Shown: positions 1 through 64,000 of the stretch, one piece after another
Layout of the letters: each line of letters starts with the position of its first letter
Position numbering within the stretch: the stretch's first letter is position 1
Assembly (NCBI GenBank): GCA_030599585.1
Contig: JAUVNS010000010.1
Span: forward strand, 128,001 to 192,000
Direction: 5' to 3'
Source: Promethearchaeota archaeon
GTDB taxonomy: Archaea; Asgardarchaeota; Lokiarchaeia; Sigyniarchaeales; SOKP01
DNA: 64,000 bases
Program-made: the position numbers and the translations under genes
The notes under the pieces: generated by a model
Told to the model about the DNA's origin: nothing
What the model saw: only the letters and a program-made list of their open reading frames with translations
Databases searched by the model: none

Positions 1-2
1 AT

Positions 3-1562
3 GGATATCCAATTCTAAATGAGAACGGAAATGTCGTCCAAATGATAGAATACGCATTAAACATTACCGATCGCAAGATAGCACAACAGGAATTAAAAGA
101 ATCCGAAAGAAAATATCGTGGATTCGTGAATAATATTTCAGATATTATATTTGAAATTGATATAAAAGGTAAATGTTCATATGTTAGTCATCAATTGTTT
201 GATATTTCGGGATTTTTTCCAGAGGAAATGGTCGGTCAAAATGTTTTTAAATTTGTGCATCCCGATGATCTATTTGGGGTCGCTGAGGAGGTTAAAATAG
301 CCTTTAATTCCGAGGATAATCGCTATATTGAGTTCAGATTGCGACATAAAGACGGTCATTATGTTTCAGTATCTTCTAGGTTTAGTACGACAATAATAGG
401 AGAAAAACGAAAACTCACGGGAGTTCTCGTGAATATGACAGAAAGAAAGAAAGCAAACCAAAAATTAAAAGAGTCAGAGGAATTCTTTAGAACAATTACC
501 GAACAATCTCTTTTAGGAGTAATAATAATACAAGATAGAATTATAAAATACGTCAATGACATCGCTCTAAATTATTCTGGTTATTCTAGAGATGAAGTTA
601 TAAATTTGCCTGAAACCCAAATATTGAAATTTATCTACACTGAAGATCGAGATATAATTAACCAGACTTTAATTGATCCTAATCCTAATATGGTATTTAG
701 AATAATAACTAAAGAGGGAAATACTAAATGGATTGATATTCATACTAAAACAATTTACTATAAAGGTAAAGAGGCATATTTATCTGCATTCTTAGATATA
801 ACAGAAAAAAAAGAAGCAGAAAATCTTATTAAAGATGAAATCACAAAATTGAAAGAATTGGATGAACTTAAGAATGAGTTTGTTTATAGAGCGTCTCACG
901 AATTAAAAACACCTTTAAATTCAATAGTGAGTGCATCCTCCTTATTAATTGATAGTTATCAAGATTTTTTCGATGAAAGAGTTTATGGACTAATAAATGT
1001 CATCAATAAAGGAGGAAAAATATTAGATGAATTAATTGGAGATTTACTGGATGTGTCGAGAATAGATTCAGAAAAATTAACGATTAAAAAAAAAAAAGAG
1101 AATATTGTGGAGATTATTAGAAATTGTACTCAAGAAATGATATTTTTGATTAATAAGCGTAATTTAAATATTGAATTTAAATATTTGGATAAGAAAATCT
1201 ATATGAAAATAGACAAGAAAAGATTCGAACAGGTTATTCTAAATATATTATCAAATTCAATTAAGAATACGCCATCTGAAGGAAGTATTTCATTCAATAT
1301 AAAATCAGAGAAGAAATTTATAGATATATCCATTACTGATACTGGAGTCGGCTTTACAAAGAAAGAGAAAGAGAAGTTATTCCAAAAGTTTGGAAAAATT
1401 GAAAGGCATGGTAAGGGAATGGACATTATATCAGAAGGAACAGGTTTAGGCTTATATATTTCAAAAGAAATTGTTGAATTACATGGGGGAGAAATTTGGG
1501 TTGAATCTAAAGGAAGAAACAAAGGATCTACTATTGTAATAAGATTACCATATAAAAAATAA
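3..1562 (+). CDS. Multi-PAS sensor histidine kinase (5'-truncated by window edge)
   Basis: Frame is open from nt 3 (GYPILNENGNVVQMIEYALNITDRK, a PAC motif), so ATG 42 is internal. Two further PAS domains, H-box RASHELKTPL, N-box NILSNSIKNT, DTGVG and GTGLGL G-boxes. Confidence 0.92.
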   Translation, partial: GYPILNENGNVVQMIEYALNITDRKIAQQELKESERKYRGFVNNISDIIFEIDIKGKCSYVSHQLFDISGFFPEEMVGQNVFKFVHPDDLFGVAEEVKIAFNSEDNRYIEFRLRHKDGHYVSVSSRFSTTIIGEKRKLTGVLVNMTERKKANQKLKESEEFFRTITEQSLLGVIIIQDRIIKYVNDIALNYSGYSRDEVINLPETQILKFIYTEDRDIINQTLIDPNPNMVFRIITKEGNTKWIDIHTKTIYYKGKEAYLSAFLDITEKKEAENLIKDEITKLKELDELKNEFVYRASHELKTPLNSIVSASSLLIDSYQDFFDERVYGLINVINKGGKILDELIGDLLDVSRIDSEKLTIKKKKENIVEIIRNCTQEMIFLINKRNLNIEFKYLDKKIYMKIDKKRFEQVILNILSNSIKNTPSEGSISFNIKSEKKFIDISITDTGVGFTKKEKEKLFQKFGKIERHGKGMDIISEGTGLGLYISKEIVELHGGEIWVESKGRNKGSTIVIRLPYKK

Positions 1563-1569
1563 ACTTAAA

Positions 1570-2274
1570 TTAGTTAAGATACTCAAAAAGATGGTTAAAG
1601 TCGGTAAAATTAAAGGGCTTACGCAAATATCCTTCTGCTCCTGTATCTTCAATTCTTTTACTAACTTCAGATTCAGGAATTGCTGTAATATAAAAAATTG
1701 GAATCCCCTTTAATTTATCATTTAATTTGATTTGTTTGCATATTTCATATCCGCTAATATCTGGCAAAATAATATCTAATAGGATTATGCTTGGGGCTGA
1801 TCTGTTTAATTCTTCTAAACCTTTTTTACCAGTTGTCACTCCGATGGATGAGAATCCCTTAATATCAAAATAATCTGTTAAAACCATAATTGTAGATGTA
1901 TCATCTTCAATGATCAATACATCATAAGACATAGTTTCCGGCTCAATTTCACCTATAATGTCATTAATTTTATTTTCAAGGAATATGCTTTTACTATAGA
2001 TTTCTTTTATTCTCAATAACATATTTGGATCTAATTTCTCAGCTTCATTTTCAAGAATTAGTTGTGAAAAACCTTTAATTGAAGTTAATGGCTCCTTTAA
2101 ATCATGAGTAAATTTAGATATATTATCAATAAGACTAATTCTAGATTTAGAACCAATATAAAAATTCACAGCTTTCCTAATTAGCATAGAAATTGTTGTA
2201 AATTCATTATCGTCAACAAAAGTTTGCCAATTAGTTTTGGTTTCTTCTGAAACGAGAATACCGATTCTTTTCAT
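1570..2274 (-). CDS. Ribbon-helix-helix + HisKA(DHp) + receiver-domain protein, no HATPase domain
   Basis: N-term MKRIGILVSEETK...TISMLIRKAV fits RHH. THDLKEPLTSIKGFSQL is an H-box. C-term REC with EDD, LLDIILP, ITA and KPF. Confidence 0.8.
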   Translation of the reverse strand: MKRIGILVSEETKTNWQTFVDDNEFTTISMLIRKAVNFYIGSKSRISLIDNISKFTHDLKEPLTSIKGFSQLILENEAEKLDPNMLLRIKEIYSKSIFLENKINDIIGEIEPETMSYDVLIIEDDTSTIMVLTDYFDIKGFSSIGVTTGKKGLEELNRSAPSIILLDIILPDISGYEICKQIKLNDKLKGIPIFYITAIPESEVSKRIEDTGAEGYLRKPFNFTDFNHLFEYLN

Positions 2275-2364
2275 GTCGTCTGTTTTTTTATCATTCTTAG
2301 AAATTATTATCTCACTTCCTAAGGTATCCGTATTTATATAATTCTTTTTCTTAATTAAAAAGTT

Positions 2365-3327
2365 TCACAATAGATTTGAAATGCAACTCGTAAATAGCTC
2401 ATCTACACCCTCACCAGTAAAAGCTGAAGTTTCGTAATATGAAAAGTTATTGCGATAAGATAAATCTAATGCACTACTCTGAATCGATTCTCTATCATTT
2501 ATTAAATCGATTTTATTCCCTACTAAGTAGTAATTAGTTTGGGGGGTTTTTATAAAATTTCTCGCCTCTTCAATCCATTCATTTATATTTTCAAGAGTAG
2601 TAAGTTTCGAGTAATCGAATAAAATAATCACAACTTTAGCATCTTGATAATAATGCTTTCGAACTTTTTTAAAACTCTTAAGACCACCCATATCAAATAT
2701 CTGGAAATCTATACTCATATTTTTAGTGATTTCAAAAGATCTTTTGTTAACTGAAAGCCCTATTGTAGGTATATAGTTATTTCCAGTTTTACCTTTAAGA
2801 TACATATCAACTAAAGATGTTTTTCCTACTGAATCTGATCCAATTATGACAATTTTGTTAGGCTTTGAAAATGAAGAGGAATGATCATCAAAAATAATAT
2901 TACCATTTCCATTAATTTTTGGAAGCTCAATTGATGTTTCTATATTATTCAAAATATTAGATGCCTTTTCAGCAACGAGGTAGGAATATGGAATGAAATC
3001 ATTCAAATTAGAATATGGATCTGTAACCATAACAAACAATCCCTGATTATTTATACCCATTTCAACATAAAACAATTGATATTCATTCATATGAATAGTT
3101 CCACTCCCTAAAGAGATCTCTGCGTATTTCTTCATTTTTTCCAGGTTTTCTTCCACAATACTAATAATGACCTCAAAAATTTCTTCTTTGAATCCTTTAT
3201 TTGATTGTTGAGCCATTATCAGGCCATTTGAATCAACAATAAGAACTGCTATAAGATCCTTTATTTCTTTAACCAAATTATTTAGCAATTCGTTTAGTAA
3301 ATTCGTTTTTGACACAATTACAGACAT
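2365..3327 (-). CDS. Roadblock/LAMTOR-like domain fused to Rab/Ras-like small GTPase
   Basis: N-term LNELLNNLVKEIKDLIAVLIVDSNGLIMA (roadblock-like). G1 GSDSVGKTS, G2 PTIG, G3 DMGG, G4 NKID, G5 TSA. Confidence 0.88.
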   Translation of the reverse strand: MSVIVSKTNLLNELLNNLVKEIKDLIAVLIVDSNGLIMAQQSNKGFKEEIFEVIISIVEENLEKMKKYAEISLGSGTIHMNEYQLFYVEMGINNQGLFVMVTDPYSNLNDFIPYSYLVAEKASNILNNIETSIELPKINGNGNIIFDDHSSSFSKPNKIVIIGSDSVGKTSLVDMYLKGKTGNNYIPTIGLSVNKRSFEITKNMSIDFQIFDMGGLKSFKKVRKHYYQDAKVVIILFDYSKLTTLENINEWIEEARNFIKTPQTNYYLVGNKIDLINDRESIQSSALDLSYRNNFSYYETSAFTGEGVDELFTSCISNLL

Positions 3328-3365
3328 GATCCTTAACCTATGTAATGTTTTTGTTATATTAATTA

Positions 3366-4019
3366 TTAATTAACAGCTATTTCTAATTTTTCAAAAAATT
3401 TATCAAGAGTCTCAACTGAGGGAATAAAACAAAAGGTTCCGTAGAAATCTAAATCTTCAATAATCAACTTTGTTTTAATCAGTAACATAAAATCTAAATT
3501 TTCTGAACACATTGCTAAAAACTCATTAATTATTGCTCCTAATTTATCGAAAGCTAAGATGGGAACATCTGGAATATATTTAGTAGATAACAAGTTAGCA
3601 AGTGCACTAGTATAATGCCCTGCTAAAATATTACCAATTTCTACAATTAAACTGATAGTATATTCATCAAAATCATCTAAATTTGTTATCTCAACTCTCT
3701 TCTGTTTATTTTGTTCTGATAAAATGTCTATTAAATTGAAGATACTTTTTTTTGTGAAAATTTGTAAAATATTAAGATTAGTTTCCGCTTTAACGATTGA
3801 ATTTATTCCAAATACATCTGTATTAGAGCCCCCCAATTTATCACTTAATTTCCAAATGGGAATAATCTCGGCCGAAGTTAGAGAAACTTCTATTCTTTTG
3901 TCTAATAATTGCGATAAAGCGGTTATTGCATTACCGGATCCAATATTCCCAATCTCCATTAGAGTATCAATTTGGTATTGAGTCAATCGAAAATTTTCTT
4001 CTTCAGAATATCTTAACAT
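3366..4019 (-). CDS. cheC: CheY-P phosphatase CheC
   Basis: Two E-x-x-N sites (EIGNIGSGNA, EIGNILAGHY); che operon context. Confidence 0.9.
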   Translation of the reverse strand: MLRYSEEENFRLTQYQIDTLMEIGNIGSGNAITALSQLLDKRIEVSLTSAEIIPIWKLSDKLGGSNTDVFGINSIVKAETNLNILQIFTKKSIFNLIDILSEQNKQKRVEITNLDDFDEYTISLIVEIGNILAGHYTSALANLLSTKYIPDVPILAFDKLGAIINEFLAMCSENLDFMLLIKTKLIIEDLDFYGTFCFIPSVETLDKFFEKLEIAVN

Positions 4020-4118
4020 TTCTTAAAAATCCCTCATCTTTTATCACTAATTGTTAATTTTTTAAGCTCATTAATTGAGTGTGATTATTTCAATCTTTTT
4101 TTTAATTAAACATTATTT

Positions 4119-4724
4119 TTATAATAATTTTCTATAATATTCCTCGCCTGTTGGTTTCACATAAACGCTATTATCTTTTGTATCATAAATGATAATTCTA
4201 CCTCTTTTACCGCCGATATCTTTTCTAATAATCCTAATCTTAAGTCGTTCTAATTCAGATTTAACTACTTTTATGTTTTCTGCACCAATATCATTAAAAT
4301 GGTTTTGAAAAATTTTTGATCCCCCAACCATAACAGCTTTTATATTTTGACTTTCAGCTCCCTGATTAATCATATTTTTTACTAGATCCTTTACAGAACA
4401 GTCAGCAAATTTATGTGGACGTTTTATTTTTATATTATCCTTTATGTGATCTGAATGAGGGAGTAATATGTGAGACATTGCATAAATTTTATTTTGTAAA
4501 TCATAAAGAATTAACGCTATGCATGAACCTAACCCATATATTATTATTTTCGTTTGACTTATATACAATTTTGAATCAGAATTAATCAAAACATAATGAG
4601 CTATATGTAAAACTATCTCTCCTTTTCTATCTCCTTCAGTGATACAATCATTACGGTTTATGGAAGCAATTCCAATATTATTACTAAAAGATATCAGTTC
4701 ATTAGACATAGCTTTAATTTCCAT
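4119..4724 (-). CDS. cheD: Chemoreceptor glutamine deamidase CheD
   Basis: GLGSC catalytic Cys, SHILLP His, KFAD, VGGSKIF, DIGG.RGR. Exact start uncertain (overlaps cheB stop). Confidence 0.92.
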   Translation of the reverse strand: MEIKAMSNELISFSNNIGIASINRNDCITEGDRKGEIVLHIAHYVLINSDSKLYISQTKIIIYGLGSCIALILYDLQNKIYAMSHILLPHSDHIKDNIKIKRPHKFADCSVKDLVKNMINQGAESQNIKAVMVGGSKIFQNHFNDIGAENIKVVKSELERLKIRIIRKDIGGKRGRIIIYDTKDNSVYVKPTGEEYYRKLL

Positions 4725-5859
4725 ATTTTTTATCGAATTTTAATATGTAATTTTTAATCATACTATTTGGAGTTATAATTTGTGCTGCCCCACTTTCAGC
4801 AGCTACTTTTGGCATACCGTACACGATGCTCGTTTCTTTCGACTCTGCTATGGTCAAACCACCTTTTGATTTAATAGCTTTTAATCCTGCAACCCCATCA
4901 TTTCCTATACCTGTTAAAATGATACCTAATGCACGTTTTTTGAAAACTCGAGCTGCTGAAAAGAACAAAGGATCTGCCGAAGGTATACAATAATTTATTG
5001 GTTGTCCATCAAATGTTCTTATATAGGGTTTATTATTTTTAACTACAATTTCCGTGTGTTTTCCCCCTGGAGCGAGATAAACAATTCCGGAATTAATTTT
5101 TTCTCCATTTTTAGCTAATGTTACATCCAAATCAGTGTAATCATTTAAGGATTCAGCTAATTGTACCATAAATTGTTCATTCAAATGTTGGACAATTAAA
5201 ATCGGACTGTTTATTCCTTTTGGAATTTGGCTCAAAATTAATCTTAAAGTTTTAGGACCTCCAACACTAGTAGCAATAACAATAATATTAAATTTAAATT
5301 TGTCAATATCGACTTTATTTACTTTTTCCATACCAACTTTATCAAATGGTGGAATTTTTGGTTTTTGAACATAAGCTTTAATTTTTTCAGATTTTTGCTG
5401 ATTCTGATTCTTAAGTGAGGCATCGGGAAAATCCTTAATTGCTTTAGATTTATCTATCTTCTTGGATTTAGAAGCAAGTAGTACTTTTGAAATTAGTTCT
5501 TCTTTAAATTTTGGAAGTTCCACCTTCCAGACACCTCCTGGTTTAATAATATAATCAAAAGCTCCTAAGAGTAGTGCTTGAACAGATGCATCTAAAGTAA
5601 TTGGGTCTAATACTGAAAAGACAATTGTAGGTATGGGATAAATTTTCATGATTTGCTTAAAAGCTGCTAATCCATCCATCCTAGGCATTAAAATGTCAAG
5701 AAGTAGTACATCAGGCTTGAATTCTATCACTTTTTCAACTGCTTCTATACCATCTCGTGCTACATATACCACTTCAATCTCTTCATGCTCTGACAGCATT
5801 TCTGAGATGATTTTCCTCTGAAATGATGAATCATCTGCTATTAATACTTTTACAGTCAT
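4714..5859 (-). CDS. cheB: Chemotaxis response-regulator methylesterase CheB
   Basis: REC (ADDS, LLDILMPRMDG) plus methylesterase triad motifs TSVGGP, VQH and LTGIGNDG; VYGMP. Confidence 0.95.
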   Translation of the reverse strand: MTVKVLIADDSSFQRKIISEMLSEHEEIEVVYVARDGIEAVEKVIEFKPDVLLLDILMPRMDGLAAFKQIMKIYPIPTIVFSVLDPITLDASVQALLLGAFDYIIKPGGVWKVELPKFKEELISKVLLASKSKKIDKSKAIKDFPDASLKNQNQQKSEKIKAYVQKPKIPPFDKVGMEKVNKVDIDKFKFNIIVIATSVGGPKTLRLILSQIPKGINSPILIVQHLNEQFMVQLAESLNDYTDLDVTLAKNGEKINSGIVYLAPGGKHTEIVVKNNKPYIRTFDGQPINYCIPSADPLFFSAARVFKKRALGIILTGIGNDGVAGLKAIKSKGGLTIAESKETSIVYGMPKVAAESGAAQIITPNSMIKNYILKFDKKYGN

Positions 5860-5875
5860 AATCTAACAAAATTGG

Positions 5876-6919
5876 TTATCTAATCTTTAAATATATATGA
5901 TTTCGGGCATCTACTAATTTGAAATTACTGTAATTATTAAAAAGGGTCTCAGTTTTACCCAAAATTAGTAACCCCCCTAATTCTAAATGTCTATCGATTA
6001 TTTTAAGGAAACTATCACGATTTTCTCTATTAAAATATATTAAAAGATAACGACATAATATGATATCATATTTCCATCTATTCTGATGCCCTTTTGTTAT
6101 ATCTTCACAGAAAAAATCTACTTTTCTTTTAATGTCCTCAGTTAAAATATATTTATTTCCAAAATATTCATTTTCCTTACTAAAATATCTTTTTTCGAAG
6201 TACTTTGAAGTCTCTTTAACTGAATCATCATTATATACGGCTTTGTGTGCTTTATCAATTGCCAACTTATCTATATCAGAAGCAACAATTTTGTATTGAG
6301 GGAATGATTTAATTTGTTTTTCAAGATTATTCAGAATCATAGCTATCGTATAAGGCTCTTCACCAGTAGCACATGGACAGGACCATATTTTAATTGATTT
6401 ATTATTTAATTTAGGATTGTTTATTTTTTTATAGAGTGATGTCTCTTTTACGTAATATTTATTTTGTACAAGGTAACGATTTGAGTTTAACCTTTTGCTT
6501 GAAATTCCTTTAATTGAAGACTTGTTAACTTTTTCCTTATTTTTTTGTTCATTTTTGTTCTTTTTTTTTATTTTTGATGGATCGGGTTTAAAATCATAAA
6601 ATAAAGTATTATTTCTAGAATTAAAACACTCAATAAATATATTATTTAATCGTTCAAACAAATCCCAGTTTCTAAAGAAGTAAGTATAATTTATACTAAA
6701 TCGATTAAAAAAAATTTCTAATTCTTTCGGATTAGAATTTATATAACTGTAATACTCTTCTATTGATTTGCATTTTACGCGTATCATTCTAGCTTTTATC
6801 CTCCTTTCAATAAAATTTCTTCTGTAATAGTCGAAATTTAATTTTGTCTCTTGATGTAATAAGCTAATTAACTTCTTATAGGGATTTTCCTTTATTTTTA
6901 TTTGATCAAATGTTAGTAT
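5876..6919 (-). CDS. cheR: Chemotaxis methyltransferase CheR (probable ATA start at 6919, upstream of track ATG 6787)
   Basis: TYFFR, IWSCPCATGEEPYT, ASDID, YDIILCR. Frame stays open 5' of 6787, encoding KKLISLLHQETKLNFDYYRRNFIERRIKAR (CheR N-domain), and GGTGAT precedes the ATA. Confidence 0.9.
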   Translation of the reverse strand: MLTFDQIKIKENPYKKLISLLHQETKLNFDYYRRNFIERRIKARMIRVKCKSIEEYYSYINSNPKELEIFFNRFSINYTYFFRNWDLFERLNNIFIECFNSRNNTLFYDFKPDPSKIKKKNKNEQKNKEKVNKSSIKGISSKRLNSNRYLVQNKYYVKETSLYKKINNPKLNNKSIKIWSCPCATGEEPYTIAMILNNLEKQIKSFPQYKIVASDIDKLAIDKAHKAVYNDDSVKETSKYFEKRYFSKENEYFGNKYILTEDIKRKVDFFCEDITKGHQNRWKYDIILCRYLLIYFNRENRDSFLKIIDRHLELGGLLILGKTETLFNNYSNFKLVDARNHIYLKIR

Positions 6920-6930
6920 TTTCGATCACC

Positions 6931-7467
6931 TTAACTTTCGAGTATTTTATCAATCCTAACAATTCTTCTTTCAATATGTTCGAATGAATATTTTATATGT
7001 AATTGAATCTCTCTTATTTCTGATATTATCTTCTTAATTTGAGATTTCTCAGATTTTGATAACCTAAATTCTGCTTGATTGTTATAAATTTTATTTAATG
7101 GAGTTCTATCCTTCAAGATCTGCTCCTTAACCATACTCTTTCTTGATTGCCCTGGATAATCTAAATCTTGATTCCTATCGTTAATTTCTTCTAAAATAGT
7201 TTTGAAGTCTTCAGGCTCATGATTTTGTTTAATTACTTCATATTTAAATTTATAAAAATCTTTCTTACTCTTTAATTTTCCCGCCCAGTTTGCCGCAATA
7301 TATCGATGGAATAAGCGAGAATTACGACCGGCCCATATCCAGATAAGGTTTAAGTTTTTATCTATAACTAAATAAACACCATCATCCCCAAAAAGTTGAT
7401 CAGGTGCTTTTGTCAAAGTCTCTCCAATAACTTGATAAGTGGAATCATAATAACTGGATTTTACCAT
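6931..7467 (-). CDS. Single gelsolin-homology domain + C-terminal coiled coil
   Basis: DGVYLVID...IWIWAGRNS...YIAANWAGKL...EVIKQNHEPEDF matches the gelsolin repeat pattern. C-term amphipathic helix. Strong SD GGAGGT. Confidence 0.8.
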   Translation of the reverse strand: MVKSSYYDSTYQVIGETLTKAPDQLFGDDGVYLVIDKNLNLIWIWAGRNSRLFHRYIAANWAGKLKSKKDFYKFKYEVIKQNHEPEDFKTILEEINDRNQDLDYPGQSRKSMVKEQILKDRTPLNKIYNNQAEFRLSKSEKSQIKKIISEIREIQLHIKYSFEHIERRIVRIDKILES

Positions 7468-7598
7468 TATTTTTACCTCCTTTAGCCAAATATCTTCTCT
7501 TGAATAAATTTTATTTATTACTATTTTGATCGTCTAAACTATAAAAAAAAATTTAGAAAGATAATTATTCATCATGGGACCTTATCTTTATTATTGCT

Positions 7599-9524
7599 TT
7601 AAGCATAAAACTCTAATAAAGCATCCAATAACTCTTGTAATGTGTCGATATTTGGAATATATAAGAATGTCCCAGTTACTTTGAAATCTGTTATAATAAC
7701 ATTCGTAGTAATTACTAAAGAGAGTTTCTTAAGCAATCCAATTTCATCTCTTAAAATACTGAACAGCTGTTTCCCTGTATCAAGGTGTATATCAGGGGGG
7801 TCTGTCATTAACCGTATTCCTAATAAGTCACCAATTGCGCTAATATAATTACTTCCGAGAATATGACCTAATTCACTCATAGCACTGCGATAAAGCTCAG
7901 GAAAGTCATCAACTGTCTTAAATTTCTTTCGTAAGTCAATTTGTGTTTTCTTTTTATCATCAACGATAATTGATGTTAAATCTATCATATCTTTAACGCT
8001 AAAAATTGTAAGAACCGTTGCTTTAGTTTTTCCTGTGACGTTACTCCAAGCGACTAAGAGTTTATCAGTTGCTCGACTTAGTGTATCAGCATACTTATCT
8101 AATTCAACCATTTCTACCGAAGGTATATTAATAACTACTCTTTGATTTACCATTTGAGCTAGAGCATTAGCGGCATTCCCTGCTCCAATATTTCCTATTT
8201 CTTGTAATGCATCTCTCTGAAGCTCTGTTAATTTGATTGATTCCAAATTAAGCGATAAATCAGTTGTTGCTTCATCATTCGGTGCCTTAAATGTGACTCC
8301 TAATTTTCTGAACATCCCTTCCAGAGTTCCTTTGTCAGGTATAAAGAAAAACACTCCTGTTAGCTTAAAATCACTTATTTTTATCGTGGTTTTAATTAAT
8401 ACTACATATTTCGATATCGATTGCAATTCTTTACCTAAAAATTCTCCTAATAATCCAGAATCACTCATAGCAAATTCCGGAATGTCTATCATCATTTTAG
8501 TACCCGTTAAATCAGCTAGTGCAGATACATAATGACCAGCCATAATGTTTCCCATCTCAGTTATAGTAGATATAGCAAACGAATCAAGGTCCTCTTTGGA
8601 ATTGATTTTTTCAGGATCAAATTTAGAGTCATCACCAGTTAAATTAGCAACTAATTTCAATAGCGGCTTCATTTCAAAGATGTTAAGAATCGTTGATTGA
8701 GAAGGTTTATTGACATGGCAAAATATTCCACAAACCTTTTCACTAGATCCTTGAAACTGTTCTGATAATTTATCGCTGGAAATAATCCCTACATCTGTAA
8801 GTTGAACATCGATTTTTTTCTTTATTAAAACAGATAAAGCGGTCACAGCATTACCTACACCAATATTTCCAATTTCTTGTAAAGTATCAAGTTGATATTC
8901 ACTTAGTTCGTACTCCTTTTTCGGAGTTGGGCTTTTAGCTTTTTTATGGAGAACAACATTTTGAGATTTCGATTTTTTCTCCTTTATTTTCTTCGGGAGT
9001 ATTCCAGGTTGAGAAAGCGCTTTTGGAATCTTCTCTTGTTTTTTAAGCTGTTTAATTTTCAAGTTAGATAAATACCATTCGATAAGTGAATCTAAATCTA
9101 ATAAGATTAATGGTTGATCATTTAGCGTTCCAATCAATTTTACTAGATCCAGGTCTAAGTTTGTTTTTACAATTGTACTGTTTTGTCTAAAATTTCCTAA
9201 AGAAAATTTCTTAACACCATGGACATCATCCACTAATAAACCTAAATTTAAACCTTTATACTCTAATAGAAGTATTCTAGAATTTTCGGATAAATTATAT
9301 TCCGTTTTATTTCCATATATTATATGCCTTAGAGATAATACTGTATACACTGTACCCCTAATATCAATTATTCCTAATACTGATTCTTCAGCTAAAGGTA
9401 TTGGAATAATTTCATTATTTGGAACATAAATTTCTTTAACATTTTCTACTTCAAGTAAATATTGTTCATTTTGAACCTCTATTACTACTGAAGTGATACT
9501 ATTCATATTTTCAGCTTCCATCAT
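7599..9524 (-). CDS. CheW-CheC-CheC fusion protein
   Basis: N-term CheW (IPIPLAEESVLGIIDIRG, GLLVDDVHGV), Lys-rich linker, two CheC domains (EIGNIG/EMGNIM; EIGNIG/ELGHIL). Confidence 0.9.
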   Translation of the reverse strand: MMEAENMNSITSVVIEVQNEQYLLEVENVKEIYVPNNEIIPIPLAEESVLGIIDIRGTVYTVLSLRHIIYGNKTEYNLSENSRILLLEYKGLNLGLLVDDVHGVKKFSLGNFRQNSTIVKTNLDLDLVKLIGTLNDQPLILLDLDSLIEWYLSNLKIKQLKKQEKIPKALSQPGILPKKIKEKKSKSQNVVLHKKAKSPTPKKEYELSEYQLDTLQEIGNIGVGNAVTALSVLIKKKIDVQLTDVGIISSDKLSEQFQGSSEKVCGIFCHVNKPSQSTILNIFEMKPLLKLVANLTGDDSKFDPEKINSKEDLDSFAISTITEMGNIMAGHYVSALADLTGTKMMIDIPEFAMSDSGLLGEFLGKELQSISKYVVLIKTTIKISDFKLTGVFFFIPDKGTLEGMFRKLGVTFKAPNDEATTDLSLNLESIKLTELQRDALQEIGNIGAGNAANALAQMVNQRVVINIPSVEMVELDKYADTLSRATDKLLVAWSNVTGKTKATVLTIFSVKDMIDLTSIIVDDKKKTQIDLRKKFKTVDDFPELYRSAMSELGHILGSNYISAIGDLLGIRLMTDPPDIHLDTGKQLFSILRDEIGLLKKLSLVITTNVIITDFKVTGTFLYIPNIDTLQELLDALLEFYA

Positions 9525-9544
9525 TATTTTTCATTCTCCTATTA

Positions 9545-10390
9545 TTATTTATTTTCTTTTAACATAATTCCTTTCCAAATAAGCTCAACTTCTTGTTCTT
9601 CGCCACTTATTTCCGAGAGGTAATTTTGCTGGACAAATATTGAAATTTGACCTCCATCCGAGTACTCATAAACGTAATCAAGTACATCATCTATAGATGT
9701 AAAATTAAAACCAGCAATTTTCAGCTCTGAACTACCAACTAACAATAAATCCTCACCATTAAAAGGACGGTCTTCATCATTCCATTCAACCCAAATTTCA
9801 GAAGCAATTTCAAGATCGTTTATAACTAAATCCTTTTCCAGGGGGATATTACGATAAGTCTTATAAGCAGCAAAAATAATTCGATTTGGAACTTTTCCCG
9901 TCTTTTTAAAGTATTTTTTTATAGCTTGTACCCCAGAATTAAAATTATTTAAATCAAGAATATCATAACAGACGACATAGGTCAATTCACCATCTTCCAT
10001 CTCTATAACGAAGTCCAAATTATCATTAGATTCATTGGAAATATTAACCTGGAAATTCTCAATTATAAATCCTTGAACATATTTAAAATATTGATAAAAT
10101 CGCCATTTTACCCCAAAATTTGAATTATCTTCTCTGCTGATAAAAATCTGATATAAAGATTTTAGTTGAGATGCTTTTAGGCTTTTTAAGTCATCAATCG
10201 TGTCATAGTCGTCACCAATATTTTTTAAGTTCATTCTTGCTGATTGTTTCTTTTTAGTAGGTTTACTTGAAAGTTCATCCAAAAAGATTTTAAGTTCTCC
10301 TTTTGTAAATGACGGTTTAATTTGGCTTACCAAATAATTTAAATATTTATCCGATTTATCTTGTAAAGTTTCATAATATTGAAAATTCAT
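9545..10390 (-). CDS. Hypothetical protein in che operon (possible degenerate PD-(D/E)XK-like fold)
   Basis: 281-aa ORF, SD AGGAG, tight spacing to neighbours. LDFVIE..DGELTYVVC only loosely resembles a restriction-endonuclease-like core. Confidence 0.6.
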   Translation of the reverse strand: MNFQYYETLQDKSDKYLNYLVSQIKPSFTKGELKIFLDELSSKPTKKKQSARMNLKNIGDDYDTIDDLKSLKASQLKSLYQIFISREDNSNFGVKWRFYQYFKYVQGFIIENFQVNISNESNDNLDFVIEMEDGELTYVVCYDILDLNNFNSGVQAIKKYFKKTGKVPNRIIFAAYKTYRNIPLEKDLVINDLEIASEIWVEWNDEDRPFNGEDLLLVGSSELKIAGFNFTSIDDVLDYVYEYSDGGQISIFVQQNYLSEISGEEQEVELIWKGIMLKENK

Positions 10391-10427
10391 TTAATCTCCT
10401 CTTTTTTTATTTATTTTTTTTTTGTTA

Positions 10428-12464
10428 TTATCCATAAAAGTAGGATTCTAATTCCGTAAAATTTACATCCTTTCCATCAATAGTCTTCAAATAATACATT
10501 ATTTCCATTTCCTGATAAGGCGTTATATTTGGAATAGTGAAATTTATCGTTTGATCGTGATTATCACTAGATTTAGTCATTTTATGTTCTATGTTTGATG
10601 ATATAAGCTTAAAGGATTCTGGAATTGTATCTGATATATCAATGTCTTTAATGAAGGCATTTGATTTGTTTTTGATTATAATATTTATTGCAAATTCATC
10701 ACTACTTCTACCTGGAAATATTTCTTTTCCAATCATGACGTTTCGGCGTTTATGTGAAATGTTTAAGGAAGGAATCGCATCTCTATCCAAATTTTCTTTT
10801 ATAACATGATATTCTTTAATCCCTTCATTAGCACTTTCCTGGTATTTAGGAAAATATGCATTAATTTCTAATGGAAAATCATATGATTTCTCGTTATCCG
10901 GTGAAATTGCCCTTAACGGATATTGAATCTCTAAAGTATCATTTTTTTCCAATGAATATTTAAGATTATTTTGAGATAGATTAACTTCAAGCTCTAATAC
11001 ATGCGTCATAGAAGGATCATCATTGTTGGGGGTTATATTTACAGTATATGAATCGGGGGTAATTGTTCCAGAATTATTAGTCAAAGTATAACTTGTATTA
11101 TCCATGGGAAGTAGAAAATCTTCAGGTACTACTTCTTTTACTACAACAGCATGCATAGGAATTGAACTGTTGTTTTTAATAAAGATTTTATTGGTAATCA
11201 CTGATTTTTCGAAAGATTTAATCTCGGTTTCTGGAATAAGTTTTTCTATTTTAAAATCAACTACTTCATAAACTTCATCAGCAAAATAGGTTTTTATTGT
11301 TGAATTTTTCTTAAAATTATAATTTACTGAATATTCGATTTTTCTAAAGAAGGATGGTTCAATTTCATCCTCTGTTTCCCATTCGTCTGTCTGATAGTTT
11401 TCGCCAGAATTTATTAGCGTTTTATTATTTGAAGTTTTAAAGTCTAAGTTTAAATATTCTTCTGTTTTGGATTTATCTGTAATTAGAATTGTTCTTAAAT
11501 CTAATGAATAATCACTGTGATTTTCAAAAATTAAGGAACATTTCCAATGATTGGGTCTGTTATTAACTTCTGATTTGTTAATTGCATGAAAGGCATGAGA
11601 GAAAGCCGTAAATTTATTGACATTAACCTCTGAAAATACATTATCTTTAACTTTAAATGAAGTTTCTATAATTCCCGTTCTAATTTTTTGATTTTTTTTA
11701 GGCATTACTTTAATCGAAAATTGTATAATTGCGTTTTCTCCTGGATGTAATTTATTCACTGAGCATTCAATAGAATTTCTTCCTATAACTAAGTTCTTAG
11801 ATGTTTGATCAGATACTTGAAAATCGTAAAAATCCTTGAAAATAGCTTTTCTAAATTCAATCTCTTCTATAATTGATGTACTAATATTTCTAATTACAAT
11901 AGTATACCTTATTAGATTCTCTCTACCTGATAATAGAATATTAGTTCTCTTTAAATGTAAGGTTTTTATGTCCTCCTCAGAGTTTTCAAATTCAGTTTTA
12001 ATCGATTCTAATTTATCATTCAATATCTCAATTTCTTCATCAATACGTATCAAATCTGAGATCTCCTCAGTATTAATAAGATCAAATTTAATATTTTTAC
12101 TAGTTTTAGGTTCAAAAATTCCTAGAACAACTTCATTCTCCTCTCCTATACTCGTTTGTTTAGAACCAGAAAATTCTAAGCGCGTATCCCAGATTCGATC
12201 CTTATTAGAGTTGTTGTTAACTGATAAATTGCCATATCCATGGAGAGATTTTCGAGATCTGTTGTAGTTATATTGAAAATCTAGCACCTCTTCATTTACA
12301 ATTGAAATTTCAGAAACTTTTTTGACAGACTCCGTATATATCTCTTGGGTGCTTCTATCGTCATATAGATCTCTTGAATGGGCTGTTTGAGATAAAGATA
12401 ATCCGATTAAATTAAATCCGGACTTAGTTTTCAATTCATCGTGTTTAATTTTTTTAAATCCCAT
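10428..12464 (-). CDS. Cytoplasmic protein with tandem Ig-like beta-sandwich repeats
   Basis: Repeated units such as YTIVIRNIS..IEEIEF, IFIKNNS..MHAVVVKEVVPEDF and IIIKNKS..IKDIDISDTIPESF (DUF11/CARDB-like). No signal peptide or TM helix. Confidence 0.65.
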   Translation of the reverse strand: MGFKKIKHDELKTKSGFNLIGLSLSQTAHSRDLYDDRSTQEIYTESVKKVSEISIVNEEVLDFQYNYNRSRKSLHGYGNLSVNNNSNKDRIWDTRLEFSGSKQTSIGEENEVVLGIFEPKTSKNIKFDLINTEEISDLIRIDEEIEILNDKLESIKTEFENSEEDIKTLHLKRTNILLSGRENLIRYTIVIRNISTSIIEEIEFRKAIFKDFYDFQVSDQTSKNLVIGRNSIECSVNKLHPGENAIIQFSIKVMPKKNQKIRTGIIETSFKVKDNVFSEVNVNKFTAFSHAFHAINKSEVNNRPNHWKCSLIFENHSDYSLDLRTILITDKSKTEEYLNLDFKTSNNKTLINSGENYQTDEWETEDEIEPSFFRKIEYSVNYNFKKNSTIKTYFADEVYEVVDFKIEKLIPETEIKSFEKSVITNKIFIKNNSSIPMHAVVVKEVVPEDFLLPMDNTSYTLTNNSGTITPDSYTVNITPNNDDPSMTHVLELEVNLSQNNLKYSLEKNDTLEIQYPLRAISPDNEKSYDFPLEINAYFPKYQESANEGIKEYHVIKENLDRDAIPSLNISHKRRNVMIGKEIFPGRSSDEFAINIIIKNKSNAFIKDIDISDTIPESFKLISSNIEHKMTKSSDNHDQTINFTIPNITPYQEMEIMYYLKTIDGKDVNFTELESYFYG

Positions 12465-12527
12465 TATTTTTTTCCTCTTTTTTATATTTATTTGTGAATT
12501 TGCTCTTTTTTGGTTAAAAAAATCTAT

Positions 12528-14624
12528 TTAAAATTTAAATGTTCGAATTTCATTTGTTTTTGAAGTTATAATTGTTAATACATCGAGAATTAAGCAGACA
12601 GAGCCATCATCTAAAATAGTTGAACCCAATATATCTCTTGAATCAGAATAATTAGACTTAAATGGCTTGACAACAATATCTGTTTGTTGCATTATATCAT
12701 CGACTATAAAAACTGCTGAATTCATATCATCCTTTTTACATAAAATTGCAACTTTAGATTTTGAATGTAATCTCAAATCTTCGTTCGTAGCATCTTTAAA
12801 TTGAAAATGTTGCTCTAATTGGATTGCAGGAATTAACTTTGAATTAAATTTGTAATAAAGAGTATTTTCTACATATTCTGCCTTTTCTTGTTTAAATTGA
12901 AATATTGTTTCTATGTATTCTATTGGAATAGCAAATAGCTCTCCTGCTACACGAAGTAATTGTGCTTTAAGGATTGCTCTAGAAAAAGGCACTATTAAAG
13001 TGAAAGTAGTCCCAGCATCCTTTTCTGAATGAATTTTTAGAGATCCACCTAATTCTCTTATTTTTTCTACTACAATCGCTAGCCCTATTCCTCTACCTGA
13101 AATCAAATTAGCTCCTGAAAGAGTAGAAAAATTAGGTTGAAGAATATACTGGTTTAAAACATTCGTATTTAAATGCTCTACTTCTTCTTTTAAAAATAAG
13201 CCTTTTTGTACAAGAACATCCTTAACACGATCATAATCAATCCCTTGTCCATCATCTGTTACTTCGATATATATTGATCCAGCACTCCTGTATGTCTTCA
13301 GTCGTAATAATCCTATTTGATTTTTAGTTTTCTTCATCCTTAATTCAGGAGATTCAATTCCATGATAAACAGCATTTCTAAGAAGGTGAACTAATGGGGA
13401 ATTTAGCTCCTCTAAGATTTTTCTATCAATTTCAACATTAGTACCTTCTAAAATAAATCTTATTTTTTTCCCTGTTTCTTTTGCTACATCGCGTATTAAT
13501 CTTTTATACTTAACAAACGTTGTCTCAACTCTTACAAGTTTTAATCCAAAGATTAATTCTTGAATATCCAAGAATGGTTTCTCCATATTGCTAACAATGG
13601 CACCTAAAACTCTATCTTGTCTTTCTTTTAGAGTCCTTGTTATTTGATTCTTTAAAATTACAATTTCTCCAAAATAATTCATTAATTTTTCAAGAATATC
13701 GACATCAACTTTTACACTAGAAATCTTAGTCCCTTCATCTGAATAATCTTCAAATGCATGCGAACTTGTTTCAATTTCACCATCAATGAATTCATCATCA
13801 TCCTCACTTTCAACATGATATGACTCTCTGCTACGCTTAGTTGCTTTTTTTTCCAATATTCGCGTCCATTTTAAGTCAAATTCGTTAAGTAATCCTTCAA
13901 ATTCCTTATTTTCTAGTTTGTTAATTGCTTTATTTTCAATCTCTAAAATTTCATTTAAGATTTTTACTATTTCTTTATCTGTTGAGTGGCTAATATAATA
14001 TATCTCAAAATCATTAATGATTTCACCTTGTTCTAATGATTCTGGATCAGGGACACCCCAACATATCTGACCTTTTTCAGTCAAAGCCCTAAAAATAATA
14101 AAAAGTCGAACTTTCTTAAAGGCACATGTAGATTGAAGGCGAATATATACTTTATAAAATTTATTTGATTTGTCACCTAAAATAGCACTAAATTTGTTCG
14201 GTTGTATATGTTTTATAAAAGACATTTCTGAACTACTATCAAATGAGTCAAAACTGTCTCTTAAATCAAGTAGTAAGCTCGGATCTATGTCAGTCATATC
14301 ACCATTTTTAACATTATTTAGAACACTACGAAGAACTTCAAGGCTTTCAAAAAGCATATTAATAATCGAATCACTCAAATCGACTGAATCTTGATTATCT
14401 TTTATGCTTTGTAAAAAACTCTCAAAGTAATGGCAAAATTTAGAAGTATTATTAAAACCTGCCATTGCTGTTAATCCTTTTAAGGTATGAAAGGTGTAAA
14501 AAAGATTTTGAATTGGCTTCAACGCTTTTGGATTTTGTTCAATTTTCAATATTTCTCCTTCTGTTTGCAGGATGAGATCTTCTGTCTCACTTACAAAGAG
14601 CTTCATATCGTCTTGAGATATCAA
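12528..14624 (-). CDS. cheA: Chemotaxis histidine kinase CheA
   Basis: Hpt FHTLKG, P2 domain, HLLRNAVYHGIE, DDGQGID, SGRGIGL, C-term CheW-like P5. TTG start after GGTGAT. Confidence 0.96.
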   Translation of the reverse strand: MISQDDMKLFVSETEDLILQTEGEILKIEQNPKALKPIQNLFYTFHTLKGLTAMAGFNNTSKFCHYFESFLQSIKDNQDSVDLSDSIINMLFESLEVLRSVLNNVKNGDMTDIDPSLLLDLRDSFDSFDSSSEMSFIKHIQPNKFSAILGDKSNKFYKVYIRLQSTCAFKKVRLFIIFRALTEKGQICWGVPDPESLEQGEIINDFEIYYISHSTDKEIVKILNEILEIENKAINKLENKEFEGLLNEFDLKWTRILEKKATKRSRESYHVESEDDDEFIDGEIETSSHAFEDYSDEGTKISSVKVDVDILEKLMNYFGEIVILKNQITRTLKERQDRVLGAIVSNMEKPFLDIQELIFGLKLVRVETTFVKYKRLIRDVAKETGKKIRFILEGTNVEIDRKILEELNSPLVHLLRNAVYHGIESPELRMKKTKNQIGLLRLKTYRSAGSIYIEVTDDGQGIDYDRVKDVLVQKGLFLKEEVEHLNTNVLNQYILQPNFSTLSGANLISGRGIGLAIVVEKIRELGGSLKIHSEKDAGTTFTLIVPFSRAILKAQLLRVAGELFAIPIEYIETIFQFKQEKAEYVENTLYYKFNSKLIPAIQLEQHFQFKDATNEDLRLHSKSKVAILCKKDDMNSAVFIVDDIMQQTDIVVKPFKSNYSDSRDILGSTILDDGSVCLILDVLTIITSKTNEIRTFKF

Positions 14625-14668
14625 ATTATCACCTTCACCTATTTCCTTCTTATTTTTATTTTATTTTT

Positions 14669-15046
14669 TTATTTTCCAGCAACTCTCTCTAAAACATCTT
14701 CGATTTGGTCTGCTTTAAAGGGTTTCTGAATAAAATCCTTTGCGCCCTTTTTAGCAGCTTCTAAAACTAACGCCTCTTGACCCAAGGCAGACACAATAAC
14801 AATAATTGCATCGGGATCGAAACTTAAAATTTTCTCTGTAGTTTCTATACCTCCTTGTTCAGGCATAACTAAATCCATTGTTACTAAGTCAGGCTTGAGC
14901 TCTTGATACAAAGAAACTGCTTCAACACCGTTTCTAGCTTCTGCGATAACTTCACCAATTTCTGTTTTATTGATGATCTTCTTCAACATATTTCGTGTAA
15001 ATTGGGCGTCGTCAACTACCAAAATTTTCTTTTTATTTTTTGTCAT
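14669..15046 (-). CDS. cheY: Chemotaxis response regulator CheY
   Basis: VVDDAQFTR, TMDLVMP, VSALGQ, FIQKPF; lies between cheW and cheA. Confidence 0.95.
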   Translation of the reverse strand: MTKNKKKILVVDDAQFTRNMLKKIINKTEIGEVIAEARNGVEAVSLYQELKPDLVTMDLVMPEQGGIETTEKILSFDPDAIIVIVSALGQEALVLEAAKKGAKDFIQKPFKADQIEDVLERVAGK

Positions 15047-15595
15047 TTAATCAACTCTTTTTTTTTGCATTTTTATTTCTTCTTTTTTAATTGAAATATA
15101 GTCAATTTCATTAAGCAAATTGCTTAAATCAAGTAAAATTCTAGGTCTATCCTTGAATTTTATTATACCTTTAATATTTTCCATACCCACACTTGTTTGG
15201 AATATTGGACTCAATCCCACAATATTTTCTGCATTGACATGAGCAATACTAACAATTTGATCAGCAAAAAACCCGATAAAAACTCCAGCTATATCCAAAA
15301 TAATAATATATTTCTTTTTCCTCTTAGTTTTTACTTTAGATAAAGCGAGTTTTGATTTATATAAATAATTCTCGTGTAAATTTAGAACTTTTTCAAGGTT
15401 TAATATGTGAATTATTTCTCCTCGATAATTGTAGATGCCATCGATGAAATCAAGGCTCTTCGGTAGTTTTCTAATTTGACCCGATCTTACAATTTCTTTT
15501 ATTGTGGAAAGTTCAATTGCAAATTCTTCTAAACCAATTTCAAAAATTATAACCGATTTTTTTTCTAATTCATTTTTTATTTGTTCTTGATACAT
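15047..15595 (-). CDS. cheW: Chemotaxis coupling protein CheW
   Basis: IFEIGLEEFAI..IKEI, LPKSLDFIDGIYNYRGEII, GFFADQI, RILLDL. Confidence 0.92.
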   Translation of the reverse strand: MYQEQIKNELEKKSVIIFEIGLEEFAIELSTIKEIVRSGQIRKLPKSLDFIDGIYNYRGEIIHILNLEKVLNLHENYLYKSKLALSKVKTKRKKKYIIILDIAGVFIGFFADQIVSIAHVNAENIVGLSPIFQTSVGMENIKGIIKFKDRPRILLDLSNLLNEIDYISIKKEEIKMQKKRVD

Positions 15596-15615
15596 TTTTT
15601 CTCACATCTATTTTT

Positions 15616-16464
15616 TTAAATTTCAAAATACAAATCAATTTTTTTTTTAAATTTATGGAAAGGTGCTATATCTCCGGTAAAATCAATTAGATGCTCCTTG
15701 TACTGTTCAAGGAAATCATCAGCTATTAGATACATGTATCTTTTGATTAATGAATTCAGGTTTTCAACCAAAAAAGCAAAAATAACATTCTTTTTTGTTA
15801 TCATATAAAAACGTTGATTACCGAAGTTAATTTCTTTCAGTTCTGCCCCGGATTCTTGTCCGATGATTTCTTTTGAAAATGAAAATAGCGCAGATATAAA
15901 CCCTCCAATGTGAACTTCCTTATTTGATATAAGTTTTCTGTTTTGATTGATTTTTGAAATATAAGGGCATCCATTTGCCCCTATTATGAACACACCAATA
16001 ATTCCCTTTGTTTGGGGTATTGATATTGTCTTGTTACACGTATTAATTACTTCAGAAATAGGTGTATTTAACCGTATTTGGTTTGTTATTTTTCTTGTAA
16101 AAAAATATAATTTTGGAAAATTAATAGTATGATCTTTCTCTGTCATATAGAGAATTACAATAGTATTATTATTATGTTGGAAATAATGAATAAAAATTGA
16201 AAAATCATCTAAAGGAATTATCGAATTCCCCTGCTTTTGATTATTAATTTCTTTCTTGCACAGTTCAATTACATTTTGTATAAGTGGTGTTCCTATTCCT
16301 TTTTGAAATAATACGTGAATTTTATCATTGTTATTAAATTCAGAAATTTTTATTAACCCATATCCGAGCATCTGCAAAATTTCTTTTGATTCTATTGTAT
16401 CCAAATGATTATTCATTTGAATTTTTCTATTTTGATGTTTTTCCATAACAATCATTAAATTCAC
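15616..16464 (-). CDS. Longin-like domain protein (first gene of che run)
   Basis: C-half GIIGVFIIGANG.PY...GGFISALFSFSKEI...LKEINFGNQRFY...IADDFLEQY...FTGDIAPF is typical of Asgard longin/sedlin-like domains. Start uncertain. Confidence 0.7.
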   Translation of the reverse strand: MNLMIVMEKHQNRKIQMNNHLDTIESKEILQMLGYGLIKISEFNNNDKIHVLFQKGIGTPLIQNVIELCKKEINNQKQGNSIIPLDDFSIFIHYFQHNNNTIVILYMTEKDHTINFPKLYFFTRKITNQIRLNTPISEVINTCNKTISIPQTKGIIGVFIIGANGCPYISKINQNRKLISNKEVHIGGFISALFSFSKEIIGQESGAELKEINFGNQRFYMITKKNVIFAFLVENLNSLIKRYMYLIADDFLEQYKEHLIDFTGDIAPFHKFKKKIDLYFEI

Positions 16465-16693
16465 AGATTATTTTTTTGTATTTTTAGATATTTTCAATCC
16501 ATTATTTGTATTTTACCAAGAAAAGATTATTTGATGAAAAAAATTTAATTTTAAACACATCTTTTTATGTATTTTATGAAGAAGAATTTATATTTAAATG
16601 TTTATATTTCGAAATATGTGTTATTTTTAAGCATACAAACATAGTTAATAAAAAAAAATTGTATAATAATTTTGTTATTACTAAAAAAAAAGG

Positions 16694-16707
16694 GAAAGGT
16701 TTAAAAA
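16694..16707 (+). promoter_or_regulatory. Candidate BRE-TATA (GAAAGG TTTAAAAA) for the tfb unit
   Basis: Purine-rich BRE-like run next to a TATA-like box in the AT-rich divergent intergenic region. AT-richness makes chance matches likely. Confidence 0.35.
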
Positions 16708-16821
16708 TACATATAATTATAGATTTATTAAAGATTTTTTATCATAAATTTAAAAATGAACAAAAAAATGATAATTTTTATTTAGTAATTGATTAAGTTA
16801 ATTAGAAAAGGTGAATAATTA

Positions 16822-17037
16822 ATGGAAGACTTTTACTTTGCTAAGGGAAGTAAGAATTTAGAAGAATGTAGTAGTTCGGAGAAATTTGTCATAATTTCTT
16901 TTCTTAGAGAAGAGTTAAACCTTATATCTAAAATTAAATGGTTTAGAATTAATGCTTTTAGAAATAAGGCTCAAATTTTCTCATTAAAATTAAAAACTTA
17001 TTTATTTGATAATCCTGGAGTTGTGTATAATTGGTAA
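16822..17037 (+). CDS. Small hypothetical protein coupled to tfb
   Basis: SD AGGTGA before ATG; its stop overlaps the tfb start. Confidence 0.55.
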   Translation: MEDFYFAKGSKNLEECSSSEKFVIISFLREELNLISKIKWFRINAFRNKAQIFSLKLKTYLFDNPGVVYNW

Positions 17038-17912
17038 TAATAAATGAAATAGAAGAATATCAAAATCTTTGTCCAGAATGCAATGGGTATATAATCCTAA
17101 TATCAGAAAAAGGAGAAACCGTTTGTAATCAATGTGGTCTTATCATAAATGAAAAAGAAATAGATCTAAAAAACAGCGGGAGGAGGACATATACACAAAA
17201 GGAAAAAAATAAATTTGATAACTATGGTTGGCCTATATCTCCTTTGGTTGCAGATTTAGAAATTTGTACTAAAATTAATAAAAATGAAACAAATAATTTT
17301 AACTTAAAAAGAATTATTAAGAGAGATTCAATGTATTCCTGGAAGACAAAGAATATGTTAATCGCAATTGCTGAATTAAAGCGATTAAGCTTTAACCTAA
17401 AAATACCTTCTCATGTTAAAAATGAAACATTATCCCTTTATAAGAAAAGTTTTAATGCTAATCTTTTAAAAGGGCGCTCCATATGTGGAATGATTGCTGC
17501 TTGTCTATATTTTGTTTCAAAGAAATTGAATACACCTGTTATGTTAAAAGATATTATCTATGAGTCTACTGCTGATGTTGAAATAATAAAGAAATGTTAT
17601 ATAGCTCTGACAAAGAAATTCAAATTACCACACTATAATCTTAATCCCCTTCTATTTATTCCAAGATATTCGTCTGAATTAGATTTAGATATTGAGACTC
17701 AACACTTGGTAGTAAAAATATTATCACATTTTTTAAAGAATAATGAATTTGATGGGAAAAATCCAATGGGATTATGCGGTGGAGCGATTTATTTTGCAGC
17801 TAAACTTAAAGGTAAAAAAATAACTCAAAAACAAGTTGCCAAAAAAGTTGGTATTACAGATTTAACTCTGAGATCACGATATAAGGAAATAATTGAAAAA
17901 ATAGGGTTATAA
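17031..17912 (+). CDS. tfb: Divergent transcription initiation factor IIB (TFB) paralog
   Basis: Zn ribbon CPEC...CNQCG, two cyclin repeats (LLKGRS, GKNPMGL.GGAIY), C-term HTH TQKQVAKKVGITDLTLRSRYKEI. Confidence 0.92.
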   Translation: MVIINEIEEYQNLCPECNGYIILISEKGETVCNQCGLIINEKEIDLKNSGRRTYTQKEKNKFDNYGWPISPLVADLEICTKINKNETNNFNLKRIIKRDSMYSWKTKNMLIAIAELKRLSFNLKIPSHVKNETLSLYKKSFNANLLKGRSICGMIAACLYFVSKKLNTPVMLKDIIYESTADVEIIKKCYIALTKKFKLPHYNLNPLLFIPRYSSELDLDIETQHLVVKILSHFLKNNEFDGKNPMGLCGGAIYFAAKLKGKKITQKQVAKKVGITDLTLRSRYKEIIEKIGL

Positions 17913-17915
17913 AAA

Positions 17916-18287
17916 ATGATGGCATCCGTTTTTATTGTTGAAGATGACGTTTTCATATTAAGATTATATGAAATTTTTTTAAGATCGAGCAAATTTTCTG
18001 TAATTGGAAAGGCAAAAAATGGAGATGAAGCTGTAGCTTCTTATAAATTAATGAGTACAAAACCTGATTTGATAATTATGGACAATCGTATGCCAGTTAA
18101 AAGTGGTATTGAAGCATTAAAAGAAATTCTCGAAATTGATAGTCAGGCAAAAATTATGATAGTGAGTGCAGATCGTAGTATTGAAAAAATAGCGAAATCT
18201 GTTGGAGCTGTAGCGTTTATGGAAAAACCATTTTCGTTGAAAATATTAGTTGAGAATATTAATAATGTTATTACAAATTGTGTTTAA
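17916..18287 (+). CDS. Stand-alone CheY-like receiver protein
   Basis: VEDD, IMDNRMP, VSAD, FMEKPF. Confidence 0.9.
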   Translation: MMASVFIVEDDVFILRLYEIFLRSSKFSVIGKAKNGDEAVASYKLMSTKPDLIIMDNRMPVKSGIEALKEILEIDSQAKIMIVSADRSIEKIAKSVGAVAFMEKPFSLKILVENINNVITNCV

Positions 18288-18330
18288 CTTTACATCATTA
18301 AATTTGAAAGTTTGAGATGATTTAAAAATA

Positions 18331-18525
18331 ATGAATATGGATATGAAAAAAAAGATTATTTATACTCCAAATATATGTCCCTATTGCCAATCAACAGAAA
18401 TAATCCCGAAAAAGGAATTTATCAAAGATAATTACCTCAAGATCCCATACTATTGCAAAAAATGTGGAAAAGTTTCTAAAGCCATATATTTTATTGAATA
18501 CCAAGAAACTGAGGGTTGGTATTAG
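18331..18525 (+). CDS. Small zinc-ribbon protein
   Basis: CPYC...CKKC pair in a 64-aa ORF co-oriented with its neighbours. Confidence 0.65.
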   Translation: MNMDMKKKIIYTPNICPYCQSTEIIPKKEFIKDNYLKIPYYCKKCGKVSKAIYFIEYQETEGWY

Positions 18526-18595
18526 TTTGATTAGGTTTAAACTATATTATTTAATTTGGATTATGATATTTAGTTGAGGATTTAGGTTTGTTATT

Positions 18596-20524
18596 TTGGC
18601 ATTATTAACATTACTACAAGCAGATATAGATGAAGTTATTAAGCAGTTACAAGTACTAACAGGCTTAAAATTTGATAATTATTTATATAATTTTATTGAA
18701 AAAAGAATAATTTATCGCATTCAAAACTTAAAATTAAATTCCCACGTGGAATATTTAAAATATCTTAAGTCGAATCCGAAAGAAATTGAGGAATTTCTTG
18801 AACGATTTACCATTAATCACACTTATTTTTTCAGAGATTTAGATGTTTTCAAAGCATTAGAAAATTATTTTAAGAATTATAAAACAAAATCGAAAATACG
18901 CGTATGGTCTGCCGCTTGTGCAACGGGAGATGAAGCCTATTCAGTTGCATTGATTTTAGATAAATTAAGCAAACGCGTTAAAAATTTTTCTGATTTTAAA
19001 GTAATAGCGTCTGATATTGATAAAAGGGCAATTGGAGTTGCCAAAAAAGGAAAATATTCTGAATTTTCTTTACATACCACTCCTGATGAATACATTCAAG
19101 AATACTTCAAACGAAAGGAAACACCTTACAGTCCAGAGTTTAAATTGGATGAAGTCTTAATGAAGAAGGTTGAATTCATCGAAGAGGATATAACTATAGG
19201 ACATAAAAAGAAGATAAAATATGACATCGTTTTATGTAGAAATTTCATGATTTATCTTAATAAAAAAGCGCGTAATGAACTCTTAAGGATCATCGAATCC
19301 AAAATGATTAATGGGGGTTTGTTGATTTTAGGGTTAAGCGAATCTTTATTAGGTGTAAAAAGTAGCTTTAAGCCAATTGATATTAAGCATCGTTTCTTTA
19401 TTAAAAGAAGTTCCAATTTCATTGAATCTAATAAGAAACAAATTGAAGAATTAATAAAAAAGACCAAGATACAAAAGCCAATTTTCATAGAGAATAATCT
19501 AACTAATTTTGATGAGCTTGAATTAAAAAATAATATTAATGAAACAACTCTAAAAATAGAAGAAGAAAAATTAAACAAACAGATTAAATACAAATCGATT
19601 GAAGATCAACGAAAGACCATTGAAAAAAGAGCACATGGATTAATTAAAAGAGAACTGATTATACAAGAACAAGAAAAGATTTTATTAAAGAATCTTTCAT
19701 ATTTAAAAAAAAGAGAGAAGGATATATTAAAAAAATCGAAATATATGGAAAAATTAATTCTATTTATTAAAGAACAAGAAAAGGAATTAAATCTCTTCAT
19801 TAGGAATATGGAGTTCTTTTCCAATCAATTAGAAGAAAAGGAAAATCACTTGAATTATAAAGAGAAGCAAATAAATCATCAATTCAATCAAATTGGTTAT
19901 TATACAAATCAATTATTACAAAAAGAAAAAACACTTCCAAAAAAAGAACATAAACATATAGGTGACTATTCACTTGAGGTTGTGGATGAGAAACGAATTG
20001 ATCACATAATTAATCCTAATAAAGATCTAGAATTAACTATTCCAGTGGGATATTATGGAGTTTTGAACTTGCATATTCAAAATGAAACTGCTACTAAGTT
20101 CGGCGTTAATTCTTTAGGAGCAGGAATAGCCTTGATATTAAAGGACGATTCTAATAAAATATATGCATTTTCTCATTCAAGATTTCCCAATTCTTCAGCT
20201 TCAAAGCAAGGATATCATCTCGTTTCTCCTCATTCTTTTATAAATACTTCTGTAATAAGTTTGTTAAATACAATGCTTTATCATGGTGCTGAAAAGAATG
20301 AAATTAAAGCAATTGTTATAGGAGGCGCACGATTGTTTAATGATTTTGATTTAACATTTCAAGAGAATATTGATTCTATCAAAAGAGAATTAAAGAAAAA
20401 TAGTATTTTAACTGAAATCGAAGATTTGGGAGGCTTAAGTGAAAAAGCAGTAAAGTACGATGTAATAAATAATTCTCTTTATGTAAAAAGAGCTTGGGAA
20501 TTTGAATTTAGGAAAATTAATTAA
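18596..20524 (+). CDS. CheR methyltransferase - coiled coil - CheD-like fusion
   Basis: N-term CheR (TYFFRD, VWSAACATGDEAYS, CRNFMIY), central E/K-rich heptads, C-term CheD-like (SLGAGIAL, SHSRFP, IGGARLF, EDLGG). Confidence 0.88.
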   Translation: MALLTLLQADIDEVIKQLQVLTGLKFDNYLYNFIEKRIIYRIQNLKLNSHVEYLKYLKSNPKEIEEFLERFTINHTYFFRDLDVFKALENYFKNYKTKSKIRVWSAACATGDEAYSVALILDKLSKRVKNFSDFKVIASDIDKRAIGVAKKGKYSEFSLHTTPDEYIQEYFKRKETPYSPEFKLDEVLMKKVEFIEEDITIGHKKKIKYDIVLCRNFMIYLNKKARNELLRIIESKMINGGLLILGLSESLLGVKSSFKPIDIKHRFFIKRSSNFIESNKKQIEELIKKTKIQKPIFIENNLTNFDELELKNNINETTLKIEEEKLNKQIKYKSIEDQRKTIEKRAHGLIKRELIIQEQEKILLKNLSYLKKREKDILKKSKYMEKLILFIKEQEKELNLFIRNMEFFSNQLEEKENHLNYKEKQINHQFNQIGYYTNQLLQKEKTLPKKEHKHIGDYSLEVVDEKRIDHIINPNKDLELTIPVGYYGVLNLHIQNETATKFGVNSLGAGIALILKDDSNKIYAFSHSRFPNSSASKQGYHLVSPHSFINTSVISLLNTMLYHGAEKNEIKAIVIGGARLFNDFDLTFQENIDSIKRELKKNSILTEIEDLGGLSEKAVKYDVINNSLYVKRAWEFEFRKIN

Positions 20525-21183
20525 ATAATCACTAATAAATTCGGTTCCAAAATATTGCCGAACAATATTAAAAATCCAATTTTAGCGTCCTATAACAGAC
20601 TTTATGATAAATTTTACAAAGCTCGATATGTGCTAAATCATCTTAGCCGTAACGGAAGCATAAGTGTACTGATTAAAATAGTCAATGATTGCGTAAGAAA
20701 TAGCTTGAGCGAGCGCCATTTTATTGTGTTCGTTAGTGTTTGAATCTTCCACCACAAGGTCAAATTTTACAGTAAATCTGTAATAAATGATCGAAGAAGA
20801 AGAACCTCAAGTATATTGTCATCTTAGCATGATGGGATAATTCCTGACTGATTTTCTAGGTTTCAAAATACCAGATTATAAAGACACTTAATTATGTCAT
20901 ACCTATTATTGCGAGCCAAAAATATAACATTGGAAGGTATGGTGATAATTTGGAACCCATATTTCGCAATAATATGGTATACGCACTTGTAAAAGTTAGC
21001 AAAATCAGAAATATCAGTAATCTCGGTTAATGCTTTAAATTGCCAATAAGAAATATATCCTAAGAGAGTTATAAATTTTCGAGAAAGATCGAGAAAGAAT
21101 GGGGATAAATGATTATATTTAAGGTAATAATTTAAGATCGGGAATGAGACTTTCACGAACATAATAATAATAAAAAATTCTAT

Positions 21184-21225
21184 AAAAAAGTGAAAAAAAA
21201 ATGAAAAAAAAATGAAAAAAAAAAA
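21184..21225 (-). terminator. Oligo-T tract (3x TTTTTTTTTCA-like) directly after the MCP stop
   Basis: Plus strand reads gtgaaaaaaaaatgaaaaaaaaatgaaaaaaaaaaa; archaeal terminators are U-tracts. Confidence 0.5.
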
Positions 21226-21227
21226 CT

Positions 21228-22823
21228 TTATCGTTTTAATTTAGATTTTAATGAAAGTTTCTTCTTTTCTTTTTGTTCCTTGATTGGTTTTGACTCAGTT
21301 CCTTCTGAACCATCAGATTTGTATTGAGTTAAATTACTTTTTAAATCTTCTGCTAGAACACCTAATTTATCAGCTGTAGCAGCGATTTCTTCCATGGATG
21401 CTGTCTGTTCTTCTGCGGATGCGCTAATGCCTTCAATAGATCCCGTAGTAGATTCAAGTCTTTTAAGAATATCATTGATTTTTGAACCCGTAGTTCTAAC
21501 AGAGTTTCTTGATTCTTCAGCAAGTTTTCTTACTTCATCAGCTACAACTGCAAATCCTCTACCATGTTCTCCAGCACGACCAGCTTCTATACTTGCGTTT
21601 AACGCTAGTAAGTTTGTTTGTTCAGAAATAGATACTATTATCTCCATAACTCTTTTAATCTCGGTCGAAGATAGCATTATAGTTTGACTATCATTTGCAA
21701 CTTCTTGTGTTGTTGAGGCGATTTCTTCTGATGCAGCGTTAACTTCACTTGCACTAGCAGCTAATTCTGTAGCTATATTTGCTACAATAATACTTGCTTC
21801 AGATCCTGCTTTTAGCACATTTTCCATATTGGAGGTAACTCTTGCAATACTTTTGGTAGTAGGTATCGCTATTATTAATCCAAGTACAACAACAGCTCCT
21901 AATGCTACGAAAGTGATAACATAGGCTATAAATACACCTAGTTGAGCACTAGCAATTTCTTCGTCTATTTCGGCTTCTGTTTCATGATGTATTTCAGTTA
22001 AGTCTGCGGATAAATGTTCATAATCTAATTCAACATCTTCTAATTTTGCATCAATGTGATCTTTCATGTCAAAGACTCCATCCGCTCCTACAACCATTTC
22101 AGTAAAAGCATGATGGACAGTTTCAATCTCCGCGATCTTATCTGTAATTGTTGCGTTTCCAGCATAAAAAGTTTCAATAACTCCTATTACATTATCGAAA
22201 GTAACAACTGAAGTATTAAATTCTAAATCAGTATCTTCATGGATTCCTTCTAAGTACTCAAACGTTAAATATATCTGTTCGTTAACATAACTTCTCATCA
22301 AAGTTGCATTTAATTTCATCTGAACATCACTAATTAATGCAATCAACTCGTCAATTAAAATATCTATTTGCTCTCGCATATCAATACTCGAATTTAAAGC
22401 TGCGCTTATTTCTTGGATATGAACGATAATTCCATGCTCGTCGCTAGTAATATCATCGATAATGCAATCAAAATCTGTCCCAATATCAACAAGTTCATCA
22501 CCATGCTCTGGATGCAATGTTCTTAATAAATCTAAAGATGAATTAAAAATTTCAGCATGCTCCAAAATATGGTCTATGATACTTTCCTCTTCGGCATGAT
22601 GCGATTCTCCTCCGTTATAGAGGGTTTCAAAAGTTTCTCGAATAATCAACTCCGATTCATATTGCATTGTATCTACGGCTTCCATAATAACAAAATCCTT
22701 TTGGGTAAACTCTGTAAGATACCCATCCAAAGAATTTATTTGAATGGTGCCAACGATTCCGATTGCAAAAGAAAAAGCAATAAGAACGGCAAATCCAATA
22801 GTCATTCTTCTTTTAATATTCAT
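21228..22823 (-). CDS. Methyl-accepting chemotaxis protein (2 TM, helical extracellular sensor, short signalling domain)
   Basis: Tip [38 protein letters not shown]; methylation-type motifs ASEEIAS and [12 protein letters not shown]; two hydrophobic helices. Confidence 0.96.
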
Positions 22824-23249
22824 AATTCTAGTCCTTTTTTTGTGTTTTTTTTTTTTAAAAAATATATTTTTTATAAAAATTAGGTAATTATACCAATTTA
22901 ATTAAATTACTTATATATAAATACTAATATTTACATAAATTTAAAAAAGAAATGTAAATTCTTATCTAAAATCACAAATTTTATCTAAATCTAAAAACTA
23001 ATTTTAAAGAATATTAGTAAATAATTCTTAAATAGAAATAAAAACTCTAAAAAAATTAAGATACTTAAGAAGATTGTAAATAAAAAATAATTTAAATTTA
23101 GTCCTTTCTCATAATATTTTTGAAAATAGAAGTTTTTTTTTAGTGCAATATTAGATTTTGAAGGAACCATCTTTCACAACCCTACCAATAATTTTAGCTT
23201 GAAGTCTTTTTCTCTTTTTATTTCGAGTTAACATTTCAAACTAATAATT

Positions 23250-23306
23250 CATTTCTTTGCAAAAGGAAAAACACCATCAGCTATTTCATGACTTCCTTTA
23301 CCAGGA
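23250..23306 (-). repeat. 57-bp fragment homologous to an internal part of the sulfatase gene (40715-40771)
   Basis: Manual alignment gives 51/57 identical, same orientation; translates PGKGSHEIADGVFPFAKK* vs PGKRGHELADDVFPFAKKW. Confidence 0.85.
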
Positions 23307-23396
23307 GCCTTTCTACAAAGGGAGATAAAACGATACAACTTTTAATGCAGAATATCCAATTAAGTTAGAAGAAAAATTAATAAATAAGTAATTAAA

Positions 23397-23467
23397 TGCG
23401 CCTGCCGGGAATTGAACCCGGGACGCTGACTTGGGAAGCCAGCATATTACCACTATACTACAAGCGC
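23397..23467 (-). tRNA. tRNA-Gly (anticodon CCC), no intron, CCA not encoded
   Basis: GCGCTTG/CAGGCGC acceptor stem, D-arm GTATAGTGGTAATAT, anticodon arm CTGGC-TTCCCAA-GTCAG, T-arm CCGGG-TTCAATT-CCCGG, discriminator A. Confidence 0.96.
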
Positions 23468-23736
23468 AAAAAAGAAAAAAGTAACAAATAATAATGAGCT
23501 CTCGCAAATAAATTTTTATTAATTATTATTCGATTTCTCGAAAAAGAATTTCGTATCAGTTTAACGAACAAGCATCTTTTTTGAATAATGTTATAATCTG
23601 TTTTTTCTAGATTTACAATTAAGGAGAATTAATTAGATTTTCTAACGATTTTTTAGTTAATACTTCTTTGCATAGAATTCACGCTTAAAGATATAATTTT
23701 ATATATTTTTAACTTAAAATAACAGGGTTTAAGAAA

Positions 23737-26379
23737 ATGATTTCAGATAAGAAAAGTGTGGTAGAAGATCTCAAGCTACCTGATGCAATATATCAAACAT
23801 TAATAAATGACATTGTTGATACAATTGTAGAAATTGATTTAAATGGTAATTTTATTTATGTAAGTCCTCAATGTTACAAGATGTTTGGATATCAACCCCA
23901 CGAAGTCATTGGAAGAAAAGCTCTTCGCTTTATTCATTCAGATGATTTATTGAACGTAATGAATAAGATGAAAGAAGCGATAGAAGAACAAAAACATATT
24001 TCATATGAATATAGAGCAAAACATAAAAATGGCGGTTATGTAAATGTTTCAGCTAAAGGAGGAATAATCAACCGAGATGGGAAGGGATCTTTAGTTGGAG
24101 TATTAAGAGATGTTACAGACCAAAAAATCGCAATTAATAAGCTAAAAGATTCAGAGCATCAATATCGAACAATTATTGAATCCATGGGAGTCCCCATACA
24201 TGTTATTGATAAGAATTATAAAATAATTCTAGCTAACAATTCTTTAAACAACTGGTTAACCACATTAAATCTAACTGAAGAATTAGTTGGAAAAATTGTC
24301 TTTGAGGTATTTCCTTTTTTACCCGAAGAAGTAGGTAAAGAATATGATAAGGTCTTCAATACGGGTAAAACAGTAGTAACAAAAGGATTTACTAACCTCA
24401 ATGATAAATTAATTTATACGGTAACCAGAAAGATTCCAATTATCAATAATAATCAAGTCACCCAAATCGTTACTGTTGTAAAGGATATAACTGATAAAAA
24501 AGTAACAGAAGAAAAACTGAAGAAATCTGAGAAGGAATTTCGAAATATTATTGAAAATACTAAGGATGCGATTGTCATAATAGATTTTGAGGGAAAATTA
24601 TTATACATCTCACCTCAATTATCGAAGATGTTGAAAGGGAGAGAAATCACCAAAAACAGTAGATTCTTTCATTATGTCCACAAAGATGATGTCATGAAAT
24701 TGATTTCTTTTTACAAAAACACGCTTAAAGAGAAGACTTTTCTCGAACAACCCGTTGAATTCAGAATTTTGCCTAAACACGGTGACTATAAGTGGTTTTC
24801 AAGTTCATCTAAAAATTATTATGATGACGAAGGCAACATTATTGGTTTCATTTCAACTCTAAAAGACATAACAGATAAGAAGATAGCTGAACAAAAGTTA
24901 AAAGAATCGGAACAAAAATATCGTCTTATTACTGAACAATCTAACGATCTCATAAGAGTTTTAAACGAAAAGTTTGAACTCGAATATGTAAACGAACTTT
25001 CTCTTAAAAATCTATTAGGTTATACTAAGCAAGAATTACTTGGTAAGAATTCAATTATTTTAAACCACCCTGACGATTATAAAAAAGTCCGCCGCTTTAT
25101 GCTCAAAGTGTTCAAGTATGGAGAAAATATGCATGAAACAAGGATAAGACATAAAAATGGTAATTGGGTGTGGTTTGAGAATAAAGCAAAAATGTTTACT
25201 GATGAACAAGGTAATCAAAAATACTTATACATATCCCGGGACATCACTGAAAGGAAAAAAACTGAAAAAGCTCTTAAAGAATCAGAGGAAAAGTACCGAA
25301 GTTTATATAAAAACTCTCCTAATGCTGTTGTTTTAACAAATGAAAGAGGATTGATATTAGATATCAACTCATCAGCGGAAAGAATTCTAGGATATAAGCG
25401 AGAGGAGATAATTGGGAGAAATTATCTGGAATTTAATATGGTTACTTATGAGCAGATCTCGACTATTAAAAGAATGTATAAGGATATTCTCAATGGCATT
25501 AAACCCAAGCCTATTGAGCTACAGATAAAAAGAAAAAATAGTAAGATATCATGGATATCTTTTCAGAGTTCAATGATTAAAATGGATAAGGAAATTATAA
25601 TTGAATCGATTTGTCAAGACATCAATAGTAAAAAGAAAGCTGAAATTCTCATAATCGAGGAAAATAAAAGATTAATGGAACTTAACAAGATAAAGTCCGA
25701 ATTTATCTCGAGAGCGTCTCACGAACTAAAGACCCCCATTACTTCAATATATGGGGGATCTCAAATCTTAATGGAGTTATATAAAGATCAGACATGTTCT
25801 GATGCGATAGAATTTATAGAATTGATTAATAGAGGAGGAAAGAGATTAAAACTTCTAGTTGATAATTTACTTGACGCTTCAAGAATTGATTCTGATAAAT
25901 TAAGATTGAATCTTCAAAGTGAGAACATATCACAAATTATAGGAGACAGCACGAATGAAATTCGATACTTAGCCTATAAACGAAATATTATCATAGAGCA
26001 ACACTTACCTGAAATAACAAATATTGTAGTAGATAAAATTAGAATAGAACAGGTTATCACTAATCTAATCTCAAATGCGATTAAAAACACTCCAAGGAAG
26101 GGGATAATATCGCTAGTTTTAGAGGAAAAACCCGATAGCGTTATATTTAAGGTAAAGGATTCGGGTATAGGATTGACGGAAAAAGAAATGGATAAACTAT
26201 TCAAGAAATTTGGAAAAATAGAACGAGTCGGCCCAAAAATGGATATTGACATCGAAGGTTCGGGTTTAGGTTTGTATATTTCAAAGGAAATAATAGATCT
26301 ACACGGAGGAAATATTTGGGTCGAATCTAAGGGCAGAAATAAAGGAGCGACCTTTTATTTCAAACTATTTAAAAAATAA
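23737..26379 (+). CDS. Cytoplasmic multi-PAS (about 5) histidine kinase
   Basis: Repeated PAS/PAC units ending DITD/ERK, H-box RASHELKTP, DSGIG, GSGLGL; no TM helix. Confidence 0.94.
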   Translation: MISDKKSVVEDLKLPDAIYQTLINDIVDTIVEIDLNGNFIYVSPQCYKMFGYQPHEVIGRKALRFIHSDDLLNVMNKMKEAIEEQKHISYEYRAKHKNGGYVNVSAKGGIINRDGKGSLVGVLRDVTDQKIAINKLKDSEHQYRTIIESMGVPIHVIDKNYKIILANNSLNNWLTTLNLTEELVGKIVFEVFPFLPEEVGKEYDKVFNTGKTVVTKGFTNLNDKLIYTVTRKIPIINNNQVTQIVTVVKDITDKKVTEEKLKKSEKEFRNIIENTKDAIVIIDFEGKLLYISPQLSKMLKGREITKNSRFFHYVHKDDVMKLISFYKNTLKEKTFLEQPVEFRILPKHGDYKWFSSSSKNYYDDEGNIIGFISTLKDITDKKIAEQKLKESEQKYRLITEQSNDLIRVLNEKFELEYVNELSLKNLLGYTKQELLGKNSIILNHPDDYKKVRRFMLKVFKYGENMHETRIRHKNGNWVWFENKAKMFTDEQGNQKYLYISRDITERKKTEKALKESEEKYRSLYKNSPNAVVLTNERGLILDINSSAERILGYKREEIIGRNYLEFNMVTYEQISTIKRMYKDILNGIKPKPIELQIKRKNSKISWISFQSSMIKMDKEIIIESICQDINSKKKAEILIIEENKRLMELNKIKSEFISRASHELKTPITSIYGGSQILMELYKDQTCSDAIEFIELINRGGKRLKLLVDNLLDASRIDSDKLRLNLQSENISQIIGDSTNEIRYLAYKRNIIIEQHLPEITNIVVDKIRIEQVITNLISNAIKNTPRKGIISLVLEEKPDSVIFKVKDSGIGLTEKEMDKLFKKFGKIERVGPKMDIDIEGSGLGLYISKEIIDLHGGNIWVESKGRNKGATFYFKLFKK

Positions 26380-26473
26380 GCTATAGAAAATACTTAGTTT
26401 TATTGGGATTTTTATTCGCTTGCCTTTTTTTTTATGATAAAATTTTAATTTTCTTGCTTTTATCTAGAATGTT

Positions 26474-27148
26474 ATGAGTGTTGAGAAACGATATCATAAA
26501 AAAAATATACACATTGATAATACTAATGCATTACTTATAGTTGATATGCAAAATGATTTTATGCCAGGTGGGGCTTTACCTGTCGAAGAGGGCGATCAAA
26601 TAATTGATAATGTAAATCAAATTTCTGAAATTTTTAAAGTAAATAATAGTAAGATCATATTGACTCAGGATTGGCATCCAAAAAACCATAAATCTTTTGC
26701 TAGTAGCTACAATGATAAAAATCCAGGTGACGAATATCATTCTGATGGTATTGGCCCTGTATTATGGCCAGATCACTGTGTACAAGGAACAAAAGGAGCA
26801 CAGTTTCATGATAAATTGAATGTTGAAAATGTTCACGCAATAATCCGAAAAGGTTATAATCTTGAGGTAGATAGTTATTCAGGCTTTATTGAAAATGATA
26901 AAAAATCAGAAACTGGACTTAAAGGTTACCTTAATTCCCTGAAAATTAAAAAAATTTTTATTTGTGGATTAGCTTTGGACTATTGTTGTTATTACACCGC
27001 TTTAGATGGAATAGATTTTGGTTTTGAAGTTTATTTTTTAGTAAATTTAACCAGAGGGATAGATCTACCTCCTGGAAACATATCAATAGCTCTCCAACAC
27101 ATGAGAGAGAAGGGAATTAAATTCGCTACTAAAGATAATTTAATCTAG
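26474..27148 (+). CDS. pncA: Nicotinamidase/pyrazinamidase
   Basis: VDMQNDF.PGGAL, QDWHP..H.SF, WPDHCVQGT.GA, DSYSGF, GLALDYC. Confidence 0.94.
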   Translation: MSVEKRYHKKNIHIDNTNALLIVDMQNDFMPGGALPVEEGDQIIDNVNQISEIFKVNNSKIILTQDWHPKNHKSFASSYNDKNPGDEYHSDGIGPVLWPDHCVQGTKGAQFHDKLNVENVHAIIRKGYNLEVDSYSGFIENDKKSETGLKGYLNSLKIKKIFICGLALDYCCYYTALDGIDFGFEVYFLVNLTRGIDLPPGNISIALQHMREKGIKFATKDNLI

Positions 27149-27258
27149 AACAAGATTACTTAATTTTCTTCTAAATTTGCATGAAATTATTGAATTTTTT
27201 TCCTGTCCAAATCATTCCAAAAACTAATTATTAAGAAAAAGAATTTTCTAAAGTATCG

Positions 27259-27744
27259 ATGAATCAAAAATATAACCGCTTTCCATATAGGAAAATTCTA
27301 GTTGTCTGTAGCGTTAACACTGCTAGAAGTCCGATGTCTGAAGGAATTCTCAGAGATTTCTTTTCCCGTAATGCAATGGATGTTTCTGTATCTTCTGGTG
27401 GTATCGCTTCAAACGCTAGAGACGGGATGCTTATTTCTTTAGATGCGAAGTTAGTTATGGAAGAAATTGGTATTTATCTTTCAGATGATTCTGTTTCAGT
27501 TGACCTAAAAAAACACCCTGAATTAATGCAAAAGGTGGACTTAATTCTCGCCTTAACAGAGAAGCACAAAAAAGAAATCTACAATCATTTTAAGTTAGAG
27601 AACAAGGCTGTTTTTACATTAAGAGAATTTGCAGGAGAAAATGGAGATATTGATGATCCTTCCATGAAAGGTCCTATAGGTTTTCGAAAGGCTCGTGATG
27701 AGATAGAACATTGTATAGTTGAAGGAATGAAAAGATTTGAGTGA
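27259..27744 (+). CDS. Low-molecular-weight protein phosphatase (LMW-PTP/YwlE/ArsC family)
   Basis: P-loop VCSVNTARSPM; DIDDP acid loop. Confidence 0.85.
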   Translation: MNQKYNRFPYRKILVVCSVNTARSPMSEGILRDFFSRNAMDVSVSSGGIASNARDGMLISLDAKLVMEEIGIYLSDDSVSVDLKKHPELMQKVDLILALTEKHKKEIYNHFKLENKAVFTLREFAGENGDIDDPSMKGPIGFRKARDEIEHCIVEGMKRFE

Positions 27745-28595
27745 TTTTTATGATTGAATACATAATATTAGCAATACTGCAAGGATTATTTGAGTGGTTG
27801 CCCATTTCTTCTTCTGGGCAAGTTATGATAATTTCAATTAATTTTTTTGGTATTCCTCCTGAAAAAGCATTTAGTTTAAGCATTTGGATGCATTTAGGAA
27901 CTGCAATCGCGGTTTTAATAAAACTAAGAAAAGATTACCTTCAAATAGTTAAATCCGTAATACCAAAGAGGTTTAAAGTTGATGAAGATGATATTAAGAA
28001 ACGAAACTGGTTAATTTATGCCACGATTGGAACAGCTATAACTGCCATCCCGTTATATCTACTGTTTAAATTTGTAATAATAGAAGGTTTTGACGCAACA
28101 CAGGGTGATTTGTTAACTTTGGCGATTTCTAGCCTACTAATTGTAACTGGAATTGTTTTATTGATTTTTAAAAGGAAATTTGGAAAAAAAACTATCGGGA
28201 CAGTGTCAGATCGGGAACTCATCAAGGATTCGAGCATATCTGGGTTAATTCAAGGAATTGCAATACTTCCGGGAATATCCCGTTCAGGGTTCACTGTATC
28301 CACAATTCTATTCGAGAAATATGACCAAGATCAAAGTTTAAAATTAAGTTTTCTAATGTCGGTCCCTGTAGTACTCGCTTCTATTGGAATGGATATAATC
28401 TTCGGAGAAGGATCGGTTTTTGGAACAATTGATATCTTCACAATTTTGATTATAATAGCAGTTAGTTTCATTGTAGGTTACCTTTCAATGGAACTATTGT
28501 TAAAAATCGCACAAAAAATCAATTTTAGTTATTTCTGTATCCTATATGGAGTATTATCATTCTTGATAATTGTCCCTTTCACATTATTCGGATAG
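27741..28595 (+). CDS. uppP: Undecaprenyl/polyprenyl-diphosphate phosphatase (BacA family)
   Basis: QGLFEWLPISSSGQ, HLGT, PGISRSG.T, SFLMSVP; multiple TM helices. Confidence 0.92.
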   Translation: MIFMIEYIILAILQGLFEWLPISSSGQVMIISINFFGIPPEKAFSLSIWMHLGTAIAVLIKLRKDYLQIVKSVIPKRFKVDEDDIKKRNWLIYATIGTAITAIPLYLLFKFVIIEGFDATQGDLLTLAISSLLIVTGIVLLIFKRKFGKKTIGTVSDRELIKDSSISGLIQGIAILPGISRSGFTVSTILFEKYDQDQSLKLSFLMSVPVVLASIGMDIIFGEGSVFGTIDIFTILIIIAVSFIVGYLSMELLLKIAQKINFSYFCILYGVLSFLIIVPFTLFG

Positions 28596-28598
28596 ATT

Positions 28599-29495
28599 CT
28601 ATAAATTTCTAATATATTCCACCAAATAACTGGATAAAGCGTTTTCTACGTTTTTTATCCCTCTAAATCCAGGAAAATCGTTTAAATCGATTAGATAAAA
28701 ACGATCCTTATCTATTAGTTTTATTAAATCAAATCCAAAAATTTTAAGGTTAAGTTCTTTTGATAAGATTTCAGCGAGTTCTCTAATTTCTTCAGATATT
28801 TTAAATTCCTTCCTTTTAATCGTGTCAACATTGATATTATTTGGCTTATCTCTTAAAAAGATATAAATCGGATTTTCTCTTATAATACCAAAAGCTTTAT
28901 CTCCTATTACATAAACCTTCCTTTCAAATCCATCACATTCAATAAATTTCTGAATATAAATGTCGTAATATAAAAGGTGTTTATACCGATTGCAAAAGGT
29001 ATCTACTTCTTCAATCTTTCTAACTAAGAAGTTAAATCTATTATATTTGTCGTGCTGGTAATGACTTTTAATTACAATTGGAAGTTTATGTAAAGCCCAT
29101 TTTTTAAACTTTGAGAGATCTGTAGCATTATTATTCCAAGAGTTAGGAATTGAAAACTTTTTACTAATTTGAGGATGGTCTTTAAATACCCTTCTTAGAG
29201 CGTAATCAAGCGATATCTTATTTTTGCACATTAGAACGGTATCGACACTATGTAGTGTTGGAATTTTATTTGTTTTAGCGTAATGAAGTAAATCAATGGA
29301 ACAATCGTTTCTTACTTTGACTATAATTAAATCTGCTTCTTTAATCGCTTTAGGCATTCTAGAAAGGTTAAAAAACTTTTTTGTAGGATCGTGAAAGTGT
29401 AAGTTAACATCGGGTAACTTTTTAAGCTTATTTATAACACCCTTAACTATTTCGTGATCTTCCCTTGCTGAAAAAACGACATTTCTTATCATCAA
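28599..29495 (-). CDS. ATP-grasp protein, ITPK1-like inositol phosphate kinase candidate
   Basis: YIQKFI, RKVYVIG, IFGFDLI, YLIDLNDFPGF (cf. ITPK1 IDINxFPG); near ino1. Confidence 0.75.
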   Translation of the reverse strand: MMIRNVVFSAREDHEIVKGVINKLKKLPDVNLHFHDPTKKFFNLSRMPKAIKEADLIIVKVRNDCSIDLLHYAKTNKIPTLHSVDTVLMCKNKISLDYALRRVFKDHPQISKKFSIPNSWNNNATDLSKFKKWALHKLPIVIKSHYQHDKYNRFNFLVRKIEEVDTFCNRYKHLLYYDIYIQKFIECDGFERKVYVIGDKAFGIIRENPIYIFLRDKPNNINVDTIKRKEFKISEEIRELAEILSKELNLKIFGFDLIKLIDKDRFYLIDLNDFPGFRGIKNVENALSSYLVEYIRNL

Positions 29496-29608
29496 TTAAA
29501 AATAAAGAAGCGCAGAAAATTCTTAAATTTTCCCTCAATGATTACTTTCTTTTTGTATTGTATATTTTAGAAAAATAATAATTTCTTTGAAAAAATGGAG
29601 ATATTAAT

Positions 29609-30880
29609 TTGAAAGAAAAAGTGTTTAGTAAATTTCTCAGAAGACAAGTGTTATTAATTGGTCTGCTCTACATGGGAGATTACCTTTTCTTCTTTTTTGA
29701 GCAGAATTATTTCAATACTTACTTAGATCATGTCCTCTTTTTACCAAAAATATTCATATCAATTATGGTTTCTTTATCAGCTGCAATGGGTCTCATAATA
29801 ATGCTAGTTTGGGGGATTTTAAGCGATAATACTAGGACTAAATTTGGTCGAAGACGACCTTATTTATTATTAGGAGGAATCATAGCTGGTCTAGCTATGA
29901 TGTTTTACGGATTGTCAGGGAATTATTTTATATGTCTAATTATCGATGTGGTAATTATCGGACTCGCTTCAAATGCATTTTTAGTTGCTGAACGATCTCT
30001 TATCCCAGATACATTTGAAGTTGAGAAAAGGGGACGAGCAAATGGTATTATAAACTCAATTAGTTATATAGGCTTATTAATCGGTGTAGCATTCTTTCTA
30101 CTTGTAAATGAATTATATGGAATTCCAGATCCTCGTCCAGATCCAATAGGTACAATTTTAACTCAACAAGGCCACTTTATCTTATTATCTGTTGGAGGAA
30201 TTGTATTTGCTTCAGTTGGAATCATAGGCTTCTTATTCATAAAAGAGGAACCAGTGTCAGAACTTCCGGAGAAAAAAAAGTTTTATGTTGAATTAAAGCA
30301 AATTTTTAATCTAGCAGAATTGAAATCCCATAAAGAATTCTATAAAATTCTTCTAGCATTGGTCATATTCCAATCAGGGATTTCTTCGATAATGCCGTTT
30401 TTATTTATTTTCATCTTCAATCAAGGGCTCACAACTCTGCAACTCTTATTAGGGATCGCTATCGCATTACCAGGTGTATTAGTTGCAACCATTTATTTAG
30501 GAAGATTGTCGGATAAATTTGGAAGAAAAAGATTCGTACCAATATCTATGATTATAGTAAGCATAGGATATCTTATAATGCCATTTGCTTCAGGCAATTA
30601 CATTCTATTTATAATTGGATTGCCATTTGTGTTAGTAGGTGTATTATCATTAGTAACACCCCTAAATGCGTGGTCTCAAGATTTGTTACCAGTTGATAAA
30701 CGGGGAAAATTTACAGGAATACTAAATATTGTTAACACCTTATCTCAAATTATAGGTTCCTTCGCAGGTGGCATAGTTGCTGAATTATTTGGCCTTCCTT
30801 GGATATTCATACTCGGTCCTGTCTTTTTTCTAGCCTCGATTCCACTATTTTTGAAAGTAAAAGAAACTGTAAATTTATAA
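29609..30880 (+). CDS. MFS transporter (GPH/sugar-like)
   Basis: About 12 TM helices; GILSDNTRTKFGRRRPY and GRLSDKFGRK motifs. Confidence 0.9.
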   Translation: MKEKVFSKFLRRQVLLIGLLYMGDYLFFFFEQNYFNTYLDHVLFLPKIFISIMVSLSAAMGLIIMLVWGILSDNTRTKFGRRRPYLLLGGIIAGLAMMFYGLSGNYFICLIIDVVIIGLASNAFLVAERSLIPDTFEVEKRGRANGIINSISYIGLLIGVAFFLLVNELYGIPDPRPDPIGTILTQQGHFILLSVGGIVFASVGIIGFLFIKEEPVSELPEKKKFYVELKQIFNLAELKSHKEFYKILLALVIFQSGISSIMPFLFIFIFNQGLTTLQLLLGIAIALPGVLVATIYLGRLSDKFGRKRFVPISMIIVSIGYLIMPFASGNYILFIIGLPFVLVGVLSLVTPLNAWSQDLLPVDKRGKFTGILNIVNTLSQIIGSFAGGIVAELFGLPWIFILGPVFFLASIPLFLKVKETVNL

Positions 30881-31101
30881 ATAAAATTTGACTCTTTTTT
30901 CTTATTTCTTTTTTTTACTTCTTTTAGGAGTTTATGATGATTTTCATCTACAAATATCTCCAATCAAATAATTTCAATAGTGTCAAAAATATCATAAATC
31001 TAATAAATAGAAACCATCTCTATAGTTTATTTCAAGATGATTTAAATAATACTTTTTAATATAGATACTATAACGGCGACCACTATAAATTTAGAAAAAA
31101 G

Positions 31102-32205
31102 TTGAATAAAATGACTGAAAAGGATATAAAAGTTGCAATTATCGGAGTAGGTGACGTTGCAAGCGCATTAGTTGCGGGAATCGAGAATTACAAAAAAAAT
31201 CCAGATAAGATCATTGGTTTATTACCAGAAATTACTCAATATGGAGTAGAAGACATAAAATTTGTCCTTGGTATTGATGTTAATGCTAATAAAATTGGTA
31301 AAGATCTAAGTGAAGCTATTTTTGTTGAACCAAATTGCAATAGGAAAACATTTGAGCCTGGAATTTTAGATGCTCCTGTCCTTAAAGGTCCAATATTAGA
31401 TGGTCTAAAAAGTAATATAAAAAACATTATACCTGTTATTGATACTCAAAAACCCGTAGACCTTGTGGAAGAGTTAAAAAAACGGAATGTTGATGTTGTT
31501 GTTATTTTGCTCCCAACAGGTTGCCATGAAGCGGTTAAATTCTATGCTATGGCAAGCCTTGATGCTGGAGCTTGTGTAATTAACGGTATGCCTTCACATG
31601 TAGTTAAAGATTCAGAAATTGTTGAAAAAGCTATAAAATTAGAACTTCCATTGATCGGTGACGATGTCAAGTCTCAAATAGGAGCTACTATAATACATCG
31701 ATCGTTAGCAAATCTTTTTCCAATGCGGGGAGCAATTCTTGACAGAACTATACAGCTTGATTGGGGAGGATCATCGGATTTCTGCAATTTATTAACCCCT
31801 CAATCTAATGGTGAATTAATATATGAGGAAGGAAAACGCCAATCTAAAACTGAATCGGTAATAGCAAATCTACAGAATAAGGATGATGTGGATTGTCGAA
31901 TATCTGCTGTAGATTATATCCCCTTCTTAAAGAATCAAAAAGAGGCTTATATGAGATTAGAAGGGAGAATTTTTGGTGGTGCCTCTGTGCGAGTTGATGT
32001 TACCATGTTTGTAGAAGATGGTAATAATTCCGCAGGAATTATAGCTGACTGTATAAGGGTTATAAAAATTGCTAAAGATCGTAAAATTGGGGGTGTTTTA
32101 CAATCAGCTTGCTCGTTTTTTAATAAGCACCCTCCAGAACAATTAGATGATTATGTCGCAAAAAAACAACTTGTCGAATTTTTAGAAAATAGAAGAGAAC
32201 GATAG
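31102..32205 (+). CDS. ino1: myo-inositol-1-phosphate synthase
   Basis: VAIIGVG..AS, IGDDVKSQIGATIIHR, SKTESV, DYIPFL, ED..NSAG, FFNKHPP. True start may be ATG 31111. Confidence 0.92.
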   Translation: MNKMTEKDIKVAIIGVGDVASALVAGIENYKKNPDKIIGLLPEITQYGVEDIKFVLGIDVNANKIGKDLSEAIFVEPNCNRKTFEPGILDAPVLKGPILDGLKSNIKNIIPVIDTQKPVDLVEELKKRNVDVVVILLPTGCHEAVKFYAMASLDAGACVINGMPSHVVKDSEIVEKAIKLELPLIGDDVKSQIGATIIHRSLANLFPMRGAILDRTIQLDWGGSSDFCNLLTPQSNGELIYEEGKRQSKTESVIANLQNKDDVDCRISAVDYIPFLKNQKEAYMRLEGRIFGGASVRVDVTMFVEDGNNSAGIIADCIRVIKIAKDRKIGGVLQSACSFFNKHPPEQLDDYVAKKQLVEFLENRRER

Positions 32206-32237
32206 TAAGATACTCGAAACTTGATACTTTTGGAAAT

Positions 32238-33149
32238 TTAACTCTTAGCTTTAACAAATGCGTTTCGATATATTTCTCTTGTATTAATTAAATTGTAAAT
32301 ATGATCTGAAATTAAACTTATTCCTTCTGGCACGCTCCTAAAGCTAGGAAAATCATTAATATCTACAATATAAGGTCCATCTTCAGTTAATATGTAATCT
32401 AGGCCGAAAACTGACATGCCAAACTTTCGACCTAATCGAATTATCCTTTTTTTCAATGGATCCTCAACTGGAATCCTAATATGGACGAGTTCCAGAGGAG
32501 ATAATTTATCCAATCGTTGTAAACGATTATGGGAGGTTATTGAAACAACCCAATTACCTATCGCATAAATTTTATAGAGAATATCATGTTCACCTAAATA
32601 TTCTTGGAAAAATAAATCGTTTTCATTATAGTTTTTTATCAATTCAAGTAATTCTCTATGATTTTTAGCGATACCGATTATTCTATCGTTCTTAGGTAAA
32701 TCTGGAATGTTATGAGAATTTAATTTTACAATAATTGGTATTCCTTTTTGAGAAACATGAGTTGCTTCTAATTTAGTGGAAAAAGAGGGTGGTGTTAAGA
32801 TTTTTTTGTAATTTTTTTGTATAAAATTAAAAGTGTTTTGCCTACTCTCACATAACTGAACGGATTCTAGCGTGTTCAGAAGAGGAATTTCAGGACATGT
32901 TTTTTTAACGATTCTATAGATTTTTTCATTTAACTCTTGAGTTGTCAGTTTTACAATCAAAAACGAAATCGGATATTTCCTTAATCGCTTTTCTAGATAC
33001 TTAGCGTTAAACGATTCTAATCCGTTTTTCATTAAATTAACTATTGTTATGTTGTAATTTTTAATTAAAAACGTCTTGATTGTCTCTAAAACTTCAAGAT
33101 CTCTATTACAAATGGCTCCAATATATTTTTTCTTTAAATTATTCGCCAT
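32238..33149 (-). CDS. ATP-grasp protein, ITPK1-like inositol phosphate kinase candidate
   Basis: FQEYL.EH.ILYKIYAIG, VFGLDYI, YIVDINDFPSF; adjacent to ino1. Confidence 0.75.
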   Translation of the reverse strand: MANNLKKKYIGAICNRDLEVLETIKTFLIKNYNITIVNLMKNGLESFNAKYLEKRLRKYPISFLIVKLTTQELNEKIYRIVKKTCPEIPLLNTLESVQLCESRQNTFNFIQKNYKKILTPPSFSTKLEATHVSQKGIPIIVKLNSHNIPDLPKNDRIIGIAKNHRELLELIKNYNENDLFFQEYLGEHDILYKIYAIGNWVVSITSHNRLQRLDKLSPLELVHIRIPVEDPLKKRIIRLGRKFGMSVFGLDYILTEDGPYIVDINDFPSFRSVPEGISLISDHIYNLINTREIYRNAFVKAKS

Positions 33150-33340
33150 TTAAAAAACCCTTTCAATTTGATTTCTAAAAAACAAATTAAAATATATAAA
33201 TGTATTGATAAATAAGTCCGAGTAATATTTCTATTTAGTTTATTATTTTTTCGTTATTATATATACTTTAAAATAATTTAGTTTTATAATATTCATAAAG
33301 GAAAGATTTTTTCATCGACGCGTTTAGTTGGGGTGGTGAT

Positions 33341-34159
33341 TTGATAAAAATAGGATTATTGACGGACAGTTACCATTTAGAGAAAAAATCGATTCAATTC
33401 TTAAAATATATTAAACCATTAGCTGAAATATCAATTTATCTCGAAGAAGACTATCTAATTGATTTCTCTAATTACTTTTTCGATGAAGACATTTTTTTTG
33501 TGAAAGCGAAAGGAGACTTAATATTAAATTTAGTGAAATTAATAGAGAAAGAAACCAGTATTCCAGTGATTAATTCATCAAGAGGTATCTCTCTTGCTTT
33601 CAATAGATTTTTAAATAGCGTTGTCTTAAGAAGAGCCGGGATTCAAGTTCCCGATTTTTCATTAAATCCAGTAGATCACCCACCCCCCTTTAATGAATAC
33701 ATAATCAAGAATATTAGGGATCAAAAAAATTATGCATTTAATCCTCAAGTTCAGAAAAAAGAGGGATATTTAAGGGTAGTTGATGTTCGCGCTATTGATG
33801 AATCAAGTGGAAATTACCCAAAATACACACATCTTTATTATCAAGATTTTATAAAGAGTAAATGGGAATATAAAGTGTATCTTGTAGGTGAAAACCTTTT
33901 TTACTTCAAGCAATTACCAGTTTTAATAAATCCAGATAAAATGAAATCTAGAACAAAAATAGAGAAAATTCCGGAATTAACAGAAATGGCTTATACTGCT
34001 ACTGAAGCATTGGGATTAAAAGTAAGTTCTATGGATTTCTTAAAATCAAAAGACGGAAATTATTTCTTAACAGATATAAATGCATCCCCAAATTTTAATT
34101 ACATCAAGAATGGCCCTAAAATTATAGGAGATTATCTAATAAAACAAGCTAAAATTTAG
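33341..34159 (+). CDS. ATP-grasp protein (ITPK1/RimK-like)
   Basis: YQDFI, YKVYLVG, SMDFL, TDINASPNF. TTG start after GGTGGTGA. Confidence 0.75.
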   Translation: MIKIGLLTDSYHLEKKSIQFLKYIKPLAEISIYLEEDYLIDFSNYFFDEDIFFVKAKGDLILNLVKLIEKETSIPVINSSRGISLAFNRFLNSVVLRRAGIQVPDFSLNPVDHPPPFNEYIIKNIRDQKNYAFNPQVQKKEGYLRVVDVRAIDESSGNYPKYTHLYYQDFIKSKWEYKVYLVGENLFYFKQLPVLINPDKMKSRTKIEKIPELTEMAYTATEALGLKVSSMDFLKSKDGNYFLTDINASPNFNYIKNGPKIIGDYLIKQAKI

Positions 34160-34173
34160 GAAGAAGTGCAATT

Positions 34174-34956
34174 ATGAAAATAGGAATTTTATCAAAAAGG
34201 AAGGGGCATTTCGCAGGGGAAATTCAAAAATATCTTGAAATTAAAGGGCATGAAGTAAAAATATTAACGGCAGATGATTTAAATGTCAATGAGATGCTTC
34301 TTAAAAGAGATTTCTATATATTAAAATCTAAACACTTACTTTATCTTTATGCAGGTTATTTTTTAGAGGCTAATATGATTCCAGTCATTCCAAACACTAA
34401 TATTAGCTATATTCATAAAAATCGTGTTGAATCGTATTTCTCTATGAAAAAGCTTGGTTTATTATGTCCAAAAATTTATATGGGTACCTTTAAAACTCTG
34501 AAAAATCAACTTCAAGAGTCAAATTTTCCCCTCATTTCTAAACCTATGTATGGGTCTGGAAGTAAAGGCGTCAAAGTGTATAATTCTCTTCAAGATTTTA
34601 ATGTTCGCACTAATAAATATCTCTATCTCGAAAATTACATCAAAGGAACACATTATTTAGCTTATTTTATAGAAAATGAAATCTGTATATGTAAAAAAAG
34701 ACCTCTCTCAAATGAACATCAAGAAACGGAAGTAATCGAATCTGATAAAGAAATAGAAAAATATCTTATTAAGTGGAAGGAAAAATATAATCTGTTATTT
34801 GGACATCTTGATCTAGTTAGAGAAACGAATACTAATAAGTTATACGTGGTAGATGCGGGTACTTTTCCTGAATTCTCTAATTGGAAACATGATACGGATC
34901 CAATTTCGAAAGTATGTGATTTAATTTTAAAGGAATATAGGGTTGTAAAGAATTAA
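34174..34956 (+). CDS. ATP-grasp protein (ITPK1/RimK-like, divergent)
   Basis: KPMYGSGSKGV, LENYI, FGHLDLV, YVVDAGTFPEF. Confidence 0.7.
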   Translation: MKIGILSKRKGHFAGEIQKYLEIKGHEVKILTADDLNVNEMLLKRDFYILKSKHLLYLYAGYFLEANMIPVIPNTNISYIHKNRVESYFSMKKLGLLCPKIYMGTFKTLKNQLQESNFPLISKPMYGSGSKGVKVYNSLQDFNVRTNKYLYLENYIKGTHYLAYFIENEICICKKRPLSNEHQETEVIESDKEIEKYLIKWKEKYNLLFGHLDLVRETNTNKLYVVDAGTFPEFSNWKHDTDPISKVCDLILKEYRVVKN

Positions 34957-35002
34957 ATAGATGTAAATAATAATTGAAAGAATTAGGAATTAATTTCAAT
35001 TC

Positions 35003-36124
35003 CTATTTGGATTCTTTTTCTTCTGAGTCTTGCTCTTGTTCTTTATTATACTCTTCTATTTTTTGCATGACAGATTCTGACGCTGTTGGAGGTGCTGGCA
35101 TCTTCTCATATACTTCAATGAACTTGACATCTTCGATTTCATCCCCCATATGAGTCTGTAAATCCATAGCTAACCCGAATTTAAGATATGTTAAGTTTTG
35201 AAATAGGAGCATTTTAGGAACGGTAATTTCTAGAGTTTTGTCCTTCAAAAGATTTACGATAAATTCAGATGCGGTTTCCTTAGGAATTCCCTTTGAAATC
35301 AAAAAGTAATCGATTTTTTCATTAAATGATTCGATCTTATCTACTATTTCAAGGTTGTAATCTATTGACTGTCCTGCTAGAGGATGATTGTAATCAATAA
35401 TTACTTTGCCTTGAAGAATATTTGTAATAACTCCTCTCTGTCCCTTTTTATTTGTAAAGTCGGAACCGTATTCAGGATTCTTACCGTCGTTCAATTTTCT
35501 AAATTTAGCTATGCCAATTCTTTCGATTTTTTGAGGTTCTCTTTTACCAAAGGCTTTAGTAGGGGGAATTTTTACCGATTTCTTTTGAAAATAATTCATA
35601 TCTTTAATAGTTTCAGTTAAACCTTCATTTATAAATCCCGGTTTTCCAATAATTACAAATTCCGGAGTGTAATATCCTTGTTGAGCTTTTTCTTCTTCGT
35701 ACATTCCTGCTTTTTTAGCATCTTCTTCAGAAGATACTCTAAAAATCTTTCCTTTTTGCGTCCTCGCTGTCATCTTAAGTAAAACGAAATCACCTTCTTC
35801 TACCTTTTTCCCTTCTAACTTCGTTTTCTTCTCTTCTAGTTTTTTAGCTTCTTCTTCTTCCTTTTTTGCTTTCTCTACGTCTTCTGAAGGTTGATCAGGA
35901 ACTGCATCATCACTTTCTTTAGTAGCCTTTTTTGGTTCGTTTAATAATTCTTTAGCGTTACTCACGAATTTTTCAGCTGTAGCTTTTCCAATTCCTTTCA
36001 ATTGCGTTAAATCTTCCACACTTGAGTTTGCTAACTTCTCAACGGAATCAATACCCGCTTCAATTAGCACATCTTTTTTTTTGCCTAAGCCTTTCACATC
36101 TTCTAAACTCATAGAAAGTACCAT
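35003..36124 (-). CDS. Long-type FKBP peptidyl-prolyl isomerase with N-terminal HhH domain
   Basis: N-term VKGLG...LKGIGKATA HhH pair; FKBP motifs GDFV, IPPTKAFGKR, IDYNHPLAG; archaeal C-terminal domain. Confidence 0.88.
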   Translation of the reverse strand: MVLSMSLEDVKGLGKKKDVLIEAGIDSVEKLANSSVEDLTQLKGIGKATAEKFVSNAKELLNEPKKATKESDDAVPDQPSEDVEKAKKEEEEAKKLEEKKTKLEGKKVEEGDFVLLKMTARTQKGKIFRVSSEEDAKKAGMYEEEKAQQGYYTPEFVIIGKPGFINEGLTETIKDMNYFQKKSVKIPPTKAFGKREPQKIERIGIAKFRKLNDGKNPEYGSDFTNKKGQRGVITNILQGKVIIDYNHPLAGQSIDYNLEIVDKIESFNEKIDYFLISKGIPKETASEFIVNLLKDKTLEITVPKMLLFQNLTYLKFGLAMDLQTHMGDEIEDVKFIEVYEKMPAPPTASESVMQKIEEYNKEQEQDSEEKESK

Positions 36125-36194
36125 TAAGTATAAGTAGTTAAATTGTTGCTAGTAGGATTTAAGAATTAATCATTCCTTATTATTTTTTCTAAAA

Positions 36195-37307
36195 CTAAGA
36201 GACTGGCTCGTACAAGATTCCTAGCTCGTCAGCATATTTTCTAACTTTTTGAATTTCCTCTAAATTAGGTTTACGATTTATTTCAGGATATTGAGACGCT
36301 TTGTACTCTGGATGAAACTGCGCCATGAGGTTCATAACCGCTTTTGGAAGTTCTTTCGCGACAAAATCTAATATGGGTTTAGAACAACATTCAATGTGAT
36401 TAGGCATAATTAAGTGTCGGATTATCATTTCTCCGCTTCCCTCATCGTGGATTCTTTTATGATTTCTGACAATGACATCGAAGTAATTTTCAATACCAGA
36501 GTATTTCATGCCGCATTCATTATTTCCAAATTTCCAGTCTGGCAACCAAAAATCGATTAGATCAATCATTAAAGATAGGGATTTTTCTGTTAAGTAAAAG
36601 TTTGAATTCCATAATTGAGTTATGTTTGATGTTTGATATTGTAAGCTACCAACAATAGTGTGGATATTTGGAATTGGATCTCCTCCTACATAATTAATAT
36701 TAATAGCGCCTTTCTCAACTAATCTGTCTGCAAGAGCTGCTAATTGCTTTACATCAACTTTTTGAGCAACATCCTCGATTTTTCTTCGCTCTTTCCACTT
36801 TTGAGAAATATCGTAGTTTTGGCAGAAAACACACCCAAAATTGCATCCTTGGAAAAAGATAGTGCCACTCGGGATTAATGGTGCTTCCTCTCCCATATGA
36901 AGAAAAGCAGAAGAAACATACGAGTCTTTTGATATAAGGCAAAAACCCTTTTCACCGCCAGCTCGATTAACTTGACATCGTCTTTCGCAAAAACAGCAAT
37001 TTTCAAGATATTTATTTGCTAGATTTTCAACCAAACTAATATAATTCTTCTTGTATACTTGGCGGTTTTCAATATTTTCAGGGGATTTATTCAATAAGAG
37101 ATTAAACGCCTTAGATTTTTCTAACAACAAATTCTCTAAGTTTTTAATTGAATCGTTTATATCAAAGTCACATTCTATACTTTTTGCGATTATATACCGT
37201 GCAAATTCTTTATCATCAATGATACCACGATACCTTGGAAATCGTGTGCGAAGCTCTTCATTGTTCCAAACCGAAGCTGAGTCTGGCCGAAGAATTCTAA
37301 AAACCAT
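36195..37307 (-). CDS. Radical SAM protein, PflX-like
   Basis: CCFCERRC.VNR, H.GEE.PL.PSGTIFF.GCNFGCVFCQN, VGGDP, IIRHLIMPNH..CC. Confidence 0.9.
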   Translation of the reverse strand: MVFRILRPDSASVWNNEELRTRFPRYRGIIDDKEFARYIIAKSIECDFDINDSIKNLENLLLEKSKAFNLLLNKSPENIENRQVYKKNYISLVENLANKYLENCCFCERRCQVNRAGGEKGFCLISKDSYVSSAFLHMGEEAPLIPSGTIFFQGCNFGCVFCQNYDISQKWKERRKIEDVAQKVDVKQLAALADRLVEKGAININYVGGDPIPNIHTIVGSLQYQTSNITQLWNSNFYLTEKSLSLMIDLIDFWLPDWKFGNNECGMKYSGIENYFDVIVRNHKRIHDEGSGEMIIRHLIMPNHIECCSKPILDFVAKELPKAVMNLMAQFHPEYKASQYPEINRKPNLEEIQKVRKYADELGILYEPVS

Positions 37308-37368
37308 TTGGTTTTAACTCTTTTTTGTCTTGATTACGGTTAATTGCATAAAAATAGGGAGAATAACA

Positions 37369-38097
37369 TTATATATCAAAACTAAGCCATTTAATAATGT
37401 TAGATAGAAATGGTATGTTATCTCCTGCATCTAATCCAAACTCATCTTCAATAAGCCAATCAGATGAGCCAATAGTTACACATCTCCCACTGAAAAAATT
37501 ACTAACGGCACAGATAGGGACAATACCGATACTTCCCTGGTCATTATCAGCGAGATATTTGAATTCTGCTTTTTCTGAAGTCACTATTATATCTTCAACA
37601 TCTTCTTCAGTTATTGTAAAAAATGTACAGTTAGGGAGTACAATTTCAGTTATACCCTGTGTGATCGGATGTACGAACAAATCATTTATCAACACATTTT
37701 GTTTATTTACTAAAAAATGTGATGATGCTTCCTGTATCGTTCCATTCCAATATCTTCGTACCCCAGTCATTTTATATAACACTCTGATAGAACCCAACTT
37801 CATTGGAACATCGCGATCTCCGCCGGCGCCAGTAGTTAAAAAAAGTCCGCCGCCCTCTCCGACATATTGCTTAATTGCTAATAATTCGTCTTTGGTGAAT
37901 TTATCGTCTTTACTATCCATGGTTTGTTGAATATTTCCCATAAATAAAACGTCAAAGCCTTCAAGTAAATCGTGGTCAATAGGACCTTCATTCTTGTCTA
38001 TGTATTCGACCTCAAACTCATCCTCACCCATTGAAAATTCTGGAAATTCTTCTATTTTTTCTCGATGAGATAAATCAACTATGATACTGTAAGGCAT
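37369..38097 (-). CDS. Stand-alone GIFT (GldG/IFT52/DUF4350-like) domain protein
   Basis: IVDLSHRE, FTKDEL.AIKQYV.EGGGLF, HPITQGI, GRCVTIGSS, DN..FL.NII.WL. Confidence 0.7.
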   Translation of the reverse strand: MPYSIIVDLSHREKIEEFPEFSMGEDEFEVEYIDKNEGPIDHDLLEGFDVLFMGNIQQTMDSKDDKFTKDELLAIKQYVGEGGGLFLTTGAGGDRDVPMKLGSIRVLYKMTGVRRYWNGTIQEASSHFLVNKQNVLINDLFVHPITQGITEIVLPNCTFFTITEEDVEDIIVTSEKAEFKYLADNDQGSIGIVPICAVSNFFSGRCVTIGSSDWLIEDEFGLDAGDNIPFLSNIIKWLSFDI

Positions 38098-38535
38098 TTT
38101 AACGCTACTCCAAGGCTACTTTGTAGTTATATTAATTATGTAGAAAAGTAAATTCAAATTTGTTCTAAGTGTATATTCTATTATCTAAAATAATATAATT
38201 TTTATTTTTAAAGATATGGTATTATTATTAAAGGTTTCTAAATCGGAATACTGCTAGCGCAAAGTTTAAATATTTAGAGGAGAAAATATAAAGGATCAAA
38301 AAAATAAAGCACATTTATTTTCACAGACCTCTTCTCTATGTAAATTTTCTGCAGATAAAATTTAAAGGAATTTAAATGATTTTAACCTCATCAAATACCA
38401 AGAATTACATCATATAAGGTCTAACTCTAAGGCTGTGTGTAGATGTACCTATTTAGTAATAGAGTCAGTTTAATGTATATTTATCAATTTTAAAGAGTAT
38501 AGGACAAATAGAATTAAAAATATATTACAAAGTGA

Positions 38536-39228
38536 TTATATAGAAATAAAATCTCGTTCTGCAGGACCTTTTTCCTTAATAATAGCGAGATCTATCCCAT
38601 TTCCTGACGCCATATCTCTTATGATACTTGAGGTGACTGCTTTTATAATTATTTCTTTTCCAGCACTAATCGATAAATTATCTTTATACTTTGCTTCGAG
38701 CACACCGTAAGAGAAATTTTGACCACTACCTACAGCACAGAATTTTTCAGGTAAAATTGAACCATATGCTCCAAGATTTAGAAGTACTGGCCCTTCTTCT
38801 TCAGATGCACCACCTAAAATAAGCCCTACTTGAAACGGATACATTTTATTTTGATAGAGGATATTAGATAACATTTTTCCAGCACTTTTTACTTTAATTG
38901 GTGCTTCTTCCTTTAGTTGATACAATGCAGTTTCAGCCCGGAGAACATCGACCAGATACATTGCGTCAGCTACACCCCCAGCAATAGTCATGTATAGATG
39001 TTCTTGGATTTTGTGTAATTTTTCAGCTGTTTTACTCGCTACAAAGTAACTCATTGTAGCTCGCCTATCCGTACCTAAGATTACCGCATCTTTACATACT
39101 AAACCTACCGTAGTTGTCCCCGTTTTTAAAGTTTGACTATTTCTTTGCATAGATGGGTTGTTATCGCTGATTATAGAATCTCGTAAAAAAATAGATTCAG
39201 ATGGTTTAACTAAATCTTCTTTTCTCAT
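38536..39228 (-). CDS. psmB: Proteasome beta subunit
   Basis: 37-aa propeptide ending KTG, then TTTVG; DRRAT, IAGGVAD, GSG, RDMASG. Confidence 0.96.
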   Translation of the reverse strand: MRKEDLVKPSESIFLRDSIISDNNPSMQRNSQTLKTGTTTVGLVCKDAVILGTDRRATMSYFVASKTAEKLHKIQEHLYMTIAGGVADAMYLVDVLRAETALYQLKEEAPIKVKSAGKMLSNILYQNKMYPFQVGLILGGASEEEGPVLLNLGAYGSILPEKFCAVGSGQNFSYGVLEAKYKDNLSISAGKEIIIKAVTSSIIRDMASGNGIDLAIIKEKGPAERDFISI

Positions 39229-39354
39229 AAAGAATTAAAAGACTCTTGTCTTAATAATTTTTTTTTAATTTTTTATAAATATATTGTGTTTTTAGGAGAA
39301 GAATCAAAGAATAAGCAAGGAATTAACAGGCTAGATTTTTAGATTTTCAAGGGA

Positions 39355-39663
39355 TTATATTTCCCAGAGGTATTTTTTGAGGTCAATTTTGTTAGTAGAA
39401 CCTATTTCAACACCCTCTTTTTCAAGCAGGATTTTTTGATAATCTTGACCATCTTGTGTTTTCAAAGCAATTTTACCCTGAGAATTTATAACTCGGTGCC
39501 ATGGTAAATCGTATTTTTTTGAAGATGAATGTAACAACCATGAAACTTGCCTCGCTCCATTGGGATTGCCAGCCAATTTTGCAATCCTACCATAAGTGAA
39601 TACTTTACCAACGGGGATATTTTTTATAATTTTAATTACATCTTGAGTAAAATCGCTCGGCAT
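39355..39663 (-). CDS. Alkyltransferase-like protein (ATL)
   Basis: IPVGKVFTYG.IA, ARQV, PWHRV (Trp in place of the catalytic Cys). Confidence 0.92.
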   Translation of the reverse strand: MPSDFTQDVIKIIKNIPVGKVFTYGRIAKLAGNPNGARQVSWLLHSSSKKYDLPWHRVINSQGKIALKTQDGQDYQKILLEKEGVEIGSTNKIDLKKYLWEI

Positions 39664-39696
39664 AACTAGTCACCTTTCTATTTATGATGATGCTAA

Positions 39697-41160
39697 TCAA
39701 TCAGATTCCTTCCTATCTTGAATAATTTTTATAAGTTCTCCCCTTCCAGATCGCCTTAATCTTCTAATATAAGTATTCAACATTTTTTTTGTGTGATGAG
39801 GTCCACCTTCTTCTATTACGGTCCACAAAGGATCTTTTGGTGATGGAGATGTTTTCATCATATGCTTATACCATTCGTCAAGAAGTTGTAACCCTTTTCC
39901 AACAATGTCTGGTCTCTCTTCAGCAAGATTTTTGGTCATGTGAAAATCATTTTCGAAATTGTATAGCATAATCTCAGGATAGTCTCTTAATCCGGTATGA
40001 TAAGTCCGAATTAAAGTCCAATTTCCAAACCGTACTGTACGCTGACATGTCCAGGCATTCTGACTTAACACTAGATACTTTCTCCCAAATTCTTCTCCAT
40101 TTTCAATTTCTTTGTATATACTTTTCCCATCCCAAAAGTGGGGTACTTTTTTTCCAACCCCTTCTATTATGGTAGCAGCTATGTCAGTAGTATAAAGGAA
40201 CGAATCATATTGTTTTTTCCATGATTTCTTTGGCCATTTAATGATCATAGGAACTCTATTGACTATATGGCAAGCAGTGGCATGATCCCCATATACATTA
40301 AGTTCTCCTTGGCTTTCACCGTGATCAGAACTAATTATTATAAGTGTATCTTCATAAATTCCTAAATTTTTAATTAATTCAATGATATTACCCACAAAAT
40401 CATCAGCATATCTTATTCCAACATCGTAGGCATTAATCCATTTAGTAAAATCATCAAGATTTTCTATTTCCCGTATATTTTGTATTCTTTTATAGAACTG
40501 GGTGAGTTTTAACCTGTCAAAGCCTCCTATATCGCGTGCTGAGCGAGGACCGTAGCTATTTCGATGTTTCTTAATTAATTTTTCTGTTAACCAAGAAGGA
40601 GGTGGATCATTTTCAAAGGAAGGTTCAAACGATATAGGGGTTCGGTAGGGGGTATGAGGGTCCCACAAGTTTAGATGTAGAAACCAATTATCTTTCTTTC
40701 CGTTATCTTCCAGCCATTTCTTTGCAAAAGGAAAAACATCATCAGCTAATTCATGACCCCTTTTGCCAGGATTGTACATTTCATTCCAACCAGAACAAAA
40801 CCAAAACGCAGAATGTCTTTCTGCAAAAGGAGATATTGATACAGTGTAATATTTCGCGCTTCTAAGTGTTCCAATCCAATTATTCCTTAAATAATTATCA
40901 TCAAATCCTCGTTCTTTTCCGGTTAATCGCATGTCTGCTGCGGTACCACCGTGACCAACTATGCCCGTGTGAATTCCAAATCTTCCAGTAAAAAGCGAAG
41001 CTCTAGAAGGTAAACAAGGTGCATCTGAAGTGTAACAATTTGTAAATATTGAACCTTCTTCTGCAATTTTATCTATGTTAGGTGAAGTGTTGCGATGATA
41101 TCCGTAACATCCTAGATGGTCAGGTCTAAGAGTATCAATATCAAAATATATTATTCTCAT
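39697..41160 (-). CDS. Sulfatase (formylglycine type)
   Basis: DTLRPDHL, CLPSR, WDPHTPY, SDHGE. Confidence 0.93.
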   Translation of the reverse strand: MRIIYFDIDTLRPDHLGCYGYHRNTSPNIDKIAEEGSIFTNCYTSDAPCLPSRASLFTGRFGIHTGIVGHGGTAADMRLTGKERGFDDNYLRNNWIGTLRSAKYYTVSISPFAERHSAFWFCSGWNEMYNPGKRGHELADDVFPFAKKWLEDNGKKDNWFLHLNLWDPHTPYRTPISFEPSFENDPPPSWLTEKLIKKHRNSYGPRSARDIGGFDRLKLTQFYKRIQNIREIENLDDFTKWINAYDVGIRYADDFVGNIIELIKNLGIYEDTLIIISSDHGESQGELNVYGDHATACHIVNRVPMIIKWPKKSWKKQYDSFLYTTDIAATIIEGVGKKVPHFWDGKSIYKEIENGEEFGRKYLVLSQNAWTCQRTVRFGNWTLIRTYHTGLRDYPEIMLYNFENDFHMTKNLAEERPDIVGKGLQLLDEWYKHMMKTSPSPKDPLWTVIEEGGPHHTKKMLNTYIRRLRRSGRGELIKIIQDRKESD

Positions 41161-41267
41161 AATTGATATTATTTTCTCTTCATTAAATAATCTTAATTAA
41201 AAAATTGTAAAATATTAATTTTCTCACATATCCTCACTTAGAATTAATAGAAGATAATTTTAACTAG

Positions 41268-44447
<3,180 letters not shown>

Positions 44448-44459
44448 AAAGATCGCTTA

Positions 44460-45596
44460 TTAATAGTTATAAATTTTTATTTCCTTTGGTTTTCCTCCAT
44501 CACGAGCGGATCGAGAAGCTTGAATTCCGGACATGCAGAAATTGGCCGCTACTTTAGCGTCTATTAAGGCTTTATCTTCATTTTCTATTGCGTTTAACCA
44601 ATTGTTTAAAATTCGAGCATTAGCACCGAAATGAAATCCTTTGACGCGGGGAATTACGTTAGATAATGATTCTTTATCAATTATTCTAGTTTTTCCCTTT
44701 CTATGTCGAGCCTTATTAATTTTATGTCCATCGGCTATAAATAATCGCCCAGGTTTATCAACTTGAGAGCATTCATAAGTGCCAGTCCGACCTACCACTT
44801 GAATCGAAATTCTAGCGGGTTTTCGAGCAAAGACATAAGCATTAGCACACTTAGCTATAGCTGTAGTTTCTGTTCTAAATAACGCAACTTGGAAAGCTTT
44901 AGCAGGTTTGCATATTGGATTTCCCTGATACCCACCAATATCATTAGCAAAGCTTGTAACTTCGATAAAAGGCATTGGATTTTTTATTCCTCCTAATACA
45001 ACTTGAGCGGGACCAATGGAATGGGCATACATCATTGGGTCAAACAATTGGTACCATGAATCGATACGTGAAGTATCAACATCTCCAAAACCTTGATCTC
45101 TCCATCTATAGGTAACATCATGCAAATATTCTGACTCAGCATAAACTGGCTCACCTATTTTCCCTGTTGATGTAAGTTGGGCGGCATATAAAACTTCAGG
45201 GTAGAAGCAATAGTTCTCTCCAAGTTGATAAGTTTTTCCAGACGCATCCTCAGCATCTATGATACGATTTAAATCGTCCTCTTTAATGGCCATTGGAACT
45301 TCAGAAAAAACATGTAAGTTTGATTCTAGTGCAGCAATTGATTGATCCGCATGATATTGAGGGGGGCTTGCTATAATAATTCCATCAAGTTCATTAGTAT
45401 TTAATAAGTCCTCAAAAGTTGCCGCAATTTTAAATCCTTCAATCTTTTTAAACATTTCAATAGCGTTTGGATTTGGATCATAACCAGCAACCAATTTAGA
45501 TTGTCCTTTCAGTAATGGATGATTGTCTAATTCGGCTTTGATGCTAATTGAGTGAAGACCAAAACCAACTATCCCAAGTTTTATTAGCTTTCCCAT
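44460..45596 (-). CDS. Gfo/Idh/MocA-fold NAD-dependent enzyme (GH109-like)
   Basis: GIVGFG, SPPQYH, FSEVP (instead of EKP), ENYCF, EYLHD. Confidence 0.8.
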   Translation of the reverse strand: MGKLIKLGIVGFGLHSISIKAELDNHPLLKGQSKLVAGYDPNPNAIEMFKKIEGFKIAATFEDLLNTNELDGIIIASPPQYHADQSIAALESNLHVFSEVPMAIKEDDLNRIIDAEDASGKTYQLGENYCFYPEVLYAAQLTSTGKIGEPVYAESEYLHDVTYRWRDQGFGDVDTSRIDSWYQLFDPMMYAHSIGPAQVVLGGIKNPMPFIEVTSFANDIGGYQGNPICKPAKAFQVALFRTETTAIAKCANAYVFARKPARISIQVVGRTGTYECSQVDKPGRLFIADGHKINKARHRKGKTRIIDKESLSNVIPRVKGFHFGANARILNNWLNAIENEDKALIDAKVAANFCMSGIQASRSARDGGKPKEIKIYNY

Positions 45597-45698
45597 AATC
45601 TGAGATAATTCACGAAAATATTAATAGTTAAGGATAGCTGACATATTTGTAGATTTTACATTCAATGAGTTTAATTTTTGTGAGGACTTAAACAATTT

Positions 45699-47024
45699 AT
45701 GGATAAAAAAATTGTCTTGATAGGAGCGGGCTCTGCTGCATTTGGACCTCCAACTTTTGTCGATTTAAACTTAAGTAATGTGTTAGCAGGTTCTACTATT
45801 ACGCTTGTTGACATAGATACAGAAAAATTACAAATGGTTTATGAAGTATTATCAGAAGATAATAAAAAAATTGGGAATAAATTCAATATAGAATGTACAT
45901 CACATAGGGAAAAAGCTCTAAAAGGAGCAGATTTTGTTATTAATTCTACTGAACATGGAGATAGATTTGAGCTACGTTGGCAAGATAATACGATCCCTAG
46001 AAGACACGGTTCAACAGAAAGAATGGCTGAAAACGGTGGTCCTGGAGGGTTTTTCCATAGCGCCCGCCAAATTCCTGAGATTATTAAGATTGCTAAGGAT
46101 GTTGCGAGAATAAGTCCTGACGCATTTTTTATTAATTATAGTAATCCTATGTCGCGTATATGCTTAGCTTTAAAACGAGTAGTGCCCAATCTTAAAATGT
46201 TTGGATTGTGTCATCAAATTGGACTTCTTACACCTCCTCATTTATCAAGGATAATAGAGAAAAAAAGAAGTGACTTTCAAATAATTACTGGAGGTCTTAA
46301 CCACTTTGCGTTTTTAATGGGTTTAAAAGATTTAAATACTGGAGATGACTTAATCCCTGTTTTTAATGCAAACTGTCAAAATTACTTTCAAGACAAGTGG
46401 AATCGATTCCACTATGCAGATTTAACCTTCGAGATTTACAAAAGATTTGGTTGGTTCCCGTATGTAGGTGATAACCATATATGTGAATATCTACAAATTG
46501 GTTCTCAATATACAACAGCTGAAGATTTAACAGAATGGATAACTAGAATGGAACAAGCGAATAAAGGCGGTAACGCTAAACTAAAAAGATACTATAAACG
46601 ATTAAAAAAAGGAAAATATCCTAAAAAGGGCATGCTCATGAAAGGGCCTTCTGGTGAGAGAGCAATTCCGATTATCGAAGCAATAATTAGAGATAGTAAT
46701 TCCTACGAAATTGCTGTTAATATACCTAATGATGGAATTATCGGAAATTTACCTCAAGATTTAGTTATTGAATGCTCTGGAACTGTTGATAAAGATGGTA
46801 TTCAAGGAGTTAAATTAGGAAACATTCCTAAGAACATTGCGGCAATCTTGCGGATAGAAGCCTCTATTCAAGATTTATGCGTTGAAGCCATATTGCAGGA
46901 ATCAAAACAACTAGCTATTGACTGTTTAGCAATGGATGTGAATTGTGGAAGTTTTGATATGGCTGAAGCGATTTTCGCTGAAATGTTTGAACTTCAAAAA
47001 GATTATTTACCTAATTTTAGATAA
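45699..47024 (+). CDS. GH4 NAD-dependent glycoside hydrolase (alpha-galactosidase-like)
   Basis: IGAGS, ENGGPGG, NYSNP, GLCH, GLNHF, VNIPN.G.I.NLP. Confidence 0.92.
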   Translation: MDKKIVLIGAGSAAFGPPTFVDLNLSNVLAGSTITLVDIDTEKLQMVYEVLSEDNKKIGNKFNIECTSHREKALKGADFVINSTEHGDRFELRWQDNTIPRRHGSTERMAENGGPGGFFHSARQIPEIIKIAKDVARISPDAFFINYSNPMSRICLALKRVVPNLKMFGLCHQIGLLTPPHLSRIIEKKRSDFQIITGGLNHFAFLMGLKDLNTGDDLIPVFNANCQNYFQDKWNRFHYADLTFEIYKRFGWFPYVGDNHICEYLQIGSQYTTAEDLTEWITRMEQANKGGNAKLKRYYKRLKKGKYPKKGMLMKGPSGERAIPIIEAIIRDSNSYEIAVNIPNDGIIGNLPQDLVIECSGTVDKDGIQGVKLGNIPKNIAAILRIEASIQDLCVEAILQESKQLAIDCLAMDVNCGSFDMAEAIFAEMFELQKDYLPNFR

Positions 47025-47077
47025 AACATTAGTCTTGACACAAATTTTAAATCAAAATAAAACCAACTAAAAATATC

Positions 47078-47974
47078 ATGAGTAAATTAACTTTAATAGA
47101 AAAACTTGGATTTGAGACTTCAGATAAAGTCGTAATTTTCCACATTGACGATGTTGGTTTTTCCCACGCTTCAAACCTAGCTTCATTTGAATGTTTGGAC
47201 TTCGGAGTTGCTAGTTGTGGCTCAGTTATTGTTCCTGCTCCATGGTTTCTAGAAGCTGCTTCCATATGTAAGAATAAGTCTCAGTATGATATTGGTGTGC
47301 ATCTCACTCTTACTTGTGAATATGATCTATACCGATGGCGCGCATTGAGTAGCGTGAACCCGGACTCTGGTCTACTTGACTCAGAAAAATCTTTATGGCG
47401 AACTACAGAGGAAGCAGTTGCAAATGTAAATCCTAAAGCGGCAGAAATTGAAATGCGTACTCAAGTTCAAACAGCGCTTGATAGTGGCATTGACATCACA
47501 CATATAGACACTCATATGGGAACTGTTATGAGTCCTAAATTTCTTCCCTCCTATTTGAAGATAGCTCGCGAATTTAAAGTCGTCGCGTTTATACCTCGAG
47601 TCTCTCGAAAACAACTTGAAACCGAAGGTTTAGGATCCGTTGCTGATGTCTACTTAAAGATGTTTGATAAATTAGAAGAAAGTGGTATTCCAATTCTCGA
47701 TCATATGATTATCGATACGATGGGAGATAGTCCAAATAAAACAGATTACTATTGTAAAAGATTTGCCGAAATTAAACCGGGGATAACACATTTTTTGTTT
47801 CATGCTGCGAAAATGAGCCCAGAATTGAAAGCAATTACTCCTGATTCTGCAAGTAAGCGAGATCTCGATTATCAAGCATTTACAGATCCTAAAATTAAAG
47901 AATGCGTTGAAAAGTACAACTTAAAGATAATTGGATATAGAGAAATCCGTGATCTAGTTAAAAAAGAATCGTAA
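47078..47974 (+). CDS. YdjC/ChbG-family carbohydrate deacetylase
   Basis: HIDDVG, GVHLTL, THIDTHMG, FH. Confidence 0.9.
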   Translation: MSKLTLIEKLGFETSDKVVIFHIDDVGFSHASNLASFECLDFGVASCGSVIVPAPWFLEAASICKNKSQYDIGVHLTLTCEYDLYRWRALSSVNPDSGLLDSEKSLWRTTEEAVANVNPKAAEIEMRTQVQTALDSGIDITHIDTHMGTVMSPKFLPSYLKIAREFKVVAFIPRVSRKQLETEGLGSVADVYLKMFDKLEESGIPILDHMIIDTMGDSPNKTDYYCKRFAEIKPGITHFLFHAAKMSPELKAITPDSASKRDLDYQAFTDPKIKECVEKYNLKIIGYREIRDLVKKES

Positions 47975-48020
47975 AGAATATTGAAATAATTCCATGAGTT
48001 CTCTCTAAACTAAATATTTT

Positions 48021-49991
48021 TTAATTACAAGTTACCCAAATAGGAGAAGTCCAACCTCTTTCCCCATCAAACTGAGTAGCCCGAGCATAAAAATAAGCAA
48101 TATCACTTTTTTTTAGATCGGTATCTTCAAAAGCAAACTTAACTCGATCTTTTGTTGGTACTCGAATTGCTACAACATTTCCATTTTTTAGTAATTCTAC
48201 ACTTTCAAGTTTATTGGTACCGCAAACCGTAACAATTATCACTGGAGATTTATGCACTTCAATAGTTTGACCCATTAAAGCAGAGTCAATTTTTATTTTC
48301 AACCACATCCTCTCTCCAGTAGTCGCATAACACTTCCTTTGGTTTAAACTCTGAATCAAATTTTTAGAGTCTAACTGATCAGAAAATATAGCAGCAATCC
48401 CAGGTTTGTATCTTAGAATTGGGACCAAATTTTTCATCTTATATTGCCTTACTGGGCAACCAGGGTGCGAGTAATGATCGTCCCCACCACCTATGAATCC
48501 TAACCTAAATCCATTGTTTAGTGCCCAGATCACGCTTCCCTTTTCCTTGTTGTTAACTAATGGTCTATAATTTCCTTTCATTGATTCACTTGAGCCATGC
48601 GAAGAATAAATTTCTACTACATTTTCCATATTATCATTAACTTCTGTCCAGGATGTACCCATTACATAACTTATTGGAGTATGAGAAATAATGGCACAGA
48701 CTTCATCCTTTAGTGCATCATAGAGCTGGTGCTGAAAACATCCCTCTTTAGACGAATAATCAACTAAGGGAGCATCTTTAGCTGACTCTAATGGAAATAG
48801 CATTACTTTGTCTGAGATTGATTCGTAAGGACTCTTTGTTTTTGTAGCATTAGTAACATAATAATTACGTCCTGACCATTCGTACGCCGGAATTGCTGTA
48901 AACTTTTTATCAGTCCATTCATGACACAAATCTATTAGAGATTCCCAAATAGTTTTGTTATATGGATACGAGATTTCTTTTCGACCTTCCATAAAAGTGT
49001 TACTTCTTTGGTTTAGATGATCTCCTAAAGCAGCAAAATCATGAAGTACTACATTTTTTGCGTAATTAAATGCGTCAGCGCCCGTCCCCATACCATCAGA
49101 AAATTCTCTGGTATGTATATGAATATCCCCCCAGTAAACTTGACTAGAGATATCCTCGTCCCAAACAATTGGATTTGAAGTTCCAGTAAGTTTTCTATTA
49201 CTAACATATAACTTCCCAATATTTGATAATATTTCAGAAGATACGGGATACAGCGTGAACCCCATATTATATCTTAGCAATCTACTGATTTTTGAATTTG
49301 GTTGGATTTCTTCCTTAAATTTCAATGCTTGTTCAATTAAAACATATCCATTTCTCAAAGTTGCTTTATTTGGGAATTCTAGGCAACTATCACCTTGAAT
49401 TTCAACTTCTCCATTGAAGTGATAATCTCGATTTCCAAATTTATCTAAAGCAACGATTTCAACATCCGTTGGTTTTCCAAGGTAAATTGTAGGGATTTTA
49501 ATAAGAAAAAAAGAAGTTTTTTCTGAGATCATAGAAATTCTTTTTAATCCTATTCTATTGAACACTTTTTCTTTGGGAAGTTTAACATCTAATGCGAAGT
49601 AAACTTTATCAAAGTAGGCAACGTCTCCAGCAGTATTTACTTTCTTCAATTTATTATAATTAAACTCAATTGTATCTCCAATGCTCATTGGTTCGTGCAA
49701 TATATAGACTACCATTAATAGAAATTTAGTCGCTTTAATCTTCCCTTTCACAGAAGAATCGATAGAACAAAATTCATTCTTTAAATTGATTGGTTCCCAT
49801 CCGTAAGGGATCACGAATCTAAATAAAGTACGGCTAGGATATTCTTTCTCTGCTTTAAATATTATTTTAATTGGGGTTTTGCTGTTAACAACTATTTTTT
49901 CATCTATATCAAATGTAATACCGTTTACATCGTCTAATCTCATTCTATAATCGAGATACTCTATATTATCTTTAGTTTGATCCATTTTCAT
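48021..49991 (-). CDS. DUF3604/CehA-like PHP-type metallohydrolase
   Basis: YWGDIHIHT..SDG, DH, YEWS, SH, EIYSSHG, GFIGGGDDH, YATTGER, WTSPIW. Confidence 0.8.
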   Translation of the reverse strand: MKMDQTKDNIEYLDYRMRLDDVNGITFDIDEKIVVNSKTPIKIIFKAEKEYPSRTLFRFVIPYGWEPINLKNEFCSIDSSVKGKIKATKFLLMVVYILHEPMSIGDTIEFNYNKLKKVNTAGDVAYFDKVYFALDVKLPKEKVFNRIGLKRISMISEKTSFFLIKIPTIYLGKPTDVEIVALDKFGNRDYHFNGEVEIQGDSCLEFPNKATLRNGYVLIEQALKFKEEIQPNSKISRLLRYNMGFTLYPVSSEILSNIGKLYVSNRKLTGTSNPIVWDEDISSQVYWGDIHIHTREFSDGMGTGADAFNYAKNVVLHDFAALGDHLNQRSNTFMEGRKEISYPYNKTIWESLIDLCHEWTDKKFTAIPAYEWSGRNYYVTNATKTKSPYESISDKVMLFPLESAKDAPLVDYSSKEGCFQHQLYDALKDEVCAIISHTPISYVMGTSWTEVNDNMENVVEIYSSHGSSESMKGNYRPLVNNKEKGSVIWALNNGFRLGFIGGGDDHYSHPGCPVRQYKMKNLVPILRYKPGIAAIFSDQLDSKNLIQSLNQRKCYATTGERMWLKIKIDSALMGQTIEVHKSPVIIVTVCGTNKLESVELLKNGNVVAIRVPTKDRVKFAFEDTDLKKSDIAYFYARATQFDGERGWTSPIWVTCN

Positions 49992-50049
49992 CTGTTCTTT
50001 CGATAAACAAGTTTAATTTCAAATCAATTTTAAGGAAAATGAGCGGATT

Positions 50050-51264
50050 CTATGCCTGACTTAAGAGATTAGATATATATTCCCATTTCTTGTTGATTTT
50101 TTCGGCAGTTCGCAACCGATTAAATATTTTATATTCGAAAGCTCCTATTAAATTGTATAAACCTTTTACTTCAGTGTATACATCGTAATTTTCGAAGGCA
50201 GTTTTAAATTCTTCAATGTTCTCCGTACTCCATATATCTTCCTTCTCTTTCATTTTCTTTGCTATATTTTTAACCCAGAATTGACTCATTTCCATTGAAT
50301 AGTATAATCCTGAAGAACCAAATGGATTAACAAATCCTGCACTATCTCCAATAAGAACAATACCAGGACGTGGTACGAAATTTTTTACCATTCGTGCATT
50401 CGGAAGTACTGTTACTTCTTCGTAATCAATTTTTGCCGCTTTAAAAAATTCACTAAAGCCGGGGTAATTTTTCTTCAAATTATCCCAGACTCTTAAGATT
50501 TCCTTATCATCCGGAACGATTACGGTTTTCATTTGAGGAACTTGTGCCATTCGCAACATTAGACCCACTTCTAATCTTTTATTCTCTAGAGGAAAAATAT
50601 ATGCCACACTCGGAGGAAAATTAGGTGAATAGTCTAAATCCCCATTTCCAATGAAAAAGAACTGTAAACCAGGAGTCTTCTCAATCTCTATGTTAGCTTC
50701 ACTAACTAAACATTTAATTATTGGACAATTAATTTCTTCGTCGTAGGGGACACCATAATATCTACCAATTACACCTGCATATCCACTACAATCCAAAACG
50801 GCTTTTCCATAAATTTCATTGATGTTACTGGACTCATCTTTATATTTTAATCCAATACAGATCCCATTTTTCTCAATCGGTTCTATTACTTCACTCTTAA
50901 GTAAGATTTCAACTCCTACTTCTTTTGTTTTTTCTACAAATCTATCGATAAATTCCCTCCATTCGAAAAAATAATGAGGATATTCGCGGAAGGTAGTTGT
51001 TATCTGTAGATTTCCTGGAGAATGCCAAACTCTATCTCCATTGGATTTAAATCCTATAGATGATAAAAAATCTTTACCTAGAATATCATCTACAATAGCA
51101 TAATGACCCATTCCCTCGCCACGAGGTTTTGGTCCAGCTTGCTCTCCTTTCTCTATGACAACTACTTTAAAACCCTCTCTAGCAGCTACTATGCTGGCAG
51201 TTAACCCAGCAGGACCTGCTCCGACGATTACAAAATCATAAATGCTTGAATTATTTAATGCCAT
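50050..51264 (-). CDS. Geranylgeranyl reductase-family flavoprotein (divergent)
   Basis: VGAGPAG, KPRGEG, AYIFP, IGDSAGFVNP. Confidence 0.85.
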   Translation of the reverse strand: MALNNSSIYDFVIVGAGPAGLTASIVAAREGFKVVVIEKGEQAGPKPRGEGMGHYAIVDDILGKDFLSSIGFKSNGDRVWHSPGNLQITTTFREYPHYFFEWREFIDRFVEKTKEVGVEILLKSEVIEPIEKNGICIGLKYKDESSNINEIYGKAVLDCSGYAGVIGRYYGVPYDEEINCPIIKCLVSEANIEIEKTPGLQFFFIGNGDLDYSPNFPPSVAYIFPLENKRLEVGLMLRMAQVPQMKTVIVPDDKEILRVWDNLKKNYPGFSEFFKAAKIDYEEVTVLPNARMVKNFVPRPGIVLIGDSAGFVNPFGSSGLYYSMEMSQFWVKNIAKKMKEKEDIWSTENIEEFKTAFENYDVYTEVKGLYNLIGAFEYKIFNRLRTAEKINKKWEYISNLLSQA

Positions 51265-51404
51265 AAATTGAAATAAGAATAAAGAAAATTAATTACTTTT
51301 GGTGATTGCACATCAAATGCGATAGTGTCCATGATTACTAATAAGCCCATAGGAATCATTTTTAACGCTTTAGCCATTAAGAATTATAATTGATCTAAAA
51401 AAAT

Positions 51405-52589
51405 GTGATAATTCTAATGTTTGATGTCGTTATATCTGGAGCAGGTCCAGCAGGCTCAAGATGTGCTCAAATTCTTGCCGAAAACGGATTTGATGTCGCT
51501 TTACTTGAAAAAGATGTAAACTGGAGAAAACCGTGTGGAGGCGCTGTCAGCTCGAGAATCTTCAAGTATTATCCCCAACTGCGAAAATTAAAGTATACTC
51601 CAATCACGGGAATGACCATATATTCTGGTGATTACCATGAAATATCTTATTCTTGGAAAGATGTTAGAGATTATTCGATAAATGTCGATCGCTTGGAATT
51701 TGATAACTTCATAAGAACAACTGCTATAGACGCTGGAGCTCAACTTTTCGATAAAAACCTTTCCGTTGACTTTGTTACAAAAAACAAAAAAAAGATTGGA
51801 ATTATTGCAAAAAGTTCTGGGGGTACAAAAGAGTATTTAGGAAAAATCTTAATCATCGCCGATGGTATGAGCTCGAAATTAGCCCCTAAATCTGGTTTGA
51901 AAGGAAAATGGAAAATTAACGAATTAGGATTATGTAAATGTGCTATAATGGAAGGAGAAAATTCTCTAGATAAGCATTCTATGTCTATGTTTTTTCGAGC
52001 ATATAAGGGGTATGGTTGGATATTTCCTATTGATGAAAAGAGGTTTAACATAGGGTGCGGCACTTGGTTAGAAGAAAATTTAACCACTAACTTAAATCAG
52101 GCTTATGAAGAGTTTTTAAATGATCCTCATATAAAGAAATTCTTTCCTAAAGTACAATATAAAGAAATCTGGAAAGGTGCATACCCTATTCCAGCGTTAG
52201 GTGTGAAAGAAAAATGTTTGTATGGAGAAAACATCATGATCATAGGAGATGCTGCTGGGTTCGTGTCTCCAATTAGTGGGGAGGGCATACATCCTAGCGT
52301 AGTATCTGGGCAGGCTTCTGCTGAAGTCGCTATTAACGCTTTGGAAAATGATGATGTATCCAAGCAGAGCTTAAAAAAATATAAGCAATATCCTAACATT
52401 AAGAAAATCATCAGAAATTTTAAGATGAAAGTATCTATGGTTGAATTTCTTTTTGATAATAATGGTCAGAATCTTTCAAAAATGTTTGAGCTAGCAGGTA
52501 CAGACGATAAAATAAGAGAAGAAGTCATTAACATGTTCTTATTTTCCATACCACCCTCGAAAGAATTACTTTTAAAAATTAAATTTTAA
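51405..52589 (+). CDS. Geranylgeranyl reductase
   Basis: GAGPAG, KPCGG, YGWIFP, GDAAG.VSP.SGEGI. Confidence 0.9.
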   Translation: MIILMFDVVISGAGPAGSRCAQILAENGFDVALLEKDVNWRKPCGGAVSSRIFKYYPQLRKLKYTPITGMTIYSGDYHEISYSWKDVRDYSINVDRLEFDNFIRTTAIDAGAQLFDKNLSVDFVTKNKKKIGIIAKSSGGTKEYLGKILIIADGMSSKLAPKSGLKGKWKINELGLCKCAIMEGENSLDKHSMSMFFRAYKGYGWIFPIDEKRFNIGCGTWLEENLTTNLNQAYEEFLNDPHIKKFFPKVQYKEIWKGAYPIPALGVKEKCLYGENIMIIGDAAGFVSPISGEGIHPSVVSGQASAEVAINALENDDVSKQSLKKYKQYPNIKKIIRNFKMKVSMVEFLFDNNGQNLSKMFELAGTDDKIREEVINMFLFSIPPSKELLLKIKF

Positions 52590-52715
52590 TTTTAATACAT
52601 TTTCTATTTCACAATTCTTTCTTAGATATTTTTTAAAATATAATTTATAAACGATCGTGAATAGTCATATATACATTTTTAGCAATGATACAAAAATGTT
52701 AAGAGGTGAAATTAA

Positions 52716-53036
52716 ATGGTAATAGTTATTATGAGATTAATTCAAAGAATAGCAAATGGTAAATGGGATGATTTAGAAGAGTTTGATAAAAAATGCACTG
52801 AAATCGAGGATAAATTAGGTTATCCTCCAAAAAAACGATACCGTAGTCTATCGGGGGGTTACGAGAATAATGTAATTATCGTTGAAAGAGAGTGGCAAAG
52901 CTTATCAAAAATGGAAAAAATTATGACAAAAGGTTTCTTAGACCCTGAATTAACAAAATTAAATAAAAAATTAGACTCAATTATCGAATGGCAAAAAACA
53001 GAATTGTATGTTCCTCATCCACCTTTTCCTGTATAA
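52716..53036 (+). CDS. Small hypothetical protein (possible dimeric alpha-beta barrel)
   Basis: SD GAGGTGA; 106-aa ORF; U-tract after stop. Confidence 0.65.
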   Translation: MVIVIMRLIQRIANGKWDDLEEFDKKCTEIEDKLGYPPKKRYRSLSGGYENNVIIVEREWQSLSKMEKIMTKGFLDPELTKLNKKLDSIIEWQKTELYVPHPPFPV

Positions 53037-53134
53037 AGAATACTTTTAGAACTTCAATTCTCCTTCTTTCTTTTTTTTATATTGCGGTGAAATAATGTTT
53101 AAAGGGCTTCTTATATTTTTCAAAATAAGCTACA

Positions 53135-53749
53135 ATGGAAAAACTAAAGACAAATATTCTTAAAATATTAAATTTTATACCACGACCATATTACGGGTTG
53201 TTATCAGCATTAGCGGGTATTGGTGGAGATATTATGGCTATCTCACTCTTTCCTGGTTTTGATTTGAACTACATGATAAGCGATTTAGGAACGGGTCCTG
53301 GTGCAATATTCTTCAATATCGGGACGTTTTTATCTGGTGTTTTTGCATTATTGACATATTTACACATAGTAGAAATTCTTGAGAACGAAAATATCAATCG
53401 TCCAAAAGTGCTCAAAATAGGAAAAGTGTTTGCGATTAATTCGTGCGTGTTTTTTGCTTTGATTGGTGTTATTCCTTCGGTTAGAAGTAATATAATACTT
53501 TTTGCTGTTCACGGAGCAATTGCGTTAATTAGTTTAATAAGTGGTATTATTTATTTAAGCTGTTTTAGCTATCTTTTCTTTAAAAGTGAAGAATTTTCAG
53601 GGCTTGTGGGGTATTTACCATTAATCGCAGTAATTTGTATAGCCCCTTTTTTGTTCTCATGGCACCCAGTAACAGAATGGATTATGACGGTTGGCATTAC
53701 ATTTTGGGTTGTTGCAATTTCAATTTACATGCTTCATCATAAAATATAG
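53135..53749 (+). CDS. DUF998/Frag1-like membrane protein
   Basis: ISDLG motif, FFN.G, H..A, about 5-6 TM helices. Confidence 0.7.
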   Translation: MEKLKTNILKILNFIPRPYYGLLSALAGIGGDIMAISLFPGFDLNYMISDLGTGPGAIFFNIGTFLSGVFALLTYLHIVEILENENINRPKVLKIGKVFAINSCVFFALIGVIPSVRSNIILFAVHGAIALISLISGIIYLSCFSYLFFKSEEFSGLVGYLPLIAVICIAPFLFSWHPVTEWIMTVGITFWVVAISIYMLHHKI

Positions 53750-53826
53750 TTCTTTTTCTCAAGGCAACTTTTTCTCGTTTTACTTTTTAAAATAGTATTA
53801 AAACGATATTTAATAAGTTTAAGATA

Positions 53827-54768
53827 ATGTCCGATTTAATTGGATACATTTTAACACTTGACGCTTTATTCACGTGGGGCATGGCCTCATTAGTTTACAA
53901 ATTCAGTTTGAGAAAAATTGAATCAAAACCAGGAGTTCTTTTTAGGTTAATATTTGTATCGTGCTCAACTTTTATTTTTGCCCTTATCTTCGGTACTTTC
54001 TCGTTCCTTCCCTTATTGAGTTCGCAAAATTTAGTAAGCTATATATTTGCATGTGTAATTTCAGGGTTATCTGTCACAATAGGAGATTTGCTTTATTTCG
54101 CTTCTTTAAAAAAAATTGACGCCTCTCGAGCTTTTCCGCTAACGCAGTTAAGTTTAATCTTTGTCTATCCTTTTGCGTTTATAATTTTTGGTGAAGAATT
54201 GAAACTTTCTATATTACTTGGCGGTGCACTGATCATTTTGAGTGCTTTTGTTTTAAGCACTAAAGATAAAGATAAAAAAAAGATTAATGAAAATGGTTCA
54301 GAAAAGAAAAGCCAATCTTCAGAGAAAATGATTATTGGGGTTCTATTAGCCATTGGTTCCGCAATCCTCTGGGGTCTTTCTATAGTTGCATTTAATCAAG
54401 CAAGAATTATTTCCAACGATGTGTTCGTTACAAATTTTATCAGGATATTTTTTGGTGCGATATTTTTTATCGTACTTGGTATTTTTCAGAAAGATTATTA
54501 TGCGGGTTTTTATAAGAAAAACCGTAAGGTTATAAAATATTTCATTTATATTGGAATAGCAGGTTCTCTTTCTTTAGGATTAGCAGATACCCTTTTTTAT
54601 AAAGCAGTAGAAATAAATGGGCTAATTCTGACGTCAACATTTACAGCTAATACGCCAATGGTACAACAAGTTCTATCTATCTTGATTTTAAAGGAGAAAT
54701 TTCGCAAACGATTTATTTTTGCAGTTGGATTAATCATCGTAGGCAATTACATTATATTATTCTTATAA
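53827..54768 (+). CDS. DMT/EamA family transporter
   Basis: Two 5-TM repeats; IFGEEL and ILKEKF ends. Confidence 0.9.
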   Translation: MSDLIGYILTLDALFTWGMASLVYKFSLRKIESKPGVLFRLIFVSCSTFIFALIFGTFSFLPLLSSQNLVSYIFACVISGLSVTIGDLLYFASLKKIDASRAFPLTQLSLIFVYPFAFIIFGEELKLSILLGGALIILSAFVLSTKDKDKKKINENGSEKKSQSSEKMIIGVLLAIGSAILWGLSIVAFNQARIISNDVFVTNFIRIFFGAIFFIVLGIFQKDYYAGFYKKNRKVIKYFIYIGIAGSLSLGLADTLFYKAVEINGLILTSTFTANTPMVQQVLSILILKEKFRKRFIFAVGLIIVGNYIILFL

Positions 54769-55014
54769 CGCATTATTCTCTCCTTTACAATAATAATATA
54801 CTTAACGAAATGACTAAATCAATAAATAAAAAAATCACGCTTTAATGGGCTATAAGTGGGAACAATTTTCCACTTTCAAAAATTAAGTAAATTAATTAAT
54901 TTACATACATTTCTACAAAAATATTTCAGTAATTACAGAATTAGTAAGGACTCGAAAAATTAAAATGCTAATTAACATTACCTTGAAACAATCAGATTCA
55001 AAACTTGTTTTACT

Positions 55015-55548
55015 ATGAGAAATATCAAAATAGCCTTAAGAATTAAGCCTCAGCTAATTACTTTTGGTATAATAACTGTAATTTACGCCATATTATCTTT
55101 TTTTAGTCCATTTGATGCATTTACGACGCTAATCATTTTTGTATTAATAGCTTTAATGAGTTATTCGTTAGCTAATATAATTTTTAGTCTCGCACCGGGA
55201 TTTATGAGTGCTTCAGAAAGGATCATGAATATCTTGCATTCAACTGTTATCTTTTTACTTACATCAATATCATTAATACTTTCCATGGAAAAATCCATGT
55301 TTAGCATAGAAGTAGTTATGAGCTTCTTAATAATAAGTTTTTTCGTAATTGGGGGGGTGTATATTGTGTTTGGATTAATAAACACAGGATTCCCTAAACG
55401 GTTTCGCCTTGTTAATTTTTTTCTCGGCTTTATTACCATAATATTATCACTAATTGCTCTCATATTCCCTCTTTTAGGATACTTATTACTAACTATAGTC
55501 ATGACTTCTCTTACGGTTATTAAGAAGGCTTTCGAAGTAGATTCTTAG
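55015..55548 (+). CDS. Membrane protein (HdeD/DUF308-like)
   Basis: About 6 TM helices; overlaps the next gene by 1 nt. Confidence 0.6.
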   Translation: MRNIKIALRIKPQLITFGIITVIYAILSFFSPFDAFTTLIIFVLIALMSYSLANIIFSLAPGFMSASERIMNILHSTVIFLLTSISLILSMEKSMFSIEVVMSFLIISFFVIGGVYIVFGLINTGFPKRFRLVNFFLGFITIILSLIALIFPLLGYLLLTIVMTSLTVIKKAFEVDS

Positions 55549-56273
55549 TGCGAAAGAAAAATATTACAACAAAAGTTATAAGTATACTTACTCATATATT
55601 TCATAAATATCAAAGTGATTCTATTATGGATTATCATTCTTTTATGAACAAACGGAAGTTATTAGTTAACAATATTGTTGGCGGGGCTATAATTAGTGTG
55701 ATTTTCGCACAATTAATGTTTTTTAGATTAATTGCTATTTTATCAATAGTGGTTTATCCTATGTCAATAGCATTACCTTATGGGATTTACAGAGTCTACA
55801 AAACGATTACTGATCACGAAGTAGCTCTTCGAGCAAAGATCATAAGAGTAGCCTTTCAAATAGCATATATCATTTTTTCAATGCTCTTCTTAAACATGAT
55901 TTTTTCATATCCTCATATAACTTTGAGTTATATTATTTATTTTTTAGCTATACCAACTTTACTTATAGGACTGGCTGGATTTTTAAAAGGGTCGATGATC
56001 GGAGTATATTCTCCATCCCTCCGATTCTTAAATACGATGGTTGGCTTGTTTACAATTTTCTATACTTTTATTGCGATTGTGTTTGCCGATTTCAATTTTA
56101 TACTCCATTTTATCGTTTTGCTAGGAGCATTGAGTGTTAATGGTATTCTAAGAGCGGCTCTGTATCTAAGTGAATATGGGTTATCGCTAAACGAGTTGAA
56201 AAGTTTTAAAATTGTTTTCTACATAATGGATACTAATCTGACTATAAGGAACATAGAAGAAAGCCAATTTTAA
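55548..56273 (+). CDS. Membrane protein (HdeD/DUF308-like), probable paralog of upstream gene
   Basis: About 6 TM helices; G..YSPSLRFLN..VG resembles upstream GFPKRFRLVN..LG. Confidence 0.6.
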   Translation: MRKKNITTKVISILTHIFHKYQSDSIMDYHSFMNKRKLLVNNIVGGAIISVIFAQLMFFRLIAILSIVVYPMSIALPYGIYRVYKTITDHEVALRAKIIRVAFQIAYIIFSMLFLNMIFSYPHITLSYIIYFLAIPTLLIGLAGFLKGSMIGVYSPSLRFLNTMVGLFTIFYTFIAIVFADFNFILHFIVLLGALSVNGILRAALYLSEYGLSLNELKSFKIVFYIMDTNLTIRNIEESQF

Positions 56274-56401
56274 TTTTTTTACTTCTTTTTATTACTTTTA
56301 ATGAAATAAATTAGCAAAATAAAACATTATAACTTAAAGTTTCATTAATAATAATTATAAAAATCATTATAACTCTATATATCAATTCTGTTGATTAAAT
56401 A

Positions 56402-57514
56402 ATGACTGAATTACACTTTAATAAAGAAAAAGGTTCTCAAATAAAACTATTCACCCCCGGACCAATTAATATTCCTGAAAGGATATTAAAAGAAATGGCA
56501 AAACCAAACGATACCCATAGGTCAAAACCATACACAGAGATGCATCAACTTGTAGAAGAAGGACTAAAGAAAATTATGTATACTTCTAACACTTGCTTAA
56601 TTTCTACATCGAGTGCTACAGGATTAATGGAAGCTTGTGTAAGAAATTTAGTCAAAAGCGACGAAAAGGCTCTATTTCTTTCAATTGGCGCGTTTGGAGA
56701 TCGCTGGTATAAAATAGGTGTTGCAAATGGGAAAACTTCCGTAAAGGAAGGCGTCGAATGGGGAAAAGCAATAACTCCAGAAGTTGCCCAAGAGGTTCTA
56801 AGCAAAGATAAATATGCAGTAGTTTTTATTCAATCTAATGAGACATCCACAGGAGTTTATAATCCAATCGATGAAGTTATTCCCATCATTAAAGATTCTG
56901 GGGCTCTTGTATGCGTTGATGCGACTTCCTCCTTGGCAGGTATTAAAATAGAGGTTGAAAAATTAGGAATAGATGTTTGCTTAGCTTCGGTTCAAAAAGC
57001 TTTCACAATTCCACCCGGATTAGCAGTGTGTTCCATATCTCAAGCAGCTATTGAAAAGTTTCCACAAGTTAAGAATAGAGGATTTTACTTTGATTTCAAT
57101 GATCTACTAAAACGAGCTGAGAAGCATCAAACACCATCTACACCTCCTATCCCACAAATTAGGGCTTTAGCTGCTCAAATTGATCATATCTTGAATCAAG
57201 AAGGCTTAGAAAATAGATTTGAAAGACATGCAAGACTTGGTAAAAGAACTAGGGAATGGGCAAAGGATACTCATTTTGAAATGTTTCCAGAAAAAGGATA
57301 CGAATCAAATACCGTCTCTACTATGAAAAATTCTTTAAATATCGATATTGCAAAGATGGTTTCAACGCTTTTAGAAAACGGGTATAGAATAGTAAACGGG
57401 TATGGTGACTTGAAAAACAAGACATTCCGTATTGGCCATATGGGTGAAGTTACTATAAAAGATCTTGATGAGATGTTAAACGTTCTATCAGATATCGTAT
57501 CTGATTTAAAATAA
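56402..57514 (+). CDS. Class V PLP aminotransferase (serine-pyruvate/phosphoserine aminotransferase type)
   Basis: LFTPGP, HRS, NETSTGV, VDATSS, SVQKAF.IPPGL, TPSTP, FRIGHMG; upstream of serA. Confidence 0.9.
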   Translation: MTELHFNKEKGSQIKLFTPGPINIPERILKEMAKPNDTHRSKPYTEMHQLVEEGLKKIMYTSNTCLISTSSATGLMEACVRNLVKSDEKALFLSIGAFGDRWYKIGVANGKTSVKEGVEWGKAITPEVAQEVLSKDKYAVVFIQSNETSTGVYNPIDEVIPIIKDSGALVCVDATSSLAGIKIEVEKLGIDVCLASVQKAFTIPPGLAVCSISQAAIEKFPQVKNRGFYFDFNDLLKRAEKHQTPSTPPIPQIRALAAQIDHILNQEGLENRFERHARLGKRTREWAKDTHFEMFPEKGYESNTVSTMKNSLNIDIAKMVSTLLENGYRIVNGYGDLKNKTFRIGHMGEVTIKDLDEMLNVLSDIVSDLK

Positions 57515-57528
57515 ATCTACTTACAGTT

Positions 57529-57559
57529 AGAAAAGAAGTTAGTCTTTTCTTTTTTTTTT
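57529..57559 (+). terminator. Hairpin + U-tract after the aminotransferase gene
   Basis: AGAAAAGA-agttag-TCTTTTCT 8-bp stem followed by T9. Confidence 0.5.
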
Positions 57560-57664
57560 ATTATTACTAGGTAACAATTGTAAAAATTATTTACTAGGAC
57601 CACCAAAAATTCTTTTATATATTAGTTGATTAGACATATTATTCTATAATTAAAATCACAAGAA

Positions 57665-58606
57665 GTGAATTGTTTGAAAATTTTGATTAGTGACAAACTT
57701 CAAGAGGAAGGAGTGAAAATCTTTCAAGATTATGGGTTTGAGGTCGTTACGAATTTCGAGATAACCAACGACCAGCTAAAGAAAGAGATTGGTAACTACG
57801 ATGGAATAGTAGTTCGTTCCCGAACCAAATTGACTGCAGATGTTTTGGAAAACGCAAAAAATCTTAAAGCCATTGGTAGAGCTGGAGTAGGGTTAGACAA
57901 TATAGATAGAAAGAAAGCCGCAGAATTAAACATAGAAGTCTTAAACACACCGGATGCGCCTTCTGTTTCTGTCGCAGAGTTAGCGTTAGGTCTAATGTTC
58001 ACTTTAGCTCGACACATCTCAAATGCTGATCGAACCATGCATCTTGAAGAGTGGAATAAAAAACAATACTTAGGGTATACATTAAAAGGGAAGAGACTTG
58101 GGCTGATCGGATTTGGAAACATAGCGAAGGAATTAGCCAAGAGGGCGGTAGCCCTAGGCATGGAAGTGGGTGTATTTTCAAGATTTAGTAAAGGCCCAGC
58201 GGCTGTAGAAGAAGCTAAAAACATCGGATGTAAAATTTATACTTCCATTGAGGAATTACTGCAAGACGCTCGAGTAATTTCATTACATTTACCTGCAACA
58301 CCCCAAACAGAAAATATTATTAATGAGAATAATATTAAATTAATGAAAAAAGAAGCTATTCTAATTAATACTGCCAGAGGAAAACTCGTTGACGAAAAAG
58401 CTCTAATAAAAGCGTTAGAAAATAAAGACATAGCTGGTGCAGCCTTAGATGTTTATAGAGAAGAACCACTGAAAGATAAGGAATTATGTCAGTGTAAAGG
58501 AAATTTAATTCTTACGCCCCATATTGGAGCCCAAACTAAAGAAACTCAGGTAGATGCCGCCACCAAAATTGCTGAAAAAATGTCGAGCTTCTTAAAAAGT
58601 CTCTAG
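57665..58606 (+). CDS. serA: D-3-phosphoglycerate dehydrogenase (short type)
   Basis: VVRSRTK, GRAGVGLDNID, GLIGFGNI, INTARG, LDVY.EEP, TPHIGAQT. Confidence 0.88.
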   Translation: MNCLKILISDKLQEEGVKIFQDYGFEVVTNFEITNDQLKKEIGNYDGIVVRSRTKLTADVLENAKNLKAIGRAGVGLDNIDRKKAAELNIEVLNTPDAPSVSVAELALGLMFTLARHISNADRTMHLEEWNKKQYLGYTLKGKRLGLIGFGNIAKELAKRAVALGMEVGVFSRFSKGPAAVEEAKNIGCKIYTSIEELLQDARVISLHLPATPQTENIINENNIKLMKKEAILINTARGKLVDEKALIKALENKDIAGAALDVYREEPLKDKELCQCKGNLILTPHIGAQTKETQVDAATKIAEKMSSFLKSL

Positions 58607-58608
58607 AG

Positions 58609-60642
58609 TTAAATTTTGGTAATCTTGACGATAGTGGAGAAGTACGCTCCCGAACGTCTTGATTCCTCTGAAGTCTCAGGGGTGAAAATATTAACGTTCT
58701 TGTAATCTGAGTCAGTGAAAGGAAGTCCAGAATAAATCAAGGCTGTCCCGGGTTTTAAATCAGAATTCTCCTCCAAAATGTATTTCGCTTCACCAAATTT
58801 GTTAGAAACTAGCACCTTTTCGTGTGGTTTTAGCCCGATTGATTCAATATCATAGGGATTTAAAAAGATTTTACCGAAAACACTCTCGAATTCTCCATGT
58901 ATTTCGCCCATTTGAGAGTGTATGAAATATTTATGTGATTGTGAAAGCAAATAGAATTCATCATCCTTTCTCTTAAGAACTAAATCTAAATTTTGGTCAA
59001 AAATTTCGATATCGGTTTGATGAATTTGAATTTTACCATTTGAAGTTGGAAATATTAAGTCATTGTAAGGAACATAATTGATATCAAAAGGTATGTAATA
59101 TCCTTTAGTTCTGAGAGGTTCCTGAATGGATTTAGGCAATAATTCACAACAATTTTTAAAAATGTCTTTTTGAGTTTCTTGAAAAATAGAATCGTCTTGC
59201 CATCCTATTTTTTCTGCTAAGCGTTGAAAAAACTCATAATTGGAACTGCATTCCGGATATGGGCAAGGGCCTCCTTGATTTATGGATATGCCAGGGACAA
59301 AATATGGTGTCATTAAATCATCGGTTTCAAGATCGAATTTTACAGGTATGACAATATCTGCAAATTTAGTTGTCTCGTTCAAAAACATATCTAACACAAC
59401 GGTATACAAATCTTCTCTCAGTAAAGATTTTTCAAGAATATTTTGATTTGGGAGAGAACTCATGGGATTAACATTATATACAAATAACATTTTATATTTG
59501 TTGGAACTTAAAGAAGACCCAAGATTAATAAGGGGAATCCTCTTATTTTGTGAAGTGCTATCTGACATGGTTAAATAATCGATAAGGGGTCTCTTAAAAT
59601 CTTGGTTAAAGCCACTTTGAGAAAAAAGGAATCCAGCTCCTTGATGTCCAAAATTTCCAAGGAATATTTGAATTAAAGCGATGGAATTTAGATTTCTTCC
59701 CCCATAAAAATATTTTTGGGGCCCAAATCCTACGATGAAAAGAGTTCTTTGTTTGTTATCTATAAGGAGATTTATAAATTCGGTCAAGTTTTTACGAATA
59801 AGACCAGTTTGATGGAAAATTTTATCTTCATCGATTTTTTTAACTTCGTCGACTAGATTGGTGTAATTATCGACATACTGGCTTATAAATTGTTCATCAT
59901 TTGCTCCTAAAGATACTATCTTATTTAAAACATATTTTGCAATCAGAAAATCAGTACCAGGGTATGGTTGTAGAAACATATCAGCGCTTTCTGCTAATTT
60001 AGTTCTTACTGGATTCACTACGATTAGTTTTGAACCATTCTTAATTGCTTTTTTAACTAGGAAGTGGGCGTGATTATTTCGATCCGCTAGATTACTCCCC
60101 CATACTACAATTAAACGATTATTGGGGTTAGCTATTTGAAATGGATTTGTGGTAGAATAGTTCCCGAACATTCTTCCTAGCGCGAAACATCCTGCTTCAT
60201 TACAGGTACCTTCACTTGTTATGGTTGCTCCAAGTTTAAGAAAAAATCGAAATGGAGAATACATAGAAATCAAACCAGTATTTCCAGCATAGTAAGCTAC
60301 CACAATAGAAGAAGATTTATATTTTTCCTTAACGGTGGTAAGCTGAGTAGAGATAAGATTTAACGCTTCTTCAATACTGACAGATGTAAAGGAATTTGAA
60401 CCTTTAGAGCCTGACCGTATCAATGCTGTTTTTATTCGCTCAGGATGATAAAGCAGTTTTTCTCTGTTATTTAACTTCGGACAGAAAAAACCGTTAGTAA
60501 AAGGATGCTCCTTTAAAGGTTTAGCGGCTAAAAGTTTCTTCTCGGGAGCTTGATCGTTCCACTCTCCTATAAATACACATGACCCATAACAATCTTTGGA
60601 GCAAGTTCCATACCTTTTTTTTGTTTCAAAATTATTACTCAA
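58609..60642 (-). CDS. Molybdopterin/tungstopterin oxidoreductase catalytic subunit (DMSO reductase family)
   Basis: N-term CSKDCYGSC...CPK Fe-S motif, VWGSN, DMFLNET..FADIVIP, C-term molybdopterin-binding domain. Confidence 0.88.
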   Translation of the reverse strand: MSNNFETKKRYGTCSKDCYGSCVFIGEWNDQAPEKKLLAAKPLKEHPFTNGFFCPKLNNREKLLYHPERIKTALIRSGSKGSNSFTSVSIEEALNLISTQLTTVKEKYKSSSIVVAYYAGNTGLISMYSPFRFFLKLGATITSEGTCNEAGCFALGRMFGNYSTTNPFQIANPNNRLIVVWGSNLADRNNHAHFLVKKAIKNGSKLIVVNPVRTKLAESADMFLQPYPGTDFLIAKYVLNKIVSLGANDEQFISQYVDNYTNLVDEVKKIDEDKIFHQTGLIRKNLTEFINLLIDNKQRTLFIVGFGPQKYFYGGRNLNSIALIQIFLGNFGHQGAGFLFSQSGFNQDFKRPLIDYLTMSDSTSQNKRIPLINLGSSLSSNKYKMLFVYNVNPMSSLPNQNILEKSLLREDLYTVVLDMFLNETTKFADIVIPVKFDLETDDLMTPYFVPGISINQGGPCPYPECSSNYEFFQRLAEKIGWQDDSIFQETQKDIFKNCCELLPKSIQEPLRTKGYYIPFDINYVPYNDLIFPTSNGKIQIHQTDIEIFDQNLDLVLKRKDDEFYLLSQSHKYFIHSQMGEIHGEFESVFGKIFLNPYDIESIGLKPHEKVLVSNKFGEAKYILEENSDLKPGTALIYSGLPFTDSDYKNVNIFTPETSEESRRSGAYFSTIVKITKI

Positions 60643-60673
60643 ACTTTTAAGCGCCTGACTTATAGATTTTTGG

Positions 60674-61876
60674 TCACTCTTCTCGTAAATCGTGTAGCAC
60701 TAAACCAGATAAAAGCTTAGGATCAAACCAGGTTGATTTTGGAGGCATCACCCTTCCAGAATCAGCAATTGACTCCAAATCCTTTATATTAACAGGATAA
60801 AGATTGAAAAATACATCGTTACCTTTTTCAGTTGTATACTCTTCCATGGTATTTGGATCTTGTAATCCCCCAACAAAGAAGATGTTATCATCAGCACGAA
60901 TGTTGATAATCCTTAATATTGGGCCCAAAACTTTATCTTGAAGAATAGCTACATCCAAGCTGTCCCGTTTTGAGTCAAAAGTTTTCTCTTTAGTTTCTAA
61001 CTTATACCATTTTCCTTTTATGCAGAGTGCAGTTTGATTTTTTCTATTTGGATTAAAAGCTGTTTTAACCTTTTTAATGTAATAAATATCCTCCAACCTT
61101 CTTAAAAACTCTTCCTTACCATCTTTTAATCTTTTAATAACCCGGTTATAAGGAAGAATTCGAATCTGGTCGTCTGAGGCAACATAAGATAATAAAAATT
61201 GCCAAGGAGAATTAGAGTTTTCATTTTCATTGGAGTTTTCCATTTGAATTTTACGATACTCTGCTGCACTTGCTGCTCGGTGGTGCCCATCAGCGATATA
61301 GACTTTTTTATCTTTAAAGAGAACAGATAATCTGTCAATAATATTAAGTTCTGTTTCCTGCCAAAGTATGTGGCGATAACCATATTTATTGAAGTCAAAT
61401 TTAGGTTTCTTTTGTTTAATCTGTTCGATTACATTATTAATTTCAATATCATGACGAAAAACTGACCATACGAGCCCCGCTGCTACATTAGAAGTTGTAA
61501 TATGCTTAGTTCGATCTTTTAGTGGTTTCACTCGAGTATATTCGTGTTTAACTATGTTGTTTTCTTCATAATCTTGAAGTGCAATTCCCATAATTAACCC
61601 TTCTTGACTAAAATGAGGTGATTCTTGACGGTAAACAAAAATACTTGGTTTATCTTCTCGACTAATAAGATTTGATGCTTTAAAATTTATATACGCATTT
61701 AAGGCATTATTATAGATGTCCTCTCCTTCACCATCTGGTAAGATTAGGTGAATCAACGAATTCAAGTTTTGTTTTAATTCTTTTTCTTCTACTTTTCCAA
61801 TGACATCATATGGATTTGTAGTGAAATCACTTGGATTATTAGGGCAATAAGGACGGAGAGCTGATATTCTGACCAT
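60674..61876 (-). CDS. DUF1015 family protein
   Basis: PYDVI, KHE.T, YIADGHHR, ILPYNRV, MPPKSTWFDPKL.SGL. Confidence 0.9.
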   Translation of the reverse strand: MVRISALRPYCPNNPSDFTTNPYDVIGKVEEKELKQNLNSLIHLILPDGEGEDIYNNALNAYINFKASNLISREDKPSIFVYRQESPHFSQEGLIMGIALQDYEENNIVKHEYTRVKPLKDRTKHITTSNVAAGLVWSVFRHDIEINNVIEQIKQKKPKFDFNKYGYRHILWQETELNIIDRLSVLFKDKKVYIADGHHRAASAAEYRKIQMENSNENENSNSPWQFLLSYVASDDQIRILPYNRVIKRLKDGKEEFLRRLEDIYYIKKVKTAFNPNRKNQTALCIKGKWYKLETKEKTFDSKRDSLDVAILQDKVLGPILRIINIRADDNIFFVGGLQDPNTMEEYTTEKGNDVFFNLYPVNIKDLESIADSGRVMPPKSTWFDPKLLSGLVLHDLREE

Positions 61877-62001
61877 AATTTTTAATATTTTTTTTTATTT
61901 ATATATTTATTTAATATTAACTTAAATTAGTTTCTATTACCTTAGAACTCTAAGAATTACATTACTTATGTAAAAATAGAGATAAGAAATTAGAGCCGAA
62001 A

Positions 62002-62580
62002 TTAATCTGATATTACATTGCCTTCTATCTTTAATAGGCTTCTTTTTAGATTGGTTTGCCAATCCTCATCCATTTTTCCCATAAAACCGCCAAGCTTTCC
62101 ATCGGTTTTAATCACGCGGTGACAAGGTACCACTAAGGGTAATGGATTATTCCTAAGAACACCCCCTACAGCACGATAAGCTTTTGAATTAATACTTTTT
62201 GCTAAATCTGAATAAGTAGTTATCTCACCCGGTTTTACCTTTAGAAGAGATTTTAAAATACTCTCAGAGAATGGAGTACTGAATTTTCCATCGAGATTAT
62301 ACAATATATCTATTTCTTTTAAGGCTTTGAATAAATTCGTTTTACCATCCTTTAAGTATGCGTTGATGATACTCTGCATTTCCGATAAAATGGAATATAC
62401 TTTTTCATCATTTTTATTAACCAATTTTAATTTATTATCCTTCACATGCTTTAAAATATCCGATTCCTCTTTGAAGAAATCGATCTCTCTCAGAGTTATA
62501 ATATTTTGAGTTTTCTTATGGTTGTAAAGAATAAATATAAATGGATCAATATCATCTGGTTTAAAATAATATGCGGGAAT
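62002..62580 (-). CDS. ogt: O6-methylguanine-DNA methyltransferase (start probably upstream of track GTG 62445)
   Basis: TYSDLA, AYRAVG, NPLPLVVPCHRV, LGGF. Frame open to 62592, with ATT at 62580 downstream of GAGGT. Confidence 0.88.
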   Translation of the reverse strand: MPAYYFKPDDIDPFIFILYNHKKTQNIITLREIDFFKEESDILKHVKDNKLKLVNKNDEKVYSILSEMQSIINAYLKDGKTNLFKALKEIDILYNLDGKFSTPFSESILKSLLKVKPGEITTYSDLAKSINSKAYRAVGGVLRNNPLPLVVPCHRVIKTDGKLGGFMGKMDEDWQTNLKRSLLKIEGNVISD

Positions 62581-62734
62581 ATCAACTGACCTCTAATTTT
62601 TTAAATATAACAATTTCATAGGTAGATACAATATAGCTATCATTTCGATAAGTATATAAAATGAATCTATTATCTCAATAATAACAATAATTGGTTTTAA
62701 TGGTTATAACATAAAATGTTTTGAACTAATAATC

Positions 62735-63769
62735 ATGCTACGTCAAGTATATATCTTAAAGGATGGTAATATAATTTACGAAAGAGACTTTGGAAAAGTA
62801 TTAACTTTTGAAAGATTTCAAAGTATTTATCAAGAAATACAAGGAGAACTCTCTCGTGGACTTTTAGATGATTTTGGAAGCACTCACTTTTTTAAATATA
62901 GAATTATATATACGATAGACAGCGAATTAAATTTACTCTTCATATTCATAATCGGATTCAACGACGATATAGAAACTGTTAAACGATTATTAAAAAAATT
63001 AAAAACGGAATTTTTAGTAACTTTTGGTGATATTATCGATAATTTAGACCCATCCCTCCTTGAAATCTTTGATCCTTTGATAGAATCAATTCATAAAAAA
63101 ATTAGAACTAAAATCTCGTTGGTAGGATTTTCAGGAGTCGGGAAAACAACCATTACAAGATTAATAAGCGCTGAAGAAATTCCCGAGACGCATATTCCTA
63201 CAATAACGGGAAAAGTTTCTACGATTAAAATTGGAAAATTAGTATTTCATTTATGGGATTTTGCTGGCCAAGAACAATTTAGTTATTTGTGGAGCGATTT
63301 TATCTATGGAAGCGATGCTGTTCTCTTAATTACTGATTCCACTTTAGAAAATGTAGAGAAAAGTAGATATTTTGTCGAATTAATAAAAGAACAAACTCCA
63401 AATGCACATTCTGCTGCTATTGCAAATAAACAAGATCGAGAAAATGCCTTAAGTGTTGAAAAGATTGAAGAAATTCTCGGAATAAAAGCATATTCGATGA
63501 TAGCAATTGAATCGAACAATCGAGATAAAATGATTCAAATCGTTGCAGACATCTTGGAAATGAACACTGAAGCATCAGTTCTCTTAAAACCAATATTTGA
63601 AAGAGACAAATTAATCCAATTAGCAAGGAAAAGTTTAGAAAATGGAGATATTGCTGAAAGCGTAGAATATTTTGATAAAATCGCAGATATTTGTCTGAGT
63701 TTGGGAGATGATGCTCTCTATAAAGAATTTTACGAAAAAGCTGAAAAATTTAAGCGATATCTTATTTAA
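62735..63769 (+). CDS. Longin-like domain + Arf/Rab-like small GTPase + C-terminal helical domain
   Basis: N-term MLRQVYILKDG.IIYER...LKTEF..TF; G1 GFSGVGKTT, PTITG, WDFAGQE, NKQD. Confidence 0.88.
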   Translation: MLRQVYILKDGNIIYERDFGKVLTFERFQSIYQEIQGELSRGLLDDFGSTHFFKYRIIYTIDSELNLLFIFIIGFNDDIETVKRLLKKLKTEFLVTFGDIIDNLDPSLLEIFDPLIESIHKKIRTKISLVGFSGVGKTTITRLISAEEIPETHIPTITGKVSTIKIGKLVFHLWDFAGQEQFSYLWSDFIYGSDAVLLITDSTLENVEKSRYFVELIKEQTPNAHSAAIANKQDRENALSVEKIEEILGIKAYSMIAIESNNRDKMIQIVADILEMNTEASVLLKPIFERDKLIQLARKSLENGDIAESVEYFDKIADICLSLGDDALYKEFYEKAEKFKRYLI

Positions 63770-63861
63770 AATCTAATCTATAGTTATTGTACTGTTACAA
63801 CAAATCTCTTCTTAAAAAGTAGAATCTATTTTTCAAAAATAAAAAAATATTTAAATAAAAA

Positions 63862-63999
63862 TTATTTTTTAGAATTTGTTTTAGGTTTATAAGGTCGATA
63901 TGTATCTTCAAGTACATTTAGATACTCGATTAATACTCCATCGGATTTTGATTTTACATCATATTGGTGGAGGATAATATTTAAAATATATCTGGGGTA
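63862..63999 (-). CDS. 3' end of an unidentified CDS running off the window
   Basis: 45 open codons (YPRYILNII...TNSKK*) followed by A/T tracts. Confidence 0.45.
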   Translation of the reverse strand, partial: YPRYILNIILHQYDVKSKSDGVLIEYLNVLEDTYRPYKPKTNSKK

Positions 64000-64000
64000 C

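Follow-up and report, generated by a model that had tools for sequence, protein, structure and literature searches.

A chemosensory operon of Asgard archaea with co-inherited gelsolin-like, longin, and small-GTPase genes, candidate links between sensing and actin

In dozens of Asgard species, five genes outside the Che core are co-inherited with CheA and hold a fixed order inside the chemosensory operon. Because they are always inherited with the che operon and no motor is detectable, we consider their products (a gelsolin-like protein, a longin protein, a Ras-like GTPase, and two orphans) candidate links between sensing and actin. Our preferred reading, which we hold tentatively, is that the operon encodes a chemosensory system specific to one lineage, the Loki-type Asgard archaea, in which five dedicated cytoplasmic proteins form an output or adaptor layer to actin or polarity. 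The Che genes of Loki-type genomes (2022) and actin-based crawling (2026) have already been published; our literature search returned no paper describing such an arrangement of che genes with gelsolin, longin, and GTPase genes.

A che operon with five additional genes

The window, by which we mean the whole 64-kb stretch of DNA analysed here, contains 14 consecutive, co-oriented open reading frames on the minus strand (1570-16464). Eight of them form the Che core (CheW, CheY, CheA, CheW-CheC-CheC, CheR, CheB, CheD, and CheC), a ninth signalling gene (RHH-HisKA-REC) closes the run, and five encode X282 (longin), Ig678 (beta-sandwich), U281 (orphan), Gel178 (gelsolin), and a roadblock-Ras GTPase fusion. 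An earlier note on this DNA had described the same run with gaps of at most 131 nt. The run stands, but the limit does not: counted from first-start reading frames, the gaps are 90, 38, 99, -11, 16, 143, 131, 20, 37, 63, 44, 0, and 20 nt, and the maximum of 143 nt depends on the choice of cheR start. All operon proteins are soluble by a hydrophobic-segment check. The run is not a chance arrangement, because about 35 other species-level Asgard genomes show the same gene order.

Pfam confirmed every Che gene named in the earlier note, and the core is complete with its key residues intact. CheW (15047..15595, minus strand, as are all core genes; CheW, 84.8 bits) is followed by CheY (14669..15046; Response_reg, 94 bits), whose phospho-acceptor residues are intact (the translation retains DD, D58, S86, and K108) and which is 70-78% identical between loci. 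CheA (12528..14624) has five Pfam domains (P1 Hpt, P2, P3 dimerisation, P4 HATPase, and P5 CheW-like) and provides the sole H-kinase_dim match of the host genome. The CheW-CheC-CheC fusion (7599..9524; CheW, 79.6 bits; CheC, 115 bits in three stretches) immediately precedes the gelsolin gene wherever a locus has upstream flank. The remaining core genes are CheR (5876..6787; CheR, 138 bits), CheB with receiver and methylesterase domains (4714..5859; CheB_methylest, 182 bits; Response_reg, 69.5 bits), CheD (4119..4724; CheD, 84 bits), and CheC (3366..4019; CheC, 62 bits).

The additional proteins

Gel178 (6931..7467, minus strand; 178 aa) consists of a gelsolin domain at about residues 10-100, followed by a variable linker and, at the C-terminus, a conserved helix of 40 residues. 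The gelsolin domain had been proposed from the letters and is borne out by sequence and by structure. Against PDB sequences, the family profile matched ProGel (7c2f, E 2.3e-7) as well as Heimdall 2DGel and villin, and a Foldseek search with the AF2 model (pLDDT 77) also placed 7c2f first (E 1.6e-6, TM 0.74), ahead of gelsolin, CapG, villin, and adseverin. The 170 full-length homologues, all unnamed Asgard proteins, share about 50-57% identity, and the long helix within the gelsolin domain is nearly invariant. All family loci (35/35) have a che context. The host genome encodes four actin-family genes (best score, 442 bits) and has other gelsolin paralogues elsewhere. The fold comes nearest to that of ProGel bound to actin. 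A gelsolin fold alone is not proof of actin binding, and Gel178 is only about 23% identical to ProGel; it is plausibly a candidate actin-linked protein. Asgard cells show actin-dependent crawling, and gelsolins and an ARF GTPase co-purify with lokiactin (PMC13716822). The crawling species studied to date are not among the operon carriers.

X282 (15616..16464, minus strand; 282 aa) is encoded by the first gene of the operon and comprises an N-terminal domain of unknown fold and a C-terminal longin domain, the latter assigned through relatives. X282 itself has no Pfam match, and a profile of 20 orthologues led to distant relatives that align over about residues 146-271 and bear Intu_longin_1 or Fuz_longin_1 there, which lends indirect support to the label "longin-like" given earlier. 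One of these relatives is a longin-Arf/Ras fusion. The nearest named clusters in the atlas are Roadblock/longin (0.80-0.83), to be read as a lead only, and comparison of the N-terminal with the C-terminal half reached no significance.

The fusion of Roadblock/LC7 with a Ras/Rab-like small GTPase (2365..3327, minus strand) was also correctly anticipated: the GTPase matches Ras (119 bits), Roc (86), and Arf (66), and Robl_LC7 scores 24.7-26.5 bits in three orthologues (cut-off 23) versus only 13.4 bits in the window copy. As read from the alignment, G1, G3, G4, and G5 are intact and a Leu occupies the position of the Ras catalytic Gln. The gene is present in 21 of the 28 other loci with enough downstream flank; since it is absent from the other seven, it cannot be an obligatory output.

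Ig678 (10428..12464, minus strand; 678 aa), noted earlier as an Ig-repeat protein, is a cytoplasmic DUF11-type beta-sandwich repeat protein (DUF11, 37 bits) with neither a hydrophobic segment nor a signal peptide. The sole PDB match of its profile is AbpX (E 0.019). It is kept at the same position in all loci with flank, and one subclade has a version of 1000+ aa. U281 (9545..10390, minus strand; 281 aa) is an orphan without a match in Pfam or PDB sequences. Its AF2 model (pLDDT 79, pTM 0.76) predicts a central domain of restriction-endonuclease-like fold (PD-(D/E)xK-type) and a C-terminal domain rich in beta structure, and its best 50 VIA matches are nearly all PD-(D/E)xK nucleases, at borderline scores (Z <=7.7). 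Neither Ig678 nor U281 has a link to the cytoskeleton or to GTPases.

Co-inheritance with CheA

Twenty-two loci with full flank share the order X282-CheW-CheY-CheA-Ig-U281-CheWCC-Gel, and all shorter loci agree as far as they reach. In a subclade with its adaptation genes elsewhere, the GTPase gene directly follows the gelsolin gene (L041, L048, and L050). Within the window's own family, CheA and U281 occur in the same 15 genomes, and the other 54 have neither; U281 was found only in genomes with CheA. Pairwise identities of the accessory proteins track those of CheA (r 0.91-0.97), and their mean identities (0.51-0.60, versus 0.48-0.65 for Che proteins) show a constraint equal to that on the Che proteins. 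Set beforehand as a refutation test, the linkage between non-Che and che genes is thus strongly conserved in shared order, co-occurrence, and co-divergence.

CheA is present in 43 of the 301 Asgard genomes sampled, and the CheA of four other Asgard families is only about 25-27% identical. In the 8- to 20-kb che loci of these four families, Gel178, U281, and the roadblock-GTPase have no homologue, and the X282 profile has a single weak match (E 1.5e-4); one locus type has a six-CheW-domain protein instead.

A Bacillus/archaeal-style core (MCP, CheA, CheW, the CheW-CheC2 fusion, CheY, CheR, CheB, CheC, and CheD) is joined here by extra proteins that, we suggest, would form its missing output or adaptor layer. 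CheY-P would bind one of them, which would replace CheF or FliM. Longin and roadblock domains are usual GEF/GAP platforms, and the longin protein and the roadblock-Ras fusion might together form a small-GTPase switch; because the fusion is without the catalytic Gln, it would need a partner. Gel178, tethered through its conserved C-terminal helix, would bind lokiactin and bias filament dynamics, and through them protrusion or cell polarity. Judged from sequence, a path from Che signalling to actin or polarity is plausible.

The linkage is accounted for equally well if the accessory proteins serve as scaffold or positioning factors. They may belong to the structure of the chemoreceptor array or set its position rather than carry its output, with Ig678 and U281 building or stabilising the baseplate, Gel178 tying the array to actin filaments, and the longin protein and the GTPase placing or partitioning arrays, a task for which bacteria use ParA-like PpfA/ParC systems. 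The accessory genes indeed lie among those for CheA, CheW, and CheW-CheC2 and not at the end of the operon, the coiled-coil-like helix of Gel178 would suit docking on helical bundles, strict co-inheritance with CheA is expected of fixed-stoichiometry partners, and nothing in Ig678 or U281 points to an enzyme or a cytoskeletal protein. We nevertheless think this rather unlikely: we know of no chemoreceptor array that needs such parts, the other Asgard che clusters compared are without them, a gelsolin domain with a GTPase switch seems too elaborate for mere anchoring, and the pathway would be left without any output.

Neighbouring signalling genes

The last gene of the run (1570..2274, minus strand) encodes an RHH-like N-terminus, a HisKA domain (H-box, without ATPase domain), and a receiver. 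The HisKA-REC part of this earlier annotation held up (HisKA, 24 bits; Response_reg, 70 bits), and the translation shows the H-box and receiver residues. This architecture is known from Lokiarchaeum GC14_75 (PMC5847659). Divergently, upstream of the operon, a second stand-alone receiver (17916..18287, plus strand; Response_reg, 75.6 bits) lies 3 nt after a TFIIB paralogue. Beyond it are a CheR with CheR_N fused to a CheD-like domain (18596..20524, plus strand; CheR 153, CheR_N 28, and CheD 41 bits) and an MCP (21228..22823, minus strand; MCPsignal, 103 bits; 4HB_MCP_1), a transmembrane receptor with hydrophobic segments and a 4HB sensor, which is the only one in the host genome (a single PF00015 match). 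The long CheR type is the operon cheR of genome G031 (same order, different family), in which an MCP adjoins the first gene of the operon.

These neighbours bear on whether the pathway serves an alternative cellular function, its output being trafficking or remodelling, adhesion, cell-cell contact, or gene expression instead of movement. The longin protein and roadblock-GTPase would then act as in eukaryotes, where longin, roadblock, and Ras/Rab/Arf-like families are chiefly trafficking regulators, and RHH-HisKA-REC and the TFIIB-linked receiver would relay to transcription; a single MCP is, moreover, unusual for navigation. Such an output appears unlikely, given that RHH-HisKA-REC is not kept at that position in other loci (a 451-aa REC-CheB is found there instead), that the full adaptation set of CheR, CheB, CheC, and CheD is typical of gradient sensing, and that conservation of the gelsolin gene speaks for actin rather than for vesicles.

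Motor and output genes

The earlier observation that cheF and arl genes are missing from the 64 kb extends to the whole host genome (4.85 Mb, 100% complete, 8.9% contamination), in which we found no CheF, archaellin, FlaD/E, T2SSF, or true ArlI (equivalog). Its best FlaI-like ATPase, at 95 bits, falls below the cut-off of 550 and adjoins no membrane platform. The 29 other carriers likewise yielded no CheF, archaellin, or T4F platform (T2SSF) at Pfam sensitivity; a complete archaellum with cheF was thus found in neither place, and neither this refutation test nor the one on linkage overturned the proposed link. By Pfam, none of the 301 sampled Asgard genomes has CheF, whose absence is therefore no peculiarity of this operon. 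As archaellin is likewise missing from nearly all CheA carriers of other families, the lack of a motor is either common to Asgard archaea in general or a matter of limited sensitivity. Asgard TadC-like platforms escape Pfam T2SSF, and PF01917 does detect the archaellins/FlaB of L. ossiferum (sequences from the supplement of PMC9834061). A survey reported T4F components scattered in 677 Asgard genomes and about 100 likely archaella (PMC13705601).

That blind spot, the diverged FlaI-like ATPase, and the survey leave a small chance that the output is an ordinary surface filament not recognised as such (an archaellum or type IV-like pilus that, like its CheF-like adaptor, has diverged; the adaptor might be X282 or U281, and the gelsolin and GTPase genes would be co-regulated passengers). 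This is improbable in view of these searches and because passengers would not stay in a fixed order, co-occur exclusively, and be equally constrained from genus to genus.

Comparison with known systems

F1-type archaeal chemotaxis (Halobacterium/Haloferax) comprises an MCP, CheA/W/Y/B/R/C/D, the adaptor CheF, and the ArlCDE switch of the archaellum. It shares with our operon the Che core including CheC and CheD, the operon organisation, and an adjacent MCP. Unlike the F1 type, the operon has five extra conserved genes and a CheW fused to two CheC domains, and no CheF, ArlCDE, or archaellin was found in its host or in 29 carriers. Other Asgard che clusters, for example in Ca. Lokiarchaeum ossiferum, also have Che core genes, but without the accessory set in the four families compared. 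Putative chemoreceptor arrays have been described in that species (PMC9834061).

ProGel and 2DGel of Thor-, Loki-, and Heimdallarchaeota (PDB 7c2f, 7c2h, 7whf, and 7whg) share the fold of Gel178 and are its best sequence and structure matches. Gel178 differs from them in forming a tightly conserved family of its own, whose C-terminal helix is unique and whose genes occur only inside che operons. Mon1-Ccz1, CPLANE Fuz/Intu, Ragulator/MglB, and Asgard longin- or roadblock-GTPase fusions resemble X282 through its C-terminal domain (Fuz/Intu-type relatives), and the roadblock domain on the operon GTPase is a further likeness to such regulator platforms. To our knowledge, none of these platforms is encoded in, or controlled by, a chemotaxis operon, and any GEF or GAP role of X282 or the roadblock domain here is only putative.

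The best functional analogy, an analogy and not membership, is the Frz pathway of Myxococcus xanthus, which acts on the polarity switch of MglA (a Ras-like GTPase) and MglB (roadblock). In both, a genetic link joins a Che-type pathway to a roadblock domain and a small Ras-superfamily GTPase, and no rotary motor is involved. Here, in contrast, a single polypeptide, whose gene lies within the che operon, combines GTPase and roadblock; the DxxG motif of the GTPase is intact, its matches are to Ras/Rab/Arf rather than to MglA, and gelsolin-domain and longin proteins are added.

A conserved che operon in an Asgard lineage

Fourteen adjoining open reading frames on the minus strand fill positions 1570-16464 of the window. 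The che gene run with interleaved non-Che genes that the earlier note described there is borne out by the reading frames, by Pfam and by conserved loci in other genomes; only its upper limit of 131 nt for the gaps fails, as intergenic distances range from -11 to 143 nt. Nine of the 14 genes are named by Pfam. These encode CheW (15047-15595), CheY with all acceptor-site residues intact (14669-15046), a five-domain CheA with Hpt, dimerisation, HATPase and CheW-like among its domains (12528-14624), a CheW-CheC-CheC fusion (7599-9524), CheR (5876-6787; 138 bits), CheB (4714-5859; 182 bits), CheD (4119-4724; 84 bits), CheC (3366-4019; 62 bits) and a HisKA-REC protein (1570-2274). The RHH-HisKA-REC architecture of the last is already published (PMC5847659). 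The other five genes, which we refer to as X282, Ig678, U281, Gel178 and the roadblock-GTPase, belong to no Che family. All 14 operon proteins are predicted to be soluble. A scan for sigma-70 promoters and terminators gave matches at the level of shuffled sequence only, such models not being applicable to archaea.

The region encodes a two-component chemosensory pathway, with the CheA domains, CheW, a CheY receiver and a methyl-accepting chemotaxis protein (MCP). CheR, CheB, CheC and CheD together form an adaptation set of the Bacillus/archaeal type. Just upstream of the operon and divergent from it, on the plus strand, lies a pair of genes separated by 3 nt (17031-18287) that encode a TFIIB paralogue, with a zinc ribbon and two cyclin-like repeats, and a stand-alone receiver. 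They are followed by a CheR with an N-terminal domain fused to a CheD-like domain (18596-20524, plus strand) and, beyond it, by the only MCP gene of the genome (21228-22823). With receiver, CheR-CheD fusion and MCP nearby, the Che core is complete and the system reaches past 1570-16464. The TFIIB-receiver pair may provide a basal transcription factor with two-component input; at one locus retrieved for comparison (L050), the TFIIB gene likewise has a homologue near the operon. A long form of cheR, encoding 736 amino acids, is likewise found in the operon of a genome of a different family in the same order (G031). The che region is flanked by genes for multi-PAS histidine kinases without receivers (3-1562 and 23737-26379, both plus strand), the first of which converges on the RHH-HisKA-REC gene; both have many paralogues throughout the genus.

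Conservation of the non-Che genes

Scanning 185,579 species genomes for the gelsolin family of Gel178 recovered 35 loci, and at all 35 the gelsolin gene lies within a che cluster; no cultured Asgard strain is represented in this set. Where the flanking sequence suffices, the order is X282-CheW-CheY-CheA-Ig-U281-CheW-CheC2-Gel-(CheR)-CheB-CheD-CheC, the same as in the window, and the GTPase gene comes next at 21 of the 28 loci with enough flank. The linkage of the non-Che genes to che genes, for which the earlier note had proposed a check in relatives, is thus conserved. In a sample of 301 genomes of the phylum, the U281 profile matched in 15, all within the window's own family and together comprising every CheA-bearing member of that family; the sample's 28 CheA-bearing genomes from other families lacked it. 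At loci from four of these families, CheA is only 25-27% identical, and Gel178, U281 and the GTPase have no homologue there, the X282 profile giving one weak match (E 1.5e-4). Two che clusters of another Asgard family (L065, 11226-14678, and L067, 11302-14739, both minus strand) include, between CheY and a CheW-like gene, a gene whose 1150-aa product contains six CheW domains.

Pairwise identities of the accessory proteins track those of CheA (r 0.91-0.97), values that show joint inheritance without replacement and nothing more, since relatedness alone correlates co-inherited genes. The corresponding mirror-tree value for CheY (r 0.43) was left out of account; its low level is probably due to a mixture of receiver paralogues. 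Constraint on the accessory proteins equals that on the Che proteins. The five extra proteins belong genetically to a complete Che pathway.

Few members of the window's own genus have the operon: of those searched, it occurs in the source genome and in one other (G345), at 66-73% nucleotide identity, and it was not found in the other 29. Mis-binning was considered; a second member of the genus carries the operon, so nothing compels a foreign origin for the contig. The operon can also be broken up. On the complete chromosome CP070831.1 of one carrier (G046; L028/L070) it lies in two halves separated by about 1 Mb, with the CheW-CheC2-Gel-CheR...GTPase half near 1.44 Mb and U281 near 0.36 Mb. 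In one subclade (L040, L041, L046, L048 and L050) the beta-sandwich protein is 1000-1060 aa long, against about 675 aa otherwise, and in three of its loci (L041, L048 and L050) the adaptation genes are located elsewhere and the GTPase gene lies directly 3' of the gelsolin gene.

The five accessory proteins

Gel178 (6931-7467, minus strand) consists of a gelsolin domain, whose long helix is near-invariant across the family, followed by a variable linker and a conserved 40-residue helix. A profile of 30 homologues has as its best match the actin-bound Thorarchaeota ProGel, 7c2f (E 2.3e-7), and then Heimdall 2DGel, villin and CapG. The AF2 model (pLDDT 77) likewise finds 7c2f first in Foldseek (E 1.6e-6, TM 0.74 on the target); there were 54 matches at E<=1e-3, and among the 47 matches listed all are gelsolin-family chains. 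Profile and predicted structure thus agree on a gelsolin-homology fold, with actin binding, severing or capping as putative activities. The family comprises 170 full-length members, all unnamed proteins from Asgard MAGs.

The roadblock-GTPase (2365-3327, minus strand; 320 aa) is a fusion of an N-terminal Roadblock/LC7 domain and a Ras/Rab-like small GTPase (Pfam Ras, 119 bits). Robl_LC7 exceeds its cut-off in three orthologues and matches the window copy weakly. In the alignment the G1, G3, G4 and G5 motifs are intact (GxxxxGK[ST], DxxG, NKxD and SA), and the position of the catalytic Gln is occupied by Leu.

X282 (15616-16464, minus strand) has no Pfam match of its own and no match among PDB sequences. 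Its profile reaches distant relatives (E 1e-9 to 1e-4) with which the C-terminal half of X282 aligns. On the aligned stretch they bear Intu_longin_1 or Fuz_longin_1, scoring at the cut-off or barely over it, and one of them combines longin and GTPase domains in a single protein. Relatives matching the N-terminal domain belong to no Pfam family, and the comparison of the two halves is non-significant (E 0.27), so that a double-longin architecture is not supported. Alignment of X282 with the roadblock domain of the operon GTPase by hhalign is topologically sensible and non-significant (E 0.18).

Ig678 (10428-12464, minus strand) is built of DUF11-type beta-sandwich repeats, with neither a signal peptide nor a membrane segment detected; its profile has a single match in the PDB, AbpX (E 0.019). 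U281 (9545-10390, minus strand) is an orphan without a match among PDB sequences and with atlas rows at chance level only. The central domain of its AF2 model (pLDDT 79) resembles PD-(D/E)xK nucleases, which make up nearly all of the top 50 VIA matches at a borderline Z of at most 7.7; the best Foldseek E is 6e-3, and the invariant residues include no clear catalytic D...(D/E)xK motif.

Search for a motor

The source genome (4.85 Mb) is 100% complete and 8.9% contaminated. CheF (PF04283) had no match in it, in 29 other carriers of the operon or in the 301 sampled Asgard genomes; the same model finds matches in three euryarchaea, and a very diverged CheF could escape it. Neither archaellin (PF01917), FlaD/E (ArlD/E; PF04659) nor the T2SSF platform (PF00482) was matched in the source genome, and the 29 other carriers had no match to PF01917 or PF00482. 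By Pfam, the lack of cheF and archaellum genes that the earlier note saw in 64 kb holds across the whole source genome. Archaellin matches are rare across the phylum, and PF01917 does recognise FlaB of L. ossiferum. The T2SSF negative is weak evidence, because the Pfam model misses Asgard TadC-like proteins, published tables listing Asgard TadC without a Pfam match. A recent survey found T4F parts scattered over many Asgard genomes (PMC13705601). Within these limits, the absence of an archaellum is reasonably supported; the absence of any filament is not.

The best FlaI-like ATPase of the source genome, a diverged 725-aa T4F protein adjoining an Arf-like small GTPase (L064, G000:C15:19000-35000, at 6758-9723, minus strand), was rejected as a motor: no platform or pilin lies beside it, and it scores 95 bits on the ArlI model, far below the cut-off of 550. 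The same locus encodes a 909-aa protein with a DEAD/ResIII helicase and a caspase domain (Peptidase_C14, EACC1-associated type; 12283-15012, plus strand).

What the pathway may control

We found the operon undescribed in the full-text literature searched, which covers few subscription-journal papers. Our preferred reading, held tentatively and at somewhat less than an even chance, is that the adaptor or output that the pathway lacks is provided by the five extra proteins. One of these would serve as the docking partner of CheY-P, X282, as the longin-like protein, would act together with the roadblock-GTPase as a switch, and the gelsolin-domain protein, with its C-terminal helix as a tether, would act on lokiactin. 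The source genome has four actin genes, and a lokiactin gene lies at G000:C4:4909-6021. Asgard cells have been filmed crawling, in an actin-dependent manner, on dynamic, actin-filled protrusions, and gelsolins and an ARF GTPase co-purify with lokiactin; the paper makes no mention of chemotaxis (PMC13716822).

A narrower proposal is that CheY-P acts directly on lokiactin dynamics or polarity, through the gelsolin-domain protein, the longin plus roadblock-Ras switch or both, giving directed (chemotactic) crawling or protrusion growth; a prokaryotic chemoreceptor array would then be steering an actin machine of eukaryote-like kind. This we consider doubtful. The earlier note's interpretation, a che operon linked to actin or polarity, is supported in part, in its che linkage and in the archaellum and CheF not found.

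Che genes are known from 27 of 97 Loki/Heimdall MAGs, with putative receptor arrays in L. ossiferum (PMC9834061). The five proteins might be scaffold or positioning parts of the array, a somewhat unlikely explanation and the strongest of the alternatives. Less likely again is an output in trafficking, adhesion or transcription and not in movement. An unrecognised filament as the output, for which the scattered T4F parts leave room, seems improbable.

The operon opens the output of Asgard chemotaxis to direct testing. It names five concrete proteins that are tied genetically to the Che core where no motor is detectable in the genome. One is folded like an actin regulator, and the roadblock-GTPase and the longin-like X282 come from the GTPase-switch toolkit. 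The question of what Asgard chemotaxis controls can thereby be put to a few pull-downs, GTPase assays and actin assays. Were the link to hold, two-component sensing would have been coupled to polarity and motility based on actin and GTPases already before the first eukaryotes; should it fail, the five proteins are still a novel group of accessory components for Che systems.

Among known systems, the nearest functional analogy is the Frz-MglA/MglB system of Myxococcus. MglA-type GTPases form their own subfamily and work with a separate roadblock GAP, MglB. The operon GTPase was rejected as a member of the MglA/MglB system because it is of the Ras/Rab type (best Pfam matches Ras, Roc and Arf, with DxxG intact) and is fused to its own roadblock domain. 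The resemblance of the operon to the Myxococcus system is thus one of analogy only.

Follow-up and report, generated by a model that had tools for sequence, protein, structure and literature searches.

A che-linked subfamily of roadblock–Rab-like GTPases lacking the switch II glutamine in Promethearchaeota

A chemosensory (che) gene cluster in a 64,000-nucleotide stretch of a Promethearchaeota genome (the whole stretch is hereafter the window) closes with a gene for a small GTPase that carries a leucine at the position of Ras Gln61, which raises the question of what such a protein might do beside the Che proteins. Che genes are present in many Asgard archaea (PMC9834061), and few of the dozens of Asgard small GTPases have any functional context; the subfamily described here gains a pathway and candidate partners. 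Judged from sequence and gene-order comparisons, it is a distinct Asgard subfamily of roadblock–Rab-like GTPases that joined one Promethearchaeota che cluster type.

The GTPase fusion and the che cluster

The protein at the end of the cluster is composed of the following parts:

2365–3327, minus strand: fusion of a roadblock domain to a Rab-like small GTPase, a 320-residue open reading frame that closes the che cluster in this genome
2950–3309, minus strand: roadblock/LC7 domain with a C-terminal helix, residues ~7–126
2368–2865, minus strand: Rab-like G domain, residues ~155–320, from Pfam and structure matches

That this gene encodes a roadblock–Rab-like GTPase within a che cluster, as proposed in a preliminary description of the window, is borne out by the reading frame, Pfam, an AlphaFold2 model and gene order. 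The Pfam Robl_LC7 model matches 30 of 37 orthologues (best E 1.7e-6), with no Robl_LC7 match for the window protein when it is searched alone. In the AlphaFold2 model of the 320-residue fusion (pLDDT 84), residues 7–126 form a helix, two strands, a helix, three strands and a helix, which is the roadblock element order, and the roadblock chains 7f8f and 9jue are weak PDB profile matches (E 0.02–0.07). The fusion matches Pfam Ras with an E of 1.5e-34 (119 bits for Ras versus 66 for Arf). The best PDB matches of the G domain are Rabs, and Pfam, Foldseek and VIA-align agree on a Rab-like assignment, the wide structure search having covered the G domain only; structure comparison gives a Z of 25.6 with Rab versus 17.3 with MglA (5ymx), and the orthologue profile recovers Thor-Rab (7ezb) with an E of 1.5e-33. 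The protein ends in ...SCISNLL and, as previously pointed out, has no CaaX motif; neither is there among the orthologues a conserved terminal cysteine of the kind that is geranylgeranylated in eukaryotic Rabs. Since a missing prenylation motif is general among Asgard Rab-like proteins (PMC10933270), this absence is generic and carries no information.

On the roadblock domain, residues 51–53 in helix 2 are F-E-V in the window protein versus a family consensus of I-G-A. In MglB, small residues of the corresponding helix point toward the GTPase, and the platform surface of the roadblock may thus have changed in the lineage of the window protein.

The cluster and the one receptor gene comprise, besides the GTPase gene:

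3366–4019, minus strand: CheC-like phosphatase (Pfam CheC E 5e-17), 38 nt upstream of the GTPase gene
4119–4724, minus strand: CheD, sharing 37% identity with the CheD domain in a CheR-CheD fusion
4714–5859, minus strand: CheB (PF01339 E 7.8e-54)
5876–6787, minus strand: CheR (Pfam E 3.2e-40)
6931–7467, minus strand: single gelsolin domain with a C-terminal long helix, 178 residues, a 1DGelX-like architecture
7599–9524, minus strand: fusion of CheW with three CheC domains (Pfam)
9545–10390, minus strand: conserved orphan of 281 residues, no Pfam or NCBIfam match, conserved in 21 loci
10428–12464, minus strand: conserved cluster gene containing DUF11 (Pfam), 678 residues
12528–14624, minus strand: CheA, encoded once in the genome, its assignment resting on sequence and neighbouring genes
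14669–15046, minus strand: CheY, a che cluster member
15047–15595, minus strand: CheW, a che cluster member
15616–16464, minus strand: longin/roadblock-like protein that opens the conserved cluster, assigned from gene order and longin/roadblock neighbours
21228–22823, minus strand: the one methyl-accepting chemoreceptor that the genome was found to encode (PF00015)

The conserved order across relatives is longin-like, cheW, cheY, cheA, the DUF11 gene, the orphan, cheW-cheC, gelsolin-domain, cheR, cheB, cheD, cheC and GTPase, usually followed by a second cheB. Orthologues were sought in the contigs by profile search, in which the single-protein query gave nothing and the orthologue-alignment query worked; those that bear names trace to Promethearchaeota (Lokiarchaeia) and to MAGs of related Asgard archaea. 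A short form of the GTPase, as distinct from the longer copies described below, occurs in 34 of the 161 genomes of the class, and 33 of these 34 share the same CheA type, the 34th being represented by a 2.4-kb contig fragment on which cheC adjoins the GTPase gene. At each of the 32 short-form loci, che genes lie no more than 3 kb from the GTPase gene (in five the second cheB only), which is placed after cheC, the gelsolin gene, cheR or cheB, or has moved together with the second cheB. Thus one outcome that had been named as fatal to the initial proposal, a leucine unique to this sequence with orthologues unlinked to che genes, is not what is found. The genomes compared are kin, so these linkage counts are not independent, and the gene-order pattern may reflect one ancient event. 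The reverse link is weaker: the same CheA type is present in 47 genomes, 14 of which have no short-form match.

Several further genes surround the cluster. The CheR-CheD fusion, whose CheD domain matches NCBIfam CheD models, joins CheR and CheD by a coiled coil; its gene (18596–20524) runs on the other strand and has the sole chemoreceptor, a TFB and a solitary response regulator close by. At 1570–2274, the usual position of the second cheB of relatives, lies a ribbon-helix-helix–HisKA–REC regulator, an architecture known for Lokiarchaeum (PMC5847659); this genome has one CheB only. Farther away, at 28599–34956, inspection by eye suggests four ATP-grasp-like genes that surround an inositol-phosphate-synthase-like gene together with an MFS transporter. 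A promoter and terminator scan stayed at chance level. The orphan and DUF11 genes (9545–12464) occur in both Loki che cluster types (L086, L091 and the present type), and are thus possibly the most ancient of its non-Che components, as well as candidates for the output.

Loss of the Gln61 equivalent

The motifs of the G domain that bear on catalysis are:

2680–2694, minus strand: G3 motif DMGGL, residues 212–216, with Leu216 (nt 2680–2682) at the Ras Gln61 position
2815–2841, minus strand: P-loop GSDSVGKTS, with Asp165 (nt 2833–2835) at the Ras Gly12 position
2758–2775, minus strand: switch I Y185-x-P-T188-I-G, with the Tyr32 and Thr35 equivalents and no conserved arginine finger
2659–2679, minus strand: clade-specific basic switch II K217-x-F-x-K221-x-R223, from the alignment

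The reverse complement gives DMGGL as residues 212–216, as previously read. A profile of 37 orthologues aligns with Rab39B and Rab26 without gaps across G3, D-x-G-G-L lying over D-T-A-G-Q, and Leu216 is therefore the Gln61 equivalent. The residue at this position is not glutamine in 46 of 47 close orthologues (32 Leu, 5 Ile, 4 Ser, 2 Phe, 2 Ala, 1 Val), so that the residue after DxxG is hydrophobic (L, I, F, A or V) in 42, serine in 4 and glutamine in one, P0046. None of 39 distinct genomic loci, a set that overlaps with the 47 orthologues, has glutamine here, and lysine, histidine and methionine are also seen. The orthologue alignment that the preliminary description had called for thus places the loss of glutamine, rather than leucine itself, as the conserved feature; its wording of a Q61L-type substitution holds for Leu216 and overstates the case for a site that also admits Ile, Ser, Phe, Ala, Val, Met, Lys and His. 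As the sequences stand, the trait is an old, subfamily-wide loss of glutamine with a preference for hydrophobic residues; with 46 of 47 orthologues sharing it, a one-sequence oddity, chance or a sequencing error is ruled out.

The remaining nucleotide-binding motifs, G1 GSDSVGKT (163–170), G2 PTIG (187–190), G4 NKID (271–274) and G5 ETSA (299–302), are all present, and the nucleotide- and Mg-binding residues K169, T188, D212, N271, K272, D274 and S301 are invariant in the clade. The earlier statement that these motifs are intact needs one correction: within G1, Ras positions 12 and 13 are Asp165 and Ser166. Position 12 is charged or large and polar in 45 of 53 clade members versus 8 of 76 control GTPases (sister and same-genome Rab- and MglA-like proteins, Arf-type GLD motifs excluded); it is acidic in 39 of the 53 (33 Glu, 6 Asp), the other residues being Ser, Lys, Gln, Thr, Asn and Pro. 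An aspartate or other bulky residue here, beside the loss of glutamine, makes slow hydrolysis more likely. The Tyr32 equivalent Y185 is kept in 51 of 52 members, position 187 is proline in 51 of 52, and the Thr35 equivalent T188 is invariant. In switch II, lysine or arginine occupies 217 (Ras position 62) in 51 of 52 and lysine 221 in 50 of 52, with R223 invariant, as against lysine in 3 of 23 and 2 of 23 sisters at 217 and 221. The interswitch tryptophan before DxxG is replaced by phenylalanine or leucine in 49 of 52 (FDMGGL in the window protein versus WDTAGQ in Rab).

In a tree the glutamine-less sequences form one group with an SH-aLRT support of 99, which becomes 100 once positions 11–13, 61 and 62 are removed, ruling out a grouping produced by the trait columns themselves; the second of these trees comes from a quick search with SH-aLRT support only and excludes nine long-branch or partial rows. 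Glutamine is retained in 22 of 23 sister fusions of roadblock and GTPase; this genome has five such sisters, one Gln-bearing example being G000:C32:44021-45037. Accordingly, glutamine was lost, position 12 became charged or bulky, switch II became basic and the interswitch tryptophan changed to phenylalanine or leucine on the branch leading to the subfamily. Seven longer Gln-less copies (430–490 residues, with a C-terminal extension) lie away from che genes, which indicates that the trait does not require the che setting. These longer-form loci are L045, L060, L027, L026, L028, L067 and L122, and some of their genomes have no CheA match.

In the genome of the window (4.85 Mb, 100% complete, 8.9% contaminated) an iterated profile finds 85 GTPase-like domains, with glutamine at position 61 in 64 and glutamate in 12; among its Rab-like proteins only the window protein has leucine there. 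A residue other than glutamine at position 61 is hence not rare in this genome, and a hydrophobic one is. A second GTPase of the window serves poorly as a comparator:

62735–63769, plus strand: longin-fused GTPase with WDFAGQ, of a different subfamily from the che-linked GTPase

Its glutamine was correctly reported before, and the weight then placed on the comparison is reduced by its longin fusion and different subfamily. Twelve single-domain Rab-like GTPases of the genome with Glu61 (WDFGGE, WDFAGE) group in one part of the tree and make up a second, more numerous set without glutamine, examples being C9:15852-16391, C21:65554-66093 and C26:3492-4046 of this genome (G000). With these twelve and the glutamine of P0046, sequence comparison indicates that position 61 is not strictly constrained among Asgard GTPases.

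These alignments bear on two accounts of how GTP might still be hydrolysed. The preliminary description likened the protein to a fused MglB-MglA module; on this view the GAP for the Q61L-type G domain would be the roadblock of the same chain. Roadblock and G domain do share one chain, and the chemosensory control of MglA/MglB by Frz is a functional precedent. However, MglB adds no catalytic residue, only repositioning MglA's own Gln82 and Arg53, and MglA Q82A and Q82L lose both intrinsic and MglB-stimulated hydrolysis (PMC3199381), so that the roadblock could not rescue a Gln-less G domain in the manner of MglB. In the clade the Arg53 equivalent is not conserved (position 186 is Lys in 32, Ile in 8, Arg in 6 and His in 3 of 52 sequences), the fold is Rab-like and not MglA-like, the MglA-like proteins of the genome (T-x-G-Q) form a separate branch, and the Gln-bearing sisters have the same roadblock fusion. 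We therefore set this mechanism aside as highly improbable.

The other account is a GTPase of the HAS type with normal turnover, its hydrophobic residue being retracted and water activated by other means, such as the position-12 acid with Lys217 or pairing of G domains in a roadblock dimer. FeoB and Era hydrolyse GTP without this glutamine, as do HAS-GTPases with a hydrophobic residue in its place in general (bioRxiv 10.1101/2020.08.16.253419), and the position-12 acid and the basic residue at 62 arose with the loss of glutamine. Nevertheless, the position-12 acid is not invariant, and the clade alignment has neither an invariant arginine finger or alternative base in either switch nor a conserved replacement catalytic residue of HAS type, the G3 aspartate being the one residue among Glu, Asp, His and Asn that is invariant in switch II; furthermore, the fold and all close structures belong to the Rab/Ras family, in which loss of glutamine usually slows hydrolysis. 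Normal turnover of this kind appears unlikely.

Neighbouring genes, missing motility machinery and a proposed role

The gelsolin-domain protein matches Thor ProGel 7c2f by profile (E 4.3e-7) and, as an AlphaFold2 model, by Foldseek, where 7c2f is the best match (E 9.2e-7); the 1DGelX architecture of Asgard gelsolin proteins has been described (PMC7444086). Its gene is steadier in the cluster than that of the GTPase, being retained in 5 of 6 clusters that have no GTPase gene. In 15 of 17 loci the longin-like gene immediately precedes cheW, and its product has longin and roadblock clusters as atlas neighbours, with scores of 0.81–0.82 that serve as a lead only. A second longin-like paralogue, G000:C40:80525-81322, is 34.5% identical to this first gene of the cluster.

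As a candidate partner whose gene opens the cluster, the longin-like protein invites consideration of a true cycling switch, in which intrinsic hydrolysis is slow and a partner (the longin-like protein, CheC or another) inserts a Gln, Asn or Arg in trans. TBC, RapGAP and TSC2 are precedents, TBC GAPs supplying Gln in trans and Rap/Rheb GAPs Asn (PMC5902227, PMC3199381). Residues N64, E72, K210, E211 and R242 of the longin-like protein are invariant, as are T188, D212 and R223 in the switches of the GTPase. Against this, by analogy with Ras G12/G13 mutants, the large residues at positions 12/13 (E/D/K/R/Q) would probably hinder an inserted finger, and the longin-like gene, being kept in GTPase-less clusters (G144, G106, G107), must serve a further function. 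When compared as profiles, the alignments of the GTPase and the longin-like protein gave no match; a predicted complex of the two proteins with GTP and Mg scored 0.20, below the 0.32 threshold, and counts neither for nor against their pairing. We regard a switch completed in trans as a tentative alternative that merits some weight.

Six related che clusters that were read have no GTPase gene (G160, G137, G106, G107, G144 and G060); on full rescoring, five of the six genomes, the 100%-complete G160 among them, gave no member of the clade at all, and G144 gave the long form only. Since several lineages retain the cluster and drop the GTPase gene, the GTPase is accessory rather than an obligatory output. 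Such clean loss, together with the copies outside che clusters, could also suggest a passenger, that is, a decaying or unrelated GTPase kept in the cluster by history and having no chemosensing role. Yet the nucleotide-binding and roadblock residues are invariant although orthologues share 38–55% identity overall, and the gene stays with che genes through rearrangements; a passenger is accordingly very hard to credit. In cluster composition, five GTPase-less clusters of the same family (L113, L114, L115, L117 and L118) have no cheR in the cluster and two no cheB; cheR is also absent from the GTPase-bearing clusters L030, L038, L040, L046 and L055.

No archaellin over the cut-off and no CheF were found in this 100%-complete genome or in 35 carriers, the controls being positive, and no FlaJ/PilC (T2SSF) platform was found in this genome. 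It has four weak T2SSE-family ATPase matches which, with no T2SSF platform, we do not count as an archaellum or pilus motor. Five of the GTPase-less clusters likewise lie in genomes without archaellin, and hence the GTPase cannot be the required output. A flagellar-looking block near L033, L037 and L052 proved to consist of A/V-ATPase subunits, and an archaellum link was rejected. A second, more distant che cluster type carries, in the stretches read, neither a GTPase of this kind nor a longin-like or gelsolin gene; one of its clusters belongs to G055, the single genome that has archaellins.

This genome encodes actin, and one speculative extension is that CheA/CheY controls the Gln-less GTPase (its nucleotide state, location or partners) and thereby steers actin protrusion or crawling via the gelsolin-domain protein. 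We consider this improbable; if true, a prokaryotic chemosensory input would be wired to an output of eukaryote-style small GTPase and actin. Crawling of Asgard archaea by means of actin-filled protrusions has been published in a report that does not mention chemosensing (PMC13716822).

Weighing these contextual and sequence features, and by analogy with characterized GTPase-deficient proteins, we propose with a probability of about one half that the subfamily comprises hydrolysis-poor, mostly GTP-loaded adaptors that are dimerised by their roadblock domains and work with Che, longin-like or gelsolin-domain partners. Such a protein would bind GTP, hydrolyse it poorly on its own, probably not be rescued by an MglB-type GAP, and sit mostly in the GTP-loaded state, like Rnd/RhoH or Rab25. 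Going by the behaviour of roadblock domains, it would dimerise through this domain, serve as an adaptor, and owe its regulation less to rapid cycling than to the partners it binds, its location or its expression. Gene order suggests that it works with the Che, longin-like and gelsolin-domain proteins in archaellum-less cells, perhaps as an accessory modulator of the sensing system. Several points count against this adaptor model, namely: 1) the HAS precedent; 2) the trans-GAP precedents; 3) Arf proteins, which have Asp at position 12 and are yet active; 4) the glutamine of P0046; 5) the twelve GTPases with glutamate; 6) the seven longer Gln-less copies outside the che setting; and 7) the kinship of the genomes, which may reduce the gene-order pattern to a single ancient event.

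Comparison with known systems

Loss of the glutamine alone is unsurprising, since G proteins without it are known from every domain of life; it is the che linkage that gives the subfamily its interest. The RB-GTPase architecture is already known, as are che genes in Lokiarchaeia and Heimdallarchaeia, reported in 27 of 97 MAGs (PMC9834061); what sequence analysis appears to add is the Gln-less, che-linked subfamily, no description of which turned up in a literature search covering few subscription papers. In MK-D1 (Prometheoarchaeum), 26 of 74 GTPases are fused to a roadblock or longin domain (Tran et al. 2024, PMC10933270). The window subfamily resembles these Asgard RB-GTPases and Thor-Rab in its roadblock–G-domain fusion, Rab-like core and C-terminus without prenylation, and differs from them in its Gln-less switch II, charged or bulky position 12 and location in a che cluster. 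The Gln-less member and its Gln-bearing sister fusions thus offer a natural comparison within one genome.

Rnd1–3, RhoH and RhoBTB (PMC6321241) and Rab25 (PMC10515638) likewise have position 61 replaced and the nucleotide-binding motifs kept. The GTPase-defective Rnd/RhoH proteins, which do not respond to GAPs, have substitutions at 12, 59 and 61 (PMC6321241), their replaced position 12 being a further likeness to the window subfamily, while Rab25, with a natural Gln-to-Leu change at position 61, is described as GTPase-deficient (PMC10515638). The deficiency of these proteins is measured, that of the window subfamily is proposed by analogy, and the latter has no lipid anchor. As they are not orthologous, any resemblance would be convergent: if the subfamily is hydrolysis-deficient, an 'always on' G protein like Rnd or Rab25 would have arisen independently in archaea. 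The HAS-GTPases FeoB, Era, EngA and MnmE share the hydrophobic residue in place of the Gln/His after DxxG; however, they are different families, to which matches of the window protein are far below cut-offs.

The MglA-MglB system of Myxococcus and Thermus, under Frz control, also ties a small GTPase and a roadblock protein to a chemosensory system, by pathway in Myxococcus, which moves without flagella, and by gene order only in the present case. MglA and MglB are separate proteins in a 1:2 complex, whereas the window protein is a 1:1 fusion with a Rab-like G domain; MglA needs Gln82 and Arg53, neither of which is conserved in the window subfamily. Finally, the cluster shares with the archaeal chemotaxis system (CheA/W/Y/B/R/C/D, CheF and archaellum) a full Che core with CheC and CheD, and unlike that CheF-archaellum system it includes, in the carriers, genes for longin-like, gelsolin-domain and roadblock-GTPase proteins.

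Follow-up and report, generated by a model that had tools for sequence, protein, structure and literature searches.

What does a gene with a gelsolin-like product do inside a chemotaxis gene cluster of an Asgard archaeon? The gene, here called GelCC for its gelsolin domain and coiled coil, lies in a 64,000-nucleotide stretch of a Promethearchaeota genome (assembly GCA_030599585.1, contig JAUVNS010000010.1, positions 128,001 to 192,000; hereafter the window) and encodes a protein of 178 amino acids. In L. ossiferum, che genes have been reported together with 15 MCPs and putative receptor arrays (Rodrigues-Oliveira et al. 2022, Nature, PMC9834061), and Lokiactin-dependent crawling via protrusion dynamics has been described in the same organism (Nature 2026, PMC13716822), five of whose nine gelsolin-homology proteins co-precipitate with Lokiactin (PMC13716822). 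Neither study ties the che system to actin crawling, and the crawling paper (PMC13716822) makes no mention of chemotaxis. Full-text searches of the literature found no report of a gelsolin gene inside a che cluster. A first-pass annotation of the window, made from the sequence alone, proposed GelCC as the most direct candidate for an effector that turns che signalling into actin dynamics. Here we ask how far the gene, its fold and its genomic company bear this out.

The cluster reads along the minus strand as a 282-aa protein, CheW, CheY, CheA, a 678-aa DUF11/Ig-repeat protein, a 281-aa protein, the CheW-CheC-CheC fusion and GelCC, and it continues 3' of GelCC with CheR, CheB, CheD, CheC, a roadblock-Ras GTPase and a HisKA-REC protein (Table 1). 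Pfam matches thus leave GelCC where the first-pass annotation had located it, between CheW-CheC-CheC and cheR. It is the only member of the cluster that is homologous to a known actin-binding protein. The 281-aa protein was examined as a possible better CheY target or actin link, but its AF2 model (pLDDT 72) gave only weak PD-(D/E)xK/restriction-endonuclease-like matches (Z<=7.6), and it does not resemble the 312-aa protein that adjoins the gelsolin paralogue described below. The che region continues past a TFIIB gene (window 17916-22823) with a stand-alone REC protein, a CheR-CheD fusion and a chemoreceptor, which was the sole match in a PF00015 profile search of the genome.

Table 1. Features of GelCC and of the surrounding che region, in window coordinates
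Feature	Position	Strand	Basis
cheR	5876-6919	minus	In-frame extension conserved in 18 loci; CheR_N needs the extension
GelCC, gelsolin-domain and coiled-coil protein gene, 178 aa	6931-7467, including stop codon	minus	ORF with ATG
C-terminal amphipathic heptad helix of GelCC, aa 138-177, candidate coiled coil/docking helix	6937-7056	minus	AF2 and conservation
Variable linker of GelCC, predicted disordered, aa 110-137	7057-7140	minus	Conservation and pLDDT
DLxYPGQSR motif after the gelsolin domain, aa 101-109	7141-7167	minus	Alignment
Gelsolin/cofilin-fold domain of GelCC, aa 5-98	7174-7455	minus	AF2 model, Foldseek, VIA-align, profile vs PDB
SD-like GGAGGT	7475-7480	minus	7 nt 5' of the GelCC ATG, direct sequence reading
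CheW-CheC-CheC fusion gene, 5' neighbour of GelCC	7599-9524	minus	Pfam CheW and four CheC stretches
281-aa core-cluster protein, upstream of CheW-CheC-CheC	9545-10390	minus	Conserved; no Pfam match
cheA, cheY and cheW of the GelCC cluster	12528-15595	minus	Pfam; syntenic in relatives
CheA	12528-14624	minus	Pfam
CheY	14669-15046	minus	Pfam
CheW	15047-15595	minus	Pfam
Stand-alone REC protein	17916-18287	plus	
CheR-CheD fusion	18596-20524	plus	
MCP (chemoreceptor), 4HB and MCPsignal	21228-22823	minus	Pfam MCPsignal, 103 bits

Database searches returned 170 full-length homologues of the ~21-kDa GelCC protein, at 99% coverage and 44-97% identity, all of them from Asgard archaea (Loki/Promethearchaeota-type assemblies). 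When a profile was searched against 1.84 billion representatives, the full-length orthologues amounted to only ~20 clusters, and matches in the ESM Atlas were confined to Promethearchaeota clusters. In an alignment of 34 sequences, the start Met is conserved and conservation is strongly domain-structured. By this pattern of conservation, GelCC is a real gene under purifying selection. The ribosome-binding site of its own that the first-pass annotation had ascribed to GelCC was found as GGAGGT; an SD-like site is uncommon among relatives, where it precedes the gene in 6 of 32. Instead, a TATA-like box lies ~27 nt 5' of the ATG in many of them, which suggests that there GelCC has its own promoter or a leaderless mRNA. 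GelCC could be the first gene of a second transcription unit that also comprises CheR, CheB, CheD, CheC and the GTPase, possibly with a leaderless mRNA. An oligo-T run lies before GelCC in the gap at 7468-7598 of the window and in the equivalent gaps of loci L002, L010, L017 and L024.

A gelsolin pattern had been suspected in the first ~95 residues, and structure prediction places the fold at aa 5-98, where a five-stranded sheet packs on one long helix and, towards the C-terminus, a short one. The AF2 model of GelCC (mean pLDDT 78; 84-91 across most of the gelsolin domain) has the gelsolin strand-helix order, followed by a single long helix at aa 138-177. A Foldseek search with the predicted model, set beforehand as the test by which the assignment could fail, found a clear gelsolin fold: the top match in the PDB was actin-bound ProGel (7c2f_B; E 8e-7, probability 1.00), and all 50 matches at E<=1e-3 were gelsolin-family chains. 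In VIA-align, GelCC superimposed on 7c2f_B over 85 of ProGel's 88 residues (Z 12.5, rmsd 1.9 Å); next came the D1 domains of Loki, Heimdall and Thor 2DGel and eukaryotic G1-G6 domains (Z 10-11), and 124 chains scored Z>=8. A profile of the GelCC family searched against the PDB also matched ProGel (7c2f_B, E 4.4e-7), as well as 2DGel3, Heimdall 2DGel and villin at E<1e-3. The outcome of the suggested HMM check was divided, in that PF00626 matches aa 26-88 of GelCC itself below the Pfam cut-off (14.8 bits vs 21, E 0.025), whereas it was found in 21 of the 34 orthologues (best E 1.9e-4). The gelsolin motif D...W-x-G, which is replaced by WP in cofilins (PMC7444086), is present in GelCC, and none of its residues D36, W45 and G47 varies among the 34 sequences.

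In solved gelsolin-actin complexes, the long helix is the actin-binding element (PMC7444086), and the first-pass annotation had named its conservation as a point to check. We observed that this helix, S50 to K66, is near-invariant in GelCC, with a mean top-residue frequency of 0.95 (aa 50-66) vs 0.79 for the whole domain (aa 10-96), and that it is the most conserved of all segments. F53, H54, N60 and W61 are invariant on the helix, and ProGel differs at these positions. As a type-2 Ca2+ site, we considered an Asp in the GD-x-Y strand together with a Glu with which the long helix begins. In HMMER alignments, the Asp of GDCYL in 2DGel3 corresponds to G30, a position that is mostly Gly in the GelCC family, and the D-E pair of the 2DGel3 site corresponds to the invariant F53-H54. 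Since both ligands are replaced, the gelsolin domain of GelCC should be, and on this alignment probably is, Ca2+-independent and of the ProGel type.

The remainder of the protein falls into three parts. In the DLxYPGQSR motif, L102, Y104, P105, G106, S108 and R109 show no or almost no variation (top-residue frequency 0.78 across aa 100-109). The linker that had been read from the sequence follows at aa 110-137; it is variable (mean top-residue frequency 0.31) and modelled with low confidence (pLDDT <50 at aa 116-133). A C-terminal coiled coil of ~40 residues had also been read there, and it corresponds to one helix at aa 138-177 (pLDDT 87-93; top-residue frequency 0.71) with conserved a/d heptads. 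Residues 144-176 have a clean 3-4 hydrophobic repeat, in which positions 144, 147/148, 151, 154, 158, 165, 169, 172 and 175/176 are 100% hydrophobic across the family, and the best heptad phase has a hydrophobic occupancy of 0.82 at a/d vs 0.18 elsewhere. The modelled helix fits a coiled coil, be it a homo-oligomer or a packing on helices of a partner. Inspection of the helix by eye found neither the phosphatase spacing of CheC/CheX (E-x2-N) or CheZ (D-x3-Q) nor a FliM-N-like motif. A WH2-like LKDR in the linker (aa 118-121; 7105-7116) was rejected as a family feature, as just three of the 34 aligned sequences have it, those of the window, P0003 and P0006. LKDR follows a helix at 108-119, where 2DGel proteins carry a WH2-like LRRV/LKDV motif.

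Counted from the ATG of cheR at 6787, a gap of 143 nt would separate this gene from GelCC. We rejected an intergenic gap of this size because the stretch codes for the N-terminal domain of CheR. An open in-frame extension 5' of the ATG (6788-6925) has the same length in 18 loci and encodes conserved CheR N-terminal helices (…LNFDYYRRNFIERRIKAR), and the CheR_N match (51 bits) spans the ATG and is obtained only when the extension is included. The conserved extension and this match bear out the distance of 11 nt between the GelCC stop and the cheR start that the first-pass annotation had given. In relatives, cheR starts at GTG or TTG, 11-12 nt past the GelCC stop. The window and a 97%-identical metagenomic locus (L001) have ATA (6917-6919) at the cheR start codon, and the open frame of the window that codes for the conserved CheR N-terminal domain contains no ATG, GTG or TTG. 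Judging from the reading frame, cheR probably uses a non-canonical start here; the alternative is that CheR is N-truncated and starts at ATG 6787. A "GGAGG" near 6800 was rejected as an SD as it lies inside ERR codons.

Scanning one genome per species yielded 36 related loci, 34 of them with upstream DNA. The CheW-CheC-CheC gene is located directly 5' of GelCC in all 34, at a gap of 66-201 nt and a protein identity of 44-57%. GelCC keeps this position throughout about five genera, at ~50% identity, and the block comprising the 282-aa protein, CheW, CheY, CheA, DUF11, the 281-aa protein, CheW-CheC-CheC and GelCC recurs in relatives. The next gene 3' of GelCC varies: it is CheR in 18 loci, CheB in 8, CheD in 3 and a Ras-like GTPase in 3. 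A fixed upstream block combined with varying downstream genes places GelCC in the core signalling block rather than in the adaptation block.

We then considered the phyletic distribution in an even set of 301 Asgard genomes. Orthologues of GelCC (>200 bits) are present in 14 genomes, all within the GTDB family of the window, and the orthologous CheA (>700 bits) is present in 15, including all 14 that have GelCC, kin genomes not being independent in these counts. The lone genome with CheA only is 84% complete and in 520 contigs. Other types of CheA (30-37% identity) are encoded in 31 genomes, none of which has GelCC. Within the genus of the window, the che cluster was found in 1 of 28 sampled genomes, the window's own; as read from this distribution, the cluster including GelCC is gained or lost as a unit. 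A lack of che linkage in relatives had been named beforehand as evidence against the effector proposal, and the linkage held, both in gene order and in co-occurrence with CheA. By gene order and distribution, GelCC is a constant, co-inherited member of the che operon in one Loki-type Asgard family. Fusions between gelsolin and che domains were found neither among longer proteins nor in the profile search of 1.84 billion representatives, which is a weak negative.

Six further gelsolin-domain genes are present in the genome of the window, so that GelCC is a specialised extra copy and not the general gelsolin of the cell. The genome also encodes Lokiactin and three further actin-family proteins. 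Among the six gelsolin-domain genes, at loci L037, L039 and L041, are those for a 338-aa 2DGel that ends in a CxxC...CxxC Zn-ribbon, a 376-aa single-domain gelsolin with two C-terminal SAP-like repeats and a 308-aa single-domain gelsolin. A paralogous family of ~180 aa has a GelCC-like architecture, with 41% identity in the gelsolin domain, an acidic residue in place of GelCC H54 and a different C-terminal helix. Its genes occur in other Loki-family genomes (L045:7992-8540, L046, L047, L048, L049 and L051), in a conserved neighbourhood without che genes that is composed of Roadblock/LC7 (142 aa), a 312-aa protein, the paralogue, a FIST-domain sensor (449 aa), LuxE and LuxC. This neighbourhood may be a second signalling-linked mini-gelsolin module.

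Does the che system of this organism have another output? Neither the genome of the window (completeness 100%, contamination 8.9%) nor any of 121 family members was matched by the Pfam models for CheF and archaellin. As an argument for a non-archaellar output this absence is weak, because the same models match almost no Asgard genome (CheF 0/301; archaellin above cut-off 2/301) and scattered archaellum parts have been reported. According to a 2026 survey (PMC13705601), L. ossiferum has genes for an archaellum, and in Asgard archaea such genes are scattered. Matches to the T2SSE family in the genome comprise PINA and a pair of divergent ATPases, FlaI/TadA-like but with scores well short of the FlaI cut-off, by which a non-canonical type IV filament machine is neither proven nor excluded. 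One of these ATPases, on contig C15 (L055:9046-11223), has 725 aa, scores 96 bits vs a FlaI cut-off of 550 and adjoins a 373-aa unknown protein and a small GTPase; the other, on contig C11 (L053:8438-10060), has 541 aa and ends at the contig edge. Other candidate outputs within the cluster are the roadblock-Ras GTPase, the 282-aa protein, the 281-aa protein and the DUF11 protein.

Akil et al. 2020 defined the Asgard gelsolin types ProGel, 1DGelX and 2DGel (PMC7444086). ProGel (PDB 7C2F), the best structure and profile match to GelCC, is likewise a single gelsolin/cofilin-fold domain with D...W-x-G and without Ca2+ sites. However, ProGel is a bare domain of ~90 aa, whereas GelCC adds DLxYPGQSR, a linker and a 40-aa heptad helix; the two are ~22-24% identical, the surface residues of the long helix differ, and no che linkage has been reported for ProGel. 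Actin binding by ProGel is very weak (Kd ~337 µM; PMC7444086). GelCC shares its architecture with Thor 1DGelX and L. ossiferum B35_GelX, in which a gelsolin domain at the N-terminus precedes a C-terminal region with a predicted coiled coil. Thor 1DGelX, which consists of one gelsolin domain and a coiled-coil domain X, binds actin with a Kd of 7.7 µM and nucleates and severs without Ca2+ (PMC7444086), in agreement with the earlier statement that Asgard one-domain gelsolins with C-terminal additions can bind actin. It is Ca2+-independent, and GelCC likewise lacks Ca2+ ligands. Compared by description, 1DGelX is unlike GelCC in size, as it runs near actin on SDS-PAGE (~40 kDa), at about twice the mass of GelCC. 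The likely 1DGelX-type genes of this genome are other ORFs, those of 376 and 308 aa, and no che linkage has been reported for 1DGelX. Relative to the Asgard single-domain gelsolins already described, GelCC represents a novel form dedicated to che.

Two signalling systems offer further comparisons. In the archaeal output from CheY-P via CheF to ArlCDE, CheF acts between the che core and the motility apparatus, and by analogy GelCC is a candidate for such a step, being an archaea-specific non-enzymatic accessory in an archaeal-type che cluster (CheA/W/Y/R/B/C/D). Unlike CheF, GelCC is not matched by CheF-arch PF04283, and its target would be actin instead of the rotary archaellum. The Frz system of Myxococcus, acting on MglA (Ras-like) and MglB (roadblock), resembles the present case in placing a non-flagellar, cytoskeleton- and GTPase-based surface motility under che-like control, and the GelCC cluster carries a roadblock-Ras GTPase. 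The likeness to Frz is an analogy only, from a different lineage and without a gelsolin-fold component.

We propose that GelCC is a dedicated Loki-type chemosensory subunit that combines a probably Ca2+-independent domain of the ProGel type, a flexible linker and a conserved coiled-coil helix. The helix would dimerise GelCC or dock it on the chemosensory complex, with the product of the invariably adjacent CheW-CheC-CheC gene as the prime candidate partner, and GelCC could thereby physically couple the receptor array and the site of CheY-P turnover to actin filaments. That GelCC contacts Lokiactin and in this way couples the chemosensory complex to actin is a prediction for which we see as much reason to believe as to doubt. 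Such coupling is supported by the matches to Asgard gelsolins, the invariant D...W-x-G, the most conserved long helix, the che linkage and the presence of Lokiactin; it is weakened by the weak actin binding of ProGel, by helix residues specific to GelCC that could serve another partner, and by the gelsolin-like domain of Sec23, which does not bind actin (PMC7444086). GelCC might act as an anchor that positions receptor arrays on the actin skeleton, a tentative proposal, or, which we consider unlikely, it might respond to signals by adjusting how filaments are severed, capped or bundled locally and so bias the dynamics of protrusions. Array anchoring fits the data as well as the signal-controlled effector role does. 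The proposal that GelCC is an effector turning che signalling into actin dynamics is thus partly supported, by homology and gene linkage; from these we infer that GelCC binds actin, how its helix would act and that CheY-P might exert control.

It is also possible, although rather doubtful in our view, that GelCC is a subunit of the chemosensory complex with no role on actin, and that its gelsolin fold mediates protein-protein interactions. GelCC could then act as a regulator or scaffold for the CheW-CheC-CheC phosphatase, or use its coiled-coil helix to join the lattice of receptor, CheA or CheW. GelCC is strictly adjacent to CheW-CheC-CheC and not to any cytoskeletal gene, and the invariant long-helix residues of the family differ from those of both ProGel and 2DGel; these points speak for this reading. 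The ~180-aa paralogue in another signalling-type neighbourhood suggests that mini-gelsolins are general signalling adaptors, and Sec23 provides the precedent of a gelsolin-like domain that does not bind actin. To our knowledge, however, no known chemosensory array has a gelsolin-fold component. The closest relatives of GelCC in sequence and structure are, moreover, all actin-binding Asgard gelsolins, and every characterised Asgard gelsolin-homology protein acts on actin (PMC7444086, PMC13716822).

Conversely, GelCC could be a free-standing mini-1DGelX, a Ca2+-independent severing, capping or bundling factor that is only co-expressed with the che genes; its C-terminal helix would bind filament sides or dimerise, and its coupling to che would be transcriptional, with no physical contact. 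The architecture of Thor 1DGelX, whose coiled-coil extension was proposed by the authors to be an F-actin side-binding element (PMC7444086), is in line with this idea, as is the TATA-like box of many relatives, given that GelCC may head its own transcription unit. Yet its perfect co-inheritance with one che type and its invariant position exceed what co-regulation usually preserves, and six other gelsolin-domain genes are available in the genome for general actin regulation; we regard a purely free-standing factor as improbable. That GelCC is a spurious ORF or a hitch-hiking chance neighbour, a notion with only the sub-threshold Pfam score of the window's protein in its favour, is refuted by the 170 full-length homologues, the conserved start, the domain-specific conservation, the confident fold and the synteny in 34 of 34 loci, and we give it virtually no credence.

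In conclusion, GelCC is a concrete candidate for what joins chemical sensing of the bacterial style to the eukaryote-like actin skeleton behind crawling in these archaea, and it provides a specific and cheaply testable hypothesis on the connection of che and actin. In the most far-reaching version of the coupling proposal, which we hold to be improbable, bacterial-style two-component chemotaxis would have been rewired from a rotary motor to actin, with CheY-P or the state of the array acting through GelCC to bias Lokiactin severing, capping or bundling and so to steer crawling. If GelCC were refuted as an actin-coupling protein, it would show that the gelsolin fold has been put to a new use within a chemosensory complex, one apart from actin. 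If the coupling is true, sensory steering of the actin cytoskeleton would predate eukaryotes, and GelCC would be part of a prokaryotic forerunner of eukaryotic chemotactic actin control.
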